DNA from: Candidatus Omnitrophota bacterium
Lineage (GTDB): Bacteria; Omnitrophota; Omnitrophia; Omnitrophales; Aquincolibacteriaceae
Assembly: GCA_043732705.1 (NCBI GenBank)
Contig: JAYTHE010000034.1
Location: forward strand, 1-61,072
Reading direction: 5' to 3'
Length of the DNA: 61,072 nucleotides
Positions within the stretch are counted from its first letter, which is position 1. Each line of letters begins with the position of its first letter. Below, in pieces: positions 1-61,072 of the stretch. The notes under the pieces were generated by a model. That model ran no database searches. It saw only the letters and a program-made list of their open reading frames with translations, and was not told where the DNA came from. The position numbers were made by a program, and so were the translations under genes.

Positions 1-116
1 GATCCTCCGAGGGTCTAAATAACGCATTCCACCATGCCCAAATGCTGAAGGGGACAATTCACGTGCTAATATCAGGGGACATTTCATTAGCTTATGACAA
101 AATTGTTTTAGGTCTG

Positions 117-144
117 TTGCCGACTGTCTGCTGTCTGTTATAAT
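117..144 (+). promoter_or_regulatory. Candidate sigma70-like promoter: TTGCCG (117-122), 16-nt spacer, TATAAT (139-144). The ATG at 151 lies 7 nt after the -10 element, which suggests a leaderless mRNA.
   Basis: Hexamers read directly from the sequence. There is no Shine-Dalgarno between the -10 and the ATG. Confidence 0.3.
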
Positions 145-150
145 TCTCGC

Positions 151-588
151 ATGTCAATGATTGCTGTTCCCAAAGCCAACGCGATGCTGATTTGTGATTA
201 TGTCATCACGGAACGCGGCACGAATAAAAAAAGCCTGATCGGTGTTTTTGAAAACATCGGCGCGGTTCAATTTCCTTGCACGCATTTCCAGCTCTCTGTT
301 TATATTAAACTGACTGACGCACAGGGGCAGTATCGCTTCCGTCTCGAACTTGTAGATCTCAAAACCGATACCATTACCGGTAAAAGCGAAATGCCCGAAT
401 CCATTTCCATTCTCAACCCTTTGATCACGCATGAGCTTGTTTTTAATTTGAGGGGTTTAAGGTTTCCGCGGGCCGGAGAATATGAATTCCGTATCTTTGC
501 GAATGACCGTATTTTTGGCCAAAAGTCTTTTATCGTGAATGAAATCAAGCCGGATGGACAGGCCCCCGGAACTGAATCTGGGCACTAA
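151..588 (+). CDS. Hypothetical protein, 145 aa, no recognisable motif
   Basis: Clean ORF with protein-like composition. The overlapping minus-strand ORFs are shorter and compositionally poor. Confidence 0.6.
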   Translation: MSMIAVPKANAMLICDYVITERGTNKKSLIGVFENIGAVQFPCTHFQLSVYIKLTDAQGQYRFRLELVDLKTDTITGKSEMPESISILNPLITHELVFNLRGLRFPRAGEYEFRIFANDRIFGQKSFIVNEIKPDGQAPGTESGH

Positions 589-744
589 ATATTCCCTTCT
601 CGACCCCCGGGAGTAGGAAGGACTCGCTGCTTGACCGAGTTGTCACACGAACCTACAATACTCCCACCGCACGCGCGTAACTCGGTCGAGCCCAAAGCTC
701 GGAGCAAAAATGTTACAGAACTTATATGAAATGAAGGAAGTTTT

Positions 745-1698
745 ATGAAAATTTATGACAGCATTGTAGATACGATCGGCAATACACCACTTGTGCGCCT
801 CAAACGCATTACCAAAGGGCTTTCTGCGGATGTTGTTTTGAAGCTTGAATTCTTTAACCCGATGGCCAGCGTGAAAGACCGCATCGGCGCGAATATGATC
901 GAAGATGCCGAGAAAAAAGGCTTAATCAATAAAGACTCTGTCATTATTGAGCCGACAAGCGGTAATACGGGTATCGCGCTCGCGTTTGTTTGCGCCGCGA
1001 AAGGTTATAAACTTATTTTGACTATGCCGGAAACGATGAGCATTGAACGTCGTTTGCTGCTTAAACTTTTGGGCGCGGATTTGGTCTTAACTCCCGGTGC
1101 AGAAGGCATGAAGGGCGCAATCGCAAAAGCCGAACAGCTTCTCAAAGAAACCAAGAATGGTTTTATTCCCCAGCAATTTAAAAATCCCGCGAACCCTGAA
1201 ATTCACCGCAAAACCACAGCGGAAGAAATTTGGAAAGATACGGACGGTAAAGTGGATATTTTAATTTCCGGCGTCGGAACCGGCGGAACAATCACCGGTG
1301 TCGCCGAAGTCATTAAGTCGCGCAAGCCCTCATTTAAGGCGATTGCGGTTGAGCCGAAAGAATCGCAGGTTCTGGCGGGCTGTGCGCCGGGCAAACATAA
1401 AATTCAAGGTATTGGCGCGGGTTTTGTTCCCGATGTTTTAAATACCAAATTGATCGATGAAATTGTGCCGGTTACCAGCGAAGAGTCCATCGTCATGGCA
1501 AAACGTTTGGCGCGTGAAGAAGGCGTGCTTTGCGGTATTTCTTCGGGAGCTGCGGTGCACGCGGCGGTTCAGGTCGCCTCACGTCCTGAAAATAAAGGCA
1601 AACTGATAGTGGTCATCATTCCGAGTTTCGGTGAAAGATACCTGAGCACTGTTTTAACAGATGAGTTTCGTCAGCAGGTTGCCTCAGCAACGGCATGA
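745..1698 (+). CDS. cysK: Cysteine synthase A (O-acetylserine sulfhydrylase), PLP-dependent
   Basis: Typical CysK sequence: [18 protein letters not shown] (PLP lysine), [36 protein letters not shown] upstream of the ATG. Confidence 0.95.
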
Positions 1699-1725
1699 GC
1701 CAGATGCGAATCAATTGATTATTTG

Positions 1726-1760
1726 AACCCCGAGGAGCAGTCCTCGGGGTTCTTTGCTTT
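1726..1760 (+). terminator. Rho-independent terminator after cysK
   Basis: Perfect 11-bp stem aaccccgagga / tcctcggggtt, loop gcag, followed by the T-rich ctttgcttt. Confidence 0.7.
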
Positions 1761-1809
1761 CTATAACATATTGTTATTCTCGATGAAGCTCGAATAACAT
1801 GAGGACAAA

Positions 1810-2376
1810 ATGCGCAAAGAAGCGTTGGTGATTTTAGCGGAAGGTTTTGAGGAAGTTGAGGCCGTGACGCCGGTTGATGTTTTGCGGCGTGCGGGGGTTA
1901 ATGTAGTTATGGCGGGTCTTGCTTCGAAAAATGTGCGCGGCTCGCGCCGTGTTGTTTATATTGCCGATATGCTCTTGTCGGAATATCAGGAGAATCCGGA
2001 TATTTTAATTTTGCCGGGAGGAGTGAAGGGCGCGGAAAACCTGCATCATTCCGCTCAGGTGACGCATTGGGTTAACCGTATGAATGATTCAAAGAAGTGG
2101 ATTGCAGCTATCTGCGCGGCTCCCGCCGCGGTATTGGCCCCAACCGGAGTGTTGGATGGAATTTCCGCGACTTGCTACCCGGGTTATGAAAAAGGCTGGG
2201 GCGCTTTAATTCAACATCAGAATCGAACCGTGGTTGTTGACCGCAATGTAATTACGAGCCAGGGTCCTGGAACAGCGCTTGATTTTTCATTTACGATTAT
2301 TGAAAAGCTTTTTGACCGCGCGATTGCGATTGATTTGGCGCAAAAAATGGTTTACTCCTACGCGGGCATTCCATGA
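1810..2376 (+). CDS. DJ-1/PfpI (ThiJ) family protein
   Basis: Start of the protein resembles DJ-1 (ALVILAEGFEEVE). Nucleophile-elbow AAICAAP and ITSQGPGTA motifs are present. Confidence 0.85.
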   Translation: MRKEALVILAEGFEEVEAVTPVDVLRRAGVNVVMAGLASKNVRGSRRVVYIADMLLSEYQENPDILILPGGVKGAENLHHSAQVTHWVNRMNDSKKWIAAICAAPAAVLAPTGVLDGISATCYPGYEKGWGALIQHQNRTVVVDRNVITSQGPGTALDFSFTIIEKLFDRAIAIDLAQKMVYSYAGIP

Positions 2377-2879
2377 AATCTTTCGAGATTGAGCAAAAAT
2401 ACCGCTGCCGCGATTTATCAAAAGTAAGGAAAAAATTAATCACGCTGAAGGCTAAATTGATTAATCAGGGCTTTGAACAAAATGAACTTTGGGACGTGTG
2501 CGGCAAACTCGCGCGTCAAAAATCTGTTCTGAGATTACGCCGTCACGGAAAAACCGTGGAGCTCACTTTTAAAGGCCCAAGATTGAAATCAAAATATTCA
2601 AAAAGAATTGAACTTCAGACGCATGCTGAATACGCGCCCACAAAAGCTATTTTGACGGCCTTGGGATATCGTGTCGTAAGGAAATATTCCAAAAAAAGAG
2701 AAGTGTATCAATGGGGGAAATTAATGGTGACGCTTGATGCTTTGCCGCACCTTGGCACCTTTGTTGAGCTGGAGGGATCGGTCCGAGATATTGCTCGTGC
2801 CGCCGCGCAGCTTGGGATTTCTGACCAGGATCGTGAAGAGCGTTCTTATCTTGCGATGCTGTTTAACCAACGGGGGTAA
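2373..2879 (+). CDS. CYTH-domain protein (class IV adenylate cyclase / triphosphatase family)
   Basis: N-terminal EIEQKY (the CYTH ExExK signature). The start ATG overlaps the upstream stop (ATGA). Confidence 0.8.
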   Translation: MKSFEIEQKYRCRDLSKVRKKLITLKAKLINQGFEQNELWDVCGKLARQKSVLRLRRHGKTVELTFKGPRLKSKYSKRIELQTHAEYAPTKAILTALGYRVVRKYSKKREVYQWGKLMVTLDALPHLGTFVELEGSVRDIARAAAQLGISDQDREERSYLAMLFNQRG

Positions 2880-2880
2880 T

Positions 2881-3171
2881 GTGAAAAAATTGACGCAAGA
2901 AGAAGTTCAAAAAAAGATAAAAACCGCCGGGCTGTGGCAGCTTGATCCCAAGCATTTAGCGATTCAAAAAGACTTTAAATTTGAAAATTTTACGGATGCG
3001 GTTTGCTTTTTAAATAAGGTCGCGGAAATCGCCGAAGAAGAAGATCATCACCCTGATTTCCATTTAACGAACTATAAATTTTTAAAAATTGTACTTTCTA
3101 CGCATGCGGCGGGCGGCTTAACGAATAGAGATTTTTTGGTGGCGCACAAAATCGATGAGGTGGCGGCATGA
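2881..3171 (+). CDS. 4a-hydroxytetrahydrobiopterin (pterin-4-alpha-carbinolamine) dehydratase
   Basis: The sequence FENFTDAVCFLNKVAEIAEEEDHHPDFHLTNYKFLKIVLSTHAAGGLT is the PCD core, including the HHPD motif. GTG start at 2881 sits 1 nt after the CYTH stop and has a GGGGG RBS. Confidence 0.85.
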   Translation: MKKLTQEEVQKKIKTAGLWQLDPKHLAIQKDFKFENFTDAVCFLNKVAEIAEEEDHHPDFHLTNYKFLKIVLSTHAAGGLTNRDFLVAHKIDEVAA

Positions 3172-3554
3172 AAAAACGCATTCTTGTGATTGATGATGAT
3201 CCTTTGGTGCGGAGATCGCTTCAAATGTTATTGAATCAGGCGGGGTATATTGTAGACTCCGCCGCGGATGGAATGCAGGGTTTAGAAAAACTTCCCGCCG
3301 GGCATTTCGACCTGGTGATGACCGATGTGCGTATGCCCGGCATGGACGGCTTTGCGGTCCTTCGCGCCATTCGCGAATATTGCGCGGCTGAGCACCGGCC
3401 GCCTTTTACGGAAGTTGTTTTGACCGGATTTAACGACGTGCATGCGCTTGAATCCGCGCAAAGTCTCGGGATTAAACATTTCGTTCTGAAGCCGTTTGAT
3501 ACTGACGAGTTGTTGGACGAAGTTCACCGGCTTTTAGAGGGATCGGCCGCTTAG
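3168..3554 (+). CDS. Single-domain response regulator (CheY-like receiver)
   Basis: ILVIDDD, the phospho-acceptor context DLVMTDVRMPGMDG, and the conserved K in LKPF. ATGA overlap with the upstream stop. Confidence 0.85.
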   Translation: MKKRILVIDDDPLVRRSLQMLLNQAGYIVDSAADGMQGLEKLPAGHFDLVMTDVRMPGMDGFAVLRAIREYCAAEHRPPFTEVVLTGFNDVHALESAQSLGIKHFVLKPFDTDELLDEVHRLLEGSAA

Positions 3555-3597
3555 ATTCTCGTTGCTCCAGCGGGGCGGTTAGGCTAAGATTTCTCCT

Positions 3598-3948
3598 ATG
3601 AAAAAGCGGGATTTAGATTTTGAGATCTCCTTCTTTGGGGGGATTGTCCGGCGGCGTCCGGATTATATCGAAGCGTTGATTCCTTTGGCGGAAGCCTATA
3701 CCCGAAAGGGCTTGCGCGAGCAGGGCTTGCGTATTGATCAGCGGCTTTCCCGTCTTTGCAAAGACGACCCGATTGTTTATTACAATCTTGCCTGCAGTTT
3801 AGCTTTGGCGGACCGCGCGGCCGAAGCGCTGAAAGCTTTGCACAAATCCATTCGCTTGGGTTACCGTGATTTTGCCTACATGAAAAAAGACCCCGACCTC
3901 AATTCTTTGTCCGCTCATCCTGAATTCAAAAAGATGCTTCGGGCGTGA
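3598..3948 (+). CDS. Small TPR-like protein (TPR end-of-group type helical repeat)
   Basis: YYNLACSLALADRAAEALKALHKSIRLGY...DPDLNSLSAHPEFKKML matches the C-terminal capping pattern of TPR arrays. Confidence 0.55.
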   Translation: MKKRDLDFEISFFGGIVRRRPDYIEALIPLAEAYTRKGLREQGLRIDQRLSRLCKDDPIVYYNLACSLALADRAAEALKALHKSIRLGYRDFAYMKKDPDLNSLSAHPEFKKMLRA

Positions 3949-3973
3949 TCAATACTTCTTTCCGCTCGTCTTT

Positions 3974-5062
3974 ATGAAAACACGAAAAATTAAGAAAAAC
4001 AAACGCGCTGGCAGTGTTGTCGCTGAAATAAGCACGATCGAAAGAAACGCGATCGAATTGCTGCGTTTTATCAAAGAGCGCGGCGCTCAATTTTCTCCGC
4101 TTTTGATTATGACACACAATTATCCCGATCCGGACGCGCTCGCGACTGCGGCTGCGCTGGCCTATCTCGCTGAGCAGGGTGCGCGCGTTAAGTCACGGAT
4201 TGTTTACGGCGGCAGTATCGGGCGTGGTGAAAATAAGGCGATGGTGCGGCATTTACGCATGCCTGTTTTTAAGCTCAAAAAATCAGACCTTAAAAAATAT
4301 GCGCATGTGGCATTGATTGATACTCAGCCTAATTTTGAAAATCACTCCTGTCCGCCCCGCAAGCATGTGACGATGGTGATCGACCAGCATCCTTCCATGA
4401 AAAAGCCCGAGGCGGATTTAGCGATTGTGAATCCTGATTGCGGAGCGACCAGCATTATCGTGACCAAGGCGCTTTTACTTGCGGGGCTTGAAATTCCCAA
4501 GCGCATCGCGACCGCACTAGTGTATGGGATTCTTTCGGATACGCAAGACCTTCATCGCGTTGAGAATCATGAAGTGATCGAAACCTATCTCGATATTCTT
4601 CCTTATTGCGATATGCGGATTTTAACTAAAATTCAAAACCCCGCGAAGTCGCTGACTTTTTTTAAGACATTGCGTTACGCGCTGAGCCAGGCCCAACTTT
4701 GCCGCGGGCTTGTGATGGTTCATTTGGGCTTTATTCCGCATCCTGATTTAGTGTCGGAAATTGCCGATTTTATTTTAGGCTCGAACGTTGCGACACGCGC
4801 GCTTTGCACGGGACGTTACCTTGATAAGCTGCATATTTCATTTCGAACCCGCCGGCCGGCGGATGATGCGCCTAAAATTTTGCGCGGCGCGGTGGAAGAC
4901 CCCGGTCAGGCAGGCGGGCATGATTCGATCGCGGGCGGCAATATAAAAGTGTCTTCGGATAGCCATTCGCCGCTTTGGCGTGAAAAAGAAAATAAATTAA
5001 CAAAAAGACTGCTTAAGCAATTGAAGATTCCGTCCGGGCAGGGTTTTTCCGCGGCTTTTTGA
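3974..5062 (+). CDS. DHH/DHHA1 family phosphoesterase (NrnA-like)
   Basis: HNYPDPDALATA (DHH motif I/II region), DQHP (DHH), and the C-terminal GGHDSIAGG (DHHA1 GGGH-type motif). Confidence 0.8.
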   Translation: MKTRKIKKNKRAGSVVAEISTIERNAIELLRFIKERGAQFSPLLIMTHNYPDPDALATAAALAYLAEQGARVKSRIVYGGSIGRGENKAMVRHLRMPVFKLKKSDLKKYAHVALIDTQPNFENHSCPPRKHVTMVIDQHPSMKKPEADLAIVNPDCGATSIIVTKALLLAGLEIPKRIATALVYGILSDTQDLHRVENHEVIETYLDILPYCDMRILTKIQNPAKSLTFFKTLRYALSQAQLCRGLVMVHLGFIPHPDLVSEIADFILGSNVATRALCTGRYLDKLHISFRTRRPADDAPKILRGAVEDPGQAGGHDSIAGGNIKVSSDSHSPLWREKENKLTKRLLKQLKIPSGQGFSAAF

Positions 5063-5112
5063 TGGAAATTAAAGGTTCTCAAAATACTATTAATTATGCC
5101 GAAATATAAGGT

Positions 5113-6861
5113 ATGATTTGTACCTATATGAATCGATTTAGCTCGGCCGGAAAGACATATTTACTCCGCCTATTTTTTTTTGGCGCTCTTACCGTTCTTC
5201 TTTTTCTGAGTACTGAGGCTCAAGCCGATAACAATAATGTTCGCCTGCCTGGAGGAGCATCCGCGGAAGTGATGGATGCTCAAATTCAAGAAAAAATGCG
5301 GGAAGAAAACAACCGCATTTCTACTCCTCAAAAAGTGACAATCGAGCAAGACGAAAAAAAAGCCCCCGCCATTGATTCCCGGCCTTTTTATGTAAAACAC
5401 ATCGCTCTTTCCGGCGATTTAATCATTCCCGAAGCGGAATACCTTCCGATTCTTAAATCTTACGAGGGGCGCGAATTGACGTTCAAAGATGTGCGCGATT
5501 TGATGGATAAAATAGAAGCCGTTTTTCGTGAGAAAGGTTACCTTGCGGTAGTGTCGCTGCCTCCGCAAAAGCTCGAGGCGCAGGAAATTAAAATGGAGTT
5601 GATTATCTCGCGCATGGGCGAGCTTACGGTGGAAGGCAACCGGTGGTTTAACGAACGTTTGGTCCGCCGGTATTGGAATATTCCGGCGGGGGAATATTTA
5701 AGATACGACGGTATTCGCGCGGCCGCCATAAAGATGAGCGGGAATCCGGACCGCCTTGTGCGGCCGGTTTTAAAGGCCGGAAAAGAAAAGCGAACGACGG
5801 ATATTGTTTTAAAAGTTGAAGATCATTTTCCGGGCCACGCCGATTTTACTTTTGATAATCAAGGCGTAAAGTTAACGGGTGAAAAGCGGCTTGGGTTTAT
5901 GGTAAGGCATAATAATTTTCTCGGACTCGACGACACCCTTTTAGTGGGGACATCATTCGGGTTGATCGGAAGATTTGGCGCATTATTCGCGAACTATGTG
6001 GTGCCGATTTCGCAGTTCGGCACTTCGTTTACTGCGAATTACAGCCATGCTCAAGTTAATCCAAAAAAAGAATTTGCGAGCCTCGGTATTAACAGCGTTT
6101 CCGATACCTACGGTGTTGGTTTGAAGCAGGATCTTTTTCAAACTGAGCATTTTTCAGCCAATCTGAATACCAACTTTAATTTTAAAGAAAAACATACGCG
6201 TATTTTGAGCGTAGTGACTTCTTGGGATAAAGAACGCGTATTGGATTTTGGCGGTTCCTTGCAGGAACGTGATTTTTTAGGTGGGACAAGTCTTGTTCAA
6301 GCGGTTTCATTTGGAATGCCTAACCGCGGTGATGGTTATCCGTTGGCATCACGCGGAGGCGAACATTCCTTTTTTAAATACCACGCGAATCTTTCACGCC
6401 AGCTTGTGTTGCCATGGAAAACTTATTTCTTGGCAAACGGGGAACTTCAACTTTCACCCGACCGGCTTTTGCCGCAGGAGCAGATTTTTATGGGTGGGGC
6501 GGAAAGTGTGCGCGGTTACCCTGAAAGTGATTATGGCGCGGATCAGGGCGCAATTTTGCAGTTGGAGTATTGGATTCCCACCAACTTTTTCCCTGAAACT
6601 TGGCATTTGCCGTACGACAAAACCGCCATTCGTAACCGGTTAAAGTTTCTCGCTTTTTTTGACCAGGGTTATGGCCGCGTTCGCAGTCCAACGAGTAGCG
6701 AGTTGAAATCAAGCTATCTCGTGGGTACCGGCTTTGGCGGTGATTTTGCTTTCCGTGATAATCTTTCGCTCCGCATTGAGTGGGGTTTTCGACTTGGAGA
6801 CCGCCCCGCAACTGAAGGCGGCGATAACCAGCTTCACTTCCGTCTCCGCTCCGGCATCTAA
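5113..6861 (+). CDS. ShlB/FhaC/HecB-type outer-membrane transporter (TpsB) of a two-partner secretion pair
   Basis: N-terminal signal-like segment. POTRA-like region (FYVKHIALSGDLIIPEAE..., LTVEGNRWF). C-terminal beta-barrel with alternating aromatic pattern and the FMGGAESVRGY motif. Sits directly upstream of a TPS-domain protein. Start could also be the ATG at 5128. Confidence 0.8.
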   Translation: MICTYMNRFSSAGKTYLLRLFFFGALTVLLFLSTEAQADNNNVRLPGGASAEVMDAQIQEKMREENNRISTPQKVTIEQDEKKAPAIDSRPFYVKHIALSGDLIIPEAEYLPILKSYEGRELTFKDVRDLMDKIEAVFREKGYLAVVSLPPQKLEAQEIKMELIISRMGELTVEGNRWFNERLVRRYWNIPAGEYLRYDGIRAAAIKMSGNPDRLVRPVLKAGKEKRTTDIVLKVEDHFPGHADFTFDNQGVKLTGEKRLGFMVRHNNFLGLDDTLLVGTSFGLIGRFGALFANYVVPISQFGTSFTANYSHAQVNPKKEFASLGINSVSDTYGVGLKQDLFQTEHFSANLNTNFNFKEKHTRILSVVTSWDKERVLDFGGSLQERDFLGGTSLVQAVSFGMPNRGDGYPLASRGGEHSFFKYHANLSRQLVLPWKTYFLANGELQLSPDRLLPQEQIFMGGAESVRGYPESDYGADQGAILQLEYWIPTNFFPETWHLPYDKTAIRNRLKFLAFFDQGYGRVRSPTSSELKSSYLVGTGFGGDFAFRDNLSLRIEWGFRLGDRPATEGGDNQLHFRLRSGI

Positions 6862-6975
6862 GCTTCCTCAATACGTTCCCTAAATAGGCATTTATCACTA
6901 ATAATGCTATAAATTACTATTCAAAGATAGTATTGGGATGCATTTGACCTGTTATATTTTAAGCAGGAAAAGTGT

Positions 6976-9900
6976 ATGCAAAATAAACAGGCTCGCTCTA
7001 CAAACAGGTTTTTAAGCTGTTGCACAATCATCGTTTTTTTTGTGTTCAGCGTGCTGCCCTTTCCCGGTTATGCCGAGGAGTGGAATGGCATCGACCGTAC
7101 TATCGGTGAAAATGGCAGCGTGATTTATACCGCAAACGGAGACCACACGATTGATTTGGATGCCTTCGATCAAGGCGCAACGGATCATTGGCAGTTTAAT
7201 CTGAACGGAAGTTTATTTTTTAATATTACAGGCTCAGGCGCCACAACCTGGAGCGGTAAGACGGATGTGTTCGGAGGATTGCTGGGACTTTTTAACAAGA
7301 ACGGAGTGCATTTCACAAGCGGTTCAGAAATTAATTTACACAATGCGGATTTCATCGGAGCGGCGCTGAAATCAGTGGATGGCATGCATTTTAAAGGCTA
7401 TGAGGGTGAAGGCGATAACAAAGTATTCTCAGGCGGGTATTTATTGAATGAAGGCAAGATCAGCGGAACAGGCAATGTGGGATTACTTGGCCGGGCCGTA
7501 GAGAACAAAGGCACGATTGATTTGCCTGCGAATAAAATTCATTTAGCCGCAGGTGATGCAATGACCGTTGGGTTGAGCGGTGATAATTTGGTGTCAGTCG
7601 TGGTGGATGAAGCTACGAGTTCAAGTGTGAAAGATTTTGAAAACAATACGCTGACAGATCAAATCAAAAACAGCGGCAAGATCACCGGACACAAAATCCG
7701 GCTGGACGCGAAGGGCGTGGATTCTGTTTTTGAAAAGGCCATCAACCTTTCCGGTGAAGTCAGAGCTGTGGATGTGGATGCGAATGACAAAGGCGAAATT
7801 GTAATGCTGTCGATGGATGATATTTATAGCAAAGCGATTTTGGATGCCTCCAAAATTTATATTCGTGCCGGTGCCGGCAATATTAAAACTTTGGGAGTTT
7901 TGCGTGCGCAAGAATTGGATGAGCAAGGCGGCAGTTTTGGAATCGGCGGTATTTACCATGTCGGGAAATCTCAACATAAAAATTTAGATCACGCTCTGAC
8001 CTATGAATATGACACGAATGTTTCCGGGCTTATTGACGATACGGATGACATTCGAATTAATTCCGGCGTGACCTTGACTCTTGATGCCGGCACTTACTTC
8101 AGCACGGGCGGCAATTTCTTAATGAGTTCCGGCGGGGTTATTGATGCGAGAGGTTATGACTTGGGTATCGCGACACACAATTACTATGGTAATACGCTTG
8201 GAAACATTGTGAATGCCGGCCGGGTGACTTTGGGTGGTCAGGGTGGCTCAAACGTATTTTATGGCGGAGGGCAAATTGTCGCGGCCGGAGATTTAATTTA
8301 TACGGGTCTTTCCAGTGCAAATATTACGATTACGAACGGACATGTTTTTCATAGTCTTGGATTGGACACATACAATAGTTTTGGCGGTGATGCGGTCGGG
8401 CGCATTGATGGTGATGGCAGCTTAACGGTTACGAGCGATCAAAATTTAGAAGTTACAACCCTTGTCAGTGGTTCAGCTGGGACCAACGTAATCTTTAACG
8501 GGTCCGGTTCAACTAAAGTTGATTATGGAATTAATAATAACGGAGGAACGGTTGTAAAAAATGGAACGGGAACATTGGAGGTTCTAAACTCAGCAACAAA
8601 TGGCGGAGTAACCAATGTAAATGTCGGCACGTTAATTTTTGATGGTCCTGGAATCGGTTCGGGTTTTGTTGTTGCCAATGGAGCATCGTTAGTTTACAGC
8701 GGATCGAGTAATTTTGGCGGTCCCACGATACCGATTACGATTAATGGTATGGGGGTAGGATCGGCCGGAGCCTTTCGCCAAACCGGTTATGGGAATTATG
8801 GCTACAACGGTGTGATTACTTTGGGAAGTTCAGCTGCGATTGGGGCCGGAATTTTAAGCAGTAGTGCAAGAATTACCGGAGGCAGTAATTACAATTTGAC
8901 CAAAGTCGGATCGGGAACACTCAATTGGCAGGGATCCGGAGGGATTGACATCGGAGGAGACTTAATTGTTTCGGCCGGGACATTTTTTGGTGCCGGTGTT
9001 AATAACTCCAATATCGTTATTCGCGGTGGGGATGTTACAGGCAATGGAATCATCAATGTGATTTACGGAAAATTTATTGTGAGTGGTACTGGGAACTTTG
9101 GCGGCAATACCAACTGGTCATTTCAGAACCTCACCTTCGGAGACGGCACCAATACTGGAGTTACCACAAAAACCGGCAATAACGCGATCACTGTTTTCGG
9201 CAATCTAGAAATTAAAAATCATGAGACGTTAAATGCCTCAAGTAGTACTTGGAATGTAGATAGAAACTGGACTAATGCTGGAACCTTTAATGGCGGAACA
9301 AGCACGGTCAATTTAACCAGACTGGACTTGTGCTGCGGCGGTAATACCGATCAGACCCTAACAAGCGGCTCGGGAAATTTTTATAATTTAAGACACACAG
9401 GCACCTCAAGAGTTACGCTAAAGGACAACTTGCTGGTTTCACATGACTTTCTTAACTCGAACGGAACTTTTGATGCGACCCAAAAAACAGTGACTGTGAA
9501 TGGTAATTTTTCCGTCACGGGAGGTAATTTTACCAACGCTTACGGGGGGAGTACGAGTGTGGGCGGCAATTTAAATTTGGGTGAGTACGGAAGTTTTAAT
9601 AGTTCGCGCGTGGATATTGCCGGTACGGTTGTTAACTCTCAAATCTATAACTCGTTTCAAAGATACATCAACATGGGGATAATGTCTTTTCATGACGGCA
9701 GTCTCAAAGATTTTCGGGTTGATACATCGCATTTGTTTGACGGGATTCGGCGGGCCCGCGATTTGAACGCGATGAATCTTTTTAACCATAAAAAACAATT
9801 GAATGCACAATCAATCACGGATGATATTTTAAGCCAATATGATTTTAAAAAGAAAAAGCTTAGCAGCGGAATCAATGAAATCATCGCGCAATCTCAAGAT

Positions 9901-10329
9901 ATCGAATTTGACCGCGGCATGGATCAATTCCGAACTGCCGTTTTTGGCGCGCAAGTTGAGCCATTGGAACAGCGCAACACCTTGGACCACACGTTGAAAA
10001 CAGGGACTAGAATTCAAAATATAAAAGGAAATGTACGCGTTGTTTCAAAGGATGGAAAAGTTTATAACGCGCGCGTTGGGATTGAATTGGAAGAAGGCGA
10101 TCAGGTGGTTACCGACAAATCATCAAAAGTGGAATTAACCAAGGGGTTAGATAAAGTGACTGTATCAGCGGACTCTGCCGTACAAGTTCAAAAACAAACC
10201 GAAGCAGGTAAGCCCGCTCAAGACTTATTGACGCTCGCATTCGGTAAGGTTTCCGTTGCTATTTCGGATGACAGCCTTTCATCCTTTGTGGTGCAAACTC
10301 CTAATGGTATGGCTGGTCTCCGCGGCTGA
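6976..10329 (+). CDS. TpsA-like secreted exoprotein: divergent TPS (haemagglutination-activity) domain, autotransporter-associated beta-strand (PATR) repeats, and a C-terminal FecR-like domain
   Basis: Signal peptide. WQFNLNGSLFFN...LFNKNGVHFTSGSEINLHNADFIGAAL resembles the TPS NPNG(I/V)xF region. GTGTLEVLNSATNGGVTNVNVGTLIF and KVGSGTLNW are PATR-like. GNVRVVSKDGKVYNARVGIELEEGDQVVTDKSSKVEL is FecR-like. Confidence 0.7.
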   Translation: MQNKQARSTNRFLSCCTIIVFFVFSVLPFPGYAEEWNGIDRTIGENGSVIYTANGDHTIDLDAFDQGATDHWQFNLNGSLFFNITGSGATTWSGKTDVFGGLLGLFNKNGVHFTSGSEINLHNADFIGAALKSVDGMHFKGYEGEGDNKVFSGGYLLNEGKISGTGNVGLLGRAVENKGTIDLPANKIHLAAGDAMTVGLSGDNLVSVVVDEATSSSVKDFENNTLTDQIKNSGKITGHKIRLDAKGVDSVFEKAINLSGEVRAVDVDANDKGEIVMLSMDDIYSKAILDASKIYIRAGAGNIKTLGVLRAQELDEQGGSFGIGGIYHVGKSQHKNLDHALTYEYDTNVSGLIDDTDDIRINSGVTLTLDAGTYFSTGGNFLMSSGGVIDARGYDLGIATHNYYGNTLGNIVNAGRVTLGGQGGSNVFYGGGQIVAAGDLIYTGLSSANITITNGHVFHSLGLDTYNSFGGDAVGRIDGDGSLTVTSDQNLEVTTLVSGSAGTNVIFNGSGSTKVDYGINNNGGTVVKNGTGTLEVLNSATNGGVTNVNVGTLIFDGPGIGSGFVVANGASLVYSGSSNFGGPTIPITINGMGVGSAGAFRQTGYGNYGYNGVITLGSSAAIGAGILSSSARITGGSNYNLTKVGSGTLNWQGSGGIDIGGDLIVSAGTFFGAGVNNSNIVIRGGDVTGNGIINVIYGKFIVSGTGNFGGNTNWSFQNLTFGDGTNTGVTTKTGNNAITVFGNLEIKNHETLNASSSTWNVDRNWTNAGTFNGGTSTVNLTRLDLCCGGNTDQTLTSGSGNFYNLRHTGTSRVTLKDNLLVSHDFLNSNGTFDATQKTVTVNGNFSVTGGNFTNAYGGSTSVGGNLNLGEYGSFNSSRVDIAGTVVNSQIYNSFQRYINMGIMSFHDGSLKDFRVDTSHLFDGIRRARDLNAMNLFNHKKQLNAQSITDDILSQYDFKKKKLSSGINEIIAQSQDIEFDRGMDQFRTAVFGAQVEPLEQRNTLDHTLKTGTRIQNIKGNVRVVSKDGKVYNARVGIELEEGDQVVTDKSSKVELTKGLDKVTVSADSAVQVQKQTEAGKPAQDLLTLAFGKVSVAISDDSLSSFVVQTPNGMAGLRG

Positions 10330-10377
10330 GGATTTTTTTGCGCTGCCCCGAAAGTTTGCTAGAATCTTGCCATGAAT

Positions 10378-10477
10378 CCCGCTAGAAACTTAAACAAATT
10401 AAATCAGTCAACCCCCATGAATCGGCACGTATCAAAAATTGACAGCTGTTTTCTTTTTTCGTGGAGTTTCTAACGGG
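10378..10477 (+). promoter_or_regulatory. 5' leader hairpin whose 3' arm covers the SD-to-ATG spacer of the aminotransferase gene. A second copy of this motif lies at 17488-17589.
   Basis: cccgctagaaact (10378-10390) pairs with agtttctaacggg (10465-10477). The ATG follows at 10478 and GGAG lies at 10463-10466. Confidence 0.35.
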
Positions 10478-11560
10478 ATGAATATTTGGCAGCAAATCCG
10501 CTCTGATTTTCCAATCACTCAGAAATATATTTATCTCGATCATGCCGCCGGCGGTCCGATTCCCAAACCTGTTTTGGAAGCGATTCAGCAATTTCAAAAA
10601 GAAAACGCGGAAGGCGGGGACTTTCACTGGCTTAAGTGGATGAAACGCCGGGATGAAGCGCGTCAAACCACGGCTGATTTTATCGGAGCGCAGCCGGAGG
10701 AAATCGCATTTACCTCAAGTGCTTCTCATGGAATGAATCTTGCCGCTGAATTACTGTCCGGCGAGGGTAACGTTTTATTGAATGAATCAGAGTTTCCTTC
10801 GAGTACGGTTCCCTGGCTTTGGCGCAATGCAAAGGTGGCGTGGGAAAAAGAAAGCGGCATCGGTTCCATTCCCGGCGATATCTCGACGATTGTGACGAGC
10901 TATGTTCAATACGCGACGGGGCGCAGGCAGGATATTCAGGCGCTTGGAAAAGAAAAAGGCTCGAAATTTTTAGTCGTCAACGCTACGCAAGGATTCGGAG
11001 TTTTACCCGTCAACGTTAAAAAGTGGAATGCTGATTTTATTTGCACGAACAGTTATAAATGGATGATGGCCGGTTATGGCGGCGGAATTTTGTATGTCCG
11101 CAAACCATTACTTGAGAAATTTCGTCCGGCAGGTGCGGGTTGGCGCAGTATGATCGGCTGTGATTTGATGCAAAATAAAAATCTTGAAATGAAAAAAGCC
11201 GGCGAAAGATATGAATGGGGCTGTCCCAATTTTGCGGCGATGTTCGGCTTTGCGGCCGCGATTCGTTATTTTTCAGGGATCGGGATGGACAAAATCGAGA
11301 AACGCGTGCTGGACCTGACTGATTTTTTAATCAAAGAATTGCAAAAGCGTGAATTTAAAATTCTTTCTCCTCTGGAGCCAGAAGCCCGTTCCGGAATTGT
11401 TGTTTTTGAGACCGAGCATGCCGTGAAAATTTGGAAGAAGCTTCTGGATCAAGGGGTGTATGTTTCGCCGCGAGGCGGAGGGATTCGCGTGGCACCTCAT
11501 TTTTATAATACCCACGAAGAAATCGACTTATTCCTGGAGAAGCTAGATGTGCTACTGTAA
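10478..11560 (+). CDS. Class-V aminotransferase-fold PLP enzyme (cysteine desulfurase / selenocysteine lyase-like)
   Basis: YLDHAAGGP, the ATQGFG region, and TNSYKWMMAGYGGG (PLP lysine context). The start is moved from the TTG at 10439 to the ATG at 10478, which has an upstream GGAG. Confidence 0.85.
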   Translation: MNIWQQIRSDFPITQKYIYLDHAAGGPIPKPVLEAIQQFQKENAEGGDFHWLKWMKRRDEARQTTADFIGAQPEEIAFTSSASHGMNLAAELLSGEGNVLLNESEFPSSTVPWLWRNAKVAWEKESGIGSIPGDISTIVTSYVQYATGRRQDIQALGKEKGSKFLVVNATQGFGVLPVNVKKWNADFICTNSYKWMMAGYGGGILYVRKPLLEKFRPAGAGWRSMIGCDLMQNKNLEMKKAGERYEWGCPNFAAMFGFAAAIRYFSGIGMDKIEKRVLDLTDFLIKELQKREFKILSPLEPEARSGIVVFETEHAVKIWKKLLDQGVYVSPRGGGIRVAPHFYNTHEEIDLFLEKLDVLL

Positions 11561-11649
11561 GTAGCCTCTTGAGGCCTTTTGATGTAGAATCTGCGCCGGT
11601 TTATGCCGACCCTTTCGAGGGACAACTTTTTAAGAAATGGAGAGAGGAA

Positions 11650-12960
11650 ATGTTGAAGAAGATTTTTTTCGGGATTTTGATTGTGTTGGTGCTTGTGCTT
11701 GTTTTTCACAGCTTTATTATTGGTACTGTGGTGAAGCCGCAAGCTGAGCAACAAATCTCCAAACTTCTCGGAACCGAAGTCAAAATCAATATTTTGAGCG
11801 TGCGTCTTTGGCCGGGAAGTGCCGCGGTTTATGGTTTAAAAATTAAAAACCCTTCCGGCTTTTCAGATAATTATTTATTGGATCTGGGAAGTTTTTCCGT
11901 GGCGCTTGACGTGCCGGGGCTTATGAAACAGTTTGCCGGCGGTGCGACAGGCCCCAAGAGTTTGGTGGTTGACCATATTAAAATTAAAGGACTCAAGCTG
12001 CTTGTTGAGCGCATTGCTTTGCCTAATGGCCCGCAGTCGAATCTTGAGAAACTGACGGAAAATTTAAATCGCCAGGCCAAGACTGAACCCGCCAAGTCGG
12101 CCTCTTCCGAGAAGGCTCCTGAATCCTCTAAAAAACAGCTTGATTTAAGCATCGAGCTAAAGCAATTCAGTTTTGTGGACGGGCAAGTTACGGTGCATGA
12201 TTCAACAATTGGTTCCGGTTTTGAATATGCCGTTGATAAAATTAATGTCGATGTGAAAAATATTTTCTATCCCGCGAAACCCGCCAATGAATTAGTTGAA
12301 ACATTGGATGTCTCCGCGCAGCTTGGCAGGGAGAATCCTGGTGCCGTGAGTTTTCAAGGCCGTTCTAATTTAATGTCCGGCGGCAATATGGACGCAAAAC
12401 TTTCGGTTAAAGATGTGGGTATCGCTGATTTCAATGCTTTTGTAACCGACCAGCCTTTCAAGATTGTCGCGGGCAAATTCGATTTGCAATCCACGATTAA
12501 AATTTTTGACAGTCAACTTCAGTCTCAGCATCAACTCAAATTGACTTCCATGGAGTTGGCGGGTAAGTCGCTTGGCACGGAACTTCTTGATTTACCGATG
12601 CAAACTTTGGTTTCGACATTAAGCCGCTTGCCCGCGATTGATGTGCCGTTTGAAGTTAACGGCAATTTAAAGAATCCCCAGTTTAAAATCACACAAGCTT
12701 TGAAAGCCGCGATTAGCAACGCCATTCAAAAAGTGCTTGCCGGCGGCCTCGGTGACGTAACAGGCGCCGCCAAACAACTGACAAGCGTCGCGAATAATGT
12801 GGCCGGACAAGCGCTTGGCGCCGTCGGCGGAGAAAATGCCGGGAAATTGACGGGTGATGCCACGAAGCTGGTCCAGGGCTTAGCCGGTGAAACCACAGAA
12901 TCCCTTGAAGGCGGACTCAAAAAACTTTCCGGTTTTTTAGCAAAGGCTAAGGAAAATTGA
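11650..12960 (+). CDS. AsmA-like membrane-anchored protein
   Basis: N-terminal TM helix (FFGILIVLVLVLVF), then an AsmA-type start (ISKLLGTEVKINILSVRLWPG...IKNPSGF), and C-terminal IDVPFEVNGNLKNPQFK. ATG at 11650 is preceded by GGAGAGAGG. Confidence 0.55.
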   Translation: MLKKIFFGILIVLVLVLVFHSFIIGTVVKPQAEQQISKLLGTEVKINILSVRLWPGSAAVYGLKIKNPSGFSDNYLLDLGSFSVALDVPGLMKQFAGGATGPKSLVVDHIKIKGLKLLVERIALPNGPQSNLEKLTENLNRQAKTEPAKSASSEKAPESSKKQLDLSIELKQFSFVDGQVTVHDSTIGSGFEYAVDKINVDVKNIFYPAKPANELVETLDVSAQLGRENPGAVSFQGRSNLMSGGNMDAKLSVKDVGIADFNAFVTDQPFKIVAGKFDLQSTIKIFDSQLQSQHQLKLTSMELAGKSLGTELLDLPMQTLVSTLSRLPAIDVPFEVNGNLKNPQFKITQALKAAISNAIQKVLAGGLGDVTGAAKQLTSVANNVAGQALGAVGGENAGKLTGDATKLVQGLAGETTESLEGGLKKLSGFLAKAKEN

Positions 12961-13862
12961 GCGCTATTAAAAAACCCGCGGTAATCAAGAAAAAAGCGGG
13001 CTATGTCACGATTATTGGCCGCCCGAATGTCGGCAAATCAACCCTGCTGAATTATTTGGTGGGACAAAAGTTGGCTGGAACTTCGGCGAAGCCTCAAACA
13101 ACCCGCGATGTCATTCGTGGCATTATGACTGAACCGCGCGGACAAATTGTTTTCATTGATACCCCTGGCGTACATCGCCCGCATGATTTGCTGGGTGAGA
13201 AAATGGTCAAAGGCGCCGAAAGTTCGCTTCGCGGCGCGGACATTATTTTCTTTATGATTGTGCCGCACTTTGCCGAGGAAGAAGAGCAGCGTATTCTGGC
13301 CTGGGTCAAGGCGCAGAAAGCCCCTGCCTTTCTTGTGATGAATCAAGTGGACCGTTTTCCGCGCGATAAGATACTGCCTGTGATCGAGAGCTATCAACAG
13401 CTGCATTCTTTTCAAGAATATATTCCCATCAGCGCCAAGCACGGAACGCAGATTCCGCTTTTGCTCGACAAGGCTTTTGAGAACTTACCCGTGGGGGAGC
13501 CTTTTTTCCCGGCGGATCAGCTATCCGACCAAAGCGAGCGCTTCCATGTTCAGGAAATGATTCGCGAGAAGGTTTTTCGCCGTCTTGGGCAGGAAGTGCC
13601 ATATTCCACGGCGGTGCGCATGGATTCTTTTAAAGAAGTCGCCGGCAAGAAAACGGAAATTCACGCGGCAATCGTTGTAGAGCGTGAGTCACAAAAGAAA
13701 ATCGTGATTGGCAACGGCGGCGAGAAAATCAAGCAAATCGGAATGGATGCTCGCGTTGACATTGAAAAATTTTTAGGACGCAAAATTGTTTTAAAGCTTT
13801 GGGTTCGTGTACGGGAGAATTGGAAAGATAATCCCGGTCTGCTCAAAGAATATGGCCATTAA
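12957..13862 (+). CDS. era: GTPase Era
   Basis: G1 GRPNVGKST, G3 DTPG, G4 NQVD, and a C-terminal KH domain (VERESQKKIVIGNGGEKIK). TTG start overlaps the upstream TGA. Confidence 0.95.
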   Translation: MSAIKKPAVIKKKAGYVTIIGRPNVGKSTLLNYLVGQKLAGTSAKPQTTRDVIRGIMTEPRGQIVFIDTPGVHRPHDLLGEKMVKGAESSLRGADIIFFMIVPHFAEEEEQRILAWVKAQKAPAFLVMNQVDRFPRDKILPVIESYQQLHSFQEYIPISAKHGTQIPLLLDKAFENLPVGEPFFPADQLSDQSERFHVQEMIREKVFRRLGQEVPYSTAVRMDSFKEVAGKKTEIHAAIVVERESQKKIVIGNGGEKIKQIGMDARVDIEKFLGRKIVLKLWVRVRENWKDNPGLLKEYGH

Positions 13863-13986
13863 AGAAAACGCTGAAAAAGTTCGGCTACGGCGTTGCAAAC
13901 GGCGCTTCCTTGTGCGGCGTATTGCCGCATACGGCAGTCTCGTCCGATTTATTTTTAAGACGAGACACAGCGCTGAGTATTGTTTT

Positions 13987-14008
13987 AAAAATGGCATTCG
14001 CCATTTTT
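13987..14008. terminator. Small A/T-flanked hairpin (bidirectional terminator-like) after era
   Basis: aaaaatggc attc gccattttt. Confidence 0.45.
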
Positions 14009-14087
14009 AAATATAAGGAAGCACTAGTCCGCGAGGCTTGTTCGCGCCTTGTATTCAAAGCTTTTTGAGCTGTTTTCACGGAATTTT

Positions 14088-14735
14088 ATGAAAAAAAAAT
14101 CTACCCCAAAGAAAACAGAAATTAAAACGGTGATATTTGATCTTGGCAATGTTTTGGCCTTGCATGACGCGCGTATTGCCGCGCGCCGTTACGCGAAAAT
14201 TACAGGCATGACATTCCAGGAAGTTTGGGATACGGTTTTAACCTCCAAAACTGAAAAAGCCTATACTCGCGGCGAAATCACAAGCTATCAGTTTTATCGT
14301 TACGCGAAGGGCCTCAGCAAGAAGCCGGACGTAAAAATGACCTATGCGGAATTCCGTGATATCTGGAATGAGATTTTTGTTGAGAATCAAGGCATGGAAA
14401 TTATCTTAAAAAATCTAAAAAAAAATTATCCGCTTTATTTGATTTCCAACACGAACGCGATGCATTGGAATTATCTTTTACCCAAATATAATCATTTGCT
14501 GAAGCATTTTCGCCGCCGGTTCCCATCGCATCAAGTCGGGCATCGCAAACCGAATCCAGAAATTTATCTCAAAGTTTTAAAACTCATCGGACGGTTTAAG
14601 CCAGAAGAAACTGTTTTTATCGATGATCATCCTGGTTTTATCGAGGGTGCCCGCTCAGTCGGCATGAACGCGATTCTTTTCAAAACTCCTGCTCAGCTTC
14701 TCAAAGATTTAAAAAAAATGGGTGTGAACTGCTAA
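14088..14735 (+). CDS. HAD-superfamily hydrolase, subfamily IA (YihX-like)
   Basis: Motif I VIFDLGNVL, ISNTN, and FIDD. The start is set to the ATG at 14088. Confidence 0.8.
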   Translation: MKKKSTPKKTEIKTVIFDLGNVLALHDARIAARRYAKITGMTFQEVWDTVLTSKTEKAYTRGEITSYQFYRYAKGLSKKPDVKMTYAEFRDIWNEIFVENQGMEIILKNLKKNYPLYLISNTNAMHWNYLLPKYNHLLKHFRRRFPSHQVGHRKPNPEIYLKVLKLIGRFKPEETVFIDDHPGFIEGARSVGMNAILFKTPAQLLKDLKKMGVNC

Positions 14736-14849
14736 GTTTTGCCTCTGGGCTTGCGCCCAACCGGCATATCCGTTCAAATCTTTCCATCCAATTGAAGGTT
14801 TTTCCTTTTACTGTCGTCAATCAATAGAGACATTGAGGGGGGGGGATTT

Positions 14850-15689
14850 ATGGGACATTTCATTCGGACGGCACTTTTGTTAGCAGTGCTCAGTTTATTG
14901 GTCCTGATGATGGGACAAGCTGTGGGCGGCCGCGCAGGTTTGACTGTGGCGCTTATCTTGACCTTCGTTATGAACTTCGGCAGTTATTGGTACGGCGATA
15001 AAATCGTTCTCGCCATGCACCGTGCGGTTCCGCTTTCACGCAAAAAAGCCCCCGAAATTTACGCGATTGCCGAAGAAATTGCCGGACGCGCCGCAATGCC
15101 GGTGCCCAAAATTTACTGGATCGCCTCAGCTTCACCCAATGCTTTCGCGACCGGACGCAATCCGCAAAACGCGGCGATTGTTGTAACGCAGGGGTTGGTG
15201 CAATCGTTGAATCAGGAAGAATTAAAAGGTGTCATCGGACATGAAATGGGCCATGTTTTGCACCGTGATACGTTGACATCGACTATTGTCGCGACACTTG
15301 CCGGAGTTGTGAGCTATGCGGCGATGGAGCTGCGTTCGTCTTTCATAATCGGACGTTCCCGCGGTCATCAAGCAAACCCCATTCTTTTGCTTGTCTTCGC
15401 GATTCTCATGCCGCTTGCCGCCGCAATGATTCAAATGGCGGTTTCAAGAACACGTGAATATGCCGCGGATGACAGCGGTGCGGAACTTGCCGGTAACCCG
15501 CTCTATTTGGCAAGCGCGTTGCAGAAAATTTCAATCGCGGGCCGCAAAACTCCGATGGCGGATGCCAATCCGGCCGCCGCACATTTGTTTATTGTCAGCC
15601 CGCTTTCAGGCGCTAATTTTTCGAGCCTTTTTTCAACTCATCCGCCGATTGAGAAAAGAATTGCCCGGCTTGAAGCGATGGCACGTTAA
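14850..15689 (+). CDS. htpX: M48 zinc metalloprotease HtpX
   Basis: Four hydrophobic segments, HEMGHV, and EYAADD. Purine-rich RBS GAGGGGGGGG. Confidence 0.9.
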   Translation: MGHFIRTALLLAVLSLLVLMMGQAVGGRAGLTVALILTFVMNFGSYWYGDKIVLAMHRAVPLSRKKAPEIYAIAEEIAGRAAMPVPKIYWIASASPNAFATGRNPQNAAIVVTQGLVQSLNQEELKGVIGHEMGHVLHRDTLTSTIVATLAGVVSYAAMELRSSFIIGRSRGHQANPILLLVFAILMPLAAAMIQMAVSRTREYAADDSGAELAGNPLYLASALQKISIAGRKTPMADANPAAAHLFIVSPLSGANFSSLFSTHPPIEKRIARLEAMAR

Positions 15690-15716
15690 GACGGAGTCTT
15701 AACGTTTCGTATCTTT
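15683..15716 (+). terminator. Terminator-like hairpin overlapping the htpX stop codon
   Basis: acgttaagac / gtcttaacgt 10-bp stem with a 3-nt loop, followed by ttcgtatcttt. Confidence 0.5.
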
Positions 15717-15730
15717 AGGAATCGCTTTTA

Positions 15731-15759
15731 TTGACGATAACCTCAGTCGTCGGTACAAT
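15731..15759 (+). promoter_or_regulatory. Candidate sigma70 promoter for the ferredoxin gene: TTGACG, 17-nt spacer, TACAAT
   Basis: Hexamers at 15731-15736 and 15754-15759. A GGGAG RBS precedes the ATG at 15798. Confidence 0.45.
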
Positions 15760-15797
15760 TCAGGAATTATCACGCACTTATTTTTAGGGAGTTATTT

Positions 15798-16112
15798 ATG
15801 TCGTATGTAATCGTAGAAAAATGTCTCGGTGAACGTTATGCTTCTTGCGTCGCTGTTTGTCCTGTGGATTGCATTTATCCCGGAGAATACAAGGGTGAAG
15901 CGTTCATGGTCATTGACCCGAATGTTTGCATTACCTGCGGCGCATGCTTGCCGGAATGCCCGATTGGCGCGATTGTTGAAAGTGAAGATTATTCGCCGGA
16001 TTGGGCTAAGATTAATGCTGAGCTTGCTCCCGGTTATCAGCCCAATCCTAAAGTTCCCGAGCGCCCGCGCGATGATAAGCCGCGCAAAGAAGGCAATAAA
16101 CTAGTCAATTAG
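15798..16112 (+). CDS. Ferredoxin (FdxA-like, 7Fe/2x[4Fe-4S] type)
   Basis: CxxxxxxxCxxxCP (CLGERYASCVAVCP) and CITCGACLPECP cluster motifs. Confidence 0.85.
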   Translation: MSYVIVEKCLGERYASCVAVCPVDCIYPGEYKGEAFMVIDPNVCITCGACLPECPIGAIVESEDYSPDWAKINAELAPGYQPNPKVPERPRDDKPRKEGNKLVN

Positions 16113-16128
16113 ACTGACGACTGAAGAC

Positions 16129-16166
16129 AAGCAGGGTCGCTTTTAAGCGACCCTGCTTTATTTTAT
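16129..16166 (+). terminator. Rho-independent terminator after the ferredoxin gene
   Basis: aagcagggtcgc / gcgaccctgctt 12-bp stem, followed by a T-run (tatttta). Confidence 0.75.
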
Positions 16167-16236
16167 AAAGAGAGCGGTGAGTCTGTGGTCTTTAGTCTAT
16201 GGTCTATAGTCTGTTTGCGCTGTAGAATATGCGTCT

Positions 16237-17451
16237 ATGGAAAAACCCACATCCGGCATTATCCGCACCAGTTTTGGGCTTCAGTCGTCAATTAAGCCGC
16301 AGCTTGAGCAAAGCTATTCGAGCGCGCTGATTGAAAGTTTAAGGTCCAATGGATTCATGCGCGAAGAGGGCCGCGTCAAACTTTTTTTAGCGGAAGAGTT
16401 TGGCTTTTGTTACGGCGTGGACCGTGCGATTGATTACGCTTATCAAACCCGCGCCCAATTTCCTGATCGCCGTATTTTTCTTACCAATGAAATTATTCAT
16501 AATCCGCGCGTTAATACCGAACTTTCAGAAATGGGAATTGAGTTTTTACCACCGCTTGCAGGCGGAAGCTGTGACGTCAGCGGGCTGAGCAATAAAGATG
16601 TTGTTTTGATGCCGGCGTTTGGAACTACCGTTGAATTACAAAAGAAGCTGGAAGATATCGGCTGTGTAATTGTGGATACCACTTGTGGCTCCGTGATGAG
16701 TGTTTGGAAGCGCGTGGAGTCTTATAGCCGCGATGGATTTACCTCGGTTATCCACGGAAAATACAACCATGAAGAAACGCTTGCGACAAGTTCGCGCGCT
16801 TTAAAATATCCTGCGGGTAAATATCTGGTTGTGCGTGATAAGGCTGAGGCCCAAAAAGTTTGCGATTATATCGAGGGCCGCGGCAATCCGGATGTTTTTT
16901 TAAAAGAGTTTTCCTGGTGTGCGTCCGAAGGTTTCAATCCCGACCGGGATTTAGAGAAAGTCGGTTGCGCAAATCAAACCACCATGCTTTCTACGGAATC
17001 TTTGGAGATTGCAAACATGCTTAAAGACTCGATCGCAAAACGATACGGAGAAGCAAGTTTGCCGGCGCGTTTCCGCCACTTTGATACGATTTGCTCCGCG
17101 ACTCAGGACCGTCAGGATGCTGTGATGCGTCTTATGCAAAAGAAAATTGATTTGATGTTGGTGGTGGGCGGATACAACTCGAGCAATACGGGGCATCTTG
17201 CGGAAATGTCCGCCGAATATTGCCCGTCTTATCATGTGAAAGACGCGTCTTGCCTCAAATCGGCGGATGAAATTGAATACAAAGTTATTTTCAAAGAGGA
17301 TATTCGCGTTGCCACGAACTGGCTGGCGAAGGGGGATTTGAAAGTCGGAATTACAGCCGGTGCGTCAACTCCGAACCGTGTGATCGAAGAAGTGATTCAA
17401 CGTTTATTTGAACTCGCGAATCAAGATTTTAAAACCCCCGAGGTTGGGTGA
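16237..17451 (+). CDS. ispH: 4-hydroxy-3-methylbut-2-enyl diphosphate reductase (long-form IspH/LytB)
   Basis: FGFCYGVDRAI, IIHNP, TTCGSV, ANQTT, TICSATQDRQ, and the VVGGYNSSNT motifs. Confidence 0.9.
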   Translation: MEKPTSGIIRTSFGLQSSIKPQLEQSYSSALIESLRSNGFMREEGRVKLFLAEEFGFCYGVDRAIDYAYQTRAQFPDRRIFLTNEIIHNPRVNTELSEMGIEFLPPLAGGSCDVSGLSNKDVVLMPAFGTTVELQKKLEDIGCVIVDTTCGSVMSVWKRVESYSRDGFTSVIHGKYNHEETLATSSRALKYPAGKYLVVRDKAEAQKVCDYIEGRGNPDVFLKEFSWCASEGFNPDRDLEKVGCANQTTMLSTESLEIANMLKDSIAKRYGEASLPARFRHFDTICSATQDRQDAVMRLMQKKIDLMLVVGGYNSSNTGHLAEMSAEYCPSYHVKDASCLKSADEIEYKVIFKEDIRVATNWLAKGDLKVGITAGASTPNRVIEEVIQRLFELANQDFKTPEVG

Positions 17452-17473
17452 ACCCATCCTCGGGGGTTAATTC
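17435..17473 (+). terminator. Hairpin overlapping the ispH stop; the T-tract is weak
   Basis: cccccgagg (17435-17443) pairs with cctcggggg (17458-17466). Confidence 0.35.
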
Positions 17474-17487
17474 AGGTAAATATGAGT

Positions 17488-17589
17488 CCCGTTAGAATCT
17501 TAACCGGCAGTGAATTATGAATTTGCTAATGTTTATGGTGAGGATGTTGATTTTAAACAGCACTATGTATTTTGGGAGATTCTAACGGG
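17488..17589 (+). promoter_or_regulatory. 5' leader hairpin whose 3' arm covers the SD-to-ATG spacer of the glutaredoxin gene. Same motif as at 10378-10477.
   Basis: Perfect 13-bp inverted repeat: cccgttagaatct (17488-17500) and agattctaacggg (17577-17589). ATG at 17590, GGGAG at 17574-17578. Confidence 0.35.
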
Positions 17590-17838
17590 ATGAAAGAAGT
17601 CAAAGTTTATAGCACGAACTATTGTCCGTATTGCACGCGTGCCAAACAGCTTCTCAAGTCGAAGAACATTGCTTTTCAGGAAATCGATCTTACGAATGAC
17701 GCTGAATTGCGTGAAAAAATTTCCACGCAAACCGGCCACCAAACCGTCCCCATGATTTTTATCGGTGAAAAGTTCATCGGCGGCTTTGATGATTTGAACC
17801 GCTTAAATCAAGCCGGTGAATTAGACTCCTTGGCCTGA
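17590..17838 (+). CDS. grxC: Glutaredoxin (Grx3-like)
   Basis: Active site YCPYC, TVPMIFIG, and the GGFDD motif. The start is set to the ATG at 17590. Confidence 0.9.
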   Translation: MKEVKVYSTNYCPYCTRAKQLLKSKNIAFQEIDLTNDAELREKISTQTGHQTVPMIFIGEKFIGGFDDLNRLNQAGELDSLA

Positions 17839-17873
17839 CCAATCTCAGTTCCGTAACTCTTGCCTGCCTGGAA

Positions 17874-17906
17874 AAACCTGTCCACTTCCGGGAGGTGGAC
17901 AGGTTT
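17874..17906 (+). terminator. Terminator-like hairpin after grx
   Basis: aaacctgtccac / gtggacaggttt 12-bp stem with a 9-nt loop. Confidence 0.45.
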
Positions 17907-18091
17907 GAGGAAGGGCACTTTCTGCGTTTGTTTAAATTTGTTCATTTTTGATGCTAGCCCATTGCTCCCACCCAAAACATTAATCGCCAATTTATAGCAG
18001 GTTTAATCAGGTGATTTGCAATATAACCATGGGGCGGGCAAGGTTCCTCTAACGACTTTTAGAAACTTCAACCTTTATAAAAGTCGCCACT

Positions 18092-18634
18092 ATGCGCAAA
18101 AAACAAGGTACCTACTCTCGAATTTTGGCGGGAATACTTGCCTTTGTTTTCACTTTAAATTCGATCTTGCCCAATGCTTCGGCGGGGCAAATTCTATTTG
18201 AAGCACGAAAGCAAAGCGAGCTTCCCGATATGGCAAATATCTGGCTTCCTCCGGAGCTGGGACACGTTACTTCTGCCTTCCGCGGCCAATCCGGCCGTAT
18301 GCTGTTTCATCTCGAAGACGCGCACGGCAATTACGAAGCTCAAATCCGCCTCGTCGAACTCATTGATTTTCTTAACAAACATTATGGCGTGAAGCAAGTT
18401 TATCTCGAAGGCGCGACACAGAAAATTAATCCTAACCTCTACCGTTTTTTCGAAGAGAAAAAGCCGGCGTTTCAGGCTGGGCGGAAATTGCTCGAAATGG
18501 GCGAATTAACCGGCGCTGAAATTTTTCTTTTAAAACAGGAATTACTGCAAAATTGCGGACGGCTTTGCGTTCAAGCGGAAGGGATTGAATCCGCGTCGCT
18601 TAGTGTTTTGCCGCAATACCGAGGTGCTTTTTAA
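18092..18634 (+). CDS. Secreted 180-aa protein paralogous to residues ~45-170 of the giant ORF. It may be a stand-alone N-domain or the remnant of a second giant gene.
   Basis: Signal peptide (ILAGILAFVFTLNSILPNASA). HLEDAHGNYEAQIRLVELIDFLNKHYGVKQVYLEGATQKINPNLYRFFEEKK...ELTGAEIFLL aligns with MLIEDAHTSMEAQIRIRDLVGFLNQKEKIKTILFEGAAHPLKPSLYHFYHDPKK...ELTGGELALF in the giant ORF. Confidence 0.6.
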   Translation: MRKKQGTYSRILAGILAFVFTLNSILPNASAGQILFEARKQSELPDMANIWLPPELGHVTSAFRGQSGRMLFHLEDAHGNYEAQIRLVELIDFLNKHYGVKQVYLEGATQKINPNLYRFFEEKKPAFQAGRKLLEMGELTGAEIFLLKQELLQNCGRLCVQAEGIESASLSVLPQYRGAF

Positions 18635-18819
18635 CGCATCTTATTGTCTGGCCTAGCGATGTATTAATTAGCGTTTTTTAATTCTAAAACTATCAATAAC
18701 TAGCAATGGCTATCTTTAATATTTGCTTAAATTATTTTCATCAGTTAACTTCTAGTTGTATGTTTCTCAATATATATAGAGGAGAGCTGTTTGCGGATGG
18801 ATTCTAAGTAAAAAGACTT

Positions 18820-21800
18820 ATGCTATTTCAACATTGCGTCTTTAAAAAGTGGGTTTCGGCGTTTGTCGCGCTTGTGATGTTTTTTAATTTCCAGGTTCCG
18901 TCTGCCTGGAGCGGCCCTGCTTTGCCGGTTTTGAATTTGCCCGAACATTTGGGCATGCTTAAAAAAGTCTCGCGCGGTCTTTCTTCCGGAAGATCCTCAA
19001 AAACGGTGATGCTGATTGAAGACGCGCATACCAGTATGGAAGCGCAAATCCGTATCCGTGATTTGGTCGGATTCTTAAATCAAAAAGAAAAAATCAAAAC
19101 CATTTTATTTGAAGGCGCGGCGCATCCGCTCAAACCGTCGCTTTATCACTTCTACCATGATCCCAAAAAACAAAATACTTTTTTGCAGAATTTATTGCAG
19201 CAGAGTGAACTCACTGGCGGCGAGTTGGCGCTCTTTGATTCCATTACAGGCAAACCGAACGCGCTGCGTGGAATCGGCATGGAAAACGCGGATGATTTTA
19301 TCCGCAATTTGCAAGCCGCGAAAAAGCTGTTTCGCAATCAAGGCGCGGTTCAGGCCGCGTTGGAAAAATTAGAGCAGGTGCGTGATAGAAAATGGCGCGG
19401 GCATGTATCCAAAGAATTAGAGGATCTGATTCGTGGGCATGAGTCATTCCGTCGCGGACAAACGGATTGGTTTGCTTATCTGGATTTTTTAAATGCTGCT
19501 GCCAAATCGACGTTGCATCTTGACCTGTCCAATCCGCGCTATCAGTTTGAATATCCGATGCTTGTCCGCGCGGCGCTTCTGAAAAACTCCGAAAAAGAAA
19601 TGAAGCCGGAAATAATCGAGCAGGACCAGGCGCGGTTAGCGGCTTGGCTTCGATCCCACGGTTTTAAAGATTGGGCGGGTCAAATCGAAACCAGCAAAAT
19701 TGAAACGGGTGAAATTCGTTCCGAACTCGAACAGCTTTATTCCGATGCCGCAAAGAAGGGACTTAATTTTGAAAGCTATCCGGCTTGGTCGCGCTGGATG
19801 GGTTTGAAAGGATTGGAACAGGAGCTCGACGCAGCGCTTTTTGAGAAGGAAATGAAAAAGCTGTTTAAGCAGCTCGTGAACCAATCTCTTCAAAATTCGG
19901 ATGAGCGTGAATTTGTGAAAGCATCGCAGGACTTGTGGAAGACGCATGACTTGCTCGAATTAAAATTATCCCGTTCCGCATGGCAGAAATTAAAAACCTC
20001 CGGGGTTATCCTGAACCAGGGGACTGACCCCGGTGGGTCTGTCCCCAATGCTTCCTCTGCGTCATTGCAAGGAGCGCAGCGACGAAGCAATCTGACACGA
20101 AGTGTCATCCCCGACTCGATCGGGGATCCAGCTCTGGATTCCCGCCTGCGCGGGAATGACAAAAAGCATCAGATCGCCGCGCCTTCTTCGATGGTTCGCG
20201 ATGACGAGCGAGGTGGGTCTGGCCCCAATGCTTTCTCTCAAAAGCTGGTTACCGAGCTTGCCGGGAATGATGCGTCGCTTGCGGCGGCCATTCAAGCTGC
20301 TTGGGAGTTTTATGACGCGGCGGAAAAGCGTGAAGCCGGATTTATTGCCGCAGCATTAAAACAACTTCAAACCGAAAACAAAATGGCCGTGATTGTCGGT
20401 GGTTTTCACAGCGATGCTTTGCGGGATGCGCTTGCCAAAAATAACGTCACAGTATTTGAAATTACGCCTCGCATCACGCGGCTTGATTTTAAAGAAGGCG
20501 AGGCGAAGTATCAGCGCGCCTTGCTCGAAGATTCCGCCTTGCAGCATATATTGCGAACGGATCTGGATTTAATACCTGTCAATGCAGCTTTCCGTTTGAG
20601 TGCAATAAACAAAGCCATGCCTGGAACTCCCGACAACAACCAGCTTTTGACTCAACTTTCTGGTGTTAGGTTTGCGGAACTCAAGACTCAAGACGCACGA
20701 CTCGCGACCAGTAAGCGTTCCGAATCCCGCGTGTCGTATGCCAAGCCAAAAAATTTACAGGAAGGACTTGGGCGTTACTATGGCATGAAGCTCGAAATGT
20801 GGAATGCGTTAAATACCGATGATGCGGATTTATTCCGTGCAGTACTCGTTGACTTTCGTTTGCTTGTAAAAGACACGAATGACCTTGCCCGGAAATTAGC
20901 GGATGAGAAGGCCGCGCAAATGGCAAGACAGGTTTATGCGATGCTTCTGCAAGGGGAGAAACCCTACCCTCAATTTTTGATTGATTTTCAAGATCCGCGG
21001 CTCATGTTGGTTGAGATCAGAGTATTACAAGATGCGGGAGATAGGGATTTTTTTAAATTGCGATCGACAATTATTGAGGAGATGGCCGGTGAGTTTTTTC
21101 CGACGGATGATGAAAAACCGAAACGGGAAGAATTAATTGATTTGCTGAGTTCTAAAATCGGCACCAATCATATTGATGAACGTTTTCCCGAAAAAGCTTT
21201 TGAAGGGGATATGCACGAATGGAAAAAATTCGCACAATCGGCGGTTGTGAATTTAAGTTCGAGAGCGACGGCGCATGGCAGCTATTCACCTCGCACGAAA
21301 AAAATTTATGTCAATCCTCATCCTATTTCAATCAAAGATTTTAAGCCTGTTGCTGCGGAGGAACGTGAAATTGTTTTGCGTTCAACGATTAAGCATGAAG
21401 CGACTCACTTAATTTCGGATCGTGACTTGGGTGAGAAACGGGTGCTCAAGGTGCCGGAGCGCTGGGAAACTTTGACATGGGCGCTGGATGTGATTGAACG
21501 TGTGAATATTTTAACCGGCAAACGTGCGCTTGATGAAATGGGTGCGAAAGAGCGTGAGGCTGCTCTGGAAAAACTGCAAAGCTACAACGAAGAGTTTGGT
21601 GAGCCGGCATTACGTGCTCTTTTTGAAGTTGGCCGCGAAATGGGCAAAAACAAAGAATATGGATTTTTGATTCTTCCGCACATTGATTCCGAAGCCGGTT
21701 ATTTTTTTATTGAGCCGTTGATTGAAAAAGCAAAAACAGTTTACGGTAAGCTGGGATTTCCGCTGCTTAATTTGGATGATCAATACACGCGTGAGCGCGC

Positions 21801-24800
21801 GGCAGCCATCATTTTAGGCGGAATTTTAACCACGCATGAAGACACGAAAAAAAATCCTGCTAAAGCTTTGAAGGATTTTTTTGACAGTTTGTATGAGATG
21901 TATGGGGCGCATGAAAATCCGGCGGTGATGGCAAGAGTCGCTGAGAATATCCGGTATGTAATGAATGCGCTCGTTGAAAAGCTCGCGGTGCGTGGTACGG
22001 ATATTGTTTCAGCGGGTTTTTGGAAATATGATCGTGGTGACCGCGTGGCGGGAAGACGGCCCACTTTTTATTATAACGAATCTGATTTTTTACCGCGTGC
22101 GTATGACATGCCCGCGGAGCTGCGTGAAAAACCCGTCGAAGCCATGGAAGCAGCTTTGCTGGCGGCGCGTGAACGCGGGCTTGGTAATGCTCATTTAGCT
22201 TTTGCTTATGAAAATATTGTGCATGGTGAGTTTGATGAAGCAGCACGCACGCTTCCTGAACACCGCCTTTTATGGCAAATGTTGTGGACTCCTCAAATTT
22301 ATGCATCGGAGCTCATGGAAACCGGCCACAAATCAGTTTTGCAGGTGGCTCAAGACCGTTTGATTAATGATTTGCGCGGCGGCGCGCGCTGGCTGACGCG
22401 CGTTTTTCGCGAGCGCTATAACCCCAGCGTTAATCTGATGGCTGCCCGCGCCCGGTTGGCGTCTTTACCGCTGCATTTACAGTATTTAGATTCCATGCTC
22501 TATGTTTTTTCAAATGAACTTCCTGCGGATTCCAAGCAGTCCGCTGATCCACGGCTTACTAATTCTGATGTGATTGCGGCGCTAAAAGCCACGCATGGTG
22601 ATTATGCTAAAAATCCAGGCTGGCTGCGCGCGATGATCGGCTGGAGACCTGAAGACGCGAATACACCCGCGAAATCGCAAGCCATGCTGGCTGAAGTTGC
22701 GGAATCGATTTGGCCGGTTTACAAAAAACTTTATGACAAAGCGGTCGAACAAATGCGTAAAGAAATTTTAGAACGTGCGGCGAACCGCGAATTGGAAGAT
22801 CAAGAAGTTCTGCAAATGTTAGGGGATATGACTCCGGCTGAACAGCAATTGCTAGAACAAATCCTGCAGCAAATGATGCAACAGTCCGAGCAGCAATTTG
22901 CTTCGGGCAATCAATCTCAAAACCAATCATCCATGCAGTCACCGCAGCAGCAATCCGGTCAACAAAGTGGCAGTCAACAACCCGGAGGACAACAGAGTGG
23001 TGAATCGCAAGCAGGTGGACAGCCTAGTTCAGGACAAGCGGGCGGCGGCGCGCAAAAGAGTAGTCAAGGAAATCCTGGGAGTGGTGGGCAGTCCGCAGGT
23101 GCGAGTCAGGGTAAGCAAGGTGCTTCTCAACCGGGCAGTGGATCGCAAACGGGCGGACAGCCGAGCAATCAAGGTAGTCCAAGCGGTGCGAAAGCGAGCG
23201 GCGGAAATCCAGGGGCTATGCAATCAGGCAATACGCCGGGATCAAACGCCGTTTCCAAGTTACAGGCAGCATTGCAAAATTTACAAAACTTAATGGGGAC
23301 TTTAGGCAGCCAAGTTCAAAATCTTGCTGCTCAGGCCGCACAAGTGAAACAGCAATTACCGCAAGTTGCGGGCGCGGCTGGGCAAGTCGGCGATGCTTCT
23401 CAGCAAGCAAAGAAAGCCGGAGCAGAGACAGCACAAAGCGGACAAAAAACTGAGCCGGGTTCGCAGGCTTCAGATTCCGGTACGCCGAACGCACAATCGG
23501 CAGCTGAAGCGGCCGCCGAAAAATTAAATCAAATGGCTCAAAGCATTCAGAACGAAGCCGCGAGCGCACTGAATCAAGCGAAGGATTTGGAAAATCAATC
23601 GTCTGCGGCACAAAATGCCGGCAATCAAATTCACAATCAAATGCCATGGAAAAATCCCCAGGTTGAGGCCGGGCAAATTGCCGCTCAAGCGCAGGCAATG
23701 AAAAAGAGCGCTGAGCAGCTGATGAAGCTCGCGAACCAAATGGCTGAAAAGGCAGCGCAAATATCAAACGAGGCCGGAGCGCAAAATCCGGAAGCAGCAA
23801 AATTAAAAACGGACGCGGAAACTATGACGCAAATGGCGCAGCAAATGAAGGCGAATGCCGACGATATCGTTCATGGTACGCGTCAAACCGAAGAAAGCAT
23901 TGCAGAGGCTGAGAAATCTGTAGCAGATGCGGCAAACGCGATTCAAAAAGCGCAAGCGTTGATCGAGAAAATGGATGCTGCCAAACAACAAGCCAAAACG
24001 GATTCCGGGAACGAAGTCAAACAGCCCAAGGGCAGTTCTCAAAAGACAAGTGAAAGCCAGGGAGGAAAAGGTACAGGGAAAAGCGAGGCCGGCGGCAGCA
24101 GTAGTGCGGGCCGCGGCATTGAGGCCTCCGGACAGCTTTCTGATTTACCGAAGCCGCCGACTTCTTTTGGTATGCGGGAAATGATGAAACTGGGTGATAA
24201 CACAAACGGGAACGCCAATACCGGCAAGCCTATAGCAGGTATTGATTTTCAGCCGGATGATTATGCGGGGCTGGCAGCGGCACTTAAAAAAGTAAAAAAA
24301 CTCAATGCGGCAGAAAAAAAAGAATATGACAGTTGGTTTTCCGACAAGGTGCATGACCCGGACGGTGAGAAAGTTACGGTGCGTGACATTATCGATGAAA
24401 TTGTATTTTTTCTGAACAGTACGCTTAAAGAATCGCGCGGAATTGATAAGGTGGACGCGCCGCACGGAGCTGTGCTCGCGAATGTGGTTAAAGCGGTTAA
24501 CGGTGCCGCGGGCGGCTGGGCCAATGTGGACTTCACTAAAATCCCCGAACTTTATTTAGCTTTGCTTGTTGATGCTAGCGGTTCGATGGGAACCGAATTT
24601 TATGGAAAAACAAAAACCCAAATCGCGCAAATGGTGGCGTTTATTCTGATGGAAGCGATTTATGAACACAATCTTGAACGCCGCAAGCTTGCATTGCCCG
24701 TAATTAAAATGGAGATTGGGATTTTTCAAAGCGCGGTTGATTTATTGGTGAGTCATGAACAGTTTGAAAATATGGATGACCGGGAAAAAGAATATTTTAT

Positions 24801-27800
24801 TTATCATTCCATCAAGAAGTTTGAAGAAGGCGGCAGTACGGAATACTCGTACGCGGTTAAACGTTATTTTGAACATGTCGCCAGCCTTGGCTTTGAAAGG
24901 AAAGTTCAAAACGATGTTTTTGTGGTCACCGATGAAGCTGTTGGAGAAACTCAAAAAAAGGAAGTTCAAGGTGCGGTTACTTTCGCAAAAGATGAAAATG
25001 TCGGCTTCCATATTGTTCCACTCGGTGATGACGATGAAATCGAAGCATCCAAGCAACTTCATGGTTCCGAACTTGTAATTGATCCGCGCACGCTTGAGAA
25101 ACGTGTTGAATTGCTGCCTTATGTCATGATCGCGCGCATGATGGGCCGGCTTGCCAAAGAGTATCGCATTGCATTGCCGCCGCGCTTTGCGCGTTATGTG
25201 GCGGAGACTGACGCCGCCACTCGCTCTGAAGCGCGTGTATCTGTGGATCTCAAAAAATTGCGCGATATTCCGGGATATCAATTTTTCAAAGACTACACAG
25301 ACGCCGATGGACGTGAGTTTTTAGTTTGGCTGCGCGCGGGTGAAACTATGGCTTGGCAAAAAGGCGTGGGCGGCAGCGAAGTGCCGCGTAACCGGCCCGC
25401 GATGACTCCCGAAAACGAAATTATTCTGTACGGTTTATTAAGCAAACTCTACACGCCAGATGTGATTTATACGTCGATTAACGCTGACCGGCGTTATTTT
25501 ATCCGTGAAGCGCAGAACGGAAAAACCGAACTTTTTTTCCGTGAGAAAGAAGAGGACGGGTGGAAAAGTGCTGCGAAATGGGGGATCCAAAATCGTCCGG
25601 TTGTGGATGGAGAACGGTTTCGCGGCGCGAACGGTGTGACCTGGAAAGCGGCGAATTCGGGGAAGGTCGAAGTCAGTTTGGAAAACGGCACATCTTTTAA
25701 AGTTGATTTGCCCGAAGGGGTCGCGGTGGACAAAGTTTATTTTGAACAAGCTGGCGACGAGGATACGGTTTATTTATTTCAATCCGGGCGCGCGGCGCGA
25801 GTCCAAGTTTTTAAAAAAACGGGGACAGTCTGGAAGCAAGCGGCAGACATGCAGATGGAGACTTGGACAAAGGCCGATGAACCCTTAAAAAAAGTTTTGA
25901 ATGCGACGGGTCTTCCCGGACTTGGCAAAGGCGTGCTTTTGCGTGAAATGGCGCGCATGATGAATTTGGAATATTACAAACTTGCCGCGGACGAAAAAGT
26001 GCATCCGGAGGAATTGGCGGCAAATCGCGCTCTTCGCGATGGTGTCTCCGCTGACGATCCTTCCTCATGGACGCAAGCCCGTCACCTGGGAGCTTTATTT
26101 GTCGTGGATGAAGCGCATAAACTTTCCAAAGAAACCATGAATTCAATGAAATCGCCGATTGCCTCAGGTTTGCATGAATGGGTTTACATTACTCAGGATG
26201 GGCAGTATAAAAAAATGACCGTACCCAACAGCGCGATGGCGCGCATTGTTTTCACTTCTAATACATTAGTTCAGGGAATTACCGGCTCCGCCCTGACGGA
26301 TTTGGATCCCGCCATGCGTAGCCGCATTATCCTGCAGCAATTTAATTGGCAAAGTCCGGGCGCTGAAAAGAGGCGTCTCATGTTGCATGCTGAAAAATTT
26401 GTGCGGGATAATCCCGGCCTCCAGCTGCCGTCAGACTTGAATGAAACGGTCAACCGGTTAATGAAAGCTGCCGCGGGTTTGCGTATTGCTTATTTGGGGG
26501 GAGATAAAGATGACATTGATGCCGCCATGCAAACGAGCGATGGAATTAATTATCCGTATTGGGAAAGAAAAATTGAGGAATTATCCCGCAAATTTAAAAC
26601 GCCGGGTATTTTACGCGCGCCTTCCGCCCGTGTTTTGCAAATGATGATGGAACATTTTATCCGCTTTCCGCTGGATGCAAAATATAGAAAATGGTCGGTG
26701 GTCCACCGTATTTTTAATTTTCGCGCCGAAGACGATCGTAAGAAAAGCTATGAAACCGTGGAAGCCGCTTTCCAGAAATTTTTTGAAAATGATCCCGCTG
26801 CCGGTGCGCGCAAACCGCATTTTGATCTTAAACATTCTTTTCAGGTTGTGCGCCGCGGCCAAGACGCCGAAAGCCTTCCTCTTTACAGTTTGCAGGTCAC
26901 GGCTACGGGCCCTGACGGCAAGCCCGATCCGTTTTTTGATACGTTTGAAGTTCCAATTCACCGCGATAGCGAGATGGTTCAGCAATTTGAGCAGGGCGAA
27001 ACACCCGAATTGCCCGCCGCATTTCAATTCCTTTTACGTTATCCGCAAAATCACGAATTGCTTTATCAAATGCTGCAGGCTTATGCCAAAGACCGTGATG
27101 TTATTTTGGTGGGGCCCGCTTCCACGGGTAAAACGGTGATCGGTACCACGGTCCAGGAATTGGTGGGCGGCCGTGGAGTGACTGTTGAAGCAATGTATGA
27201 AGGCGTAACGCCGGAAACATTATTTTATTCGCCCGGAATCGGACTTGACGGAAGAAGATGGGAAAGCGGATTTTCTGCCGGCTCAGTGATCAAAGCCATG
27301 CTGGAAGGTAAGCCGATTGGCTTTGATGAAACAACGCAGGCGGAAGCGCATGTCATCGGCAAATTGAATGAAGTTACCGAGCAGCGCGAATATGAGCACC
27401 CCGGCACGCATGAAAAAATTCATGCGACTCGCGGTTTTTGGTCATTGCATTACATCAATCCTCCTGATGGCTATGACACCGGCACAGCGTCAGCGGAATG
27501 GTATGAACGGCATGACATTTTATGGGTGGATGCTTTACCTATTCAGGAATCCATGGAACTTTCGGCTTCTGCGGGAGATCTTGGCGATAAACAAATCAAT
27601 CCCAAATTAATTGGCTTGGCTGCTTTGCAACGCGGAGAATCCAAGGGATTGGTAGCGCTTATGGAATGGTCGCGTCAAGCGGCGCGGGGAACAGCGACAG
27701 GCAAAGCCAAAGACTTTACCAAGAAAATCAAAAACGAAATTGAAATTCGGCGCATGATTGAAGCGATAAAAGCCATTGCGCAGAGATTCGAAACAGAATT

Positions 27801-30800
27801 TGCCCTGCAAAATCGCAATTGGGTTTTGGAAGCCGTTAAGTGGGGGATTTTCGGGAAAAATCGTGACCCCGAAACCGTAACGGCCACCGAAATTCGGCTG
27901 GTGATGAATGCCTGGATGCGCGATGAACACGCCGATTGGAAAAATCAGAAAATAGGCATGGGAGATAAAACGCGGCATGATTTTACGATCGAAGTGCTGC
28001 GTAAACCGCAGGAAGTTTTGCTGGATTTAATTAATCAGAATTATCAATTTCAATTTCCCGAGTGGCATGAAGTATTAGTCGACGGTCTCAAGCAGGCAGG
28101 CCTTTGGAAAGACGAATGGAATCAAGACGGTATTACGGAGCTCTTGAATGGCGAAGATATTGTGCTCGAGCTTCTTCCGCTTTTACCAAACGGCAAGCCT
28201 AAATTAGACGGCACGGAATTCAATGAACCTGTGTTGCAGGACGTGCTCGAATATATTGAACGTAACGTTGATGGCGCGGCACTGCAGGAAAAAATAAAGT
28301 GGCTTCAGACAAAAATATCAGAACTTTACGCGACTCATAAAGACCCGGCTAAAGCGGTTAATATCTGGAACAAACTCGATTTTGAGACTCGGCTTAAGCG
28401 GCTTGCGGTTCTTTCCGAAATTTACCGCATTTTGAATTTAACAGTGACATTGCGTGGGTATGGAGTAAAAGGGCGCACCCACAATGAAGCCAATACCAAA
28501 GTGCTGCGTTCCTATCTCGATAATATTGAACGTGCTATCGAAGCCCGCGATTGGCCGGTGGCGGCGCTGAAGGACGCAGAAAATCCTGAGTTTGATGCGG
28601 TCAAAAAACTCGAGGGCTGGCTCGCGGAATATAAATTCAGGAAGTATACAATTCTTCCGACTGGTAAGAGTGCGATTGACGGTTTTGGAAGCGAAGAAGC
28701 GCAGGATTTGGGCGCGCGGGCTTTTGTTTTGGGGAGTCAGTATCCCGATTATACAAAGATCATCGTTCCGAAATTGCAACTTGCAAGGCAACAAAAACCA
28801 CCGCAAGCAAAACGTTCCGAAGTCCGTAGGGGTCTGTCCCAAGCAGTGCGCGGGACTGATCCCAATGCTCCCGTTACAGCAGTCTTTGGTCTTTCTAGAA
28901 ACCATAAGGGTCAGTCCCCATTCGAGGACAGACCCTCCCGACGTTCCGAAGCGCGATTCGATGATGCGATCCTTGAGCTCGCTACCGCCCAACAGGGGTT
29001 GAGCTCAGCACGAGCGCTTCAAGATTCGATTGGCGGAAGTGAAAGTATCGTTGCCGCCGCGCAAAGACAAGTTGAAGCTTTAGAAGTTGAAGTAGAGAGA
29101 CTCAAACCAAATGGCTTTGATGTGGCCGCCGCGCTTGTAGTTGCGAACCAAGCTGCATCTGCGACTCAACAAGTTGCGACGCCTGCTCCCGCACCTGTTG
29201 CGGCTCCAAAAACTGTGGTGAGTAATGCAATTCTAAAACATTCAAATATTATCGATTATGCGTCGTCATTGGGTTTGGGAAAAGGCACGGAAAAGTATTG
29301 GGATCAGTTAAAGTACCCGGGATTTTTTCAAAAAAAATGGATAAGTTTCGGCTATTTGCTTCTCTGCAACCTTTATATTTATCTGGATTATGTTTTATTG
29401 TTTTGGAATACATTTACCGGTCTTCTCGAACGCGGACTCTTGAAGGATGAGCAACCGCCCGCTCTTTACATGGCGGAACGTCATATGAGAAGTCTCGTAT
29501 TGGATGTCCAAATTGCGACAAAAGATGTGGATGCGCCTGAGAGTAGAGAGGCTGTGCGTGTTGAACTTGCTTTAGAACAAAAGATAAAAGCATTTCGCGA
29601 TAAGTGGAAATTTAAAAATAAATTTCTTAATTATTTTACCACGGGCATTTTGGAGCTCTACCTTCCGATTTGGAGAAATGCCACCGCTGTTGCGTGTCTT
29701 AGCGAAGTGAAAGAATGGCTTAAATACCCGCAGCGAAAAGCTAATCAAATGTCGCGCGATGCTTTTAATAAATTCATGGCGGCTGAAATAGGCAAAGAGT
29801 CAGTGCAAGGGTTATTCGGCAGATTGGTTGAGCTCACCCCAGATTATTATGACACTCAGACTAGCTCGGGATGGTTGGCGGTTCTGTTATGGCACAGAGC
29901 TTACGCGTCTAAAAGAGATGATCCTAACACTCAAACGACACCGTATATTCCCAAGCCTGAAATAACACTTATTGATTTAATGCGTGAAAACCGGCGTGAC
30001 ACGCAAAAAGCACTGTCCGATGAAGAACGAAGAACGCTGAGTGTAACGGCAGGAATTTTATCGCAAAGATTTTGGCTGGAAATGGCTTATGAATTCCGTG
30101 AAGTCTCGCGAAATGGATTTTACTTCGCGGAACACATGCTCGATGCCGGATCCGTCACTGCGCAAACAATAAAAAAATCACAACAGGATTTAGCGCTGAT
30201 GAAACAGGGGCTGGACGCGGATGTCGTCACTGACGAAGAGCTCGCAGAGATTTCAAATAAAACGCGAGCTATTTTATTTGATGACTTCGGGCAATATCCA
30301 AACTTTCAGTACTCCCATTTAATTTGGAATATGATCGAGCCGCTTCTGCAAAAAGAGGTTGATGCGGATGAGCGGCGATGGGGCTATGCTGATTTTGTGA
30401 GTGTTATTCAGCAAGCGCTGGGCCACCAACTTCAATCCCGCTGGGTCGCGCAGCCTGATGATGCCGCGTTTTTGGCGGTGATATCAAATCGGTACAGACA
30501 TTTTTTTAATATCAGAATGTCGCTATCTAAAAACCAAGCGCATTTCGATGACGAAGCACGAAAACGACTAAAAGAACCTGAGCCGATTATTTTAAGAAAC
30601 AGGCTTGCGACCATGAATCGATGGTTTGTGGAGGAAGAACCAGACAACGAGGAAGTTGAAGCGAACTCTAATGACGAATTAGCCGACATCGTCGCACGCT
30701 CTGAAGTTCGTGGAAACCACCCGCACCCCAGGGGTGCGGCCCGGGTCAGCACCCCTGGGTTGTGGGTGGGGCAAGACGCGGCACTATCTTCACGTTCCGA

Positions 30801-33800
30801 AATGCGCGAACAAACAACGGTAGAAGAGGCGCTTCAAAAGACGCGTGAAGAGCATTCAAAACTAGTCCAGCAACATTCCAGCATGGAAGCCTTGGCTGAA
30901 TCGCTCGGAGACGCAATTGACCTGACTATGACTGCGGGTCCCGTTGCTGTCGCGGCTGAGGTCATTCAATTGCTTGAAAAGGAATTACGGGAAATCATCG
31001 CCGCGGAAGAAGCCAGAAAAGCCGCTCTCGCCGCGCAAGGCGGGAAACTTGATCTCGCTAAGTTGCTCGCAGATACAGAAGCGGAACTTGCTGATCTCAA
31101 GGGGACTGGCGCCGGTGTGCCTGTCCCCGATGCGGATTCGGAAACTATCCCCAGCGTAAAGCCCACACAACAAAAATATAAATTTGTTCGAAGAGAGAAA
31201 AAAAACATTCGGGCAGGGATAGCAAATAAAAACTTTGCTGGAATAACAGTCTCCGCTAGCAAAGACCGGCTTTATGTTGGCCACAAAAATCTGCCAGATT
31301 ATTTAGTGGAGTTTATAGCTCGCCCTGACAAGGCAGGTTTGCCCAATACAGTAATATTTATTAACGGCGGTGCGCACAGGTCTGACAATCATATTCTGGA
31401 TTTTGCAATCACAGGTTTTCAGAAAAAAGATAAAAAATATATTTACGAAATAACACTTATTGCAGAAAATAAAAATTACACGCCCGAGAAGCCGCAAATA
31501 ATTCGTAAGGGCAATGCTCTATTTGTAGTCAAAACCTTCTCTCAATCCGAAGCTGAAGATCGCGGCGACGAGCTTCAAAAGTATTTCAAATTTGAGAAGG
31601 TTGGCGATGAATCAGTAGTTTCAACGATTCCAAAATGGAATACGAATCAAGATTTGATGATCGCTTCCCCAAATGGAAAAGGTGTGATCCGATTTGAATT
31701 TCAGACCGAGGGGCGGTTAGGAAAACATGCCTTGGGGGTTAAAGGAAAAATATTTTCTGATGAAAAAAGTAAAAAAGAGGAACATTGGAACGCTGAAAAT
31801 GTGGGTGTAACCATCGCTGGCTTTGTGACAGCGATTTTTGATCCGGCGGATAAGACGCTTTGGATCGTTAGTGATGAATGGAATGATGGGAGCATCAAGG
31901 CTGTTCCGGCTAAAGCAAAATCCGAGCAAGTCACTCATTTAGAGCTGCATCCCAAGACCGGAAACCCGATTATTATTCCTATCCGCCGTATCGGAACCAA
32001 AGAAGTTCTTGCCAATTGGGATAAATTTAAAAATCTCTTACCGCAAGACGCAGAGGCGAATTCAAAATCGATCGTGACGGCGTGGGTAAGTGAGCTTATA
32101 GATTCATTGCCAAAAGGTAAGACCGTTTCAATGAGGCCTAACGTCGTATCTGGATTTGCCAGTGATGAACAGCTTACAAGACTTAAACAAGCTTTAGGCC
32201 TTCAAACCGCCCCGCACAAAGATGCTGTTTTTGGATATGGCGAAGAAATGCGTAGTGACTATCTGATTTTTAACGTTACCGTAGGTTCAGGGGGTAGCGC
32301 GAAGGAAGAATTGGTTTTATGGTATCAAAAAGACGGTAAAGAGTATTGGCTTTGGCTGAAAGGAATTAGTAAAACAAAACTCATTACCAATCTGGGCGTT
32401 TTTGCATTAACAGGGCAGTTCCATCCCTCCATTTTGAAGCAGTGGCTGGAAAAAAGAAATTCAAAATCGCTTGCAATGGATATTTTGAAAAACCTTCCAG
32501 GCAACTGGACAGATAGCACTTGGGAGGGGGCGCCTTCTACAAAACACAAAACCATGTGGTTTGGCAAAGAAGCAAAATCAACGGATGTTAGCTTTATGGC
32601 CAAGGAAGAGAATGATCAGGATAATGGTGATTGGGAATTAACTGTTAATGCAGGCGAGCTTAGAATCTATTGGCATCAGGATCGGAATATTTTGGAAATA
32701 GGCGGCGAAGACGTATCTCTTCCAAATAATCCGCTTGTGGATGTGACGTATGACAAAGACCAAAAAACGGCAACATTGGTTTTAGATGAAGATGCCAAAG
32801 TTGCAATTGCAACGACATTGGACGTAAAAGATTCCGTCAGAAAAACACGTGTCATGGCCTCACGTGGAAAATTGGGTTTTAAACTTGCATTTGCCGATTC
32901 CGCAACTTACCAATCTCCGAATCAATCACAGAAACGTTCTGAGCTTCGAAGTCGTCAGTCCTCAGTATTCAGTTTTCAGGCGGCGTTGAATTTTTATCCG
33001 GCTTTGGTTTCGAGTCTGCTCAGTCGTGAGTTAATGGGGGGAAGCGCAACGCGAACCACGTCTTTAAGAGATTCAACACTGGTTTCAACGCGTGACAAGC
33101 GATCTTTGACATCGCGCATATCTTCGCGAAGCGGAACAACGACTTCGGTTAGTAATTGGATCTTGGTTTCAATGTTCTCAAGCATGGCGCCGACTTCGGT
33201 CGTTGTGAATGTATTCTTCATGATTGCTTATCCAACTTTTGTTTCGAGCTTTGTCAGCCGCAAGTTGATAGCGGGAATGGCAGAGTTAATGGAGGGAATG
33301 CCAACGCGCACAACATCTTCAAACGAGCCGACACGTGTTTCAAGCCGTTCAAGCCGATTTTCAACAGCGGAAAGCCGCTCTGGAAGTGGGGCAACAACTT
33401 CTATAACGACACGAAAATCCGCGCGCAAACTTTCAATGAGCGTTGCTACTTCACCGGACGTAAATTTATCTTCGGACATTCTTTTTTCCTCCAAATGGAA
33501 GGTCAATATGCCGCAAAATAGCGGTCTTGTAAATATATATTTATCATATAATATTATTGTGTTATTTGCATATTTAGCTTTTGCAAGTCTTCAGCGCTTA
33601 GCGTCCAGCGTTAAGCATTCTTCGGGCCTTCGGTCTCGCCTGCTTGCCGATCAGGCAGGGGGCTTGGGCCTATTTCAGCGCTCGGAAGTGCGTACGGCTG
33701 CTGAAATTGAGACGCGCATCGCCGAGCTCGAAGAGCGCAAGGCTTGGATTTTGGAAGCAATGGCACTTGAAAATACCGAGTACCAAGTACCGAGTACCGC

Positions 33801-36800
33801 GGCAACGGGGACTGGCGCCGGTGTGCCTGCCCCCAATCGTTTCAGCGAATTGGATGAATTTCATTTGCCCCAGCTAACCAAGATGGAATCGGCTAGCTCT
33901 ATTTTGGAATATGGCAAACTTCCTGAAAAAATGAATGGGGGCGATGGAGGAGTGCAGGTGTTGGTTAATTTAGGTAATGGCCTCGCTCTGGCAGGAACAT
34001 CTGAAGGCAGTGTTGCTTTAATTAGGGCCAAGTTGAAAGGGGTGAATGAGAATGAGCCGATCGTAGTAATTGAAGAATTGAATTTAGATACGAATGATAG
34101 GGTGAGTTCTCTGACTTACTTGGGTGATGGCCTAGTCTTGGCAGGAACGAATGAAGTAAAAATTTATTTAGTAAAAATTGATCCTCAAGCAAAAAAGAGA
34201 CAGCGGCTTAAAAAGATTGGAGATTTGTCCCTGTCATCCGGAATCGTACAATCTTTAATTTATTTAGGCAATGGCTTTGCGTTGGCAGGCACAGGGAGTA
34301 AAGAGCTTTTCTTAATCAAAGTTCATTCGAGCGCCGAGAAGAAGCACCAGCTTGAAGTGATCGAAACACTCAGTGAAGTAGCGAATGGCTGGATAAATGC
34401 TCTAACTTATTTGGGAGATGGTTTTGTCTTAGGGGGCAGCAGAAAACCTGACGGCCAAGTCTTTTTAGTTAAAATCAATCCTGAGGCTGAAGCAGGTAAA
34501 CGTTTTCAAAAGATCGCAACATTGGGCAGAAGTTCGGATGAGAGTGTGACGGCTTTGACGGACTTGCGTAATGGCTTTGCCTTGATGGGATTAGGGAAAA
34601 AAATTTCTTTAATTAAGGTTAGTCCTAGTGCGGGTGAGAAACAGCGGCTTCAAGTGATTGAGAGTTTGCCCAAAAATTTTTACGGATCGGTGAGAACGTT
34701 GACGCATCTAGGCAATGGCTTTGTTTTGGCGGGGATGGATGATGGGAAAATTTGCTTGATTGGGGCCAATCCTAAAGCAAGAAAGGGGCAACGGCTTAAA
34801 GTGATTGAAAGTTTGTCCGGGGATATAGAAAGCGATGTGCGGGCTTCAGCTTATTTGGGGGATGGCTTTGCGTTGATGGGGACGGGGAGGGGGCGGCGAG
34901 GGGAGAACCAAATTTTTGTAATTAAGATTCAGGGAAAAGTCGAAGCTTCGAAAGTTGCTGGGACCCATTCGGCAAGCTCAGGGCAGACTGGCGCCGGTGT
35001 GCCTGTCCCCAGTGAGTCGACATACAAAATTATAAAGCCGCGCGGGGCAAAATCAATTGCTATGGAAAACGGCACCCTTGTTTTTCGTCCAGATATGAGA
35101 CCTGTACACATTCAGTATTATTATACTTTTCAGGGAGACCCATCGAGGCAGGATACGAATTTCCCAGGCATTGAAGATTTTATCAATGCATTTAAGGTGG
35201 GAAAGAAAGTTTATGCAATCGTGAAAAATGGTTCCCAAACGAAAGATGAAAAAAAATATCCAAAAAAAGCCGGGAGCGCCAGAAAAGGGAAAGACCAAAT
35301 TTCTCTTGTTTACTGGACCGAATCTGAAGCGCTAATACCCGAAAATGTGGCGAAAGTCAAAGCCGCCGTTAGCCCCGAAGTTTTCAATGAAATTTATAAA
35401 CCGGTGGAGACCCATTCGGCAGGCTCAGGGCAGGCTGGCGCCGGTGTGCCTGTCCCCGTTGTTGTCTCCGATCAGAAAGCATTGAAACCCATCATCGAAG
35501 AAAAGACCGCCAAACTTAACGCGCAAGTTGATATTCATGCCGAGTACAGCGTGGTCCTAGGCGATGGCAGAATTAAGATCTGGACACAGCCGCGTAAGTC
35601 TTTTGTGCTTAACAACAAATTTAAAAATGTTTTGGGCATGGAATGGATTCCAACCGGAAAAAAAGATAAGCCATGGATGTTGGTTGTCATTGGAAGAGAT
35701 GATAATTGGACGATCCTAGTGGATCAAAGAGGACAGCCGCAATCAACCGAACGCCCTTTATTTCAAAATCCAGCAAAGAACGTTAAAAATTACAAAATTT
35801 ATAAACATGCCACGAACAAGAATCACTACGGACTGGCTTTAATACAGGCAGACGGCAAGGTCAAGATTTGGAATTTGGTGCGAGGCGATGTGACCAGTAA
35901 TGAACTTATAACGACGGATTTAAAAGACGTTCCGGAATATAAAAATGGATTAGTTTCACAAATGAAAGTTAAAAAAGCCCTCGCGCCTTCGGCCTCCGGC
36001 CGCGGGGCTACTCCTGCACCCATCGTCGAGCCTAAAGAAGTTAAGCTTCTTCAGGGCCTTTTAAATGCGCGCGCGGAATACGATCCGGCTACAGGAGATG
36101 TCAATCTTGCCATAGTAGACATGACTGCGGTTCCTGCCAGAGTTGTCGGAGAGGGCCGAGTTACCCGATTAGAATCATTGTTAGGTTTGGAATGGGCTCC
36201 ATTTCAAGTAACCGAACCGGTGGGGAAGGAAATATTGCTCATGATTGCGGAAGGTAATGTCGCAACGGTCATGGTGAACCCCGACGGCAATTTAGGAGGG
36301 TTGCAAACCGTGCCCTTTTTGGCTGACAAACCTATTCAAAATTATAAGCTTTATGCATACAGCGATACTGAAGTCGCAGTGCAAATTAATTTTGAAGATG
36401 GTTCAAATCATATTTTAATCATGAAAAACAATGGTTTCTTATATGAACCTAAAACCGCAATCAATTTGACCGGTAAAAAGCCGATTTCACACCCCATGAA
36501 AGTTGCGCCTCCTCCGTTGCCGGTATCTGCGCCAAAAGCAATTTCCAAAACAACAACTTTTGCAGGGAAACGCTTTACGGCTTCGGTTGATCAAAACAAT
36601 GCTGATACGGTTCATATTCAAGTTGGTGCGAGAGAGCATTTTTTTGGGGCTGGAAATGTTCAGGCCTTTGAGTGGATTGTTTCAAAGATTGATAAAACAC
36701 CGCCGGTCGAACAAATAGGATTGCTCATTGTTGGTAAAAAGGAATTTGATTTTATATTTTTTAATACTCAAACCTCCTTACCATTTTCCCCTCATCATCA

Positions 36801-39800
36801 TGAGTTTGACCAAGCAATTACAGGATATGAAATATTAAAAATATCGGCGGAAACGCATGCGGTTATTTTGAAATTTCAAGATGGATCACGAAGCGCGTGG
36901 AAAATAACGACTGATGCAATTGTTTTTGAGCAAGAAGTGACGGCGATGGATCTCGCTCAAGTGCCGAAAGGTAAACCGATTTATCAAGGTAATTTTCAAC
37001 CAGCCACTTCAACCGCCGCGGTTGCATCCACACCGGGGACAGACCCCGTTCCCAAACCTGCTCTCGGGTCTCCGGTCTCGGGTCTCCGGTCTAACATTAG
37101 TGATTGGCAAAAAGAAATTTACGAAACCCTGATCGATCTGATTCAGACAGACATTGCGTTGGACGAAAGACAACAGCCGGACGGCACAAAAGCGCATTTG
37201 CCTGAATCTGGGTTAATTTCAAAAAGCGGGGCAGTGCCAAAATACCATGTAAAAGAATGGAATGGCGAGAGCGTTTATATTGATAGACCTGCGCCGAGGT
37301 ATAGCCACAACAGTCAATATGGGCTTAAGCAGTCGGACTCCGGTCATATTTATATTCACCCCACTTGGGATATGAGCGACACGTATGATTTTAGAAAAAA
37401 AATTCATCGCTCTGATATTTTACAGGTAATTAATCGTGAAGAGAAAGGAGACGAAGGTAAGCACGAATTGTATGTTGTTATCAAGGACAACGTTTTAATA
37501 GATGGTTGGCCAAGAAAATTTGGATGGTTACATACTGAATGGAAAGTCCATTATGTAACCGAAGCTGAAGCGGTCAAGGATTATGAAAAATATAAAAAGC
37601 TGGGCATTAGGTTTAAGGAAATCCCGGCACAGCAGACCAACGACTACCGACTACCGACTACCGACACATCGACGGCGGGCCCGCCGGCACAAAAGTCTTT
37701 AGTCGTTAGTCCTCAGTCTGTAGTCTTAGCGAAGCGCAAAGCGCTTTTGCTTGAAAAACTCGCGATTGAAAAAGAACTTGCTACGCAGGTATCAGACACG
37801 ACGGCGGTGGTGCCTGACACCTATGCGCCTATTGCTTCGACAACGCTTGCGGATCTACAAGCACGTCTTGATGCTGTTAATAAACAAATTCAAAAGAAGC
37901 ACCAATTTATTGAGAAAACAGGCTCAACAGGCAGAAGAGATGAAGCTCTTGTAATTTTGCATGAGTTAGAAGCCGAGCAAAAAGAGCTTCTTGAGAAAAT
38001 CTCGGCAATGAGTTCTGCAACCCGTCCACCTCCCGGTGGTGGACAGGCTTTTCAATTTCCGCCGGAATTTCGCGTGGAGCCGAAACAGAAATTGGAATTT
38101 GAGATCGAATCCAATTCTAAATCTTGGGTGCTCGTTAAACAGGCTGAATTGGATTTTTTTGGCGACAAAAGTGCGCTTCCAATCTCTAACAACGAGATGG
38201 ATATAGAAATCCCCATGGAATTTCGTCTCAAGTTTATTCACATTGCTTTTGACGGGAAAAATACGGTTTATGTGGTTGTTCCGGATGGTTCGAATTTAAA
38301 GGGTGTCGGGCAATATTACAAAACCGAAATTGAATTTAAAAAGCCTCAAAAAAATTTACATCTTGAATACATGACGGAGTCCCAAGCCATTGCTAATAAA
38401 TCCAAGCTTGAAAAATGGATCGAGTTTAAAGAAGCCTCCGCTGCTTTGGGGCGACCTTGGAAGCAGTTGCAATTACAGGGGCTGACGCCGATTGTTTTCA
38501 TGGAAGGAAAAGACGGAGATCAAATGGCTGTTTCAGTGCACTTTTCCAATAATCTCTATTTGCATTTGATGAAAGATGGTAGAACGCATAGCCTGCGTGA
38601 CACCCAGATTCTCGCAAAAGATGTCGCGCAGATTTTCTATGATGTTAAAAATAATAAAACCTGCGTTATCGTGAAAGATGGTGTTTTAAAACCTGCTTCC
38701 ACAAACGCAATTACTTTTTTAACTGAAGATGAAGCCGTTCAAATGCTTGCTGCCACGGCAGGGGACAGAGCCCTGGTCGCTGGCTCTGTCCCCCATGGTT
38801 CCAAGGAAACATCCGAGTCTCCGGTCTCCAGTCTCATTCAGCGCCGCGAAGAAATTATCGCTGCACTTGCGAGGTTAGATTCTTCCGGGGTCAGAGCTCT
38901 GGTTGGCAGCTCTGTCCCCAATGCTTCACTCGGTACTAAACAACATGCGCTGAATGTTTTAAATAGTTTGTCGGAAGCAATTTGGGAGAAGACTGATATA
39001 GAGGGTGCGGCTGCCTATGGCGCACAAATGAGGGAAGAGGTCAAAAGAGGCCTGCTTGGTTTTGTGGCTGAAAAAGAAAGTGAGTCGAATTTTGGAAAGT
39101 GGGCGCTCCAAACTGCAGGCGGCGGCCCCAAAATTAGCGAGATGTTGAATTACTACTATGTTTGGCACCCGACATCATCCGAGTTTCATATTTTAGAAAC
39201 GGAAATCAAGCTTTCTCAAGACCCGCTTGTGGATGTGGTTTATGACGAAAACACTAAAACCGCAAAACTCATTTTAGATCAGTCGGCCGAAGCTCAAATT
39301 CGAAAAGCCATGACCGGCAAGGAAGGCCTGACTCTTTCACCGACAGATAAAAATTTTGGCATTGAACTTGTTTTTGTTAGCCCCGCCACTTACGTTTCGC
39401 CGAATAATGCTAAGCCTTCGCCGATTGTTGTACCTTTCACATTCGGAGCCAAAGAGCATGCGATGAATGTATTTAAATCTCTCCCCCAAGTTTGGGAAAA
39501 ATCAAAAGATACGGAAGGTTATGACCAGGCGCGTGAAGTAGAGAAGGGTCCTTGGATTACGAAGATGTTTGTTATGGATTCAAAGCAGGGGGCATTGGGG
39601 AACTGGAGATTAAAAAAAGGACATGTGAATAGGGGATATAGCGTTTTTAAATGGGATGAAGCTTTGAGCGAGTTAGACCTGAGTTTTGATGGCAGTGAGA
39701 AAGTGAAACTCAGCCAAAATCCTTTGATTGATGTTGTCACTCAAGATGGCACCGTGAAGCTGGTTTTGGACATAGCAAGTAAATTGCCAATTGATAAGCT

Positions 39801-42800
39801 TAGAGGGAAAAATAATCCGATTGAAAGAGTAAACACCCCAAAATCTGCTGACACAAATATAGGATTCGAAATTGTCTTTGCGGATCCCGCCACTTATGTT
39901 TCGCCGAATGCCGCGCGTTCTGAACTTCGAAGTCGTCAGTCTTTAGTCGTCAGTCTTCAGTCGGCTCGCAGTGAAATGCGTGAACAAACAACCGTAGAAG
40001 AGGCACTGCAAAAGGCGCGTGATGAGCATTCCCAACTAGTTCAGCAACATTCCAGCATGCAAGCATTGGCTGAATCGCTCGGAGACGCAATTGACCTAGC
40101 TGTGACCGCGGGTCCGGTTGCTGTGGCAGCGGAAGCTATTCGATTGCTTGAAGATAAATTGCGCGAAATTATCGAAGCAAAGAACAAAGTTCCCGGGGCC
40201 GAACGCTGGATTACACTCCTCGCCGCGAAAGAAAAAGAACTTGCGGAATTGAAAGCCTTGTTGGGGACTGACCCCAATGCCGGTTTGGGAACGGGGTCTG
40301 TCCCCAACGCTCAACCCAAAACGGTAGTTGCCGCAGAACCTCAGCCGATCATTGAAGATAAATATGCAAAACTTAATGGAATAAATAACGCGCGGGCGAG
40401 TTATTCTCACGACTTTTCAGTAATCTCAATAACTGTGATTGACGATATCCCAACGTTAATAAGCGGGTCGCACACTATTCCCGGTAAATTTGAAAATGTC
40501 CTTGGAATGGAATGGCTTCCGACGGGGAAAACGGATAGGCCCTGGATGCTTGTCGTGATTGGTAAGGAGGAGTTTTGGACAATTCTTGTGGATGGAAAAG
40601 GTGCGCCGCAATCGCCTGTCTCACATACTCCCGTACAAACTGGGCACGTAATTAAAAACTGGGAGATTTATAAACAAAATTTAGAGCAAGGGTCTCCAAA
40701 TAAACATAGTTTTTTACTCGTTTTTGATGGAAATGCCCGGAAAGTTTTGACCTACTACAGCGTCGTCGATGGCGACGTGAGATTTGTCAATAATGGGGTG
40801 GTTGGCCCAAAACATGAGCTTTTCGCAAAAATGAAAGTTGCGCAGGAGAAGCTAGAGCCTGAACCGATTATTGAAATTAAGATGGCGGATCTTAATGCGA
40901 CACAGCAAGTGCGGACGGATTATTGGGCCACTAAAATAAGTTTGAATGTGTTAAACAATGGTAAGAGAGTGGCTCGGCATGAAATTCCTGGGGCATTTGA
41001 AAATATTCTTGGTATGGAATGGCTTCCGACGGGGAAAACGGATATGCCATGGATGCTTGTCGTGATTGGTAAGGAGGAGTTTTGGACAATTCTTGTGGAT
41101 AAGGCAGCTGTGCCGCAATCACCGGAATCCCATGCGCTCACCTCCGAGGGTGTCCAATACAAGAACTGGGAAATTCGTCAATGGAACCACGGGCCCCAAA
41201 ATTATTTTCTGATGCTAAAAGACAGTGCGGGAAAAAATTTGCCTTATGCTTTTATTGATGGCCAAGTGAACCCTTACAACAGCGAGGCAAACTTAGGTCC
41301 CCATCATTCTCTATACACAAAAATGAAGGTTGCGGATGTCGCGGCATCGGATGCAGTTCTCAGCGCTGCACCGCAAAAAAGATTAATGCCCTTAGGCGCT
41401 TTGCCGATTTATTTGCGACCCAAAGTGACAGTAGGTTCAGGTGAAGAATTAATTTTGTCCGGCAGCAAAGATGATGACGCGCTTTTACTTGTTTTTAAGC
41501 AAGTTGGAGCTGTTCCCAACTCCGAATCTATCGAGGCGCTTCAAGACAAGCGTGATTTAATTCAAGCGGGTTATGATCCGGCGCAAAATAAAGTTTATAT
41601 CGTTGTTTCCAATCAACCGCGTGTTCAAAATCAAAGTCAGGTTGCCGCGAAATCAAGTACGACAACATGGGGCACCACGATAGAATATTTAACTCAATCT
41701 GAGGCGCTCAAACGCCACGATGAATTTAAAAGTAAAAATATTCTGAAATACGTAGAGGTTCCTACAGAAGCCATGGCCGCTTCCTCCCTCGGTTCTCCGG
41801 CCTCGGGCCTCCGGTCTCGTATCGCTGCGTTAGAAACAGAAATCGCGCGTCTCAAAGATTTGATCGCCACATATGAAAAACGCGCGAAGGTTATCAATGA
41901 AATGACCGCCCTTGAAGCGCGAATCACCGGGGACAGAGCTCTGGTCGGCAGCTCTGTCCCAAATGTTCCCTCCGCTGTCGCACCTCAAAAGCAATTGAAA
42001 AAATGGGATGGTAAGGATACAGGTCTGGTCAAGAAAAAGGGCAATACAATTACGATCAAAAGCGTCGTGAATGTGAAAATTCGTCCAGATCAAATTGCCC
42101 AACTGCATGATGATAAGGTGGGTGCGCTGACGATTGTTGTGGCAGACGACGTTGTTACGACTGATTTTCCTCAAGGAGTAGATGGCTATGTCATTAGGTG
42201 GATTAAGGAGGAAGAAGTTAGAAATCATCCGGAACAATTTTCATATCTTGCTTTTGAAAGTGGCCCGATCGCGGGCGCAACCCAAAAGCAACTTATTAAA
42301 TGGGATGGTGAGACGCTGGTTAAAATTGCAACCAATTGGGATTTGACCTATGCTTCTCCCGGAGTTGGGGAGATTGTAAATAGCATGGGCAGTAGGTTTG
42401 AGTTGCCCGTGCCTCTTCAAAGTATTTTGCAGGTTAAGCCTGATCGATCGACCAATGACTTTGTTGTTTTAGTGGACGAAGCAGTGGATATTGCAAACTT
42501 ACCTGCCTCGATTCATGCCAAAAATAACTCGACCTCAATTACAGTGCGTTGGATAAAACCCAGACAGCTTGAAACCCTCGAAGATGGACGTTTGGCAGCG
42601 CCATCCATGGCGACAGGCCCACTGGCCGAATATGCTGAACGAGTCGTATTTGATACTGAAGATGTTTCTGTTGAACCCACAGGGGACAGAGCTCTGGTCG
42701 ACAGCTCTGTCCCCGATGCTGTCGTTGCCACTCAAAAACGATTAATACCGATGCCGCGGGATGGTAAGAAGCAAGTTCTGGGTTCAACTAAGACGGGCAT

Positions 42801-45800
42801 CGAACTCTTTTTTTACATGATGGCTTCCGGCGACATTATTTTTTACGACAGCGGGAATGACAATGACATCATTTATTATAAAGGAACAACGCAAAAACAA
42901 TTAAATGAAAAAGATGTTGTTCAAATTAAATTTGATAGAAGCAAAACTGAAATTTATATTATTTTAAAAAATGATGTAGTTGGTCGGTTTGGAGAGATGG
43001 TTAATCTTGCGGGGCAATCTATTGCGGTGAAATATCTTTATGAAAAAGACTGGAATCGAGACACCGAACAATATCCCAATATTTTTGAATGGGAAGATGT
43101 TCCGGTCGCTGTAAGTGCTTTGGGGACAGACCCTGTTCCCGAAATTGCGCTGGGGTCAGTCCCCAAAGCAAAGCGTCTTACGCATCTTAAAGATGTTTCA
43201 AGTATTCTCGACGATAAAATCCGCATGCTTGAAGCATTGCTTGGTGGAACCGAAGACCATGGGGGACAGAGCCTGCCTACCGGTCAGGCAGGCAATATTG
43301 CTCTGTCCCCAACGCCCTCTGTCATTCCCGCGCAGGCGGGAATCCAGTCTTCAGTCTCTGGTCTCTTGTCTCCTGACTCTAATAAGATCGAACTTTCCGA
43401 CGGTATTTTTGTTGGGTTTGGAAAATGGAAATGGGGTGTAGGCCAAATCGATCAGGACGGCCAATTTCTTACGGGCACTGAGTGGTATGGCAGATTTGAT
43501 AATATCCAAAAAATAGAGGTTCACGGTACGGGTGAAAAGCGCATTTTATTCATTACAGATGAAACAAGAATCGTCGCGGTTGAACTCATTCAAGAAACCG
43601 ACAGCGCCGGCGAATCAACCTTTCATTTTTGGCATCCCGGTCATGTCATTTTAGACCAAGAAATTAGCGCGCCCATTCAAAATTCACGCATACATGCTTT
43701 TGCTGATTGCGTATTGTGGACAGGTTGGTTTCAATCCCCTGAAGGCCCAAGATTCTTTAAGTATGAAATCAATTTGGTGGATGGAAGTGTAACAGGTCCA
43801 CCGCCGAGTCTATTGGGTCCGAATTTTCATGGCTTAAATTACTATCAAATCGGAAGCGAAGAATATATTTTTCAAAGCTTTGGAAATAATTCCGCGTTTC
43901 AACTTGATAAAGTCTTGGAAACCGAGGCAGGCATTGTCATCGATGGGGTGAACCATGTTCGCTGGGCAGATTTGGGCATCAAACCTGCTCTGGGTGATTT
44001 TAAGTCTGGGAATCCGATTCAAATCGGCGGGGAATGGTATTTGCAAATTGAATCACAAATTCCGGGAACTTCGAACGGTAAATACTTTAGTTTGAAAAAG
44101 TTAGAACATTCGTTTAAAGAAGACAGAGTTGCCTTCGTCTATCAACTTGATTTAACGACTACAATCCAGGCTTTGACGGCAAATTTTTCATCGGAAGTCA
44201 GCGTAAAATCCGTTAAAAATAAAGATGACAAAACCATCGTCCGCTTAGCGGGTTTTCCTGATGGTGAATCTGAACGTGATTATGAGTGGGTGAAGCAAGG
44301 CAACGAAATTAAATTTGTTCCTGTCCCCGGTGTTGCGCCCAATACGCCACCACCTACCATAAAAAGCGCTGTCAGGCTGGACGAAAAATATTGGGTGGGT
44401 TTAACGGATCATGGGATTCAAATCGCTTACAACCCCAAACCAGGAGAGGTGGGTATTCAAAATAATAAGCCGTTGGCGGATATTCTCAAATTTGAATATA
44501 AAATTATTTCCGGAAAGCCCTATTTATTTATCACAACTAAGACGCGTTTATTATTGGTTCCGTTTGATTCCAATTTAGGGTTTAAAGCGTTTGGTGCGCC
44601 TGTATGGGAAAAGACATTCGATCCCGCTCAGCCGATTGCCGACTCCAAAGTTGCAGTTCTTGATCCGATTGGTGAAAACGGCAATTTGGCTGGGCGTTGG
44701 ATAATTTACGCCGCAGAAGCCGCGGGGCACAAAGCGTTAACTCAAAACATCGATATTTATTTTGAGCCGACCGGAGCTGTAGATCATGTGGTTCCTCAAG
44801 ATCCGGTTCGATTTACGCATTCGGATGCCCAAATCGGATTTTACGAAATCGACGGCGAATTTTATAAATTTATGGGCAATCCTTATTTATTTGAGATTCG
44901 TCAAATTGTTCGATCAACAACTGATGGTTCGATCCATGAAGAACAAGTTGGTGGCCGGAGCTGGAAAGACATGGGCTATGGAGACAGTAGCGGCGGAATT
45001 TTTGTCGCGGCGAATGTCATTCGAATTGATTCGCCATTAAAAACGGATGATGAAAATTGGAATACGGATCTTTTTCTTTCGGTTGCGTATTACTATGATG
45101 GGGCTGGTGCCGCGGAAACCAAATTCGCTCTGTATCCAATCAAAACGGAAAAACGATTAAAAGCCACAGGACACGGCAATACATTTATTGATCGAAAAAC
45201 CCACAAAGTTTTGACGGCCCCCAGTTTGGTGCCAATTAATGCTTCACCACTTCCCGGTTATTACAAAATCGGCGGATCTACTGGCAATAAAATTCAAGCC
45301 AGCATCGAAATAAGTGGGGTTGCGGAAAATTATATTCTTGAATGGCAATTACAGGCGGACGGCAAAACTTTCAAATTGGTCCAGACGCCTAGGGTGACAC
45401 AGCAATTTAAACTCAGAAGATCTAAAACTAATTTTGTGGGAAGAACTCTGGTTTGGGGTGACTCAGACGGAACGGGTATTGATTTGCGTGTTAGTGGTGA
45501 CGCAGTTTCTCTTGAACATCATTCTCTTGCGGATAATGGAGACTCTTCGACCGATGGAGTTCATGAGTTTACCGTCGATGTTCATGGTCTTGAAGCTTCA
45601 AACTTGGTTAGTGTGAAGTACGATTCAGCGACCGATAAGATTTATTTTGTTGTTAACGGGTTATCTCAAATGTCCAAAAAGCCAACTGTTGAGGAACCAT
45701 GGAAAAAAGTTATTTGGATTGATCTGGACGAAGCTCAAAGCGCAGAAGGCTACGCGAAATACAAAGATATTTTGGATTACGAACCTGCCTCTCTGCCCTC

Positions 45801-48800
45801 AAAGGTTTTCCCTGTCTCCGGTCTCTTGTCTCCTGTCCCTGCCTCGCCGGCAGGCAGGTCTAGTCATGAGAATGCGCCTGCGCTTCTCAAACGTCTGAGT
45901 TTCCTCGACCGTTTATTAGCTCTTCTCGAACAGCATTGGGAGTTATCCATTGCTGGCAGCGTTGGATTGGGCGCAGAAGCAACGGAAACAGTTTCCTCGG
46001 GCCTCGGTATCAATGAATTAGAAAAGCAGCTTGCAGAAGTTCAAGCTGAGCTAAAAGCAAATTGGGAAATGAAGCAAGGTCTAAGCACAGCCGGTAATCC
46101 ACGAATGACTATTCGTCATATACCATCGAATCAAAGTGTGGCGTGGTGGTTTGGCACTTTGGGAGAGGTTCCCGAGTCTGAGGATGATGAAGATACAGAT
46201 CTGAAAGTGCGTGATTCAACCCTTCTCACTCAATACCAAGCCTTAAAGAAAAAAGAAGCGGAGTTAACCCAGGCTATCGCTGTTGCGGAAAAATCAGCAC
46301 CCTCGGTTCTCGGTCCTTCGGCCTCGGGCCTAATTGGATTAGTTGCCAAGGAAATCCGTTTAATCAAAAAATGGCTCAGACTGGATACGCTCTTTGAAAC
46401 TTTGAAAGCAAGACTCGCCGCATTCATGGAGCGAGTTTCCTCGGGCCTCCGGCCTCCGGCCACGGTTCCTGTTTCCGCACAGCCGCCGCTTTGGGACGCA
46501 GGGGAATTTTATGCAAGATTGCCTTGGGATATTGATTCAAACTCAAACGGACTGGTTAAGAATATTAATTTTCAAGATGCCGGCTGGAGCTCGATGAAAT
46601 ATAGCCCTGATTACTGGACGCTCAGACTTAAATATAAAAAGGCAAGTGATGACCCTTCCGTAGTGCATGAATTTACAGTTCAAGGTATCCGCGAAGGAAC
46701 AAAATCCAGGCTTATGGTTTGGGGTAAAAAAATCTCTGAAGACATGAGCGTGCTTTTAGATGTGAGTTATGATGCCATTGAGCAAAGGCTATTTTTAACG
46801 TTTGACAGCTCAGTTGAACAGTCCGTAAGAGATGCGCTGAAGCATGCTGATCTTGAAAACAATGAGTTAGGAATAAAATTTAAAATCCAATTCTCAACCC
46901 GTGAAAAAGTCATCGCCGCGAAAGCCCAAAAACTTGAACGCTGGGCTCCCTTATACGGAGATATCAATACAGACAAAGGGGGGCGCAGACTAACTGCGGG
47001 CCCGTTCCAAGAGAAAATGTCATTTAAAGTGGGTGTTCAGAATTGGCAGACAGAAATTCCAAGCAGTCCTATTGTTCAAATTCGCGGGAGCATAGATCTC
47101 AAAAAAATTGTGATTGTTGTCGAAGATGGAACTATTACGAGCGATGTCGCGACATTCATTCGAGAGATTGAGCTTGATGGTGAGAAATATGACATCGTTT
47201 ACATCCAAGATAAAGATGTTGTTCGCGTCGAAGACCAATCCATTTTTAAATTTGAGCCCGCGGTATTGGAGAAATACACGATTGTGAATATTGCGAAAGA
47301 CACGCCCACAGAATATTTTTTGGGTGGGCAAGAGAGCATTTTATTTTTCCCGGAGGGCAAGAAGGTAGTTGTTGCTGAGACAAAAAAAGGTGGAATTGTA
47401 GAAGCATTTGGCTGGCCGGGTTTACACGATAACTTCATCAACTACTTTTTGGATCATGATGATTTGGGAAGAAAGAAGTTGGTCATTATTGTAAAGGAAA
47501 AGACCGACTTCTCGAAATATCCAATACATATGAAATTGCTAAATTTGGATGTTGAATACTGGGAGGGGTCGGTTGCATTAAAACCCGAAAATATCTCAAA
47601 GATAAAAAATGCTCTTGGCAACAAAGCAAATTTAGTTCTTCAGGCAATGGAGACTGTCACCGCGCCCGCAACCGTTGTTCAAAAACAAAAGGCAATTCAC
47701 CCCACGTCAAAAGCTGAAGTTGAAATGAGACTCAGTTCGGATCACAAAGTGCAGATAGTGGGTGCCGATTGGAATATGCCGCATAGAGCTGATACTTATC
47801 AGCTTCCTGACGACGTGATTCACGCTAATATTTTTTATTGGTTAGACCAGCTCTATTTGCTGACATTTTCAAAAGATAGAACAGGGCCTGGTACGGCGAT
47901 TAGACTTTATATGCCCACACAAGGTCAGTTAGGACGGACAACTGATGAGCCCTATAGATCACCGCTTCCAGTAAAAGGTTATCAATTGGTGCAACCAACG
48001 GGTGCTTTATCTGATTATTATTTAAACCTGGAGATGGAGTCGGGAGCGATTGCCACGCAGAGTGGACCGGTTTCTGCCCTGCAATTAAATTTTCCGCTAG
48101 CAACTTTGGATTATTACGCAAGTATCGCCCAAGGCGGTGAAAAGATTATCGACGTAACAGCTCTTACCGATGTTTTTCAACCCGCCGCCGCGCCATCATT
48201 AGAACATTGGGATGGCAATGAAATGAAGTTGGATGGGACCAACTTATTATTTAAAAAAGAAAATGGGTTGGTTTTATATAAGGCAGAAGGTAAATGGTGG
48301 ATTCTTCAAAATAATGAGCCACAGAGAGTTCCGGCAGATGCGGTGATTCAAATTACCACAAGGCGTGCTGGAGACTTGAGAGAGCCGCCCGAGCCCGATG
48401 AAAAGACAATGGTTGTTTTTGTTCTAAGAGATGATTATGGGCATGCGATTAATTTTAATACGTTGGGTGGATATCAAACAACGAGTTATACAGAAACTGG
48501 GGCAATTAAGGCCATTGCTGCCGGCGTTGATTTTTTCAAATTTGCTTCGAAAAAATCTGCAACAAAAACGCGGATTAAGCCGCAGACGACAGGTAGTTAC
48601 AATTTGGGTAAAAACCATGAGGGGGCGAGAGTTGAATTCTCCAGATTGGACGAAATTAGCATGGCTTTTTTTGCGCATTACCCTGGTGGTGGCGCATATC
48701 AACACAATGTTTATCATAAAGGTGGTGTTGACCAATTGAGCCCCAAAGATATTTTGCAAACCAAACTTGTTAATGAACATGGTTCTTTGTCTGTCTATAT

Positions 48801-51800
48801 GGCCGTGAAAAATGGTGCGGATATTTCTAACTATCCCACAAGCATACTTTTGGACAAGAGCGATGCCGGCACGAAATCGGGACCGGGATTTGCGAGAATT
48901 TATTACGTTGAAGAATCTAACTATTTAAAAGAACCTGAGAAATATCCGTCCGGATTATTCGAAACCGAAACCGTGCAGTTGAAACCGATGCCGGCGGGTG
49001 ATGTTGAAATTGGAGAAATGAATGACGGTAGTAAAGTAATCTTGGCGCAGGTAAACGGATTTTATTTTACAGTTGAATCGCAACCTGATGTGACCGGCAA
49101 ATTTGAATTTACAAGACAAGACATTTTGCAGGTAAAAATTCACGATAATAAATTTTATATTGTCGCCCAAGCAGGCATTGATTTCAGCGGTTGGTCCCTT
49201 GAAGGCGAATCGCTTCCGGCAGGGCACACTTACCACGCAGTGATTTTGACACCCGAACAGGCTGTGAGTCCGCGATACGCCGGAATTTTCGAATTCGAAC
49301 CGGTTTCCAACGAGGCCGGAGGCCGGAGTCCCGAGGCTCAAGGCGAAGCCATTGAGCATAGAGCGATTGCTCCGTCTTCTGCGGCGGTTGTGATTCACGC
49401 ACAAATGCAGCAAGTCGGAGAGCAACGCGCTGCAGTTGAAGCTCAGATCAAGGCATTGCCCCCGTCGGGGACTGACCCCCATGACGGCTCGGGTACGGGG
49501 TCTGTCCTCGATACTGCGAAATGGCGCGTTGCGCCGTGGGTTCAGTCAAATGAAATTTTAGCCGAGCATTTTATAGATGCCGCTCAGGGAATAGCTATAG
49601 AACTTGATCCGGGTAGCATGCAAAGCACGGGGCGAATTTTTATTAAGACTACTGCCATTCAACAAGACGGAACTGGGAAATGGCGTAAAACTACGCTCGC
49701 AGAGCATATTAAAAAATTCGATATAAATTTGGCCGAGGCAAATTTTATTGCAATGGGCTACGATTCGAAGAGCAGAAACTTACTAGTTATCGTAAAAGCC
49801 AAACCAGACAATGCCCAAACGTCTTTATTGGTTTATGCTCCCTTGACGCGGCTAAACATAGAATATTTAACTGAAGCCGAAGCGCTTAATCCCTCTCGCC
49901 GCGAGGAACTCGAAAAAGCGGGAATTGTGTTTGAATCTATTGCTGCGGTTACGCAATTCAAAGTAGTGTCGGATCCACGTCTCAAACAAGGCACTGTTGA
50001 TATTCAGCATGTCGGTAGCATTGAACATGGTGGTGATACTTACAATTTGATGCTTGAATCCGGTGCAGCAAGGCCTGAGGGTCAGACGCTCTTGGTTAAG
50101 ATGCAGCGTAACGCGGAGACACCTACAATAGAATTGTTCCTTTTGAAAGATGAACTTTTGGCCTATGGGTTTGATGCATCCCAAGTTCCCGCAAAGCTCG
50201 TTTTTGTTTATAAAGAAAATACAGATCTTTCCGGGCGAGGCAGCAAAATAGAAGCAGTGGGCTCAGCTAAGATCGCTGATGTTAAGCATTTAACCGAATC
50301 TCAGGCTCTTGCCCCCGCCCGCCGCAAAGAACTCGAGAAAGCGGGAATTAAGTTTAAACAAGTTTCGACCGGATTTGACGCAAAAGAATTATTTAATAGT
50401 TTGCCGTGGACTTCAGTTCCCATGCAAACGGGATTGAGTATAAAAGTTTTTGATGAATCGGATACGCGGAAAGGCCGCATGGTTTGGCATGAAAACGGAG
50501 ATTTTGATTTGTTTGCGGGGAAAATCAGGGTGCGAACTAAGCCCGGCAGCTCTGATCGAATTGAATTGATGAATGCAGACAATTCGATTGTAACGGAGTT
50601 GCCTTCAAAGTGGCTGTTAAAAGTTCGGTATGATGCTGCCGCAAAGAAGTTTACATTTGTTTTTGATAAGGCCGCTCAAGACGAGGTGTTAGCGCATATG
50701 GTGAAAGCAGGTCTTGCCGGAATAATACCTGACACCACCCTGGATTCAAAAATTGAGTTTGAGGAATCGTCTCCGTCGAATGAGCCCAAACTTGCGCTAT
50801 GGCCGACTGATGACCAGACTGCCAGCGTCAAAATTGCGGGCGTGAATATTGTTGCATCGGTTTCCGGAACAGGAACTATAGTTCTTACCGAGAGAGTGCC
50901 GGTGGGAAGTGCTCGCGGCGGAGCTCCGAATTTGATTCCGAATACGTATATTCCCCTCGATGATTTTGTTACCCTGGGCGTGGATCCGGATGGCGTGAGC
51001 GCTATGGGTGGAAGGGTGCAAACGCTTGTGATTGTTTTGAAAGATAATCCCTCATTTCAGAAGCCGAGTGATGTCGAAATACAAATTGGCAGTGAAGTGG
51101 TTTTGATTAAGTATGAGCAAGAGTCGGATGTGCTTAAGCATTATTCTGATTATGCTCATGTTTTGAAATCAACCGGCTTGGCCGCGCGCGCGGAATTTTT
51201 GGCGAAATGGAATGCGATTCATACAACCGATCCGATTAAGCCCGAAGATATCGTCCTTGATAAATTAAGTGCGGACGGAACGATTGCGATTTTTGCAAGT
51301 GTTCGACCTGTTGTAGGCATGCCAAAGGAGAAGCAAATATCTTTTTATCGATATAATATTCAAAGCGGTGAAATAGACTATTTCCACCAGCAAAGGCCTG
51401 TTTATATTCCGAATGACCAGGTAGTCGTTGATATTGCCATTTCTCCGAATAACAAGGTTTACTTTTTAAAAATGAAAGAACGAGACGGAGATATTATTAC
51501 TTTTGGTTCAGATAGGACGAAATCCTCTAGCGCGGCTTTCATTGATCCGAAGTTTGATCAAACATTTGAAAATATTTCATATCACATATTTCTTGCGGGA
51601 GGCAGTTCTCATTTCCAAACCGTTAATCTAGGTGGGCCGGTTGTTTTGCGTTCGGAAATCAGAGTCAACCACCGCTCGGCATCCAGTCATCGCGAGGAGT
51701 CCCTCAAGGACGACGTGGCGATCTCTCGCAGAAGAAGTGAGATTGCTTCGCCTAAGGCTCGCAATGACATTAAACCCTTGGGCCCCGGGGCTCCGGCCTC

Positions 51801-52491
51801 CGGCCTTCGTGAAACTCAGTTAGCTGTAACATTCGGTGTGACATTCGGTGTTTTTGCTCCGGGCTTGCCACCTATGTTAATTCCGCAGGCAAGGCTTGAA
51901 TTAAGAGCGCGTCTGCCAAAACTTTTCGCGGATGAAAAAGCGATGCGGATTGATTCTCGCGCGTTGACCGGGAATGCTTCAGAAATGCCCGTTAAAGTAG
52001 GCCGTATATATAGTGTCCTGCCAAAGGTGCAAAGCCCCGAATTTGAATTTTTGGCGGATGATTTGGCGGTCAATGTCAGACATCAACTTTACTTCTCTTT
52101 CGCGGGACAAAAATCCGACGCGGATTCTTTCCGTAAAGCTTTGACCCAACGCGTAAGTGAAATTCGCAAAGATAAAAATATTGCCAGAAAGGGCATTGAT
52201 GTCGCATTTTTAGATTTCGCGTCGGCCGTTTTTGAAACGGTTAATCATACCGGTCTGAGTGGGCTTATTTTTAGCGATGACTTGAAGTTGGGCGGTACGG
52301 TTCTCAGCGGTATTGTTGCGATTCACAATACTTCGAATAAGCCGGAAGAAGTTGTGGCAGGGCTTGCGGCTGCTATCAAAGAACTTTCCAATTCTCATCG
52401 CAGAGAAGGTTGGCGCAGCCTCGCGGACCTACTTGCCGGGTACCTTGAATTGGCTCAGCAAGTTCAGGCGATTATTTCCGCCTCCGCCTAA
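18820..52491 (+). CDS. Giant multidomain protein, 11,223 aa. Predicted secreted or N-terminally anchored. Contains vWA plus 2 AAA+ (MoxR/AAA_5-like) domains, an HExxH motif, propeller-like repeats and many novel repeated modules.
   Basis: No stop codon for 33,672 nt in one frame while the other frames are riddled with stops. ATG start and an N-terminal hydrophobic segment (WVSAFVALVMFFNF...SAWS/GP). Recognisable catalytic motifs. Extensive internal paralogy with conservative substitutions. Stem-loop immediately after the stop. Caveat: 32981-33678 looks non-native (see findings). Confidence 0.75.
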   Translation: MLFQHCVFKKWVSAFVALVMFFNFQVPSAWSGPALPVLNLPEHLGMLKKVSRGLSSGRSSKTVMLIEDAHTSMEAQIRIRDLVGFLNQKEKIKTILFEGAAHPLKPSLYHFYHDPKKQNTFLQNLLQQSELTGGELALFDSITGKPNALRGIGMENADDFIRNLQAAKKLFRNQGAVQAALEKLEQVRDRKWRGHVSKELEDLIRGHESFRRGQTDWFAYLDFLNAAAKSTLHLDLSNPRYQFEYPMLVRAALLKNSEKEMKPEIIEQDQARLAAWLRSHGFKDWAGQIETSKIETGEIRSELEQLYSDAAKKGLNFESYPAWSRWMGLKGLEQELDAALFEKEMKKLFKQLVNQSLQNSDEREFVKASQDLWKTHDLLELKLSRSAWQKLKTSGVILNQGTDPGGSVPNASSASLQGAQRRSNLTRSVIPDSIGDPALDSRLRGNDKKHQIAAPSSMVRDDERGGSGPNAFSQKLVTELAGNDASLAAAIQAAWEFYDAAEKREAGFIAAALKQLQTENKMAVIVGGFHSDALRDALAKNNVTVFEITPRITRLDFKEGEAKYQRALLEDSALQHILRTDLDLIPVNAAFRLSAINKAMPGTPDNNQLLTQLSGVRFAELKTQDARLATSKRSESRVSYAKPKNLQEGLGRYYGMKLEMWNALNTDDADLFRAVLVDFRLLVKDTNDLARKLADEKAAQMARQVYAMLLQGEKPYPQFLIDFQDPRLMLVEIRVLQDAGDRDFFKLRSTIIEEMAGEFFPTDDEKPKREELIDLLSSKIGTNHIDERFPEKAFEGDMHEWKKFAQSAVVNLSSRATAHGSYSPRTKKIYVNPHPISIKDFKPVAAEEREIVLRSTIKHEATHLISDRDLGEKRVLKVPERWETLTWALDVIERVNILTGKRALDEMGAKEREAALEKLQSYNEEFGEPALRALFEVGREMGKNKEYGFLILPHIDSEAGYFFIEPLIEKAKTVYGKLGFPLLNLDDQYTRERAAAIILGGILTTHEDTKKNPAKALKDFFDSLYEMYGAHENPAVMARVAENIRYVMNALVEKLAVRGTDIVSAGFWKYDRGDRVAGRRPTFYYNESDFLPRAYDMPAELREKPVEAMEAALLAARERGLGNAHLAFAYENIVHGEFDEAARTLPEHRLLWQMLWTPQIYASELMETGHKSVLQVAQDRLINDLRGGARWLTRVFRERYNPSVNLMAARARLASLPLHLQYLDSMLYVFSNELPADSKQSADPRLTNSDVIAALKATHGDYAKNPGWLRAMIGWRPEDANTPAKSQAMLAEVAESIWPVYKKLYDKAVEQMRKEILERAANRELEDQEVLQMLGDMTPAEQQLLEQILQQMMQQSEQQFASGNQSQNQSSMQSPQQQSGQQSGSQQPGGQQSGESQAGGQPSSGQAGGGAQKSSQGNPGSGGQSAGASQGKQGASQPGSGSQTGGQPSNQGSPSGAKASGGNPGAMQSGNTPGSNAVSKLQAALQNLQNLMGTLGSQVQNLAAQAAQVKQQLPQVAGAAGQVGDASQQAKKAGAETAQSGQKTEPGSQASDSGTPNAQSAAEAAAEKLNQMAQSIQNEAASALNQAKDLENQSSAAQNAGNQIHNQMPWKNPQVEAGQIAAQAQAMKKSAEQLMKLANQMAEKAAQISNEAGAQNPEAAKLKTDAETMTQMAQQMKANADDIVHGTRQTEESIAEAEKSVADAANAIQKAQALIEKMDAAKQQAKTDSGNEVKQPKGSSQKTSESQGGKGTGKSEAGGSSSAGRGIEASGQLSDLPKPPTSFGMREMMKLGDNTNGNANTGKPIAGIDFQPDDYAGLAAALKKVKKLNAAEKKEYDSWFSDKVHDPDGEKVTVRDIIDEIVFFLNSTLKESRGIDKVDAPHGAVLANVVKAVNGAAGGWANVDFTKIPELYLALLVDASGSMGTEFYGKTKTQIAQMVAFILMEAIYEHNLERRKLALPVIKMEIGIFQSAVDLLVSHEQFENMDDREKEYFIYHSIKKFEEGGSTEYSYAVKRYFEHVASLGFERKVQNDVFVVTDEAVGETQKKEVQGAVTFAKDENVGFHIVPLGDDDEIEASKQLHGSELVIDPRTLEKRVELLPYVMIARMMGRLAKEYRIALPPRFARYVAETDAATRSEARVSVDLKKLRDIPGYQFFKDYTDADGREFLVWLRAGETMAWQKGVGGSEVPRNRPAMTPENEIILYGLLSKLYTPDVIYTSINADRRYFIREAQNGKTELFFREKEEDGWKSAAKWGIQNRPVVDGERFRGANGVTWKAANSGKVEVSLENGTSFKVDLPEGVAVDKVYFEQAGDEDTVYLFQSGRAARVQVFKKTGTVWKQAADMQMETWTKADEPLKKVLNATGLPGLGKGVLLREMARMMNLEYYKLAADEKVHPEELAANRALRDGVSADDPSSWTQARHLGALFVVDEAHKLSKETMNSMKSPIASGLHEWVYITQDGQYKKMTVPNSAMARIVFTSNTLVQGITGSALTDLDPAMRSRIILQQFNWQSPGAEKRRLMLHAEKFVRDNPGLQLPSDLNETVNRLMKAAAGLRIAYLGGDKDDIDAAMQTSDGINYPYWERKIEELSRKFKTPGILRAPSARVLQMMMEHFIRFPLDAKYRKWSVVHRIFNFRAEDDRKKSYETVEAAFQKFFENDPAAGARKPHFDLKHSFQVVRRGQDAESLPLYSLQVTATGPDGKPDPFFDTFEVPIHRDSEMVQQFEQGETPELPAAFQFLLRYPQNHELLYQMLQAYAKDRDVILVGPASTGKTVIGTTVQELVGGRGVTVEAMYEGVTPETLFYSPGIGLDGRRWESGFSAGSVIKAMLEGKPIGFDETTQAEAHVIGKLNEVTEQREYEHPGTHEKIHATRGFWSLHYINPPDGYDTGTASAEWYERHDILWVDALPIQESMELSASAGDLGDKQINPKLIGLAALQRGESKGLVALMEWSRQAARGTATGKAKDFTKKIKNEIEIRRMIEAIKAIAQRFETEFALQNRNWVLEAVKWGIFGKNRDPETVTATEIRLVMNAWMRDEHADWKNQKIGMGDKTRHDFTIEVLRKPQEVLLDLINQNYQFQFPEWHEVLVDGLKQAGLWKDEWNQDGITELLNGEDIVLELLPLLPNGKPKLDGTEFNEPVLQDVLEYIERNVDGAALQEKIKWLQTKISELYATHKDPAKAVNIWNKLDFETRLKRLAVLSEIYRILNLTVTLRGYGVKGRTHNEANTKVLRSYLDNIERAIEARDWPVAALKDAENPEFDAVKKLEGWLAEYKFRKYTILPTGKSAIDGFGSEEAQDLGARAFVLGSQYPDYTKIIVPKLQLARQQKPPQAKRSEVRRGLSQAVRGTDPNAPVTAVFGLSRNHKGQSPFEDRPSRRSEARFDDAILELATAQQGLSSARALQDSIGGSESIVAAAQRQVEALEVEVERLKPNGFDVAAALVVANQAASATQQVATPAPAPVAAPKTVVSNAILKHSNIIDYASSLGLGKGTEKYWDQLKYPGFFQKKWISFGYLLLCNLYIYLDYVLLFWNTFTGLLERGLLKDEQPPALYMAERHMRSLVLDVQIATKDVDAPESREAVRVELALEQKIKAFRDKWKFKNKFLNYFTTGILELYLPIWRNATAVACLSEVKEWLKYPQRKANQMSRDAFNKFMAAEIGKESVQGLFGRLVELTPDYYDTQTSSGWLAVLLWHRAYASKRDDPNTQTTPYIPKPEITLIDLMRENRRDTQKALSDEERRTLSVTAGILSQRFWLEMAYEFREVSRNGFYFAEHMLDAGSVTAQTIKKSQQDLALMKQGLDADVVTDEELAEISNKTRAILFDDFGQYPNFQYSHLIWNMIEPLLQKEVDADERRWGYADFVSVIQQALGHQLQSRWVAQPDDAAFLAVISNRYRHFFNIRMSLSKNQAHFDDEARKRLKEPEPIILRNRLATMNRWFVEEEPDNEEVEANSNDELADIVARSEVRGNHPHPRGAARVSTPGLWVGQDAALSSRSEMREQTTVEEALQKTREEHSKLVQQHSSMEALAESLGDAIDLTMTAGPVAVAAEVIQLLEKELREIIAAEEARKAALAAQGGKLDLAKLLADTEAELADLKGTGAGVPVPDADSETIPSVKPTQQKYKFVRREKKNIRAGIANKNFAGITVSASKDRLYVGHKNLPDYLVEFIARPDKAGLPNTVIFINGGAHRSDNHILDFAITGFQKKDKKYIYEITLIAENKNYTPEKPQIIRKGNALFVVKTFSQSEAEDRGDELQKYFKFEKVGDESVVSTIPKWNTNQDLMIASPNGKGVIRFEFQTEGRLGKHALGVKGKIFSDEKSKKEEHWNAENVGVTIAGFVTAIFDPADKTLWIVSDEWNDGSIKAVPAKAKSEQVTHLELHPKTGNPIIIPIRRIGTKEVLANWDKFKNLLPQDAEANSKSIVTAWVSELIDSLPKGKTVSMRPNVVSGFASDEQLTRLKQALGLQTAPHKDAVFGYGEEMRSDYLIFNVTVGSGGSAKEELVLWYQKDGKEYWLWLKGISKTKLITNLGVFALTGQFHPSILKQWLEKRNSKSLAMDILKNLPGNWTDSTWEGAPSTKHKTMWFGKEAKSTDVSFMAKEENDQDNGDWELTVNAGELRIYWHQDRNILEIGGEDVSLPNNPLVDVTYDKDQKTATLVLDEDAKVAIATTLDVKDSVRKTRVMASRGKLGFKLAFADSATYQSPNQSQKRSELRSRQSSVFSFQAALNFYPALVSSLLSRELMGGSATRTTSLRDSTLVSTRDKRSLTSRISSRSGTTTSVSNWILVSMFSSMAPTSVVVNVFFMIAYPTFVSSFVSRKLIAGMAELMEGMPTRTTSSNEPTRVSSRSSRFSTAESRSGSGATTSITTRKSARKLSMSVATSPDVNLSSDILFSSKWKVNMPQNSGLVNIYLSYNIIVLFAYLAFASLQRLASSVKHSSGLRSRLLADQAGGLGLFQRSEVRTAAEIETRIAELEERKAWILEAMALENTEYQVPSTAATGTGAGVPAPNRFSELDEFHLPQLTKMESASSILEYGKLPEKMNGGDGGVQVLVNLGNGLALAGTSEGSVALIRAKLKGVNENEPIVVIEELNLDTNDRVSSLTYLGDGLVLAGTNEVKIYLVKIDPQAKKRQRLKKIGDLSLSSGIVQSLIYLGNGFALAGTGSKELFLIKVHSSAEKKHQLEVIETLSEVANGWINALTYLGDGFVLGGSRKPDGQVFLVKINPEAEAGKRFQKIATLGRSSDESVTALTDLRNGFALMGLGKKISLIKVSPSAGEKQRLQVIESLPKNFYGSVRTLTHLGNGFVLAGMDDGKICLIGANPKARKGQRLKVIESLSGDIESDVRASAYLGDGFALMGTGRGRRGENQIFVIKIQGKVEASKVAGTHSASSGQTGAGVPVPSESTYKIIKPRGAKSIAMENGTLVFRPDMRPVHIQYYYTFQGDPSRQDTNFPGIEDFINAFKVGKKVYAIVKNGSQTKDEKKYPKKAGSARKGKDQISLVYWTESEALIPENVAKVKAAVSPEVFNEIYKPVETHSAGSGQAGAGVPVPVVVSDQKALKPIIEEKTAKLNAQVDIHAEYSVVLGDGRIKIWTQPRKSFVLNNKFKNVLGMEWIPTGKKDKPWMLVVIGRDDNWTILVDQRGQPQSTERPLFQNPAKNVKNYKIYKHATNKNHYGLALIQADGKVKIWNLVRGDVTSNELITTDLKDVPEYKNGLVSQMKVKKALAPSASGRGATPAPIVEPKEVKLLQGLLNARAEYDPATGDVNLAIVDMTAVPARVVGEGRVTRLESLLGLEWAPFQVTEPVGKEILLMIAEGNVATVMVNPDGNLGGLQTVPFLADKPIQNYKLYAYSDTEVAVQINFEDGSNHILIMKNNGFLYEPKTAINLTGKKPISHPMKVAPPPLPVSAPKAISKTTTFAGKRFTASVDQNNADTVHIQVGAREHFFGAGNVQAFEWIVSKIDKTPPVEQIGLLIVGKKEFDFIFFNTQTSLPFSPHHHEFDQAITGYEILKISAETHAVILKFQDGSRSAWKITTDAIVFEQEVTAMDLAQVPKGKPIYQGNFQPATSTAAVASTPGTDPVPKPALGSPVSGLRSNISDWQKEIYETLIDLIQTDIALDERQQPDGTKAHLPESGLISKSGAVPKYHVKEWNGESVYIDRPAPRYSHNSQYGLKQSDSGHIYIHPTWDMSDTYDFRKKIHRSDILQVINREEKGDEGKHELYVVIKDNVLIDGWPRKFGWLHTEWKVHYVTEAEAVKDYEKYKKLGIRFKEIPAQQTNDYRLPTTDTSTAGPPAQKSLVVSPQSVVLAKRKALLLEKLAIEKELATQVSDTTAVVPDTYAPIASTTLADLQARLDAVNKQIQKKHQFIEKTGSTGRRDEALVILHELEAEQKELLEKISAMSSATRPPPGGGQAFQFPPEFRVEPKQKLEFEIESNSKSWVLVKQAELDFFGDKSALPISNNEMDIEIPMEFRLKFIHIAFDGKNTVYVVVPDGSNLKGVGQYYKTEIEFKKPQKNLHLEYMTESQAIANKSKLEKWIEFKEASAALGRPWKQLQLQGLTPIVFMEGKDGDQMAVSVHFSNNLYLHLMKDGRTHSLRDTQILAKDVAQIFYDVKNNKTCVIVKDGVLKPASTNAITFLTEDEAVQMLAATAGDRALVAGSVPHGSKETSESPVSSLIQRREEIIAALARLDSSGVRALVGSSVPNASLGTKQHALNVLNSLSEAIWEKTDIEGAAAYGAQMREEVKRGLLGFVAEKESESNFGKWALQTAGGGPKISEMLNYYYVWHPTSSEFHILETEIKLSQDPLVDVVYDENTKTAKLILDQSAEAQIRKAMTGKEGLTLSPTDKNFGIELVFVSPATYVSPNNAKPSPIVVPFTFGAKEHAMNVFKSLPQVWEKSKDTEGYDQAREVEKGPWITKMFVMDSKQGALGNWRLKKGHVNRGYSVFKWDEALSELDLSFDGSEKVKLSQNPLIDVVTQDGTVKLVLDIASKLPIDKLRGKNNPIERVNTPKSADTNIGFEIVFADPATYVSPNAARSELRSRQSLVVSLQSARSEMREQTTVEEALQKARDEHSQLVQQHSSMQALAESLGDAIDLAVTAGPVAVAAEAIRLLEDKLREIIEAKNKVPGAERWITLLAAKEKELAELKALLGTDPNAGLGTGSVPNAQPKTVVAAEPQPIIEDKYAKLNGINNARASYSHDFSVISITVIDDIPTLISGSHTIPGKFENVLGMEWLPTGKTDRPWMLVVIGKEEFWTILVDGKGAPQSPVSHTPVQTGHVIKNWEIYKQNLEQGSPNKHSFLLVFDGNARKVLTYYSVVDGDVRFVNNGVVGPKHELFAKMKVAQEKLEPEPIIEIKMADLNATQQVRTDYWATKISLNVLNNGKRVARHEIPGAFENILGMEWLPTGKTDMPWMLVVIGKEEFWTILVDKAAVPQSPESHALTSEGVQYKNWEIRQWNHGPQNYFLMLKDSAGKNLPYAFIDGQVNPYNSEANLGPHHSLYTKMKVADVAASDAVLSAAPQKRLMPLGALPIYLRPKVTVGSGEELILSGSKDDDALLLVFKQVGAVPNSESIEALQDKRDLIQAGYDPAQNKVYIVVSNQPRVQNQSQVAAKSSTTTWGTTIEYLTQSEALKRHDEFKSKNILKYVEVPTEAMAASSLGSPASGLRSRIAALETEIARLKDLIATYEKRAKVINEMTALEARITGDRALVGSSVPNVPSAVAPQKQLKKWDGKDTGLVKKKGNTITIKSVVNVKIRPDQIAQLHDDKVGALTIVVADDVVTTDFPQGVDGYVIRWIKEEEVRNHPEQFSYLAFESGPIAGATQKQLIKWDGETLVKIATNWDLTYASPGVGEIVNSMGSRFELPVPLQSILQVKPDRSTNDFVVLVDEAVDIANLPASIHAKNNSTSITVRWIKPRQLETLEDGRLAAPSMATGPLAEYAERVVFDTEDVSVEPTGDRALVDSSVPDAVVATQKRLIPMPRDGKKQVLGSTKTGIELFFYMMASGDIIFYDSGNDNDIIYYKGTTQKQLNEKDVVQIKFDRSKTEIYIILKNDVVGRFGEMVNLAGQSIAVKYLYEKDWNRDTEQYPNIFEWEDVPVAVSALGTDPVPEIALGSVPKAKRLTHLKDVSSILDDKIRMLEALLGGTEDHGGQSLPTGQAGNIALSPTPSVIPAQAGIQSSVSGLLSPDSNKIELSDGIFVGFGKWKWGVGQIDQDGQFLTGTEWYGRFDNIQKIEVHGTGEKRILFITDETRIVAVELIQETDSAGESTFHFWHPGHVILDQEISAPIQNSRIHAFADCVLWTGWFQSPEGPRFFKYEINLVDGSVTGPPPSLLGPNFHGLNYYQIGSEEYIFQSFGNNSAFQLDKVLETEAGIVIDGVNHVRWADLGIKPALGDFKSGNPIQIGGEWYLQIESQIPGTSNGKYFSLKKLEHSFKEDRVAFVYQLDLTTTIQALTANFSSEVSVKSVKNKDDKTIVRLAGFPDGESERDYEWVKQGNEIKFVPVPGVAPNTPPPTIKSAVRLDEKYWVGLTDHGIQIAYNPKPGEVGIQNNKPLADILKFEYKIISGKPYLFITTKTRLLLVPFDSNLGFKAFGAPVWEKTFDPAQPIADSKVAVLDPIGENGNLAGRWIIYAAEAAGHKALTQNIDIYFEPTGAVDHVVPQDPVRFTHSDAQIGFYEIDGEFYKFMGNPYLFEIRQIVRSTTDGSIHEEQVGGRSWKDMGYGDSSGGIFVAANVIRIDSPLKTDDENWNTDLFLSVAYYYDGAGAAETKFALYPIKTEKRLKATGHGNTFIDRKTHKVLTAPSLVPINASPLPGYYKIGGSTGNKIQASIEISGVAENYILEWQLQADGKTFKLVQTPRVTQQFKLRRSKTNFVGRTLVWGDSDGTGIDLRVSGDAVSLEHHSLADNGDSSTDGVHEFTVDVHGLEASNLVSVKYDSATDKIYFVVNGLSQMSKKPTVEEPWKKVIWIDLDEAQSAEGYAKYKDILDYEPASLPSKVFPVSGLLSPVPASPAGRSSHENAPALLKRLSFLDRLLALLEQHWELSIAGSVGLGAEATETVSSGLGINELEKQLAEVQAELKANWEMKQGLSTAGNPRMTIRHIPSNQSVAWWFGTLGEVPESEDDEDTDLKVRDSTLLTQYQALKKKEAELTQAIAVAEKSAPSVLGPSASGLIGLVAKEIRLIKKWLRLDTLFETLKARLAAFMERVSSGLRPPATVPVSAQPPLWDAGEFYARLPWDIDSNSNGLVKNINFQDAGWSSMKYSPDYWTLRLKYKKASDDPSVVHEFTVQGIREGTKSRLMVWGKKISEDMSVLLDVSYDAIEQRLFLTFDSSVEQSVRDALKHADLENNELGIKFKIQFSTREKVIAAKAQKLERWAPLYGDINTDKGGRRLTAGPFQEKMSFKVGVQNWQTEIPSSPIVQIRGSIDLKKIVIVVEDGTITSDVATFIREIELDGEKYDIVYIQDKDVVRVEDQSIFKFEPAVLEKYTIVNIAKDTPTEYFLGGQESILFFPEGKKVVVAETKKGGIVEAFGWPGLHDNFINYFLDHDDLGRKKLVIIVKEKTDFSKYPIHMKLLNLDVEYWEGSVALKPENISKIKNALGNKANLVLQAMETVTAPATVVQKQKAIHPTSKAEVEMRLSSDHKVQIVGADWNMPHRADTYQLPDDVIHANIFYWLDQLYLLTFSKDRTGPGTAIRLYMPTQGQLGRTTDEPYRSPLPVKGYQLVQPTGALSDYYLNLEMESGAIATQSGPVSALQLNFPLATLDYYASIAQGGEKIIDVTALTDVFQPAAAPSLEHWDGNEMKLDGTNLLFKKENGLVLYKAEGKWWILQNNEPQRVPADAVIQITTRRAGDLREPPEPDEKTMVVFVLRDDYGHAINFNTLGGYQTTSYTETGAIKAIAAGVDFFKFASKKSATKTRIKPQTTGSYNLGKNHEGARVEFSRLDEISMAFFAHYPGGGAYQHNVYHKGGVDQLSPKDILQTKLVNEHGSLSVYMAVKNGADISNYPTSILLDKSDAGTKSGPGFARIYYVEESNYLKEPEKYPSGLFETETVQLKPMPAGDVEIGEMNDGSKVILAQVNGFYFTVESQPDVTGKFEFTRQDILQVKIHDNKFYIVAQAGIDFSGWSLEGESLPAGHTYHAVILTPEQAVSPRYAGIFEFEPVSNEAGGRSPEAQGEAIEHRAIAPSSAAVVIHAQMQQVGEQRAAVEAQIKALPPSGTDPHDGSGTGSVLDTAKWRVAPWVQSNEILAEHFIDAAQGIAIELDPGSMQSTGRIFIKTTAIQQDGTGKWRKTTLAEHIKKFDINLAEANFIAMGYDSKSRNLLVIVKAKPDNAQTSLLVYAPLTRLNIEYLTEAEALNPSRREELEKAGIVFESIAAVTQFKVVSDPRLKQGTVDIQHVGSIEHGGDTYNLMLESGAARPEGQTLLVKMQRNAETPTIELFLLKDELLAYGFDASQVPAKLVFVYKENTDLSGRGSKIEAVGSAKIADVKHLTESQALAPARRKELEKAGIKFKQVSTGFDAKELFNSLPWTSVPMQTGLSIKVFDESDTRKGRMVWHENGDFDLFAGKIRVRTKPGSSDRIELMNADNSIVTELPSKWLLKVRYDAAAKKFTFVFDKAAQDEVLAHMVKAGLAGIIPDTTLDSKIEFEESSPSNEPKLALWPTDDQTASVKIAGVNIVASVSGTGTIVLTERVPVGSARGGAPNLIPNTYIPLDDFVTLGVDPDGVSAMGGRVQTLVIVLKDNPSFQKPSDVEIQIGSEVVLIKYEQESDVLKHYSDYAHVLKSTGLAARAEFLAKWNAIHTTDPIKPEDIVLDKLSADGTIAIFASVRPVVGMPKEKQISFYRYNIQSGEIDYFHQQRPVYIPNDQVVVDIAISPNNKVYFLKMKERDGDIITFGSDRTKSSSAAFIDPKFDQTFENISYHIFLAGGSSHFQTVNLGGPVVLRSEIRVNHRSASSHREESLKDDVAISRRRSEIASPKARNDIKPLGPGAPASGLRETQLAVTFGVTFGVFAPGLPPMLIPQARLELRARLPKLFADEKAMRIDSRALTGNASEMPVKVGRIYSVLPKVQSPEFEFLADDLAVNVRHQLYFSFAGQKSDADSFRKALTQRVSEIRKDKNIARKGIDVAFLDFASAVFETVNHTGLSGLIFSDDLKLGGTVLSGIVAIHNTSNKPEEVVAGLAAAIKELSNSHRREGWRSLADLLAGYLELAQQVQAIISASA
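18950..20560 (+). other. N-terminal domain of the giant protein. Tentatively TraB/GumN/ChaN/Tiki-like (two GxxH-type motifs), interrupted by a repeat insertion.
   Basis: IEDAH (19018-19029) near the start of the domain, and VIVGGFHSDALRDAL (GGFH at 20398-20409) near its end. This is pattern-level resemblance only. Confidence 0.25.
20061..20205. repeat. Nested palindromic (MITE/REP-like) elements inserted in frame in the giant ORF
   Basis: Outer arms are gtcattgcaaggagcgcagcgacgaagcaatct ... agatcgccgcgccttcttcgatggttcgcgatgac. Inner pair is gtcatccccgactcgatcggggatccag / ctggattcccgcctgcgcgggaatgac (20104-20160). Flanked by 27-nt direct repeats at 20032-20058 and 20212-20238. Confidence 0.75.
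21394..21408 (+). other. HExxH (zincin-type) motif in the giant protein
   Basis: LRSTIKHEATHLISD. This is the motif only; the fold was not verified. Confidence 0.3.
22861..24130 (+). other. Q/G/S-rich low-complexity region followed by a long A/Q/K/E-rich predicted coiled coil
   Basis: SGNQSQNQSSMQSPQQQSGQQSGSQQPGGQQSGESQAGGQPSSGQAGGG..., then AQAAQVKQQLPQVAGAAGQ...AEKSVADAANAIQKAQALIEKMDAAKQQ. Confidence 0.7.
24541..25080 (+). other. von Willebrand factor A (vWA) domain with a MIDAS motif
   Basis: LLVDASGSMG (DxSxS, 24571-24585), downstream GGSTEY (Thr), and VFVVTDE (Asp). Confidence 0.7.
25880..26350 (+). other. AAA+ ATPase domain 1 (MoxR/AAA_5-like) with a degenerate Walker A
   Basis: GLPGLGKG (25909-25932; Gly in place of the Ser/Thr after the Lys). 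Walker B FVVDEAH (DE at 26107-26112). IVFTSN and LDPAMRSRI are sensor-like. Confidence 0.6.
27080..27560 (+). other. AAA+ ATPase domain 2 (MoxR/AAA_5-like) with canonical motifs
   Basis: Walker A VILVGPASTGKT (27112-27135). Walker B PIGFDETT (DE at 27325-27330). Spacing is typical of the CbbQ/NorQ/MoxR type. Confidence 0.7.
28829..28935. repeat. Two GGGGTC/GGGAC-type hairpin pairs between a pair of RSExR sites
   Basis: ggggtctgtccc...gggactgatccc and gggtcagtcccc...ggacagaccc. Confidence 0.6.
30717..30769. repeat. 53-nt imperfect palindrome between RSEVR (30697) and RSEMR (30793)
   Basis: ccacccgcaccccaggggtgc ... gcacccctgggttgtgggtgg. Confidence 0.6.
32994..33221 (-). CDS. Small coiled-coil-like protein (75 aa), antisense within the giant ORF; paralog of 33228..33479
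   Basis: ATG lies 6 nt after the stop of the upstream paralog. E/L/R/V heptad-like composition. Ends LETKAG like its neighbour (LETKVG). Confidence 0.45.
   Translation of the reverse strand: MKNTFTTTEVGAMLENIETKIQLLTEVVVPLREDMRDVKDRLSRVETSVESLKDVVRVALPPINSRLSRLETKAG
33228..33479 (-). CDS. Small coiled-coil-like protein (83 aa from MSEDKF), antisense within the giant ORF
   Basis: GGAGG lies 8 nt upstream of the ATG at 33479. An AT-rich spacer lies upstream at 33507-33600. Clear paralogy with 32994..33221. Confidence 0.5.
   Translation of the reverse strand: MSEDKFTSGEVATLIESLRADFRVVIEVVAPLPERLSAVENRLERLETRVGSFEDVVRVGIPSINSAIPAINLRLTKLETKVG
33940..34935 (+). repeat. Seven tandem ~47-aa repeats (propeller-blade-like) in the giant protein
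   Basis: L(T/I)YLG(D/N)GF(A/V)LAG...(I/V)(F/Y)L(I/V)K(I/V)...(K/R)(Q/H)(R/Q)L(K/Q/E)VIE(S/T)L is repeated 7 times. Confidence 0.7.
34963..35010 (+). repeat. 48-nt direct repeat, copy 1 (contains a GGGCAG..CTGTCCCC hairpin)
   Basis: acccattcggcaagctcagggcagactggcgccggtgtgcctgtcccc. Copy 2 at 35410-35457 differs at 2 positions. Confidence 0.85.
35410..35457 (+). repeat. 48-nt direct repeat, copy 2
   Basis: 46/48 identical to 34963-35010, exactly 447 nt (149 codons) downstream. Confidence 0.85.
38761..38793. repeat. In-frame hairpin element GGGGACAGAGCC-N9-GGCTCTGTCCCC
   Basis: Perfect 12-bp stem. Relatives at 38887-38919, 41929-41960 and 42682-42714. Confidence 0.85.
43262..43347. repeat. 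Composite of a nested hairpin (ggggacagagc[ctgcct..aggcag]..gctctgtcccc) and one GTCATTCCCGCG..GCGGGAATCCAG unit, in frame
   Basis: Read directly from the sequence. Translates as GGQSLPTGQAGNIALSPTPSVIPAQAGIQ. Confidence 0.75.
51686..51768. repeat. Palindromic element (GTCATCGCGAGG...GCGATCT / AGATTGCTTCG...CTCGCAATGAC) in frame near the C-terminus of the giant ORF
   Basis: Same family as 20061-20205 and 55454-55556. Confidence 0.7.
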
Positions 52492-52520
52492 CCGATCCCA
52501 ACCTCGTAGGTTGGGATCGG
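52492..52520 (+). terminator. Stem-loop immediately after the giant ORF stop
   Basis: ccgatcccaacc tcgt aggttgggatcgg. The following sequence is only moderately T-rich. Confidence 0.5.
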
Positions 52521-52568
52521 CAGAGTTCCTAGTTCTTGTTTTCGACGCCCGATTCGGTAGAATAGCTC

Positions 52569-53300
52569 ATGAAGCTTTCTGGGAAAAACATCCTAATTAC
52601 AGGCGCGGCGAAACGCATCGGCCGTGCGATTGCGCTTGAATTGGCCGCTCATGGCGCAAATATTCTCATTCATTACAATTCATCCGCCAAAGATGCCCGG
52701 TCGCTTAAAAGCGAAATTGAAGCTAGGGGCGCCAAAGCTTATCTGTGTCCGTTGAATTTGGCGGGGATTACGCTGCTTAAAATCCGGAGCTTCGTTAAAA
52801 GACTGCCGGTTAAAGTGGATGTGCTTGTGAACAGCGCTTCCGCTTTTTACCCCGTTCCAGTTGGAAAAATAAATGATCAAAATTGGGAAGACTTTATGTC
52901 CGTGAATTTAAAAGCCGCTGTATTGCTTTGTCAGGAAATTGGTTTGCAGATGAAAAAGCGCGGCATAGGCCGAATCGTCAACATGGGTGATTTGATGGGT
53001 GAATGCCCACAGCATAATTTTCTGCCGCATTCAATTTCAAAAGCGGGACTCATGCTCGCGACCAAAGGTTTTGCCAAAGAATTGGCGCCCGAAGTATTGG
53101 TGAATGCAATTTCGCCCGGGCCGATTTTAGAGCCGCCTTTTGGAATGTCATCAGCGGCAAGAAAGAAAACAGCGGATGCGACTTTATTGAAACGTTTTGG
53201 AAAGCCTGAAGATATCGCGCATACCGTGCGTTATTTAATTGAAACAGAGTATGTGACTGGACAAATTATCCGCGTCGACGGCGGCAAATCAATTGCTTAG
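52569..53300 (+). CDS. SDR-family oxidoreductase (pteridine-reductase-like)
   Basis: NILITGAAKRIGRAIA (TGxxxxxG with the AKRIG typical of pteridine reductases), NSAS, and the catalytic SISKAG region (the usual Tyr position reads differently). The neighbour is a queD/PTPS-like gene. Confidence 0.8.
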   Translation: MKLSGKNILITGAAKRIGRAIALELAAHGANILIHYNSSAKDARSLKSEIEARGAKAYLCPLNLAGITLLKIRSFVKRLPVKVDVLVNSASAFYPVPVGKINDQNWEDFMSVNLKAAVLLCQEIGLQMKKRGIGRIVNMGDLMGECPQHNFLPHSISKAGLMLATKGFAKELAPEVLVNAISPGPILEPPFGMSSAARKKTADATLLKRFGKPEDIAHTVRYLIETEYVTGQIIRVDGGKSIA

Positions 53301-53307
53301 TGACGCA

Positions 53308-53370
53308 GTCATCCCCGCGAAGGCGGGGATCCAGATTTTTAAACTAGATTCCCGCTTTCGCGGGAATGAC
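53308..53370. repeat. Intergenic copy of the GTCATCCCCGCG..GGGGATCCAG / CTAGATTCCCGC..GCGGGAATGAC palindromic element
   Basis: Two hairpin units in inverted orientation. Same unit as at 20104-20160 and 43321-43347. Confidence 0.75.
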
Positions 53371-53387
53371 AAACCTTAAAAGGTTTT

Positions 53388-53789
53388 ATGTATCAAGTGA
53401 CCAAGGAAATTCATTTTAGTTATGGCCACCGTTTGGTGGGCCATGCGGGTAAATGCCGCCATGTGCACGGTCATAACGGCCGTGTGCAAATTGAAGTTGC
53501 GGCAGACAAGCTTGATAAGCTCAATATGGTGGTTGATTTTTCTGAAATCTCGCGCACGATCGGAAAATGGATTGATGAGAATTTTGACCATGTTTTAATT
53601 TTGTGGGACAAAGACCCATTGACGCCGGTTTTAAAAGAAAAAGGCGAAAAAATTTTGGTGGTTGAGGAAAACCCGACAGCTGAATTTCTTGCGCGCCGTA
53701 TCTTTGAAGAGGCCCGCAAATTCAAGCTTCCGATCGCTAAGGTTACGGTTTGGGAAACGAATGACAGTTCTGCCTCATATGCCGGCTAG
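53388..53789 (+). CDS. queD: 6-carboxy-5,6,7,8-tetrahydropterin synthase / 6-pyruvoyl-tetrahydropterin synthase family (QueD-like)
   Basis: FSYGHRL, GKCRHVHGHN (the CxxxHGH zinc/catalytic motif), and WETN near the C-terminus. Confidence 0.85.
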   Translation: MYQVTKEIHFSYGHRLVGHAGKCRHVHGHNGRVQIEVAADKLDKLNMVVDFSEISRTIGKWIDENFDHVLILWDKDPLTPVLKEKGEKILVVEENPTAEFLARRIFEEARKFKLPIAKVTVWETNDSSASYAG

Positions 53790-53829
53790 GCTTCAAAGGG
53801 AAGTATCCCTAACCCTTCTCTTTGTCCTC

Positions 53830-53906
53830 CGCGGCCGGACGGGCCGCGCAATCTTGTCCGGCGCTCAGACAGTCCTCGCTTCGCTGCGGAACTCGCGGCG
53901 GACAAG
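53830..53906. repeat. Two GC-rich hairpins in the queD-addB spacer
   Basis: cgcggcc ggac gggccgcg, and cttgtccggcgc ... gcggcggacaag (53853-53864 / 53895-53906). Confidence 0.4.
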
Positions 53907-53938
53907 ACTGCTGAATCACAAAAGTAGAGCTCTTGTCG

Positions 53939-56900
53939 ATGGTTAAGTCTCCGGTCTCCGGTCTCCGGTCTCGGGTCTTGTTCGTGGGTCCCGCCGGTTG
54001 CGGAAAATCCGAGCAGTTGCTTAAAATTTTTGAAGAACGGCTGGCCGTCGAAAACCCCCTCGATCCGCAATCTTATTTTATTGTTCCGTCGCGCGAGCAT
54101 GCCGAGCGCGTTATTAAACGCCTGATTATCCGTGGGTCACCCGGATTTTTTTCAAGCCGCGTCACAACTTTGGATGATTTAATCGAACAAAGTTTTGAAG
54201 TTCCGAATCCGCCCGCCGCGTCCAATTTGACGAAGATTGCGATTGTCCGCCAATTGTTGAATGAAGATTGCGGCGCTTATTTTGAAAAGATCCGTGGGCA
54301 GCCTGGTTTTCTGAATCTCGTACTTAACTTTTTAAGTGAGCTCAAGGACTCTTGCTGGACATCGCAAGCCTTTCGCCTTGAAATGAGCCGTCTTAAAAAG
54401 TTGGAACCGGATGCGGCAATTAAATATGAAGCTTTAGCCGGAATTTATGAGCGATATGAAACGGCATTACAACAACTAGGATTGAGAGATAAGCGCGATA
54501 CGTTGATTCTGTATCGCTCTCGCTCCGCGCCATCTGCACGAACGCTAAGTTTTCATACGCTTTGCCTTGACGGATTTTTTGATTTTACTCCGGTCCAAAT
54601 GGAGTCAGTTGCAGAACTAGCCAAAGCTGCGGAGTACTTTTCCGCAGCGCTGACCTGGGATGCCGCGCATGCTTCAGTTTTTGAACCCGTGACAGCCACG
54701 AAAAAAATGTTTGAAGCTCTCGGCTTTCAAATTCAAAACACCGGCAAAGATTTACCGCGTTTTACTCATTTGGATTTAGCGCATATCAGCCAAAACCTTT
54801 TCCGGGTTGATGCTAAGGTAAAGAAATTTGAGAACGGAATTGATTGGTTTGAAGCCCCGGACACCGAAGCCGAAGCGGAAATGATTGCGCGCCGCATCTT
54901 GCATTGGATTAACGAAAAATCTTGCCGTCCGAGCGATATCGCGGTTCTGCTACGTTCGGTGCGGCCTTACCGCGCTATTTTTGAAACTGTGTTCCGGCGC
55001 TTTAACATTCCCTTCGAAATTCATGAGCGTGAACGTCTTTCGGACAGCGAATGGATTCAAACCGCGGCAAGGCTTGTCCGTATCTTTAGAGAAAGTTGGA
55101 AAAAAGAAGATTGGATGGGGTTTTTGAGGTCATCTTTTGTCGTTAAAATCGCGGAGCAACAGAAAGAGGACCGCTTGCTGCATGCGTTTGAAACCCGTTT
55201 GAGAAAAAAAGGCGTTCGTGAAGGAGTTGAAAATTGGAACAAAGCTTTTTCTGAAACAGGCGGGAAAGAAGCGGACGACGAAGCGATGCGCGGTATTTTT
55301 CTTTTTTTTACAAAGACGGAAACGGAGTGGCGCGCGGCCAAAACTACGGCGGAATGGACGCGCATTTTTAAACACTTGCTTTTTCGTGAATTTGGGATGT
55401 TGGAGTTCCTGAAAGCAGATGGGCGTAGTAGCAGTCGGCTAGAGTTTCCTGCTGAGATTGCTTCGCTTCCTGCGGTCGCTCGCAATGACCAGCAAGGGGA
55501 GAAGGGCGCTCGCAATGACGGGTCATTGCGAGGAGGCAAAGCCGACGAAGCAATCTTCCATTCCCAATCAAGTTTTCTAGGCGCTGAGTCAGCGGCGCCG
55601 GCGCGTTTTGAGAAAATCCTGGAGGAAATGGAGCGCGCCGCGGAACGGGATGCGGGTGAGCAGGCTTTCGAGAAGTTTGCGGATGATTTTTTACACCTTG
55701 TCGAACTAGATTTGTTTTCCTTGCCGCATCTCAACCAAAATACGGTTCAGATTTACGATGTTTCGCTGGCGCGCCAAAAAGAGTACGAAGTGGTTTTTGT
55801 AGCGGGTATGGCTGAAAAACAATTTCCGCTGCAGGTGCGCGAGGATGCGCTGCTTTCGGATTGGGAGCGGCGGTTGATTCAAGCCAAGCCCTATGGGCTG
55901 CCGGAGCGCAAAGCGCGTCAACAGCTTGAAAAATATTTATTTTATCTCGCTGTGACTCGCGCGCGCCGTCACGTTTGTTTGAGTCATGCGCGGCGCGATG
56001 AAGAGGGGAAACCGATTTTGCCCTCGTTTTATTTGGAAGAAGCCAGTGGGCTTTTTGAAGGCGGGCTAAAACCGCAAATCAAAAAAGATACTCAGCCCTA
56101 TCCGGCATTCAATGAGATTTTGACTGATTCGGATTTGCGCCGCGCCAGCGTGGGCGCGCTTTTTAACCCATGGGAAAACCCCCAGCCCGATGAAACTGTT
56201 TTGGCAGCACTTTTGAGGTTGGCATTAAACGACCGGGGTATGCGTTCCGATTTGCGGAAAGCGCTGGCCGGGAATGAAGCCAAGCTAGCGGATGAACGCA
56301 TTCTGGCGCGCGATGTTTTTCGTCCTGCCGCACCCAGCCCCACACGGCTTGAAGCCTACGGCAAATGCGCCTATCAATATTTTTCCGAAAGAGTTCTTAA
56401 GCTGCAAATGACAGAAGAAGATACGCGGGCGCGTGATCAGGGAAAGATTATGCATGGTGTCTTGGAAGATTTTTTTAAAGGTCCCTGGCAAAAAGTTGTT
56501 GAGACTGAGCTGGAAAATCTGATTGATCAATCAATTGAGAAATGGATGTCAATCGAAACGCTTGATTTGGGGCCTTATCAAACTAATTTGGCGTATATCG
56601 AAATGAAAAATATTTTGATGCGTTTTATTCCTTTTGAAATAGAAAGGCTGCGCAAGTCCGCATTTCTGCCGCGCTATTTTGAATGGTCCGTAACGGCGGA
56701 TGATAATAAGCCCACGGAAATTGAATGGGGCGGCATCAAGTTAGGACTTAAAGGGTTTGTGGATCGCCTCGATGTCGATGCGGAAAATAAACACGCAATT
56801 GTTTCCGATTACAAGCGCGCCAAAAGTTTTAAAGCCGGCACGCTTGAAGACGGAACGGCTTTGCAATTGCCGCTTTATCTTTTAGCCGCAAAAAAAGTTT

Positions 56901-57202
56901 TGGGATTGGAGCCGGCCGGCGGGCAATTGCTCAATCTTAAAGAAGGCAAAGCGGGCGGTTTCTATACCGAACAGGCTCAGGTTAAAAAACATTTGGGACA
57001 AGAAGAGTTTGACGCGGTCTTGACGCGCGCGATGCGTTTTTCGCGCCGTTATTTGGATGAACTTGCAAGCGGCCGCATTGCCGTTCAACCGCGTGATTGC
57101 CGCAAAGGCTGCGGGTATGTTTCCGTTTGTCGAATAGAAAAATGGAAGTTGCCGGAGATTGCGGAAAAGATTCGCGCAGAAGATAAAAAATTAGGATTTT
57201 AA
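53939..57202 (+). CDS. addB: AddB-like helicase-nuclease subunit (PD-(D/E)XK nuclease with an Fe-S Cys cluster)
   Basis: N-terminal Walker A GPAGCGKSE. C-terminal nuclease motif GFVDRLD...VSDYKRAK. Four Cys (AYGKCAY...CRKGCGYVSVC). Start is ATG 53939 (TTG 53933 is also possible). The first 12 codons are a GTCTCCG simple tract. Confidence 0.8.
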   Translation: MVKSPVSGLRSRVLFVGPAGCGKSEQLLKIFEERLAVENPLDPQSYFIVPSREHAERVIKRLIIRGSPGFFSSRVTTLDDLIEQSFEVPNPPAASNLTKIAIVRQLLNEDCGAYFEKIRGQPGFLNLVLNFLSELKDSCWTSQAFRLEMSRLKKLEPDAAIKYEALAGIYERYETALQQLGLRDKRDTLILYRSRSAPSARTLSFHTLCLDGFFDFTPVQMESVAELAKAAEYFSAALTWDAAHASVFEPVTATKKMFEALGFQIQNTGKDLPRFTHLDLAHISQNLFRVDAKVKKFENGIDWFEAPDTEAEAEMIARRILHWINEKSCRPSDIAVLLRSVRPYRAIFETVFRRFNIPFEIHERERLSDSEWIQTAARLVRIFRESWKKEDWMGFLRSSFVVKIAEQQKEDRLLHAFETRLRKKGVREGVENWNKAFSETGGKEADDEAMRGIFLFFTKTETEWRAAKTTAEWTRIFKHLLFREFGMLEFLKADGRSSSRLEFPAEIASLPAVARNDQQGEKGARNDGSLRGGKADEAIFHSQSSFLGAESAAPARFEKILEEMERAAERDAGEQAFEKFADDFLHLVELDLFSLPHLNQNTVQIYDVSLARQKEYEVVFVAGMAEKQFPLQVREDALLSDWERRLIQAKPYGLPERKARQQLEKYLFYLAVTRARRHVCLSHARRDEEGKPILPSFYLEEASGLFEGGLKPQIKKDTQPYPAFNEILTDSDLRRASVGALFNPWENPQPDETVLAALLRLALNDRGMRSDLRKALAGNEAKLADERILARDVFRPAAPSPTRLEAYGKCAYQYFSERVLKLQMTEEDTRARDQGKIMHGVLEDFFKGPWQKVVETELENLIDQSIEKWMSIETLDLGPYQTNLAYIEMKNILMRFIPFEIERLRKSAFLPRYFEWSVTADDNKPTEIEWGGIKLGLKGFVDRLDVDAENKHAIVSDYKRAKSFKAGTLEDGTALQLPLYLLAAKKVLGLEPAGGQLLNLKEGKAGGFYTEQAQVKKHLGQEEFDAVLTRAMRFSRRYLDELASGRIAVQPRDCRKGCGYVSVCRIEKWKLPEIAEKIRAEDKKLGF
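55454..55556. repeat. Palindromic element inserted in frame in addB
   Basis: gagattgcttcgcttcctgcggtcgctcgcaatgac ... gtcattgcgaggaggcaaagccgacgaagcaatct. Translates as EIASLPAVARND...SLRGGKADEAI. Confidence 0.7.
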
Positions 57203-57915
57203 AAAGATAGTTTTCGAGAGAAGAACCGGAAGAACATCAATCTACTCAGACAACCGATGCTATGCTCGGAACTCGTAGCTTGATACTCTTCCGGTTCTTT
57301 TTCTCGCAATGTTGTGTGGTGGGCAAAAATAATGAGAAGCTAGGAAATAAATACCGAATGCCTCGAAAAGCTTTCATTTTGACTTGATAATTCCGGCCTC
57401 GAATATCAACATAGCTTCCCATTATATCTTTTTCCATTTAGACGCCGTCAAAATGGAAAAATAAATTTAAACGCTTTTCCTGGTGCTGCTTTGCAGAATC
57501 AGGAAAAGGTAGGGTGGTGAAGCTAGATGGCTGAGGTTGAAGCAGGTTGTGGCGAATTAAATATAAGAACTTTCGACAAAATTAGATTTCTCTAACTTGT
57601 TTCTCCATTTCTTGCCCCCACACCCTACTGCGATGAAAGCTTGGAAATAAGTATTCAGTCGGCGAGTTCGCCGCCTCTGGACGGCGTTGCTTGAGCGGGC
57701 GGAATACTTATTCAAAGCTCAAATTCATGCTGATATTAATAACAGAGTGCAGTTAAATTTATAAACGCGAAGCTGTTTTTAGCATCAGATGGACTTTGGA
57801 ACTCTGATATGCCCCCACATTGCGCTCCTTTATGCTAGTAGGAGATAGTTTAAATTCAATAAAAGTATTTTATGTAACTGTTTACTGTATATGCAATTAA
57901 ATACTTTTTAAACTA

Positions 57916-57944
57916 TTGACAAATGTATTAAATCCATCTAATGT
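57916..57944 (+). promoter_or_regulatory. Candidate sigma70 promoter: TTGACA, 17-nt spacer, TAATGT
   Basis: Hexamers at 57916-57921 and 57939-57944, followed by GGGAGG (57978-57984) and the ATG at 57989. Confidence 0.5.
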
Positions 57945-57988
57945 TCAAATAGATGAAAATATTTAAACAAATCTCTTCGGGAGGCAAT

Positions 57989-60964
57989 ATGAATCGGCAA
58001 AATGATTATAAAAAAGCAGTGAGTGCAGTGGTTACTTTTTTTCTTCTTATGCCGCCTGCCTTTTCGGGAGAAGCCATTACTTTGGTGAACAATCAGCCCG
58101 TTGCCGTTGTTTCAGCGACAGGGACTACTCAAGCGAGTACATCACCCGTGGTATCGGCAGCAGATCCGTCCGCAGCCGGACCGCTTTCTGCTGCAACAAT
58201 TCCGCCGCTTCCTACGGGATTTGTGCGTGCGGCATCGAATGTGAATTTTGCGTTTCAAACTACGGCAACAAACACAGGCACAACCAAGTTAAATCTCATG
58301 AACTTGACAACGGGAATTGTGCAGACTTTGGTTGAAGTTAACACCGCTGCGGGTCTCAGCATTAGCAATGTTCGTGATGTTTCGGCGGACGGGAAGACAG
58401 TCGTGTACGGTTACACGGGTAGCAGTTCCACTGATTATCTGACGGTAGTTCAAGATTTGACTTCACCCGTAAAAAAAAGAACTTTGAATGGCAATCTCCA
58501 AACGATTGAGTTTTTATCGGTAAGTGGAAATTATGGAAATAGTCCTTATCCCGGAATGCTGATTCGGACTACGTATGCTGTGGGGGGAGTAACACAAACG
58601 AGCAGCGTGGATACCTATACTATTAATGTTCTCGAATCCCTCGACAAAAAAGCGAGTTATGAGGTGGTGACGAATGGCTATGCGTATTTTGTCATAGCTG
58701 GCTCGGCTGTAACGGTTGATCAGTCGGCAAGCCGCGGTCACGACTCATTTATTGAGTCATCGATAGTCAATGGAAATATTTATCTTCACTTTAGCTATTA
58801 TTCATCCTACACCACAACAGCATTTTTTCACGCTTACAACACGACTACTAAACAGTGGCGAGAAGATGTAACTCAAGAGGAGTTCGTGCAAACCATGTTG
58901 CCGTCGCAGCTTCCCACAGGTTGGACGCGCGCGACGTCGAATGTGAATTTTGCATTTCAAACGGCGGCAACCAATACTGGCACGACCAAGTTGAATCTTA
59001 TGAATTTAACAACCGGAAGTGTGCAGACCTTGGTTGAAGTTAATTCTGCGGCGGGGCTTAGCATCAGCAGTATTCGTGATGTTTCTGCGGATGGAAAGAC
59101 AGTTGTATATGGTTATACGGGCAACAACCCCACGGATTATTTAACGGTAGTCCAAGATCTGACTTCGCCTGCAAAAAAAAGAACTTTGACTGGCAATTTC
59201 CAGACAATTGCTTTTCTTCCAGTGAGCGGGAATTGGGGAAACAGTCCTTATCCCGGAATGCTGGCTCGGATTACATATGTTGCCGCAGGAGTAACACAGA
59301 CGAGCATCGTAGATACTTTTACGATAAACACTTTAACGTCTATCAATAAAGAAACGGGCTATGAGCTTCAAACGAATGGGTATGCATATTTTCTTATGGT
59401 GGGATCGGATGTAACAGTTGTTCCGAGTGTCAGTCTCACGCATCCCGATTTATTTGTCGAATCCGCGATGGTGAATGGCAGTATTTTTCTTCAATTTAAC
59501 TATCCCAATGCGGCGTTCTACAGCGCAATGTTTTCATTTCCGGTCTATGACACGGTTGCTAAGCAATGGAGAATGACGGCACTAGAGGAGTTTGTGGCGG
59601 CGCTTTCTCCGGAAAAACGAGCCGTCTTTCAATTTTATGGCGGTTTCTTACCAGTGGGAGCGAAGATTACCGGCGTAAGAGCGACAAGCTCTCCGGATTA
59701 CCTGCATGTGGATGTCGTATTTTCCTCTGTAACATCAATACCTACCGGACTTGTTCCTGCTCTTATTCCTGTTGGAACGAAGAGGCAGAGTGTGGGCATT
59801 GCCAGAGTGGGAGCTGATTGGCGGGTTGTCGATGTTGTTTCTTATAACGCGGCAGATCAAGTGTTGCAGCAAGTGCTTTATAGTTACGCGCCCATTAGCA
59901 ATTATCCTGATCACTATTATTATTCCGCTACTTCGTCATCGCGAATCACTTATTATCCGAACGGCGCCTACAAAACACAAATTTTTGAAACCTACGGCGG
60001 GAATGTAGTTAAGTTTGTTTCAAAATCCGAGACTAGGGGATTTGATGAAAGCGGAAAAGTCATTCTGGAAGATAATATTGAATACAACAGCACCGGCGTA
60101 GTGATTAAGAGGCTTAAGAAGGAGTATTGGAATAATGGACAGGTGCGGAGCCAAACTGAATTTCCGTATTATGGCAGCACGGCCTATCAAACGATTGAAC
60201 TTACCACCGAATTTGATGTAAATGGTGTTATTCAGAAACGTATTGTTCAAAAACGAAATAGTGCAGGGGTTCTTATTGAATCCATAATACAGAATACTTA
60301 TCCAAACGGATTAGCTCGCGAGAATTGGGATTACATTTATGTGAATGGTGTTTTAACAACACTTTATTATACTCAGAGTAATTCTGCCGGCACGGTCACT
60401 CGGACATTGACTCAAACTTATTATGCCAATGGAAAAACGGGAGAGGTGTGGGATTACAGCTATGTGAATGGTGTTGCGAATAAGCTTAATTATGCCTCGT
60501 ATAATTCAAGCGGTGTCATCACACGTATCCTCGTTCAGACTTTTTATGGGGATGGAAAAACGACAGGAGAGATTTGGGACTATCGCTATGTGAATGGAGT
60601 GGCGAGCACGCTTAATTATGCTGCATACAATTCAAATGCGACGATTGCACGAATTATTGTACAGACTTATTACACGAACGGAAAAATTGGAGAATCGTGG
60701 GATTATCGCTATGCCAATGGATCTACAATTGCGAGCGTACTTTATTATGGGCAGTACGACGCCAACGGAACTGTTTTGAGAGCACTCACTCAAACTTATT
60801 TCGGTAATGGGGTAGTCTATCAATCATGGGATTACCGGTATACCAATGGAGTGGTATCGGCTTTGTATTATGCTCTCTACGACGTGTATGGAAGATTACG
60901 TACTTATCTTTGGCAGACTTACTATTATGGCTGGCTCACCGGCTCGGGTGTGTATTATTGGTAA
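57989..60964 (+). CDS. Secreted repeat protein (991 aa): tandem ~234-aa duplication plus about six C-terminal ~41-aa Tyr/Asn/Gly-rich repeats (MORN/YwqK-like pattern)
   Basis: Signal peptide (VVTFFLLMPPAFSGEA). Repeats at 58208-58908 and 58909-59600. QTYYxNGKxGExWDYRYVNGV units at 60230-60964. The start is moved to the RBS-supported ATG at 57989. Confidence 0.8.
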   Translation: MNRQNDYKKAVSAVVTFFLLMPPAFSGEAITLVNNQPVAVVSATGTTQASTSPVVSAADPSAAGPLSAATIPPLPTGFVRAASNVNFAFQTTATNTGTTKLNLMNLTTGIVQTLVEVNTAAGLSISNVRDVSADGKTVVYGYTGSSSTDYLTVVQDLTSPVKKRTLNGNLQTIEFLSVSGNYGNSPYPGMLIRTTYAVGGVTQTSSVDTYTINVLESLDKKASYEVVTNGYAYFVIAGSAVTVDQSASRGHDSFIESSIVNGNIYLHFSYYSSYTTTAFFHAYNTTTKQWREDVTQEEFVQTMLPSQLPTGWTRATSNVNFAFQTAATNTGTTKLNLMNLTTGSVQTLVEVNSAAGLSISSIRDVSADGKTVVYGYTGNNPTDYLTVVQDLTSPAKKRTLTGNFQTIAFLPVSGNWGNSPYPGMLARITYVAAGVTQTSIVDTFTINTLTSINKETGYELQTNGYAYFLMVGSDVTVVPSVSLTHPDLFVESAMVNGSIFLQFNYPNAAFYSAMFSFPVYDTVAKQWRMTALEEFVAALSPEKRAVFQFYGGFLPVGAKITGVRATSSPDYLHVDVVFSSVTSIPTGLVPALIPVGTKRQSVGIARVGADWRVVDVVSYNAADQVLQQVLYSYAPISNYPDHYYYSATSSSRITYYPNGAYKTQIFETYGGNVVKFVSKSETRGFDESGKVILEDNIEYNSTGVVIKRLKKEYWNNGQVRSQTEFPYYGSTAYQTIELTTEFDVNGVIQKRIVQKRNSAGVLIESIIQNTYPNGLARENWDYIYVNGVLTTLYYTQSNSAGTVTRTLTQTYYANGKTGEVWDYSYVNGVANKLNYASYNSSGVITRILVQTFYGDGKTTGEIWDYRYVNGVASTLNYAAYNSNATIARIIVQTYYTNGKIGESWDYRYANGSTIASVLYYGQYDANGTVLRALTQTYFGNGVVYQSWDYRYTNGVVSALYYALYDVYGRLRTYLWQTYYYGWLTGSGVYYW

Positions 60965-61031
60965 TGCATTTAGCTTAGCTCCGCAGATTTAACGCAACAC
61001 TTGTGGGATAAAATACCCGCAAGGAGTTGTT

Positions 61032-61072
61032 ATGGGAAGCAAAAAGAAAGTTGTTTATAAGCGGTTACGTGC
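61032..61072 (+). CDS. 5' end of an unidentified CDS (MGSKKKVVYKRLR...), truncated by the window edge
   Basis: AAGGAG lies 7 nt upstream of the ATG. Too short to classify. Confidence 0.3.
   Translation, partial: MGSKKKVVYKRLR

What the first reader, a model, noticed from the sequence alone, without database searches (positions are those of the whole stretch)
32981..33678. Two paralogous minus-strand small genes sit antisense inside the giant ORF, within an RSExR-bracketed spacer, without closing the giant frame
Between RSELR (32935) and RSEVR (33679), the + translation degenerates into S/T/R-rich filler (..SRELMGGSATRTTSLRDSTLVSTRDKRSLTSRISSRSGTTTSV..) unlike anything else in the protein.

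The minus strand of the same stretch carries two tandem ORFs. The first is 33479..33228, 83 aa from MSEDKF, with GGAGG 8 nt upstream of its ATG. The second is 33221..32994, 75 aa, starting 6 nt after the first one's stop. They are clear paralogs: EVVAPLPERLSAVENRLERLETRVGSFEDVVRVGIPSINS versus EVVVPLREDMRDVKDRLSRVETSVESLKDVVRVALPPINS, ending LETKVG and LETKAG. Both have coiled-coil-like composition. Upstream of them (33507-33600) is a strongly AT-rich, promoter-like spacer that is atypical for this ORF.

The frame geometry is (33221-18820) mod 3 = 1, so the third codon positions of the two strands coincide. This is the arrangement most tolerant of antisense dual coding. In this geometry, + strand stops can arise only from minus-strand Tyr codons preceded by NNY, or from His/Gln codons preceded by NNT. 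The two small proteins contain no Tyr, no His and a single Gln (ATC|CAA, which is harmless). The AT-rich spacer is also stop-free in the + frame, which is unlikely by chance.

Possible interpretations:
1. A two-gene cassette inserted into a disposable linker, then purged of + frame stops.
2. Genuine nested antisense genes, for example regulators of, or partners to, the giant gene.
3. The giant ORF is really two genes (18820 to about 32980 and about 33680 to 52491) with accidental read-through. However, I find no convincing RBS and start after 33679.
4. An assembly chimera.
Basis: partly seen in the sequence, partly recalled or inferred. Interest (0 to 1): 0.85.

Follow-up and report, generated by a model that had tools for sequence, protein, structure and literature searches.

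The report
Small gene pair nested antisense in giant gene
Two real, promoter-driven small genes for coiled-coil proteins lie backwards inside an 11,223-codon bacterial (Omnitrophota-type) gene, in a junk-like spacer whose reading frame stays open, and the same arrangement recurs in at least five other genomes, so it is neither chance nor an assembly error.

Summary
The giant ORF 18820..52491 stays open through 32981-33678. The minus strand carries a sigma-70-type promoter (33533..33505), a GGAGG ribosome-binding site and two tandem paralogous genes: 33479..33228 (83 aa) and 33221..32994 (75 aa).

The small genes are real. A profile search found 132 homologs of about 75-85 aa; every source name that gives an organism is Omnitrophica. 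A TTGACA-17-TAnnnT promoter recurs in 13 of 14 lead copies. The two window genes represent two old subtypes.

Of 16 loci examined, 13 lie inside or next to giant ORFs punctuated by R-[S/A]-E-x-R. Six are nested antisense in the same relative frame and one is nested apart from a single stop codon. All seven have no host-frame stops across promoter and gene, whereas all nine free-standing copies have 1-4 stops in the promoter region.

Best reading: an independent small operon, functionally tied to the giant gene, sits in a translated but disposable inter-module spacer. The flanking RSExR motifs are probably processing sites, which is inferred and untested.

Assembly chimera, spurious ORFs and accidental read-through are rejected. 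The "purged of stops" idea holds only in part, because the family is intrinsically poor in Tyr, His and Gln.

Novelty: new variant of a known kind. Interest: about 0.72.

The parts
18820..52491 (+). Host giant ORF (11223 aa). It has a signal-peptide-like N-terminus and AAA_5 domains, and is punctuated by 11 RSExR motifs.
   Evidence: Its N-terminal module is homologous to giant ORFs in L002, L004 and L016.
32935..32949 (+). RSELR motif, the left boundary of the spacer.
   Evidence: It is part of a 50-nt repeat (32935-32984) that is 86% identical to 39916-39965.
32950..32984 (+). Array of TCAGTNN-like 7-nt units, read by eye; translated as SRQSSVFSFQA.
   Evidence: families D18, D20. The same element lies in the cassette-free spacer at 39916-39967.
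32994..33221 (-). Small gene B (75 aa), type-2 family member with the 'PLREDMxxVKxRL' signature. It is probably translationally coupled to gene A.
   Evidence: Type-2 relatives occur in L007, L011, L013, L014 and L015.
33228..33479 (-). Small gene A (83 aa), type-1 family member with the 'APLPERLSAVE' signature.
   Evidence: The AlphaFold2 model has pLDDT 91.5 and two helices.
33487..33491 (-). GGAGG ribosome-binding site, 8 nt upstream of the ATG at 33479.
   Evidence: Similar Shine-Dalgarno-like sequences occur in L001, L002, L004, L007 and L016.
33505..33533 (-). Sigma-70-type promoter TTTACA-17-CATATT, with an AT-rich UP-like stretch upstream (33534-33580).
   Evidence: The equivalent TTGACA-17-TAnnnT is found in 13 of 14 lead copies of the family.
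33600..33678 (+). GC-rich remainder of the spacer (SSVKHSSGLRSRLLADQAGGLGLFQ). It is absent from the L001 copy and resembles the short GGGCCTTCGG-type repeats elsewhere in the ORF.
   Evidence: (family D4). The fold is not significant (z = -1.2).
33679..33693 (+). RSEVR motif, the right boundary of the spacer. A coiled-coil module follows.
   Evidence: QRSEVR follows the cassette in L001 as well.
39916..39981 (+). Paralogous 'empty' spacer, RSELR-SRQSLVVSLQSA-RSEMR, after a paralogous domain.
   Evidence: families D9, D13, D18.
28813..28956 (+). Another RSExR...RSExR spacer, filled by one long hairpin repeat in frame and flanked by an identical 11-nt ACGTTCCGAAG.
   Evidence: -46.7 kcal/mol, z = -4.15.
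30697..30807 (+). Another RSExR...RSExR spacer, filled by one long hairpin repeat in frame.
   Evidence: -47.8 kcal/mol, z = -3.46.

Best explanation
The 32981-33678 stretch is a working two-gene operon on the minus strand. It has a strong sigma-70-type promoter, a ribosome-binding site, and a type-1 and a type-2 member of a roughly 80-aa two-helix coiled-coil protein family whose organism-named members are all Omnitrophica.

The operon sits inside a translated but functionally empty inter-module spacer of a giant, polyprotein-like gene. The modules of that gene are separated by the peptide motif R-[S/A]-E-x-R.

**How it works (proposed).**
- Ribosomes translating the giant mRNA must read through the spacer to reach the downstream 7,500 codons.
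- So the only constraint on the + frame there is 'no stop codon'. The S/T/R-rich filler is simply the antisense of E/V/L/R-rich coiled-coil codons.
- The relative frame with coinciding third positions is the one frame this Tyr/His/Gln-poor family leaves open.
- The spacer peptide is most likely discarded by cleavage at the two flanking RSExR sites.
- The small proteins are made independently from their own promoter. They are functional partners (assembly factor, regulator or subunit) of the giant gene's products.
- The nested position is one of several ways these genomes keep the small genes next to the giant gene. It probably arose when a giant ORF extended across a former intergenic region.

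**Shown:** the anatomy, the homology, the conserved promoter, the recurrent nesting in one frame, the contrast in stop codons between nested and free copies, the enrichment and spacing of the motif, and the association with giant genes.

**Inferred:** translation through the spacer, cleavage at RSExR, the partner function and the engulfment origin.
For: **The small genes are real.**
- The two are paralogs, E = 8e-21.
- A profile of 7 members finds 132 proteins of 47-112 aa, most 72-98 aa, with E down to 1e-32. All source names that give an organism are Omnitrophica.
- Differences by small-gene codon position run pos2 < pos1 < pos3: 18/27/45, 8/19/44 and 13/21/39. Mean BLOSUM is higher in the small-gene frame than in the giant frame: 2.4-3.4 against 1.6-2.7.
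- The AlphaFold2 model has pLDDT 91.5.

**They have their own expression signals.** TTGACA-17-TAnnnT with an AT-rich upstream stretch occurs in 13 of 14 lead copies, mostly followed by a Shine-Dalgarno-like sequence.

**Nesting recurs.** The window, L001, L002, L004/L006, L007 and L016 all carry the gene antisense within open frames of 168 to 3505 codons, always in the same relative frame. L011 is the same except for one stop codon.

**Control.** In the 120 nt upstream of the small gene, the host frame has 0 stops in all 7 nested or quasi-nested loci. It has 1-4 stops in all 9 free-standing loci. Shuffle P values are 0.027 and 0.007.

**The spacer is disposable.**
- The paralogous boundary at 39916/39967 has the same 50-nt element and no cassette.
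- Two other double-RSExR spacers are pure hairpin repeats.
- The filler has no Pfam hit and no homolog at E <= 0.001 in the word-indexed protein search; an exhaustive search matched only one other nested-cassette filler.

**The motif acts as a peptide.**
- There are 111 R[SATDNG]E.R sites in 11 giant ORFs against about 4.5 expected.
- Ser is encoded by both TCN and AGY, and there is no flanking consensus.
- Gaps between sites appear bimodal: about 22 of 14-60 aa, the rest mostly 110 aa or more.
- The shared N-terminal module is followed at about the same point by RSESR in the window, RDEVR in L002 and RAEVR in L004.

**Functional tie.** 13 of 16 loci are in or next to such giant ORFs, in every orientation: nested, convergent, co-directional and divergent. 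One 6248-aa ORF has a nested copy and also two copies at its 3' end.

**No internal restart.** There is no in-frame start with a Shine-Dalgarno sequence after 33679 until 33958. No + strand promoter is predicted in the region.
Against: - There are no expression data of any kind. Translation through the spacer and cleavage at RSExR are untested.
- No protease could be tied to the motif. The Tiki/ChaN-like hint for the N-terminal module is a single sub-threshold hit (E = 0.025) that was not reproduced.
- L016 is nested without any RxExR motif, and L007 has the motif on one side only. The motif is therefore not obligatory for nesting.
- L011 shows that the giant ORF can end before the cassette, so downstream modules can apparently be expressed separately.
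- Three loci (L009, L015, L018) are not near a giant gene.
- Openness over the coding part is largely intrinsic to the family.
- No intrinsic terminator was found for the window's small operon, so its transcript may run antisense into the giant gene. Regulation by antisense transcription cannot be excluded.
Confidence: 0.6

Rival explanations
1. Regulatory antisense unit. The main role of the cassette is its strong promoter firing head-on into the giant gene. Transcriptional interference or antisense RNA would throttle or split expression of the 33.7-kb gene, and the small proteins would be secondary.
For: - The -35/-10 elements are near-consensus in almost all copies.
- In 11 of the 13 giant-associated loci the small gene is nested antisense to, or convergent with, the giant gene.
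- In L013 the two stop codons are 3 nt apart (10228 and 10232), so the transcripts must overlap.
- No terminator is predicted after gene B in the window.
Against: - L017 and L019 are co-directional with the giant gene and L020 is divergent from it.
- The protein sequence is under clear purifying selection and folds confidently.
- Free-standing copies in L009 and L014 have hairpin terminators.
Confidence: 0.15
2. Mobile, frame-transparent cassette. A selfish or recombination-shuffled element inserts into RSExR-coding linkers and survives because it never closes the host frame.
For: - The cassette lies at non-homologous positions in related giant ORFs: about aa 700 in L004, aa 4706 in the window and aa 3116 of 3494 in L007. 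Its flanks are not homologous between the window and L002.
- Nesting is always in the one frame that stays open.
- A 6-nt TTTCAG occurs at both junctions.
- Another spacer is flanked by an identical 11-nt ACGTTCCGAAG, which resembles a target duplication.
Against: - There is no transposase, integrase, terminal inverted repeat or convincing target duplication for the cassette.
- There are no hits in the phage or defence libraries.
- The gene is single-copy or few-copy per locus and is widespread as an ordinary free-standing gene.
- No nucleotide-level similarity links the loci.
Confidence: 0.12
3. Two or more separate giant genes with an ordinary antisense gene between them. The missing stop codon would be a neutral or recent accident, and the downstream part would be initiated independently.
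For: - L011/L012 has exactly this layout: a stop codon 16 codons before the cassette, then RAEVR, then further ORFs.
- Small genes commonly sit just past giant-gene stop codons in L013, L014, L017 and L019.
Against: - The open frame recurs in six further loci and is absent in all nine free-standing controls.
- There is no in-frame start with a Shine-Dalgarno sequence after 33679, and no + strand promoter.
- Without a stop codon, ribosomes necessarily read through.
Confidence: 0.1
4. Artefact: an assembly chimera, or spurious antisense ORFs produced by the composition of the + strand.
For: The S/T/R-rich + frame is low in complexity. Long antisense ORFs do occur elsewhere in the giant gene, up to 194 aa.
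Against: - There are 132 homologs, including free-standing called genes with promoters and terminators.
- The same nested architecture appears in independent assemblies from NCBI, JGI and ENA.
Confidence: 0.01

Closest known systems
Antisense overlapping (embedded) protein-coding genes reported in bacteria, for example the E. coli O157:H7 cases nog1/citC, laoB and pop, and cosA in Pseudomonas (from my own knowledge, not checked here)
   Same: A protein-coding ORF lies wholly inside another gene on the opposite strand, and both frames are open.
   Different: - Those cases are mostly single-lineage, young ORFs overprinted on a functional protein sequence.
- Here the embedded genes belong to an old, widespread family with its own conserved promoter.
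- The host frame over them is filler under a 'no stop' constraint only.
- The arrangement recurs across genomes.
Eukaryotic nested genes inside introns, often antisense (own knowledge)
   Same: A complete, independently transcribed gene sits in a part of the host gene that does not contribute to the host's mature product.
   Different: The host segment here is not spliced from the RNA. It must be translated and, if removed at all, is removed at the protein level.
Inteins carrying homing endonuclease genes (own knowledge)
   Same: An in-frame insertion in a coding sequence that is translated and then removed from the mature protein.
   Different: - Pfam finds no intein domain in the filler, the flanking giant-protein segments or the small proteins; splicing motifs were not examined directly.
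- The embedded genes are on the opposite strand with their own promoter.
- Removal, if it occurs, would be by cleavage at RSExR, not by splicing.
Rickettsia palindromic elements and similar in-frame repeat insertions (own knowledge)
   Same: Non-coding-type DNA is tolerated in frame within ORFs. The window's other RSExR spacers (28828-28941, 30712-30792) are exactly such hairpin elements.
   Different: The 32981-33678 cassette is not palindromic. It carries a promoter and two conserved genes.
Polyproteins with cleavage-site-flanked spacer peptides, such as retroviral Gag SP1/SP2 and the yeast alpha-factor precursor (own knowledge)
   Same: A short peptide motif recurs at module boundaries. Pairs of sites bracket short segments that look dispensable.
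   Different: Cleavage is not demonstrated and no protease has been identified. The host is a cellular bacterium and the spacers hold intergenic-type DNA elements.
Omnitrophota giant genes (West-Roberts et al. 2023, bioRxiv 10.1101/2023.11.21.568195; 2026 preprint 10.64898/2026.06.07.730766)
   Same: A very long ORF in the same phylum (the window's own organism was not identified directly), with AAA_5 listed among the domains. The authors speculate about post-translational cleavage.
   Different: Term searches of those papers found no occurrence of 'antisense', 'nested', 'linker', 'palindrom' or 'polyprotein', and nothing on an RSExR-type motif or in-frame hairpin spacers.

Membership tests
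Nested antisense protein-coding gene pair | The embedded ORF lies wholly within the host ORF on the opposite strand, and both are open. | tested here: met
Nested antisense protein-coding gene pair | The embedded ORF is under protein-level purifying selection and has homologs. | tested here: met
   132 homologs. Codon-position pattern and BLOSUM contrast. AlphaFold2 pLDDT 91.5.
Nested antisense protein-coding gene pair | The embedded gene has its own promoter and ribosome-binding site. | tested here: met
   Consensus-level only: (13 of 14 lead copies).
Nested antisense protein-coding gene pair | The host frame is really translated across the overlap. | tested here: inconclusive
   The open frame is maintained in 7 loci, against stops in all 9 free-standing controls, and there is no internal start. 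No direct evidence exists, and L011 has a stop codon.
Nested antisense protein-coding gene pair | Both products are detected (RNA or protein). | not testable with these tools
   No transcriptome or proteome data are available.
Pfam BMFP (PF04380; JGI names one homolog 'BMFP domain-containing protein YqiC') and phasin (a name JGI gives another homolog) | Score above the Pfam gathering threshold for the family model. | tested here: not met
   BMFP scores 13.2 bits against a cut-off of 37.2. No phasin model appears among the hits at E <= 1. The best hit, Baculo_PEP_C, scores 22 against 38. The PDB profile search finds only generic coiled coils.
Intein | Intein/Hint domain and splice-junction residues in the in-frame insert. 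| tested here: not met
   The filler has no Pfam hit at E <= 1. Its sequence is the antisense of a coiled-coil gene.
MITE / REP / RPE-type in-frame repeat | A palindromic or terminal-inverted-repeat structure, multicopy, with no ORF of its own. | tested here: not met
   The cassette has no terminal inverted repeats, and the fold of 33600-33678 is not significant. The feature is met for the neighbouring spacers 28828-28941 and 30712-30792.
Polyprotein with protease-site-delimited modules (host gene) | A short peptide motif recurs at module boundaries far above chance and is conserved as a peptide, not as DNA. | tested here: met
   111 sites against about 4.5 expected. Mixed TCN/AGY Ser codons. 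Apparently bimodal spacing. The homologous N-terminal module is followed by the motif at about the same point in three genomes.
Polyprotein with protease-site-delimited modules (host gene) | A cognate protease is present. | tested here: inconclusive
   There is only a sub-threshold Tiki/ChaN hit in L004 (E = 0.025). It was not reproduced.
Polyprotein with protease-site-delimited modules (host gene) | Cleavage at the motif is observed. | not testable with these tools
   This needs proteomics or N-terminal sequencing.
Type I toxin-antitoxin or other antisense-RNA locus | A small hydrophobic toxin, or a known RNA family. | tested here: not met
   The proteins are hydrophilic coiled coils. Rfam finds nothing at E <= 1 and PADLOC finds nothing.

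The most novel reading that the evidence does not exclude
These Omnitrophota giant genes are, in effect, stop-less operons. They are chains of unrelated enzyme-like modules fused through translated former intergenic regions.

- Each junction is marked by R-[S/A]-E-x-R processing sites, so the translated 'intergenic' peptide is cut out.
- Because the spacers are disposable, they keep hosting intergenic-type functions on either strand. These include hairpin repeats, heptamer arrays and even a complete antisense promoter-plus-operon.
- The small coiled-coil family has co-evolved a Tyr/His/Gln-free composition, so that it can be read through in antisense.
Probability: 0.3. Interest if true: 0.9.

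Novelty: new variant of a known kind. Interest (0 to 1): 0.72.

Why it matters
**Nested antisense genes.** Fully nested antisense protein-coding genes in bacteria are rare and usually contested. This case has comparative support that does not rest on a single genome. That support comprises a 132-member family, a conserved promoter, six further nested or near-nested loci in one frame, and free-standing controls that carry stops.

**How giant genes are built.** The finding also exposes an undescribed organisation of some Omnitrophota giant genes. Their modules are separated by a sharply defined five-residue motif. Double sites bracket spacers that behave like translated intergenic DNA.

**An open question made testable.** The giant-gene literature asks whether these proteins are cleaved into pieces and where (10.1101/2023.11.21.568195). 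If the motif is a processing site, proteomics can look for termini at RSExR.

**Annotation.** Gene callers suppress ORFs nested in longer ORFs. The window's small genes and the nested copies in L002, L004 and L007 were not returned by the protein database searches. Such genes are therefore missed systematically.

Tried and rejected
**Searches that led nowhere, or only part of the way**
- A single-sequence search with protein A found only one homolog. Searches of genome, viral and metagenome contigs with the first three-sequence alignment found nothing. Only after adding a diverged copy (L002, found through the + frame filler) did the family open up.
- A search with the + frame filler as a protein found nothing.
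- Pfam, NCBIfam, PHROGs and PADLOC on the small proteins gave only sub-threshold coiled-coil noise.
- Foldseek against the PDB gave nothing.
- Rfam on 32500-34200 gave nothing.
- L008 was a false positive, an SMC-like coiled coil.
- A first L011/L012 comparison was mis-registered and was not pursued. The gene calls agree.

**Ideas rejected or left open**
- *RSExR as a DNA or RNA motif, or a hairpin.* Rejected because Ser uses both TCN and AGY, and Ala substitutes for it. In L004, however, by inspection of the sequence (not folded), the RAEVR-coding DNA appears to double as the small gene's terminator hairpin.
- *RSExR as a start site.* Rejected because the x codons are mostly not start codons.
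- *The N-terminal module as a Tiki/ChaN/TraB-like protease.* This was recalled from memory. There is one weak hit that was not reproduced, so it remains an untested lead.
- *Terminal repeats or a target-site duplication for the cassette.* Only a 6-nt TTTCAG was found.
- *An orthologous giant gene without the cassette.* No close ortholog of the window's flanks was found. The internal paralogous boundary at 39916 served instead.
Full report
**1. Observation**

The window holds one ORF of 11,223 codons (18820..52491, + strand) that is uninterrupted through 32981-33678.

On the minus strand of that stretch lie two tandem ORFs.
- Gene A runs 33479..33228 (83 aa from ATG; 92 aa from an upstream TTG).
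- Gene B runs 33221..32994 (75 aa).
- They are separated by 6 nt.
- GGAGG lies 8 nt before the first ATG.

The two proteins are 43% identical (E = 8e-21). A sigma-70-type site, TTTACA-17-CATATT, lies at 33533..33505 on the minus strand within the AT-rich stretch. In the + frame the stretch is bracketed by RSELR (32935) and RSEVR (33679).

**2. Is it more than chance?**

- RSExR occurs 11 times in the giant protein against 0.12 expected. It occurs only twice in the other five frames of the window.
- The + frame is stop-free over the 198-nt non-coding part of the cassette with P = 0.027 (dinucleotide shuffles).
- In 17,452 codons of real genes from this window, the same antisense frame carries 4.2% stops and never stays open for 232 codons.
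The absence of Tyr, His and Gln is a property of the whole protein family: Y is 0.3%, H 0.7% and Q 0.8%. With Trp and Cys these are the five most depleted residues. The coding part of an average member stays open in this antisense frame with probability about 0.68.

**3. The small genes are real genes**

A single-sequence search found one homolog, P0001, on a 505-bp contig. Nested copies cannot be expected in a protein database, because gene callers prefer the long ORF. I therefore searched with the + frame region. That search found a 2,959-aa protein whose only similarity to the query is the filler. On its opposite strand lies a third small-gene homolog (L002).

Adding diverged copies step by step gave further loci. 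A profile then retrieved 132 proteins of 47-112 aa, most of them 72-98 aa, with E down to 1e-32. Every source name that gives an organism is Omnitrophica.

Evidence that the small-gene frame is the one under protein selection:
- Differences between copies fall in the order pos2 < pos1 < pos3 of the small-gene frame: 18/27/45, 8/19/44 and 13/21/39.
- Replacements are more conservative in that frame than in the giant frame (mean BLOSUM62 2.4-3.4 against 1.6-2.7).

With a 100-sequence alignment, AlphaFold2 gives a confident model (pLDDT 91.5) of two helices, 8-29 and 32-82. Sequence-profile matches in the PDB are generic, mostly trimeric, coiled coils. Foldseek, Pfam, NCBIfam, PHROGs and PADLOC give nothing above threshold.

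The two window genes represent two old subtypes, 'APLPERLSAVE' and 'PLREDMxxVKxRL'. These also occur separately or in tandem elsewhere, so they are not a recent local duplication.

A TTGACA-17-TAnnnT promoter preceded by AT-rich DNA is found before 13 of 14 lead copies. The -35 hexamer is exact in 11 of them.

**4. The nested arrangement recurs**

In addition to the window, the small gene lies antisense inside a long open frame, always in the same relative frame, in these loci:
- L001: all 505 bp are open and read ...QRSEVR...RSETR.
- L002: flanked by KRAEMR ... LRAEER.
- L004 and L006: flanked by SRAEVR ... ARAEVR.
- L007: a 3,494-aa ORF, with RSEMR on one side only.
- L016: a 1,479-codon open frame with no RxExR motif at all.
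- L011/L012: the same layout, except that a stop codon ends the 5,186-aa ORF 16 codons before the cassette. The frame then stays open for 290 codons across the cassette and through RAEVR.

L004 and L014 overlap at 100% identity. One 6,248-aa ORF of 'Omnitrophica bacterium RIFOXYB12_FULL_50_7' therefore has a nested copy after its first module, and also two convergent copies right after its stop codon. NCBI, JGI and ENA assemblies agree. This rules out a chimera.

Free-standing copies serve as a control.
- In the 120 nt upstream of the start codon, the relevant antisense frame has 1-4 stops in all nine free loci and none in the seven nested or near-nested loci.
- In the coding parts the free loci have 0, 0, 1, 7, 0, 0, 2, 1 and 6 stops, and the nested loci have none.

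**5. Association with giant genes**

Of 16 distinct loci, 13 are inside or next to ORFs rich in the motif.
- Nested or near-nested: the seven above.
- Convergent with the giant gene's 3' end: L013 (3 nt between the two stop codons, 10228 and 10232), L014 (70 nt) and L005 (1.7 kb).
- Co-directional, just after its stop: L017 (58 nt) and L019 (133 nt).
- Divergent from its 5' end: L020.
- Elsewhere: L009, L015 and L018.

Among the ten loci found through called proteins, a route biased against nesting, seven are giant-associated. Because orientation varies, the protein rather than antisense transcription is the more likely functional link.

**6. The host gene and its spacers**

Across 11 giant ORFs there are 111 R-[S/A/..]-E-x-R sites against about 4.5 expected.
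- The consensus is R, S (66%) or A (27%), E, V/A/M/L, R, with no flanking consensus.
- Ser is encoded by both TCN and AGY, so selection acts on the peptide.
- Distances between sites appear bimodal. About 22 are short spacers of 14-60 aa and the rest are mostly modules of 110 aa or more.
- The N-terminal module shared by the window, L002 and L004 is followed at about the same point by RSESR, RDEVR and RAEVR respectively. Beyond that point the sequences differ.

Modules carry unrelated enzyme-like domains: AAA_5 here, and PALP, Response_reg, HATPase_c, methyltransferase and APH elsewhere.

In the window, two other double-site spacers are each one long hairpin read in frame: -46.7 and -47.8 kcal/mol, z = -4.2 and -3.5. 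The GGGACAG...CTGTCCC hairpins that end free-standing small genes, apparently as terminators (by eye), also occur many times in frame within the giant ORF.

The boundary at 39916/39967 follows a domain paralogous to the one before 32935. It shares a 50-nt element (86% identity) and has only a 12-residue spacer.

The spacers thus behave like intergenic DNA that is kept translatable.

**7. Mechanism**

Shown:
- A promoter-driven small operon sits antisense in a spacer between two peptide motifs.
- The host frame is kept open there in seven loci.
- No in-frame start with a Shine-Dalgarno sequence follows until 33958, and no + strand promoter is predicted.

Inferred:
- Ribosomes read through the spacer.
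- The filler has no function of its own. It has no Pfam hit, and its only homologs in the two protein searches are the fillers of other nested cassettes.
- The filler is removed by cleavage at the flanking motifs.
- The small proteins work with the giant gene's products.
- Nesting arose when a giant ORF extended over an intergenic region that already held the small gene. L011 would be a split or intermediate state.

Not resolved:
- No protease has been identified. A Tiki/ChaN-like hint, recalled from memory, has one weak hit that was not reproduced.
- It is unclear whether the strong head-on promoter also modulates giant-gene expression.
- It is unclear whether the cassette moves on its own. 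No terminal repeats were found.

**8. Comparison with what is known**

Closest concepts:
- bacterial antisense overlapping genes;
- eukaryotic genes nested in introns;
- inteins that carry homing endonuclease genes;
- in-frame palindromic elements of Rickettsia;
- polyproteins with spacer peptides.

None fits as a family (see the membership table). Term searches of the two Omnitrophota giant-gene papers found no occurrence of 'antisense', 'nested', 'linker', 'palindrom' or 'polyprotein', and nothing on the motif or in-frame hairpin spacers. One of them raises cleavage as an open question. A literature search for the motif strings found only unrelated alginate lyases.

**9. Verdict**

- Interpretation 3 is rejected as 'accidental', and interpretation 4 is rejected.
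- The finding is a new variant of a known kind: nested antisense genes, here as a recurrent family-level arrangement in translated spacers of giant genes.
- Interest is 0.72. It is limited by the complete lack of expression data and by the unknown function of the small proteins.

Noticed in passing
window 18820-52491; also L002, L004, L005, L007, L011, L013, L014, L017: R-[S/A]-E-x-R punctuates these giant ORFs: 111 sites against about 4.5 expected, with apparently bimodal spacing (14-60 aa spacers against modules of 110 aa or more). It looks like a processing or boundary motif. Searches of the library for four motif variants, and term searches of the two Omnitrophota giant-gene papers, found no description of it.
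   Followed up: partly
window 28828-28941 and 30712-30792: Two RSExR-bracketed spacers are each a single long hairpin repeat read in frame (-46.7 and -47.8 kcal/mol). The first is flanked by an identical 11-nt ACGTTCCGAAG, which resembles a target-site duplication.
   Followed up: partly
window 20019-20238, 31101-31140, 33807-33846, 34983-35022, 35430-35469, 38761-38944, 41929-41986, 42682-42739, 43119-43162, 49464-49507: There are many in-frame copies of GGGGAC...GTCCCC palindromes, translated as GTDPN, GAGVPVP or GDRALVGSSVPN, in linkers of the giant ORF. The same hairpin type appears to act as the terminator of free-standing small genes in L009 and L014.
   Followed up: partly
window 20140-20370 (giant aa about 441-517): Repeat-derived junk (..VIPDSIGDPALDSRLRGNDKKHQIAAPSSMVRDDE..) is inserted in frame inside the conserved N-terminal module, without RSExR flanks. 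L004 has different heptamer-like junk at the same loop.
   Followed up: no
window 32950-32984, 37694-37718, 39931-39965: Tandem 7-nt units (TCAGTNN / AGTCNTN) are read in frame as S-x-V-x-S-x-Q. L001 has a GTACAGC-type 7-mer array at the equivalent place.
   Followed up: no
window 18820-20730; L004 10228-12294; L016 10450-11448; L020 1-708: A conserved N-terminal module (motifs AH..AE, EGAA, GGFH, ITPRIT) heads these giant ORFs. There is one weak match to the Tiki/ChaN superfamily (E = 0.025, L004) and a weak DUF5682 match in the window. This could be the processing protease, but that was not established.
   Followed up: partly
L004 10205-10245: By inspection of the sequence (not folded), the DNA encoding SRAEVR on the giant strand appears to form the stem (CCCGC-N8-GCGGG) of a terminator-like hairpin for the small gene on the other strand. 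Its T-run is read as KGKK.
   Followed up: no
general (peptide motif): In the frame with coinciding third positions, the antisense of R-S-E-x-R reads R-x-S-[D/E]-R, so the motif is nearly self-complementary at the peptide level. In L007 the giant's RSEMR overlaps the small protein's ...RISER....
   Followed up: no
window 1-18700 and 52569-60964: All large ORFs are on the + strand (cysK, a BamA-like protein, a SufS-like protein, era, htpX, ispH of the PRK13371 type). The window shows no nucleotide-level similarity to any fetched locus, so its organism is distinct from all of them.
   Followed up: partly
L005 2554-3095; L011 1396-1970: Toxin-antitoxin pairs (RelE/ParE-Phd-like by eye in L005; PemK-like by Pfam in L011) sit beside the small gene near giant-gene 3' ends.
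   Followed up: no
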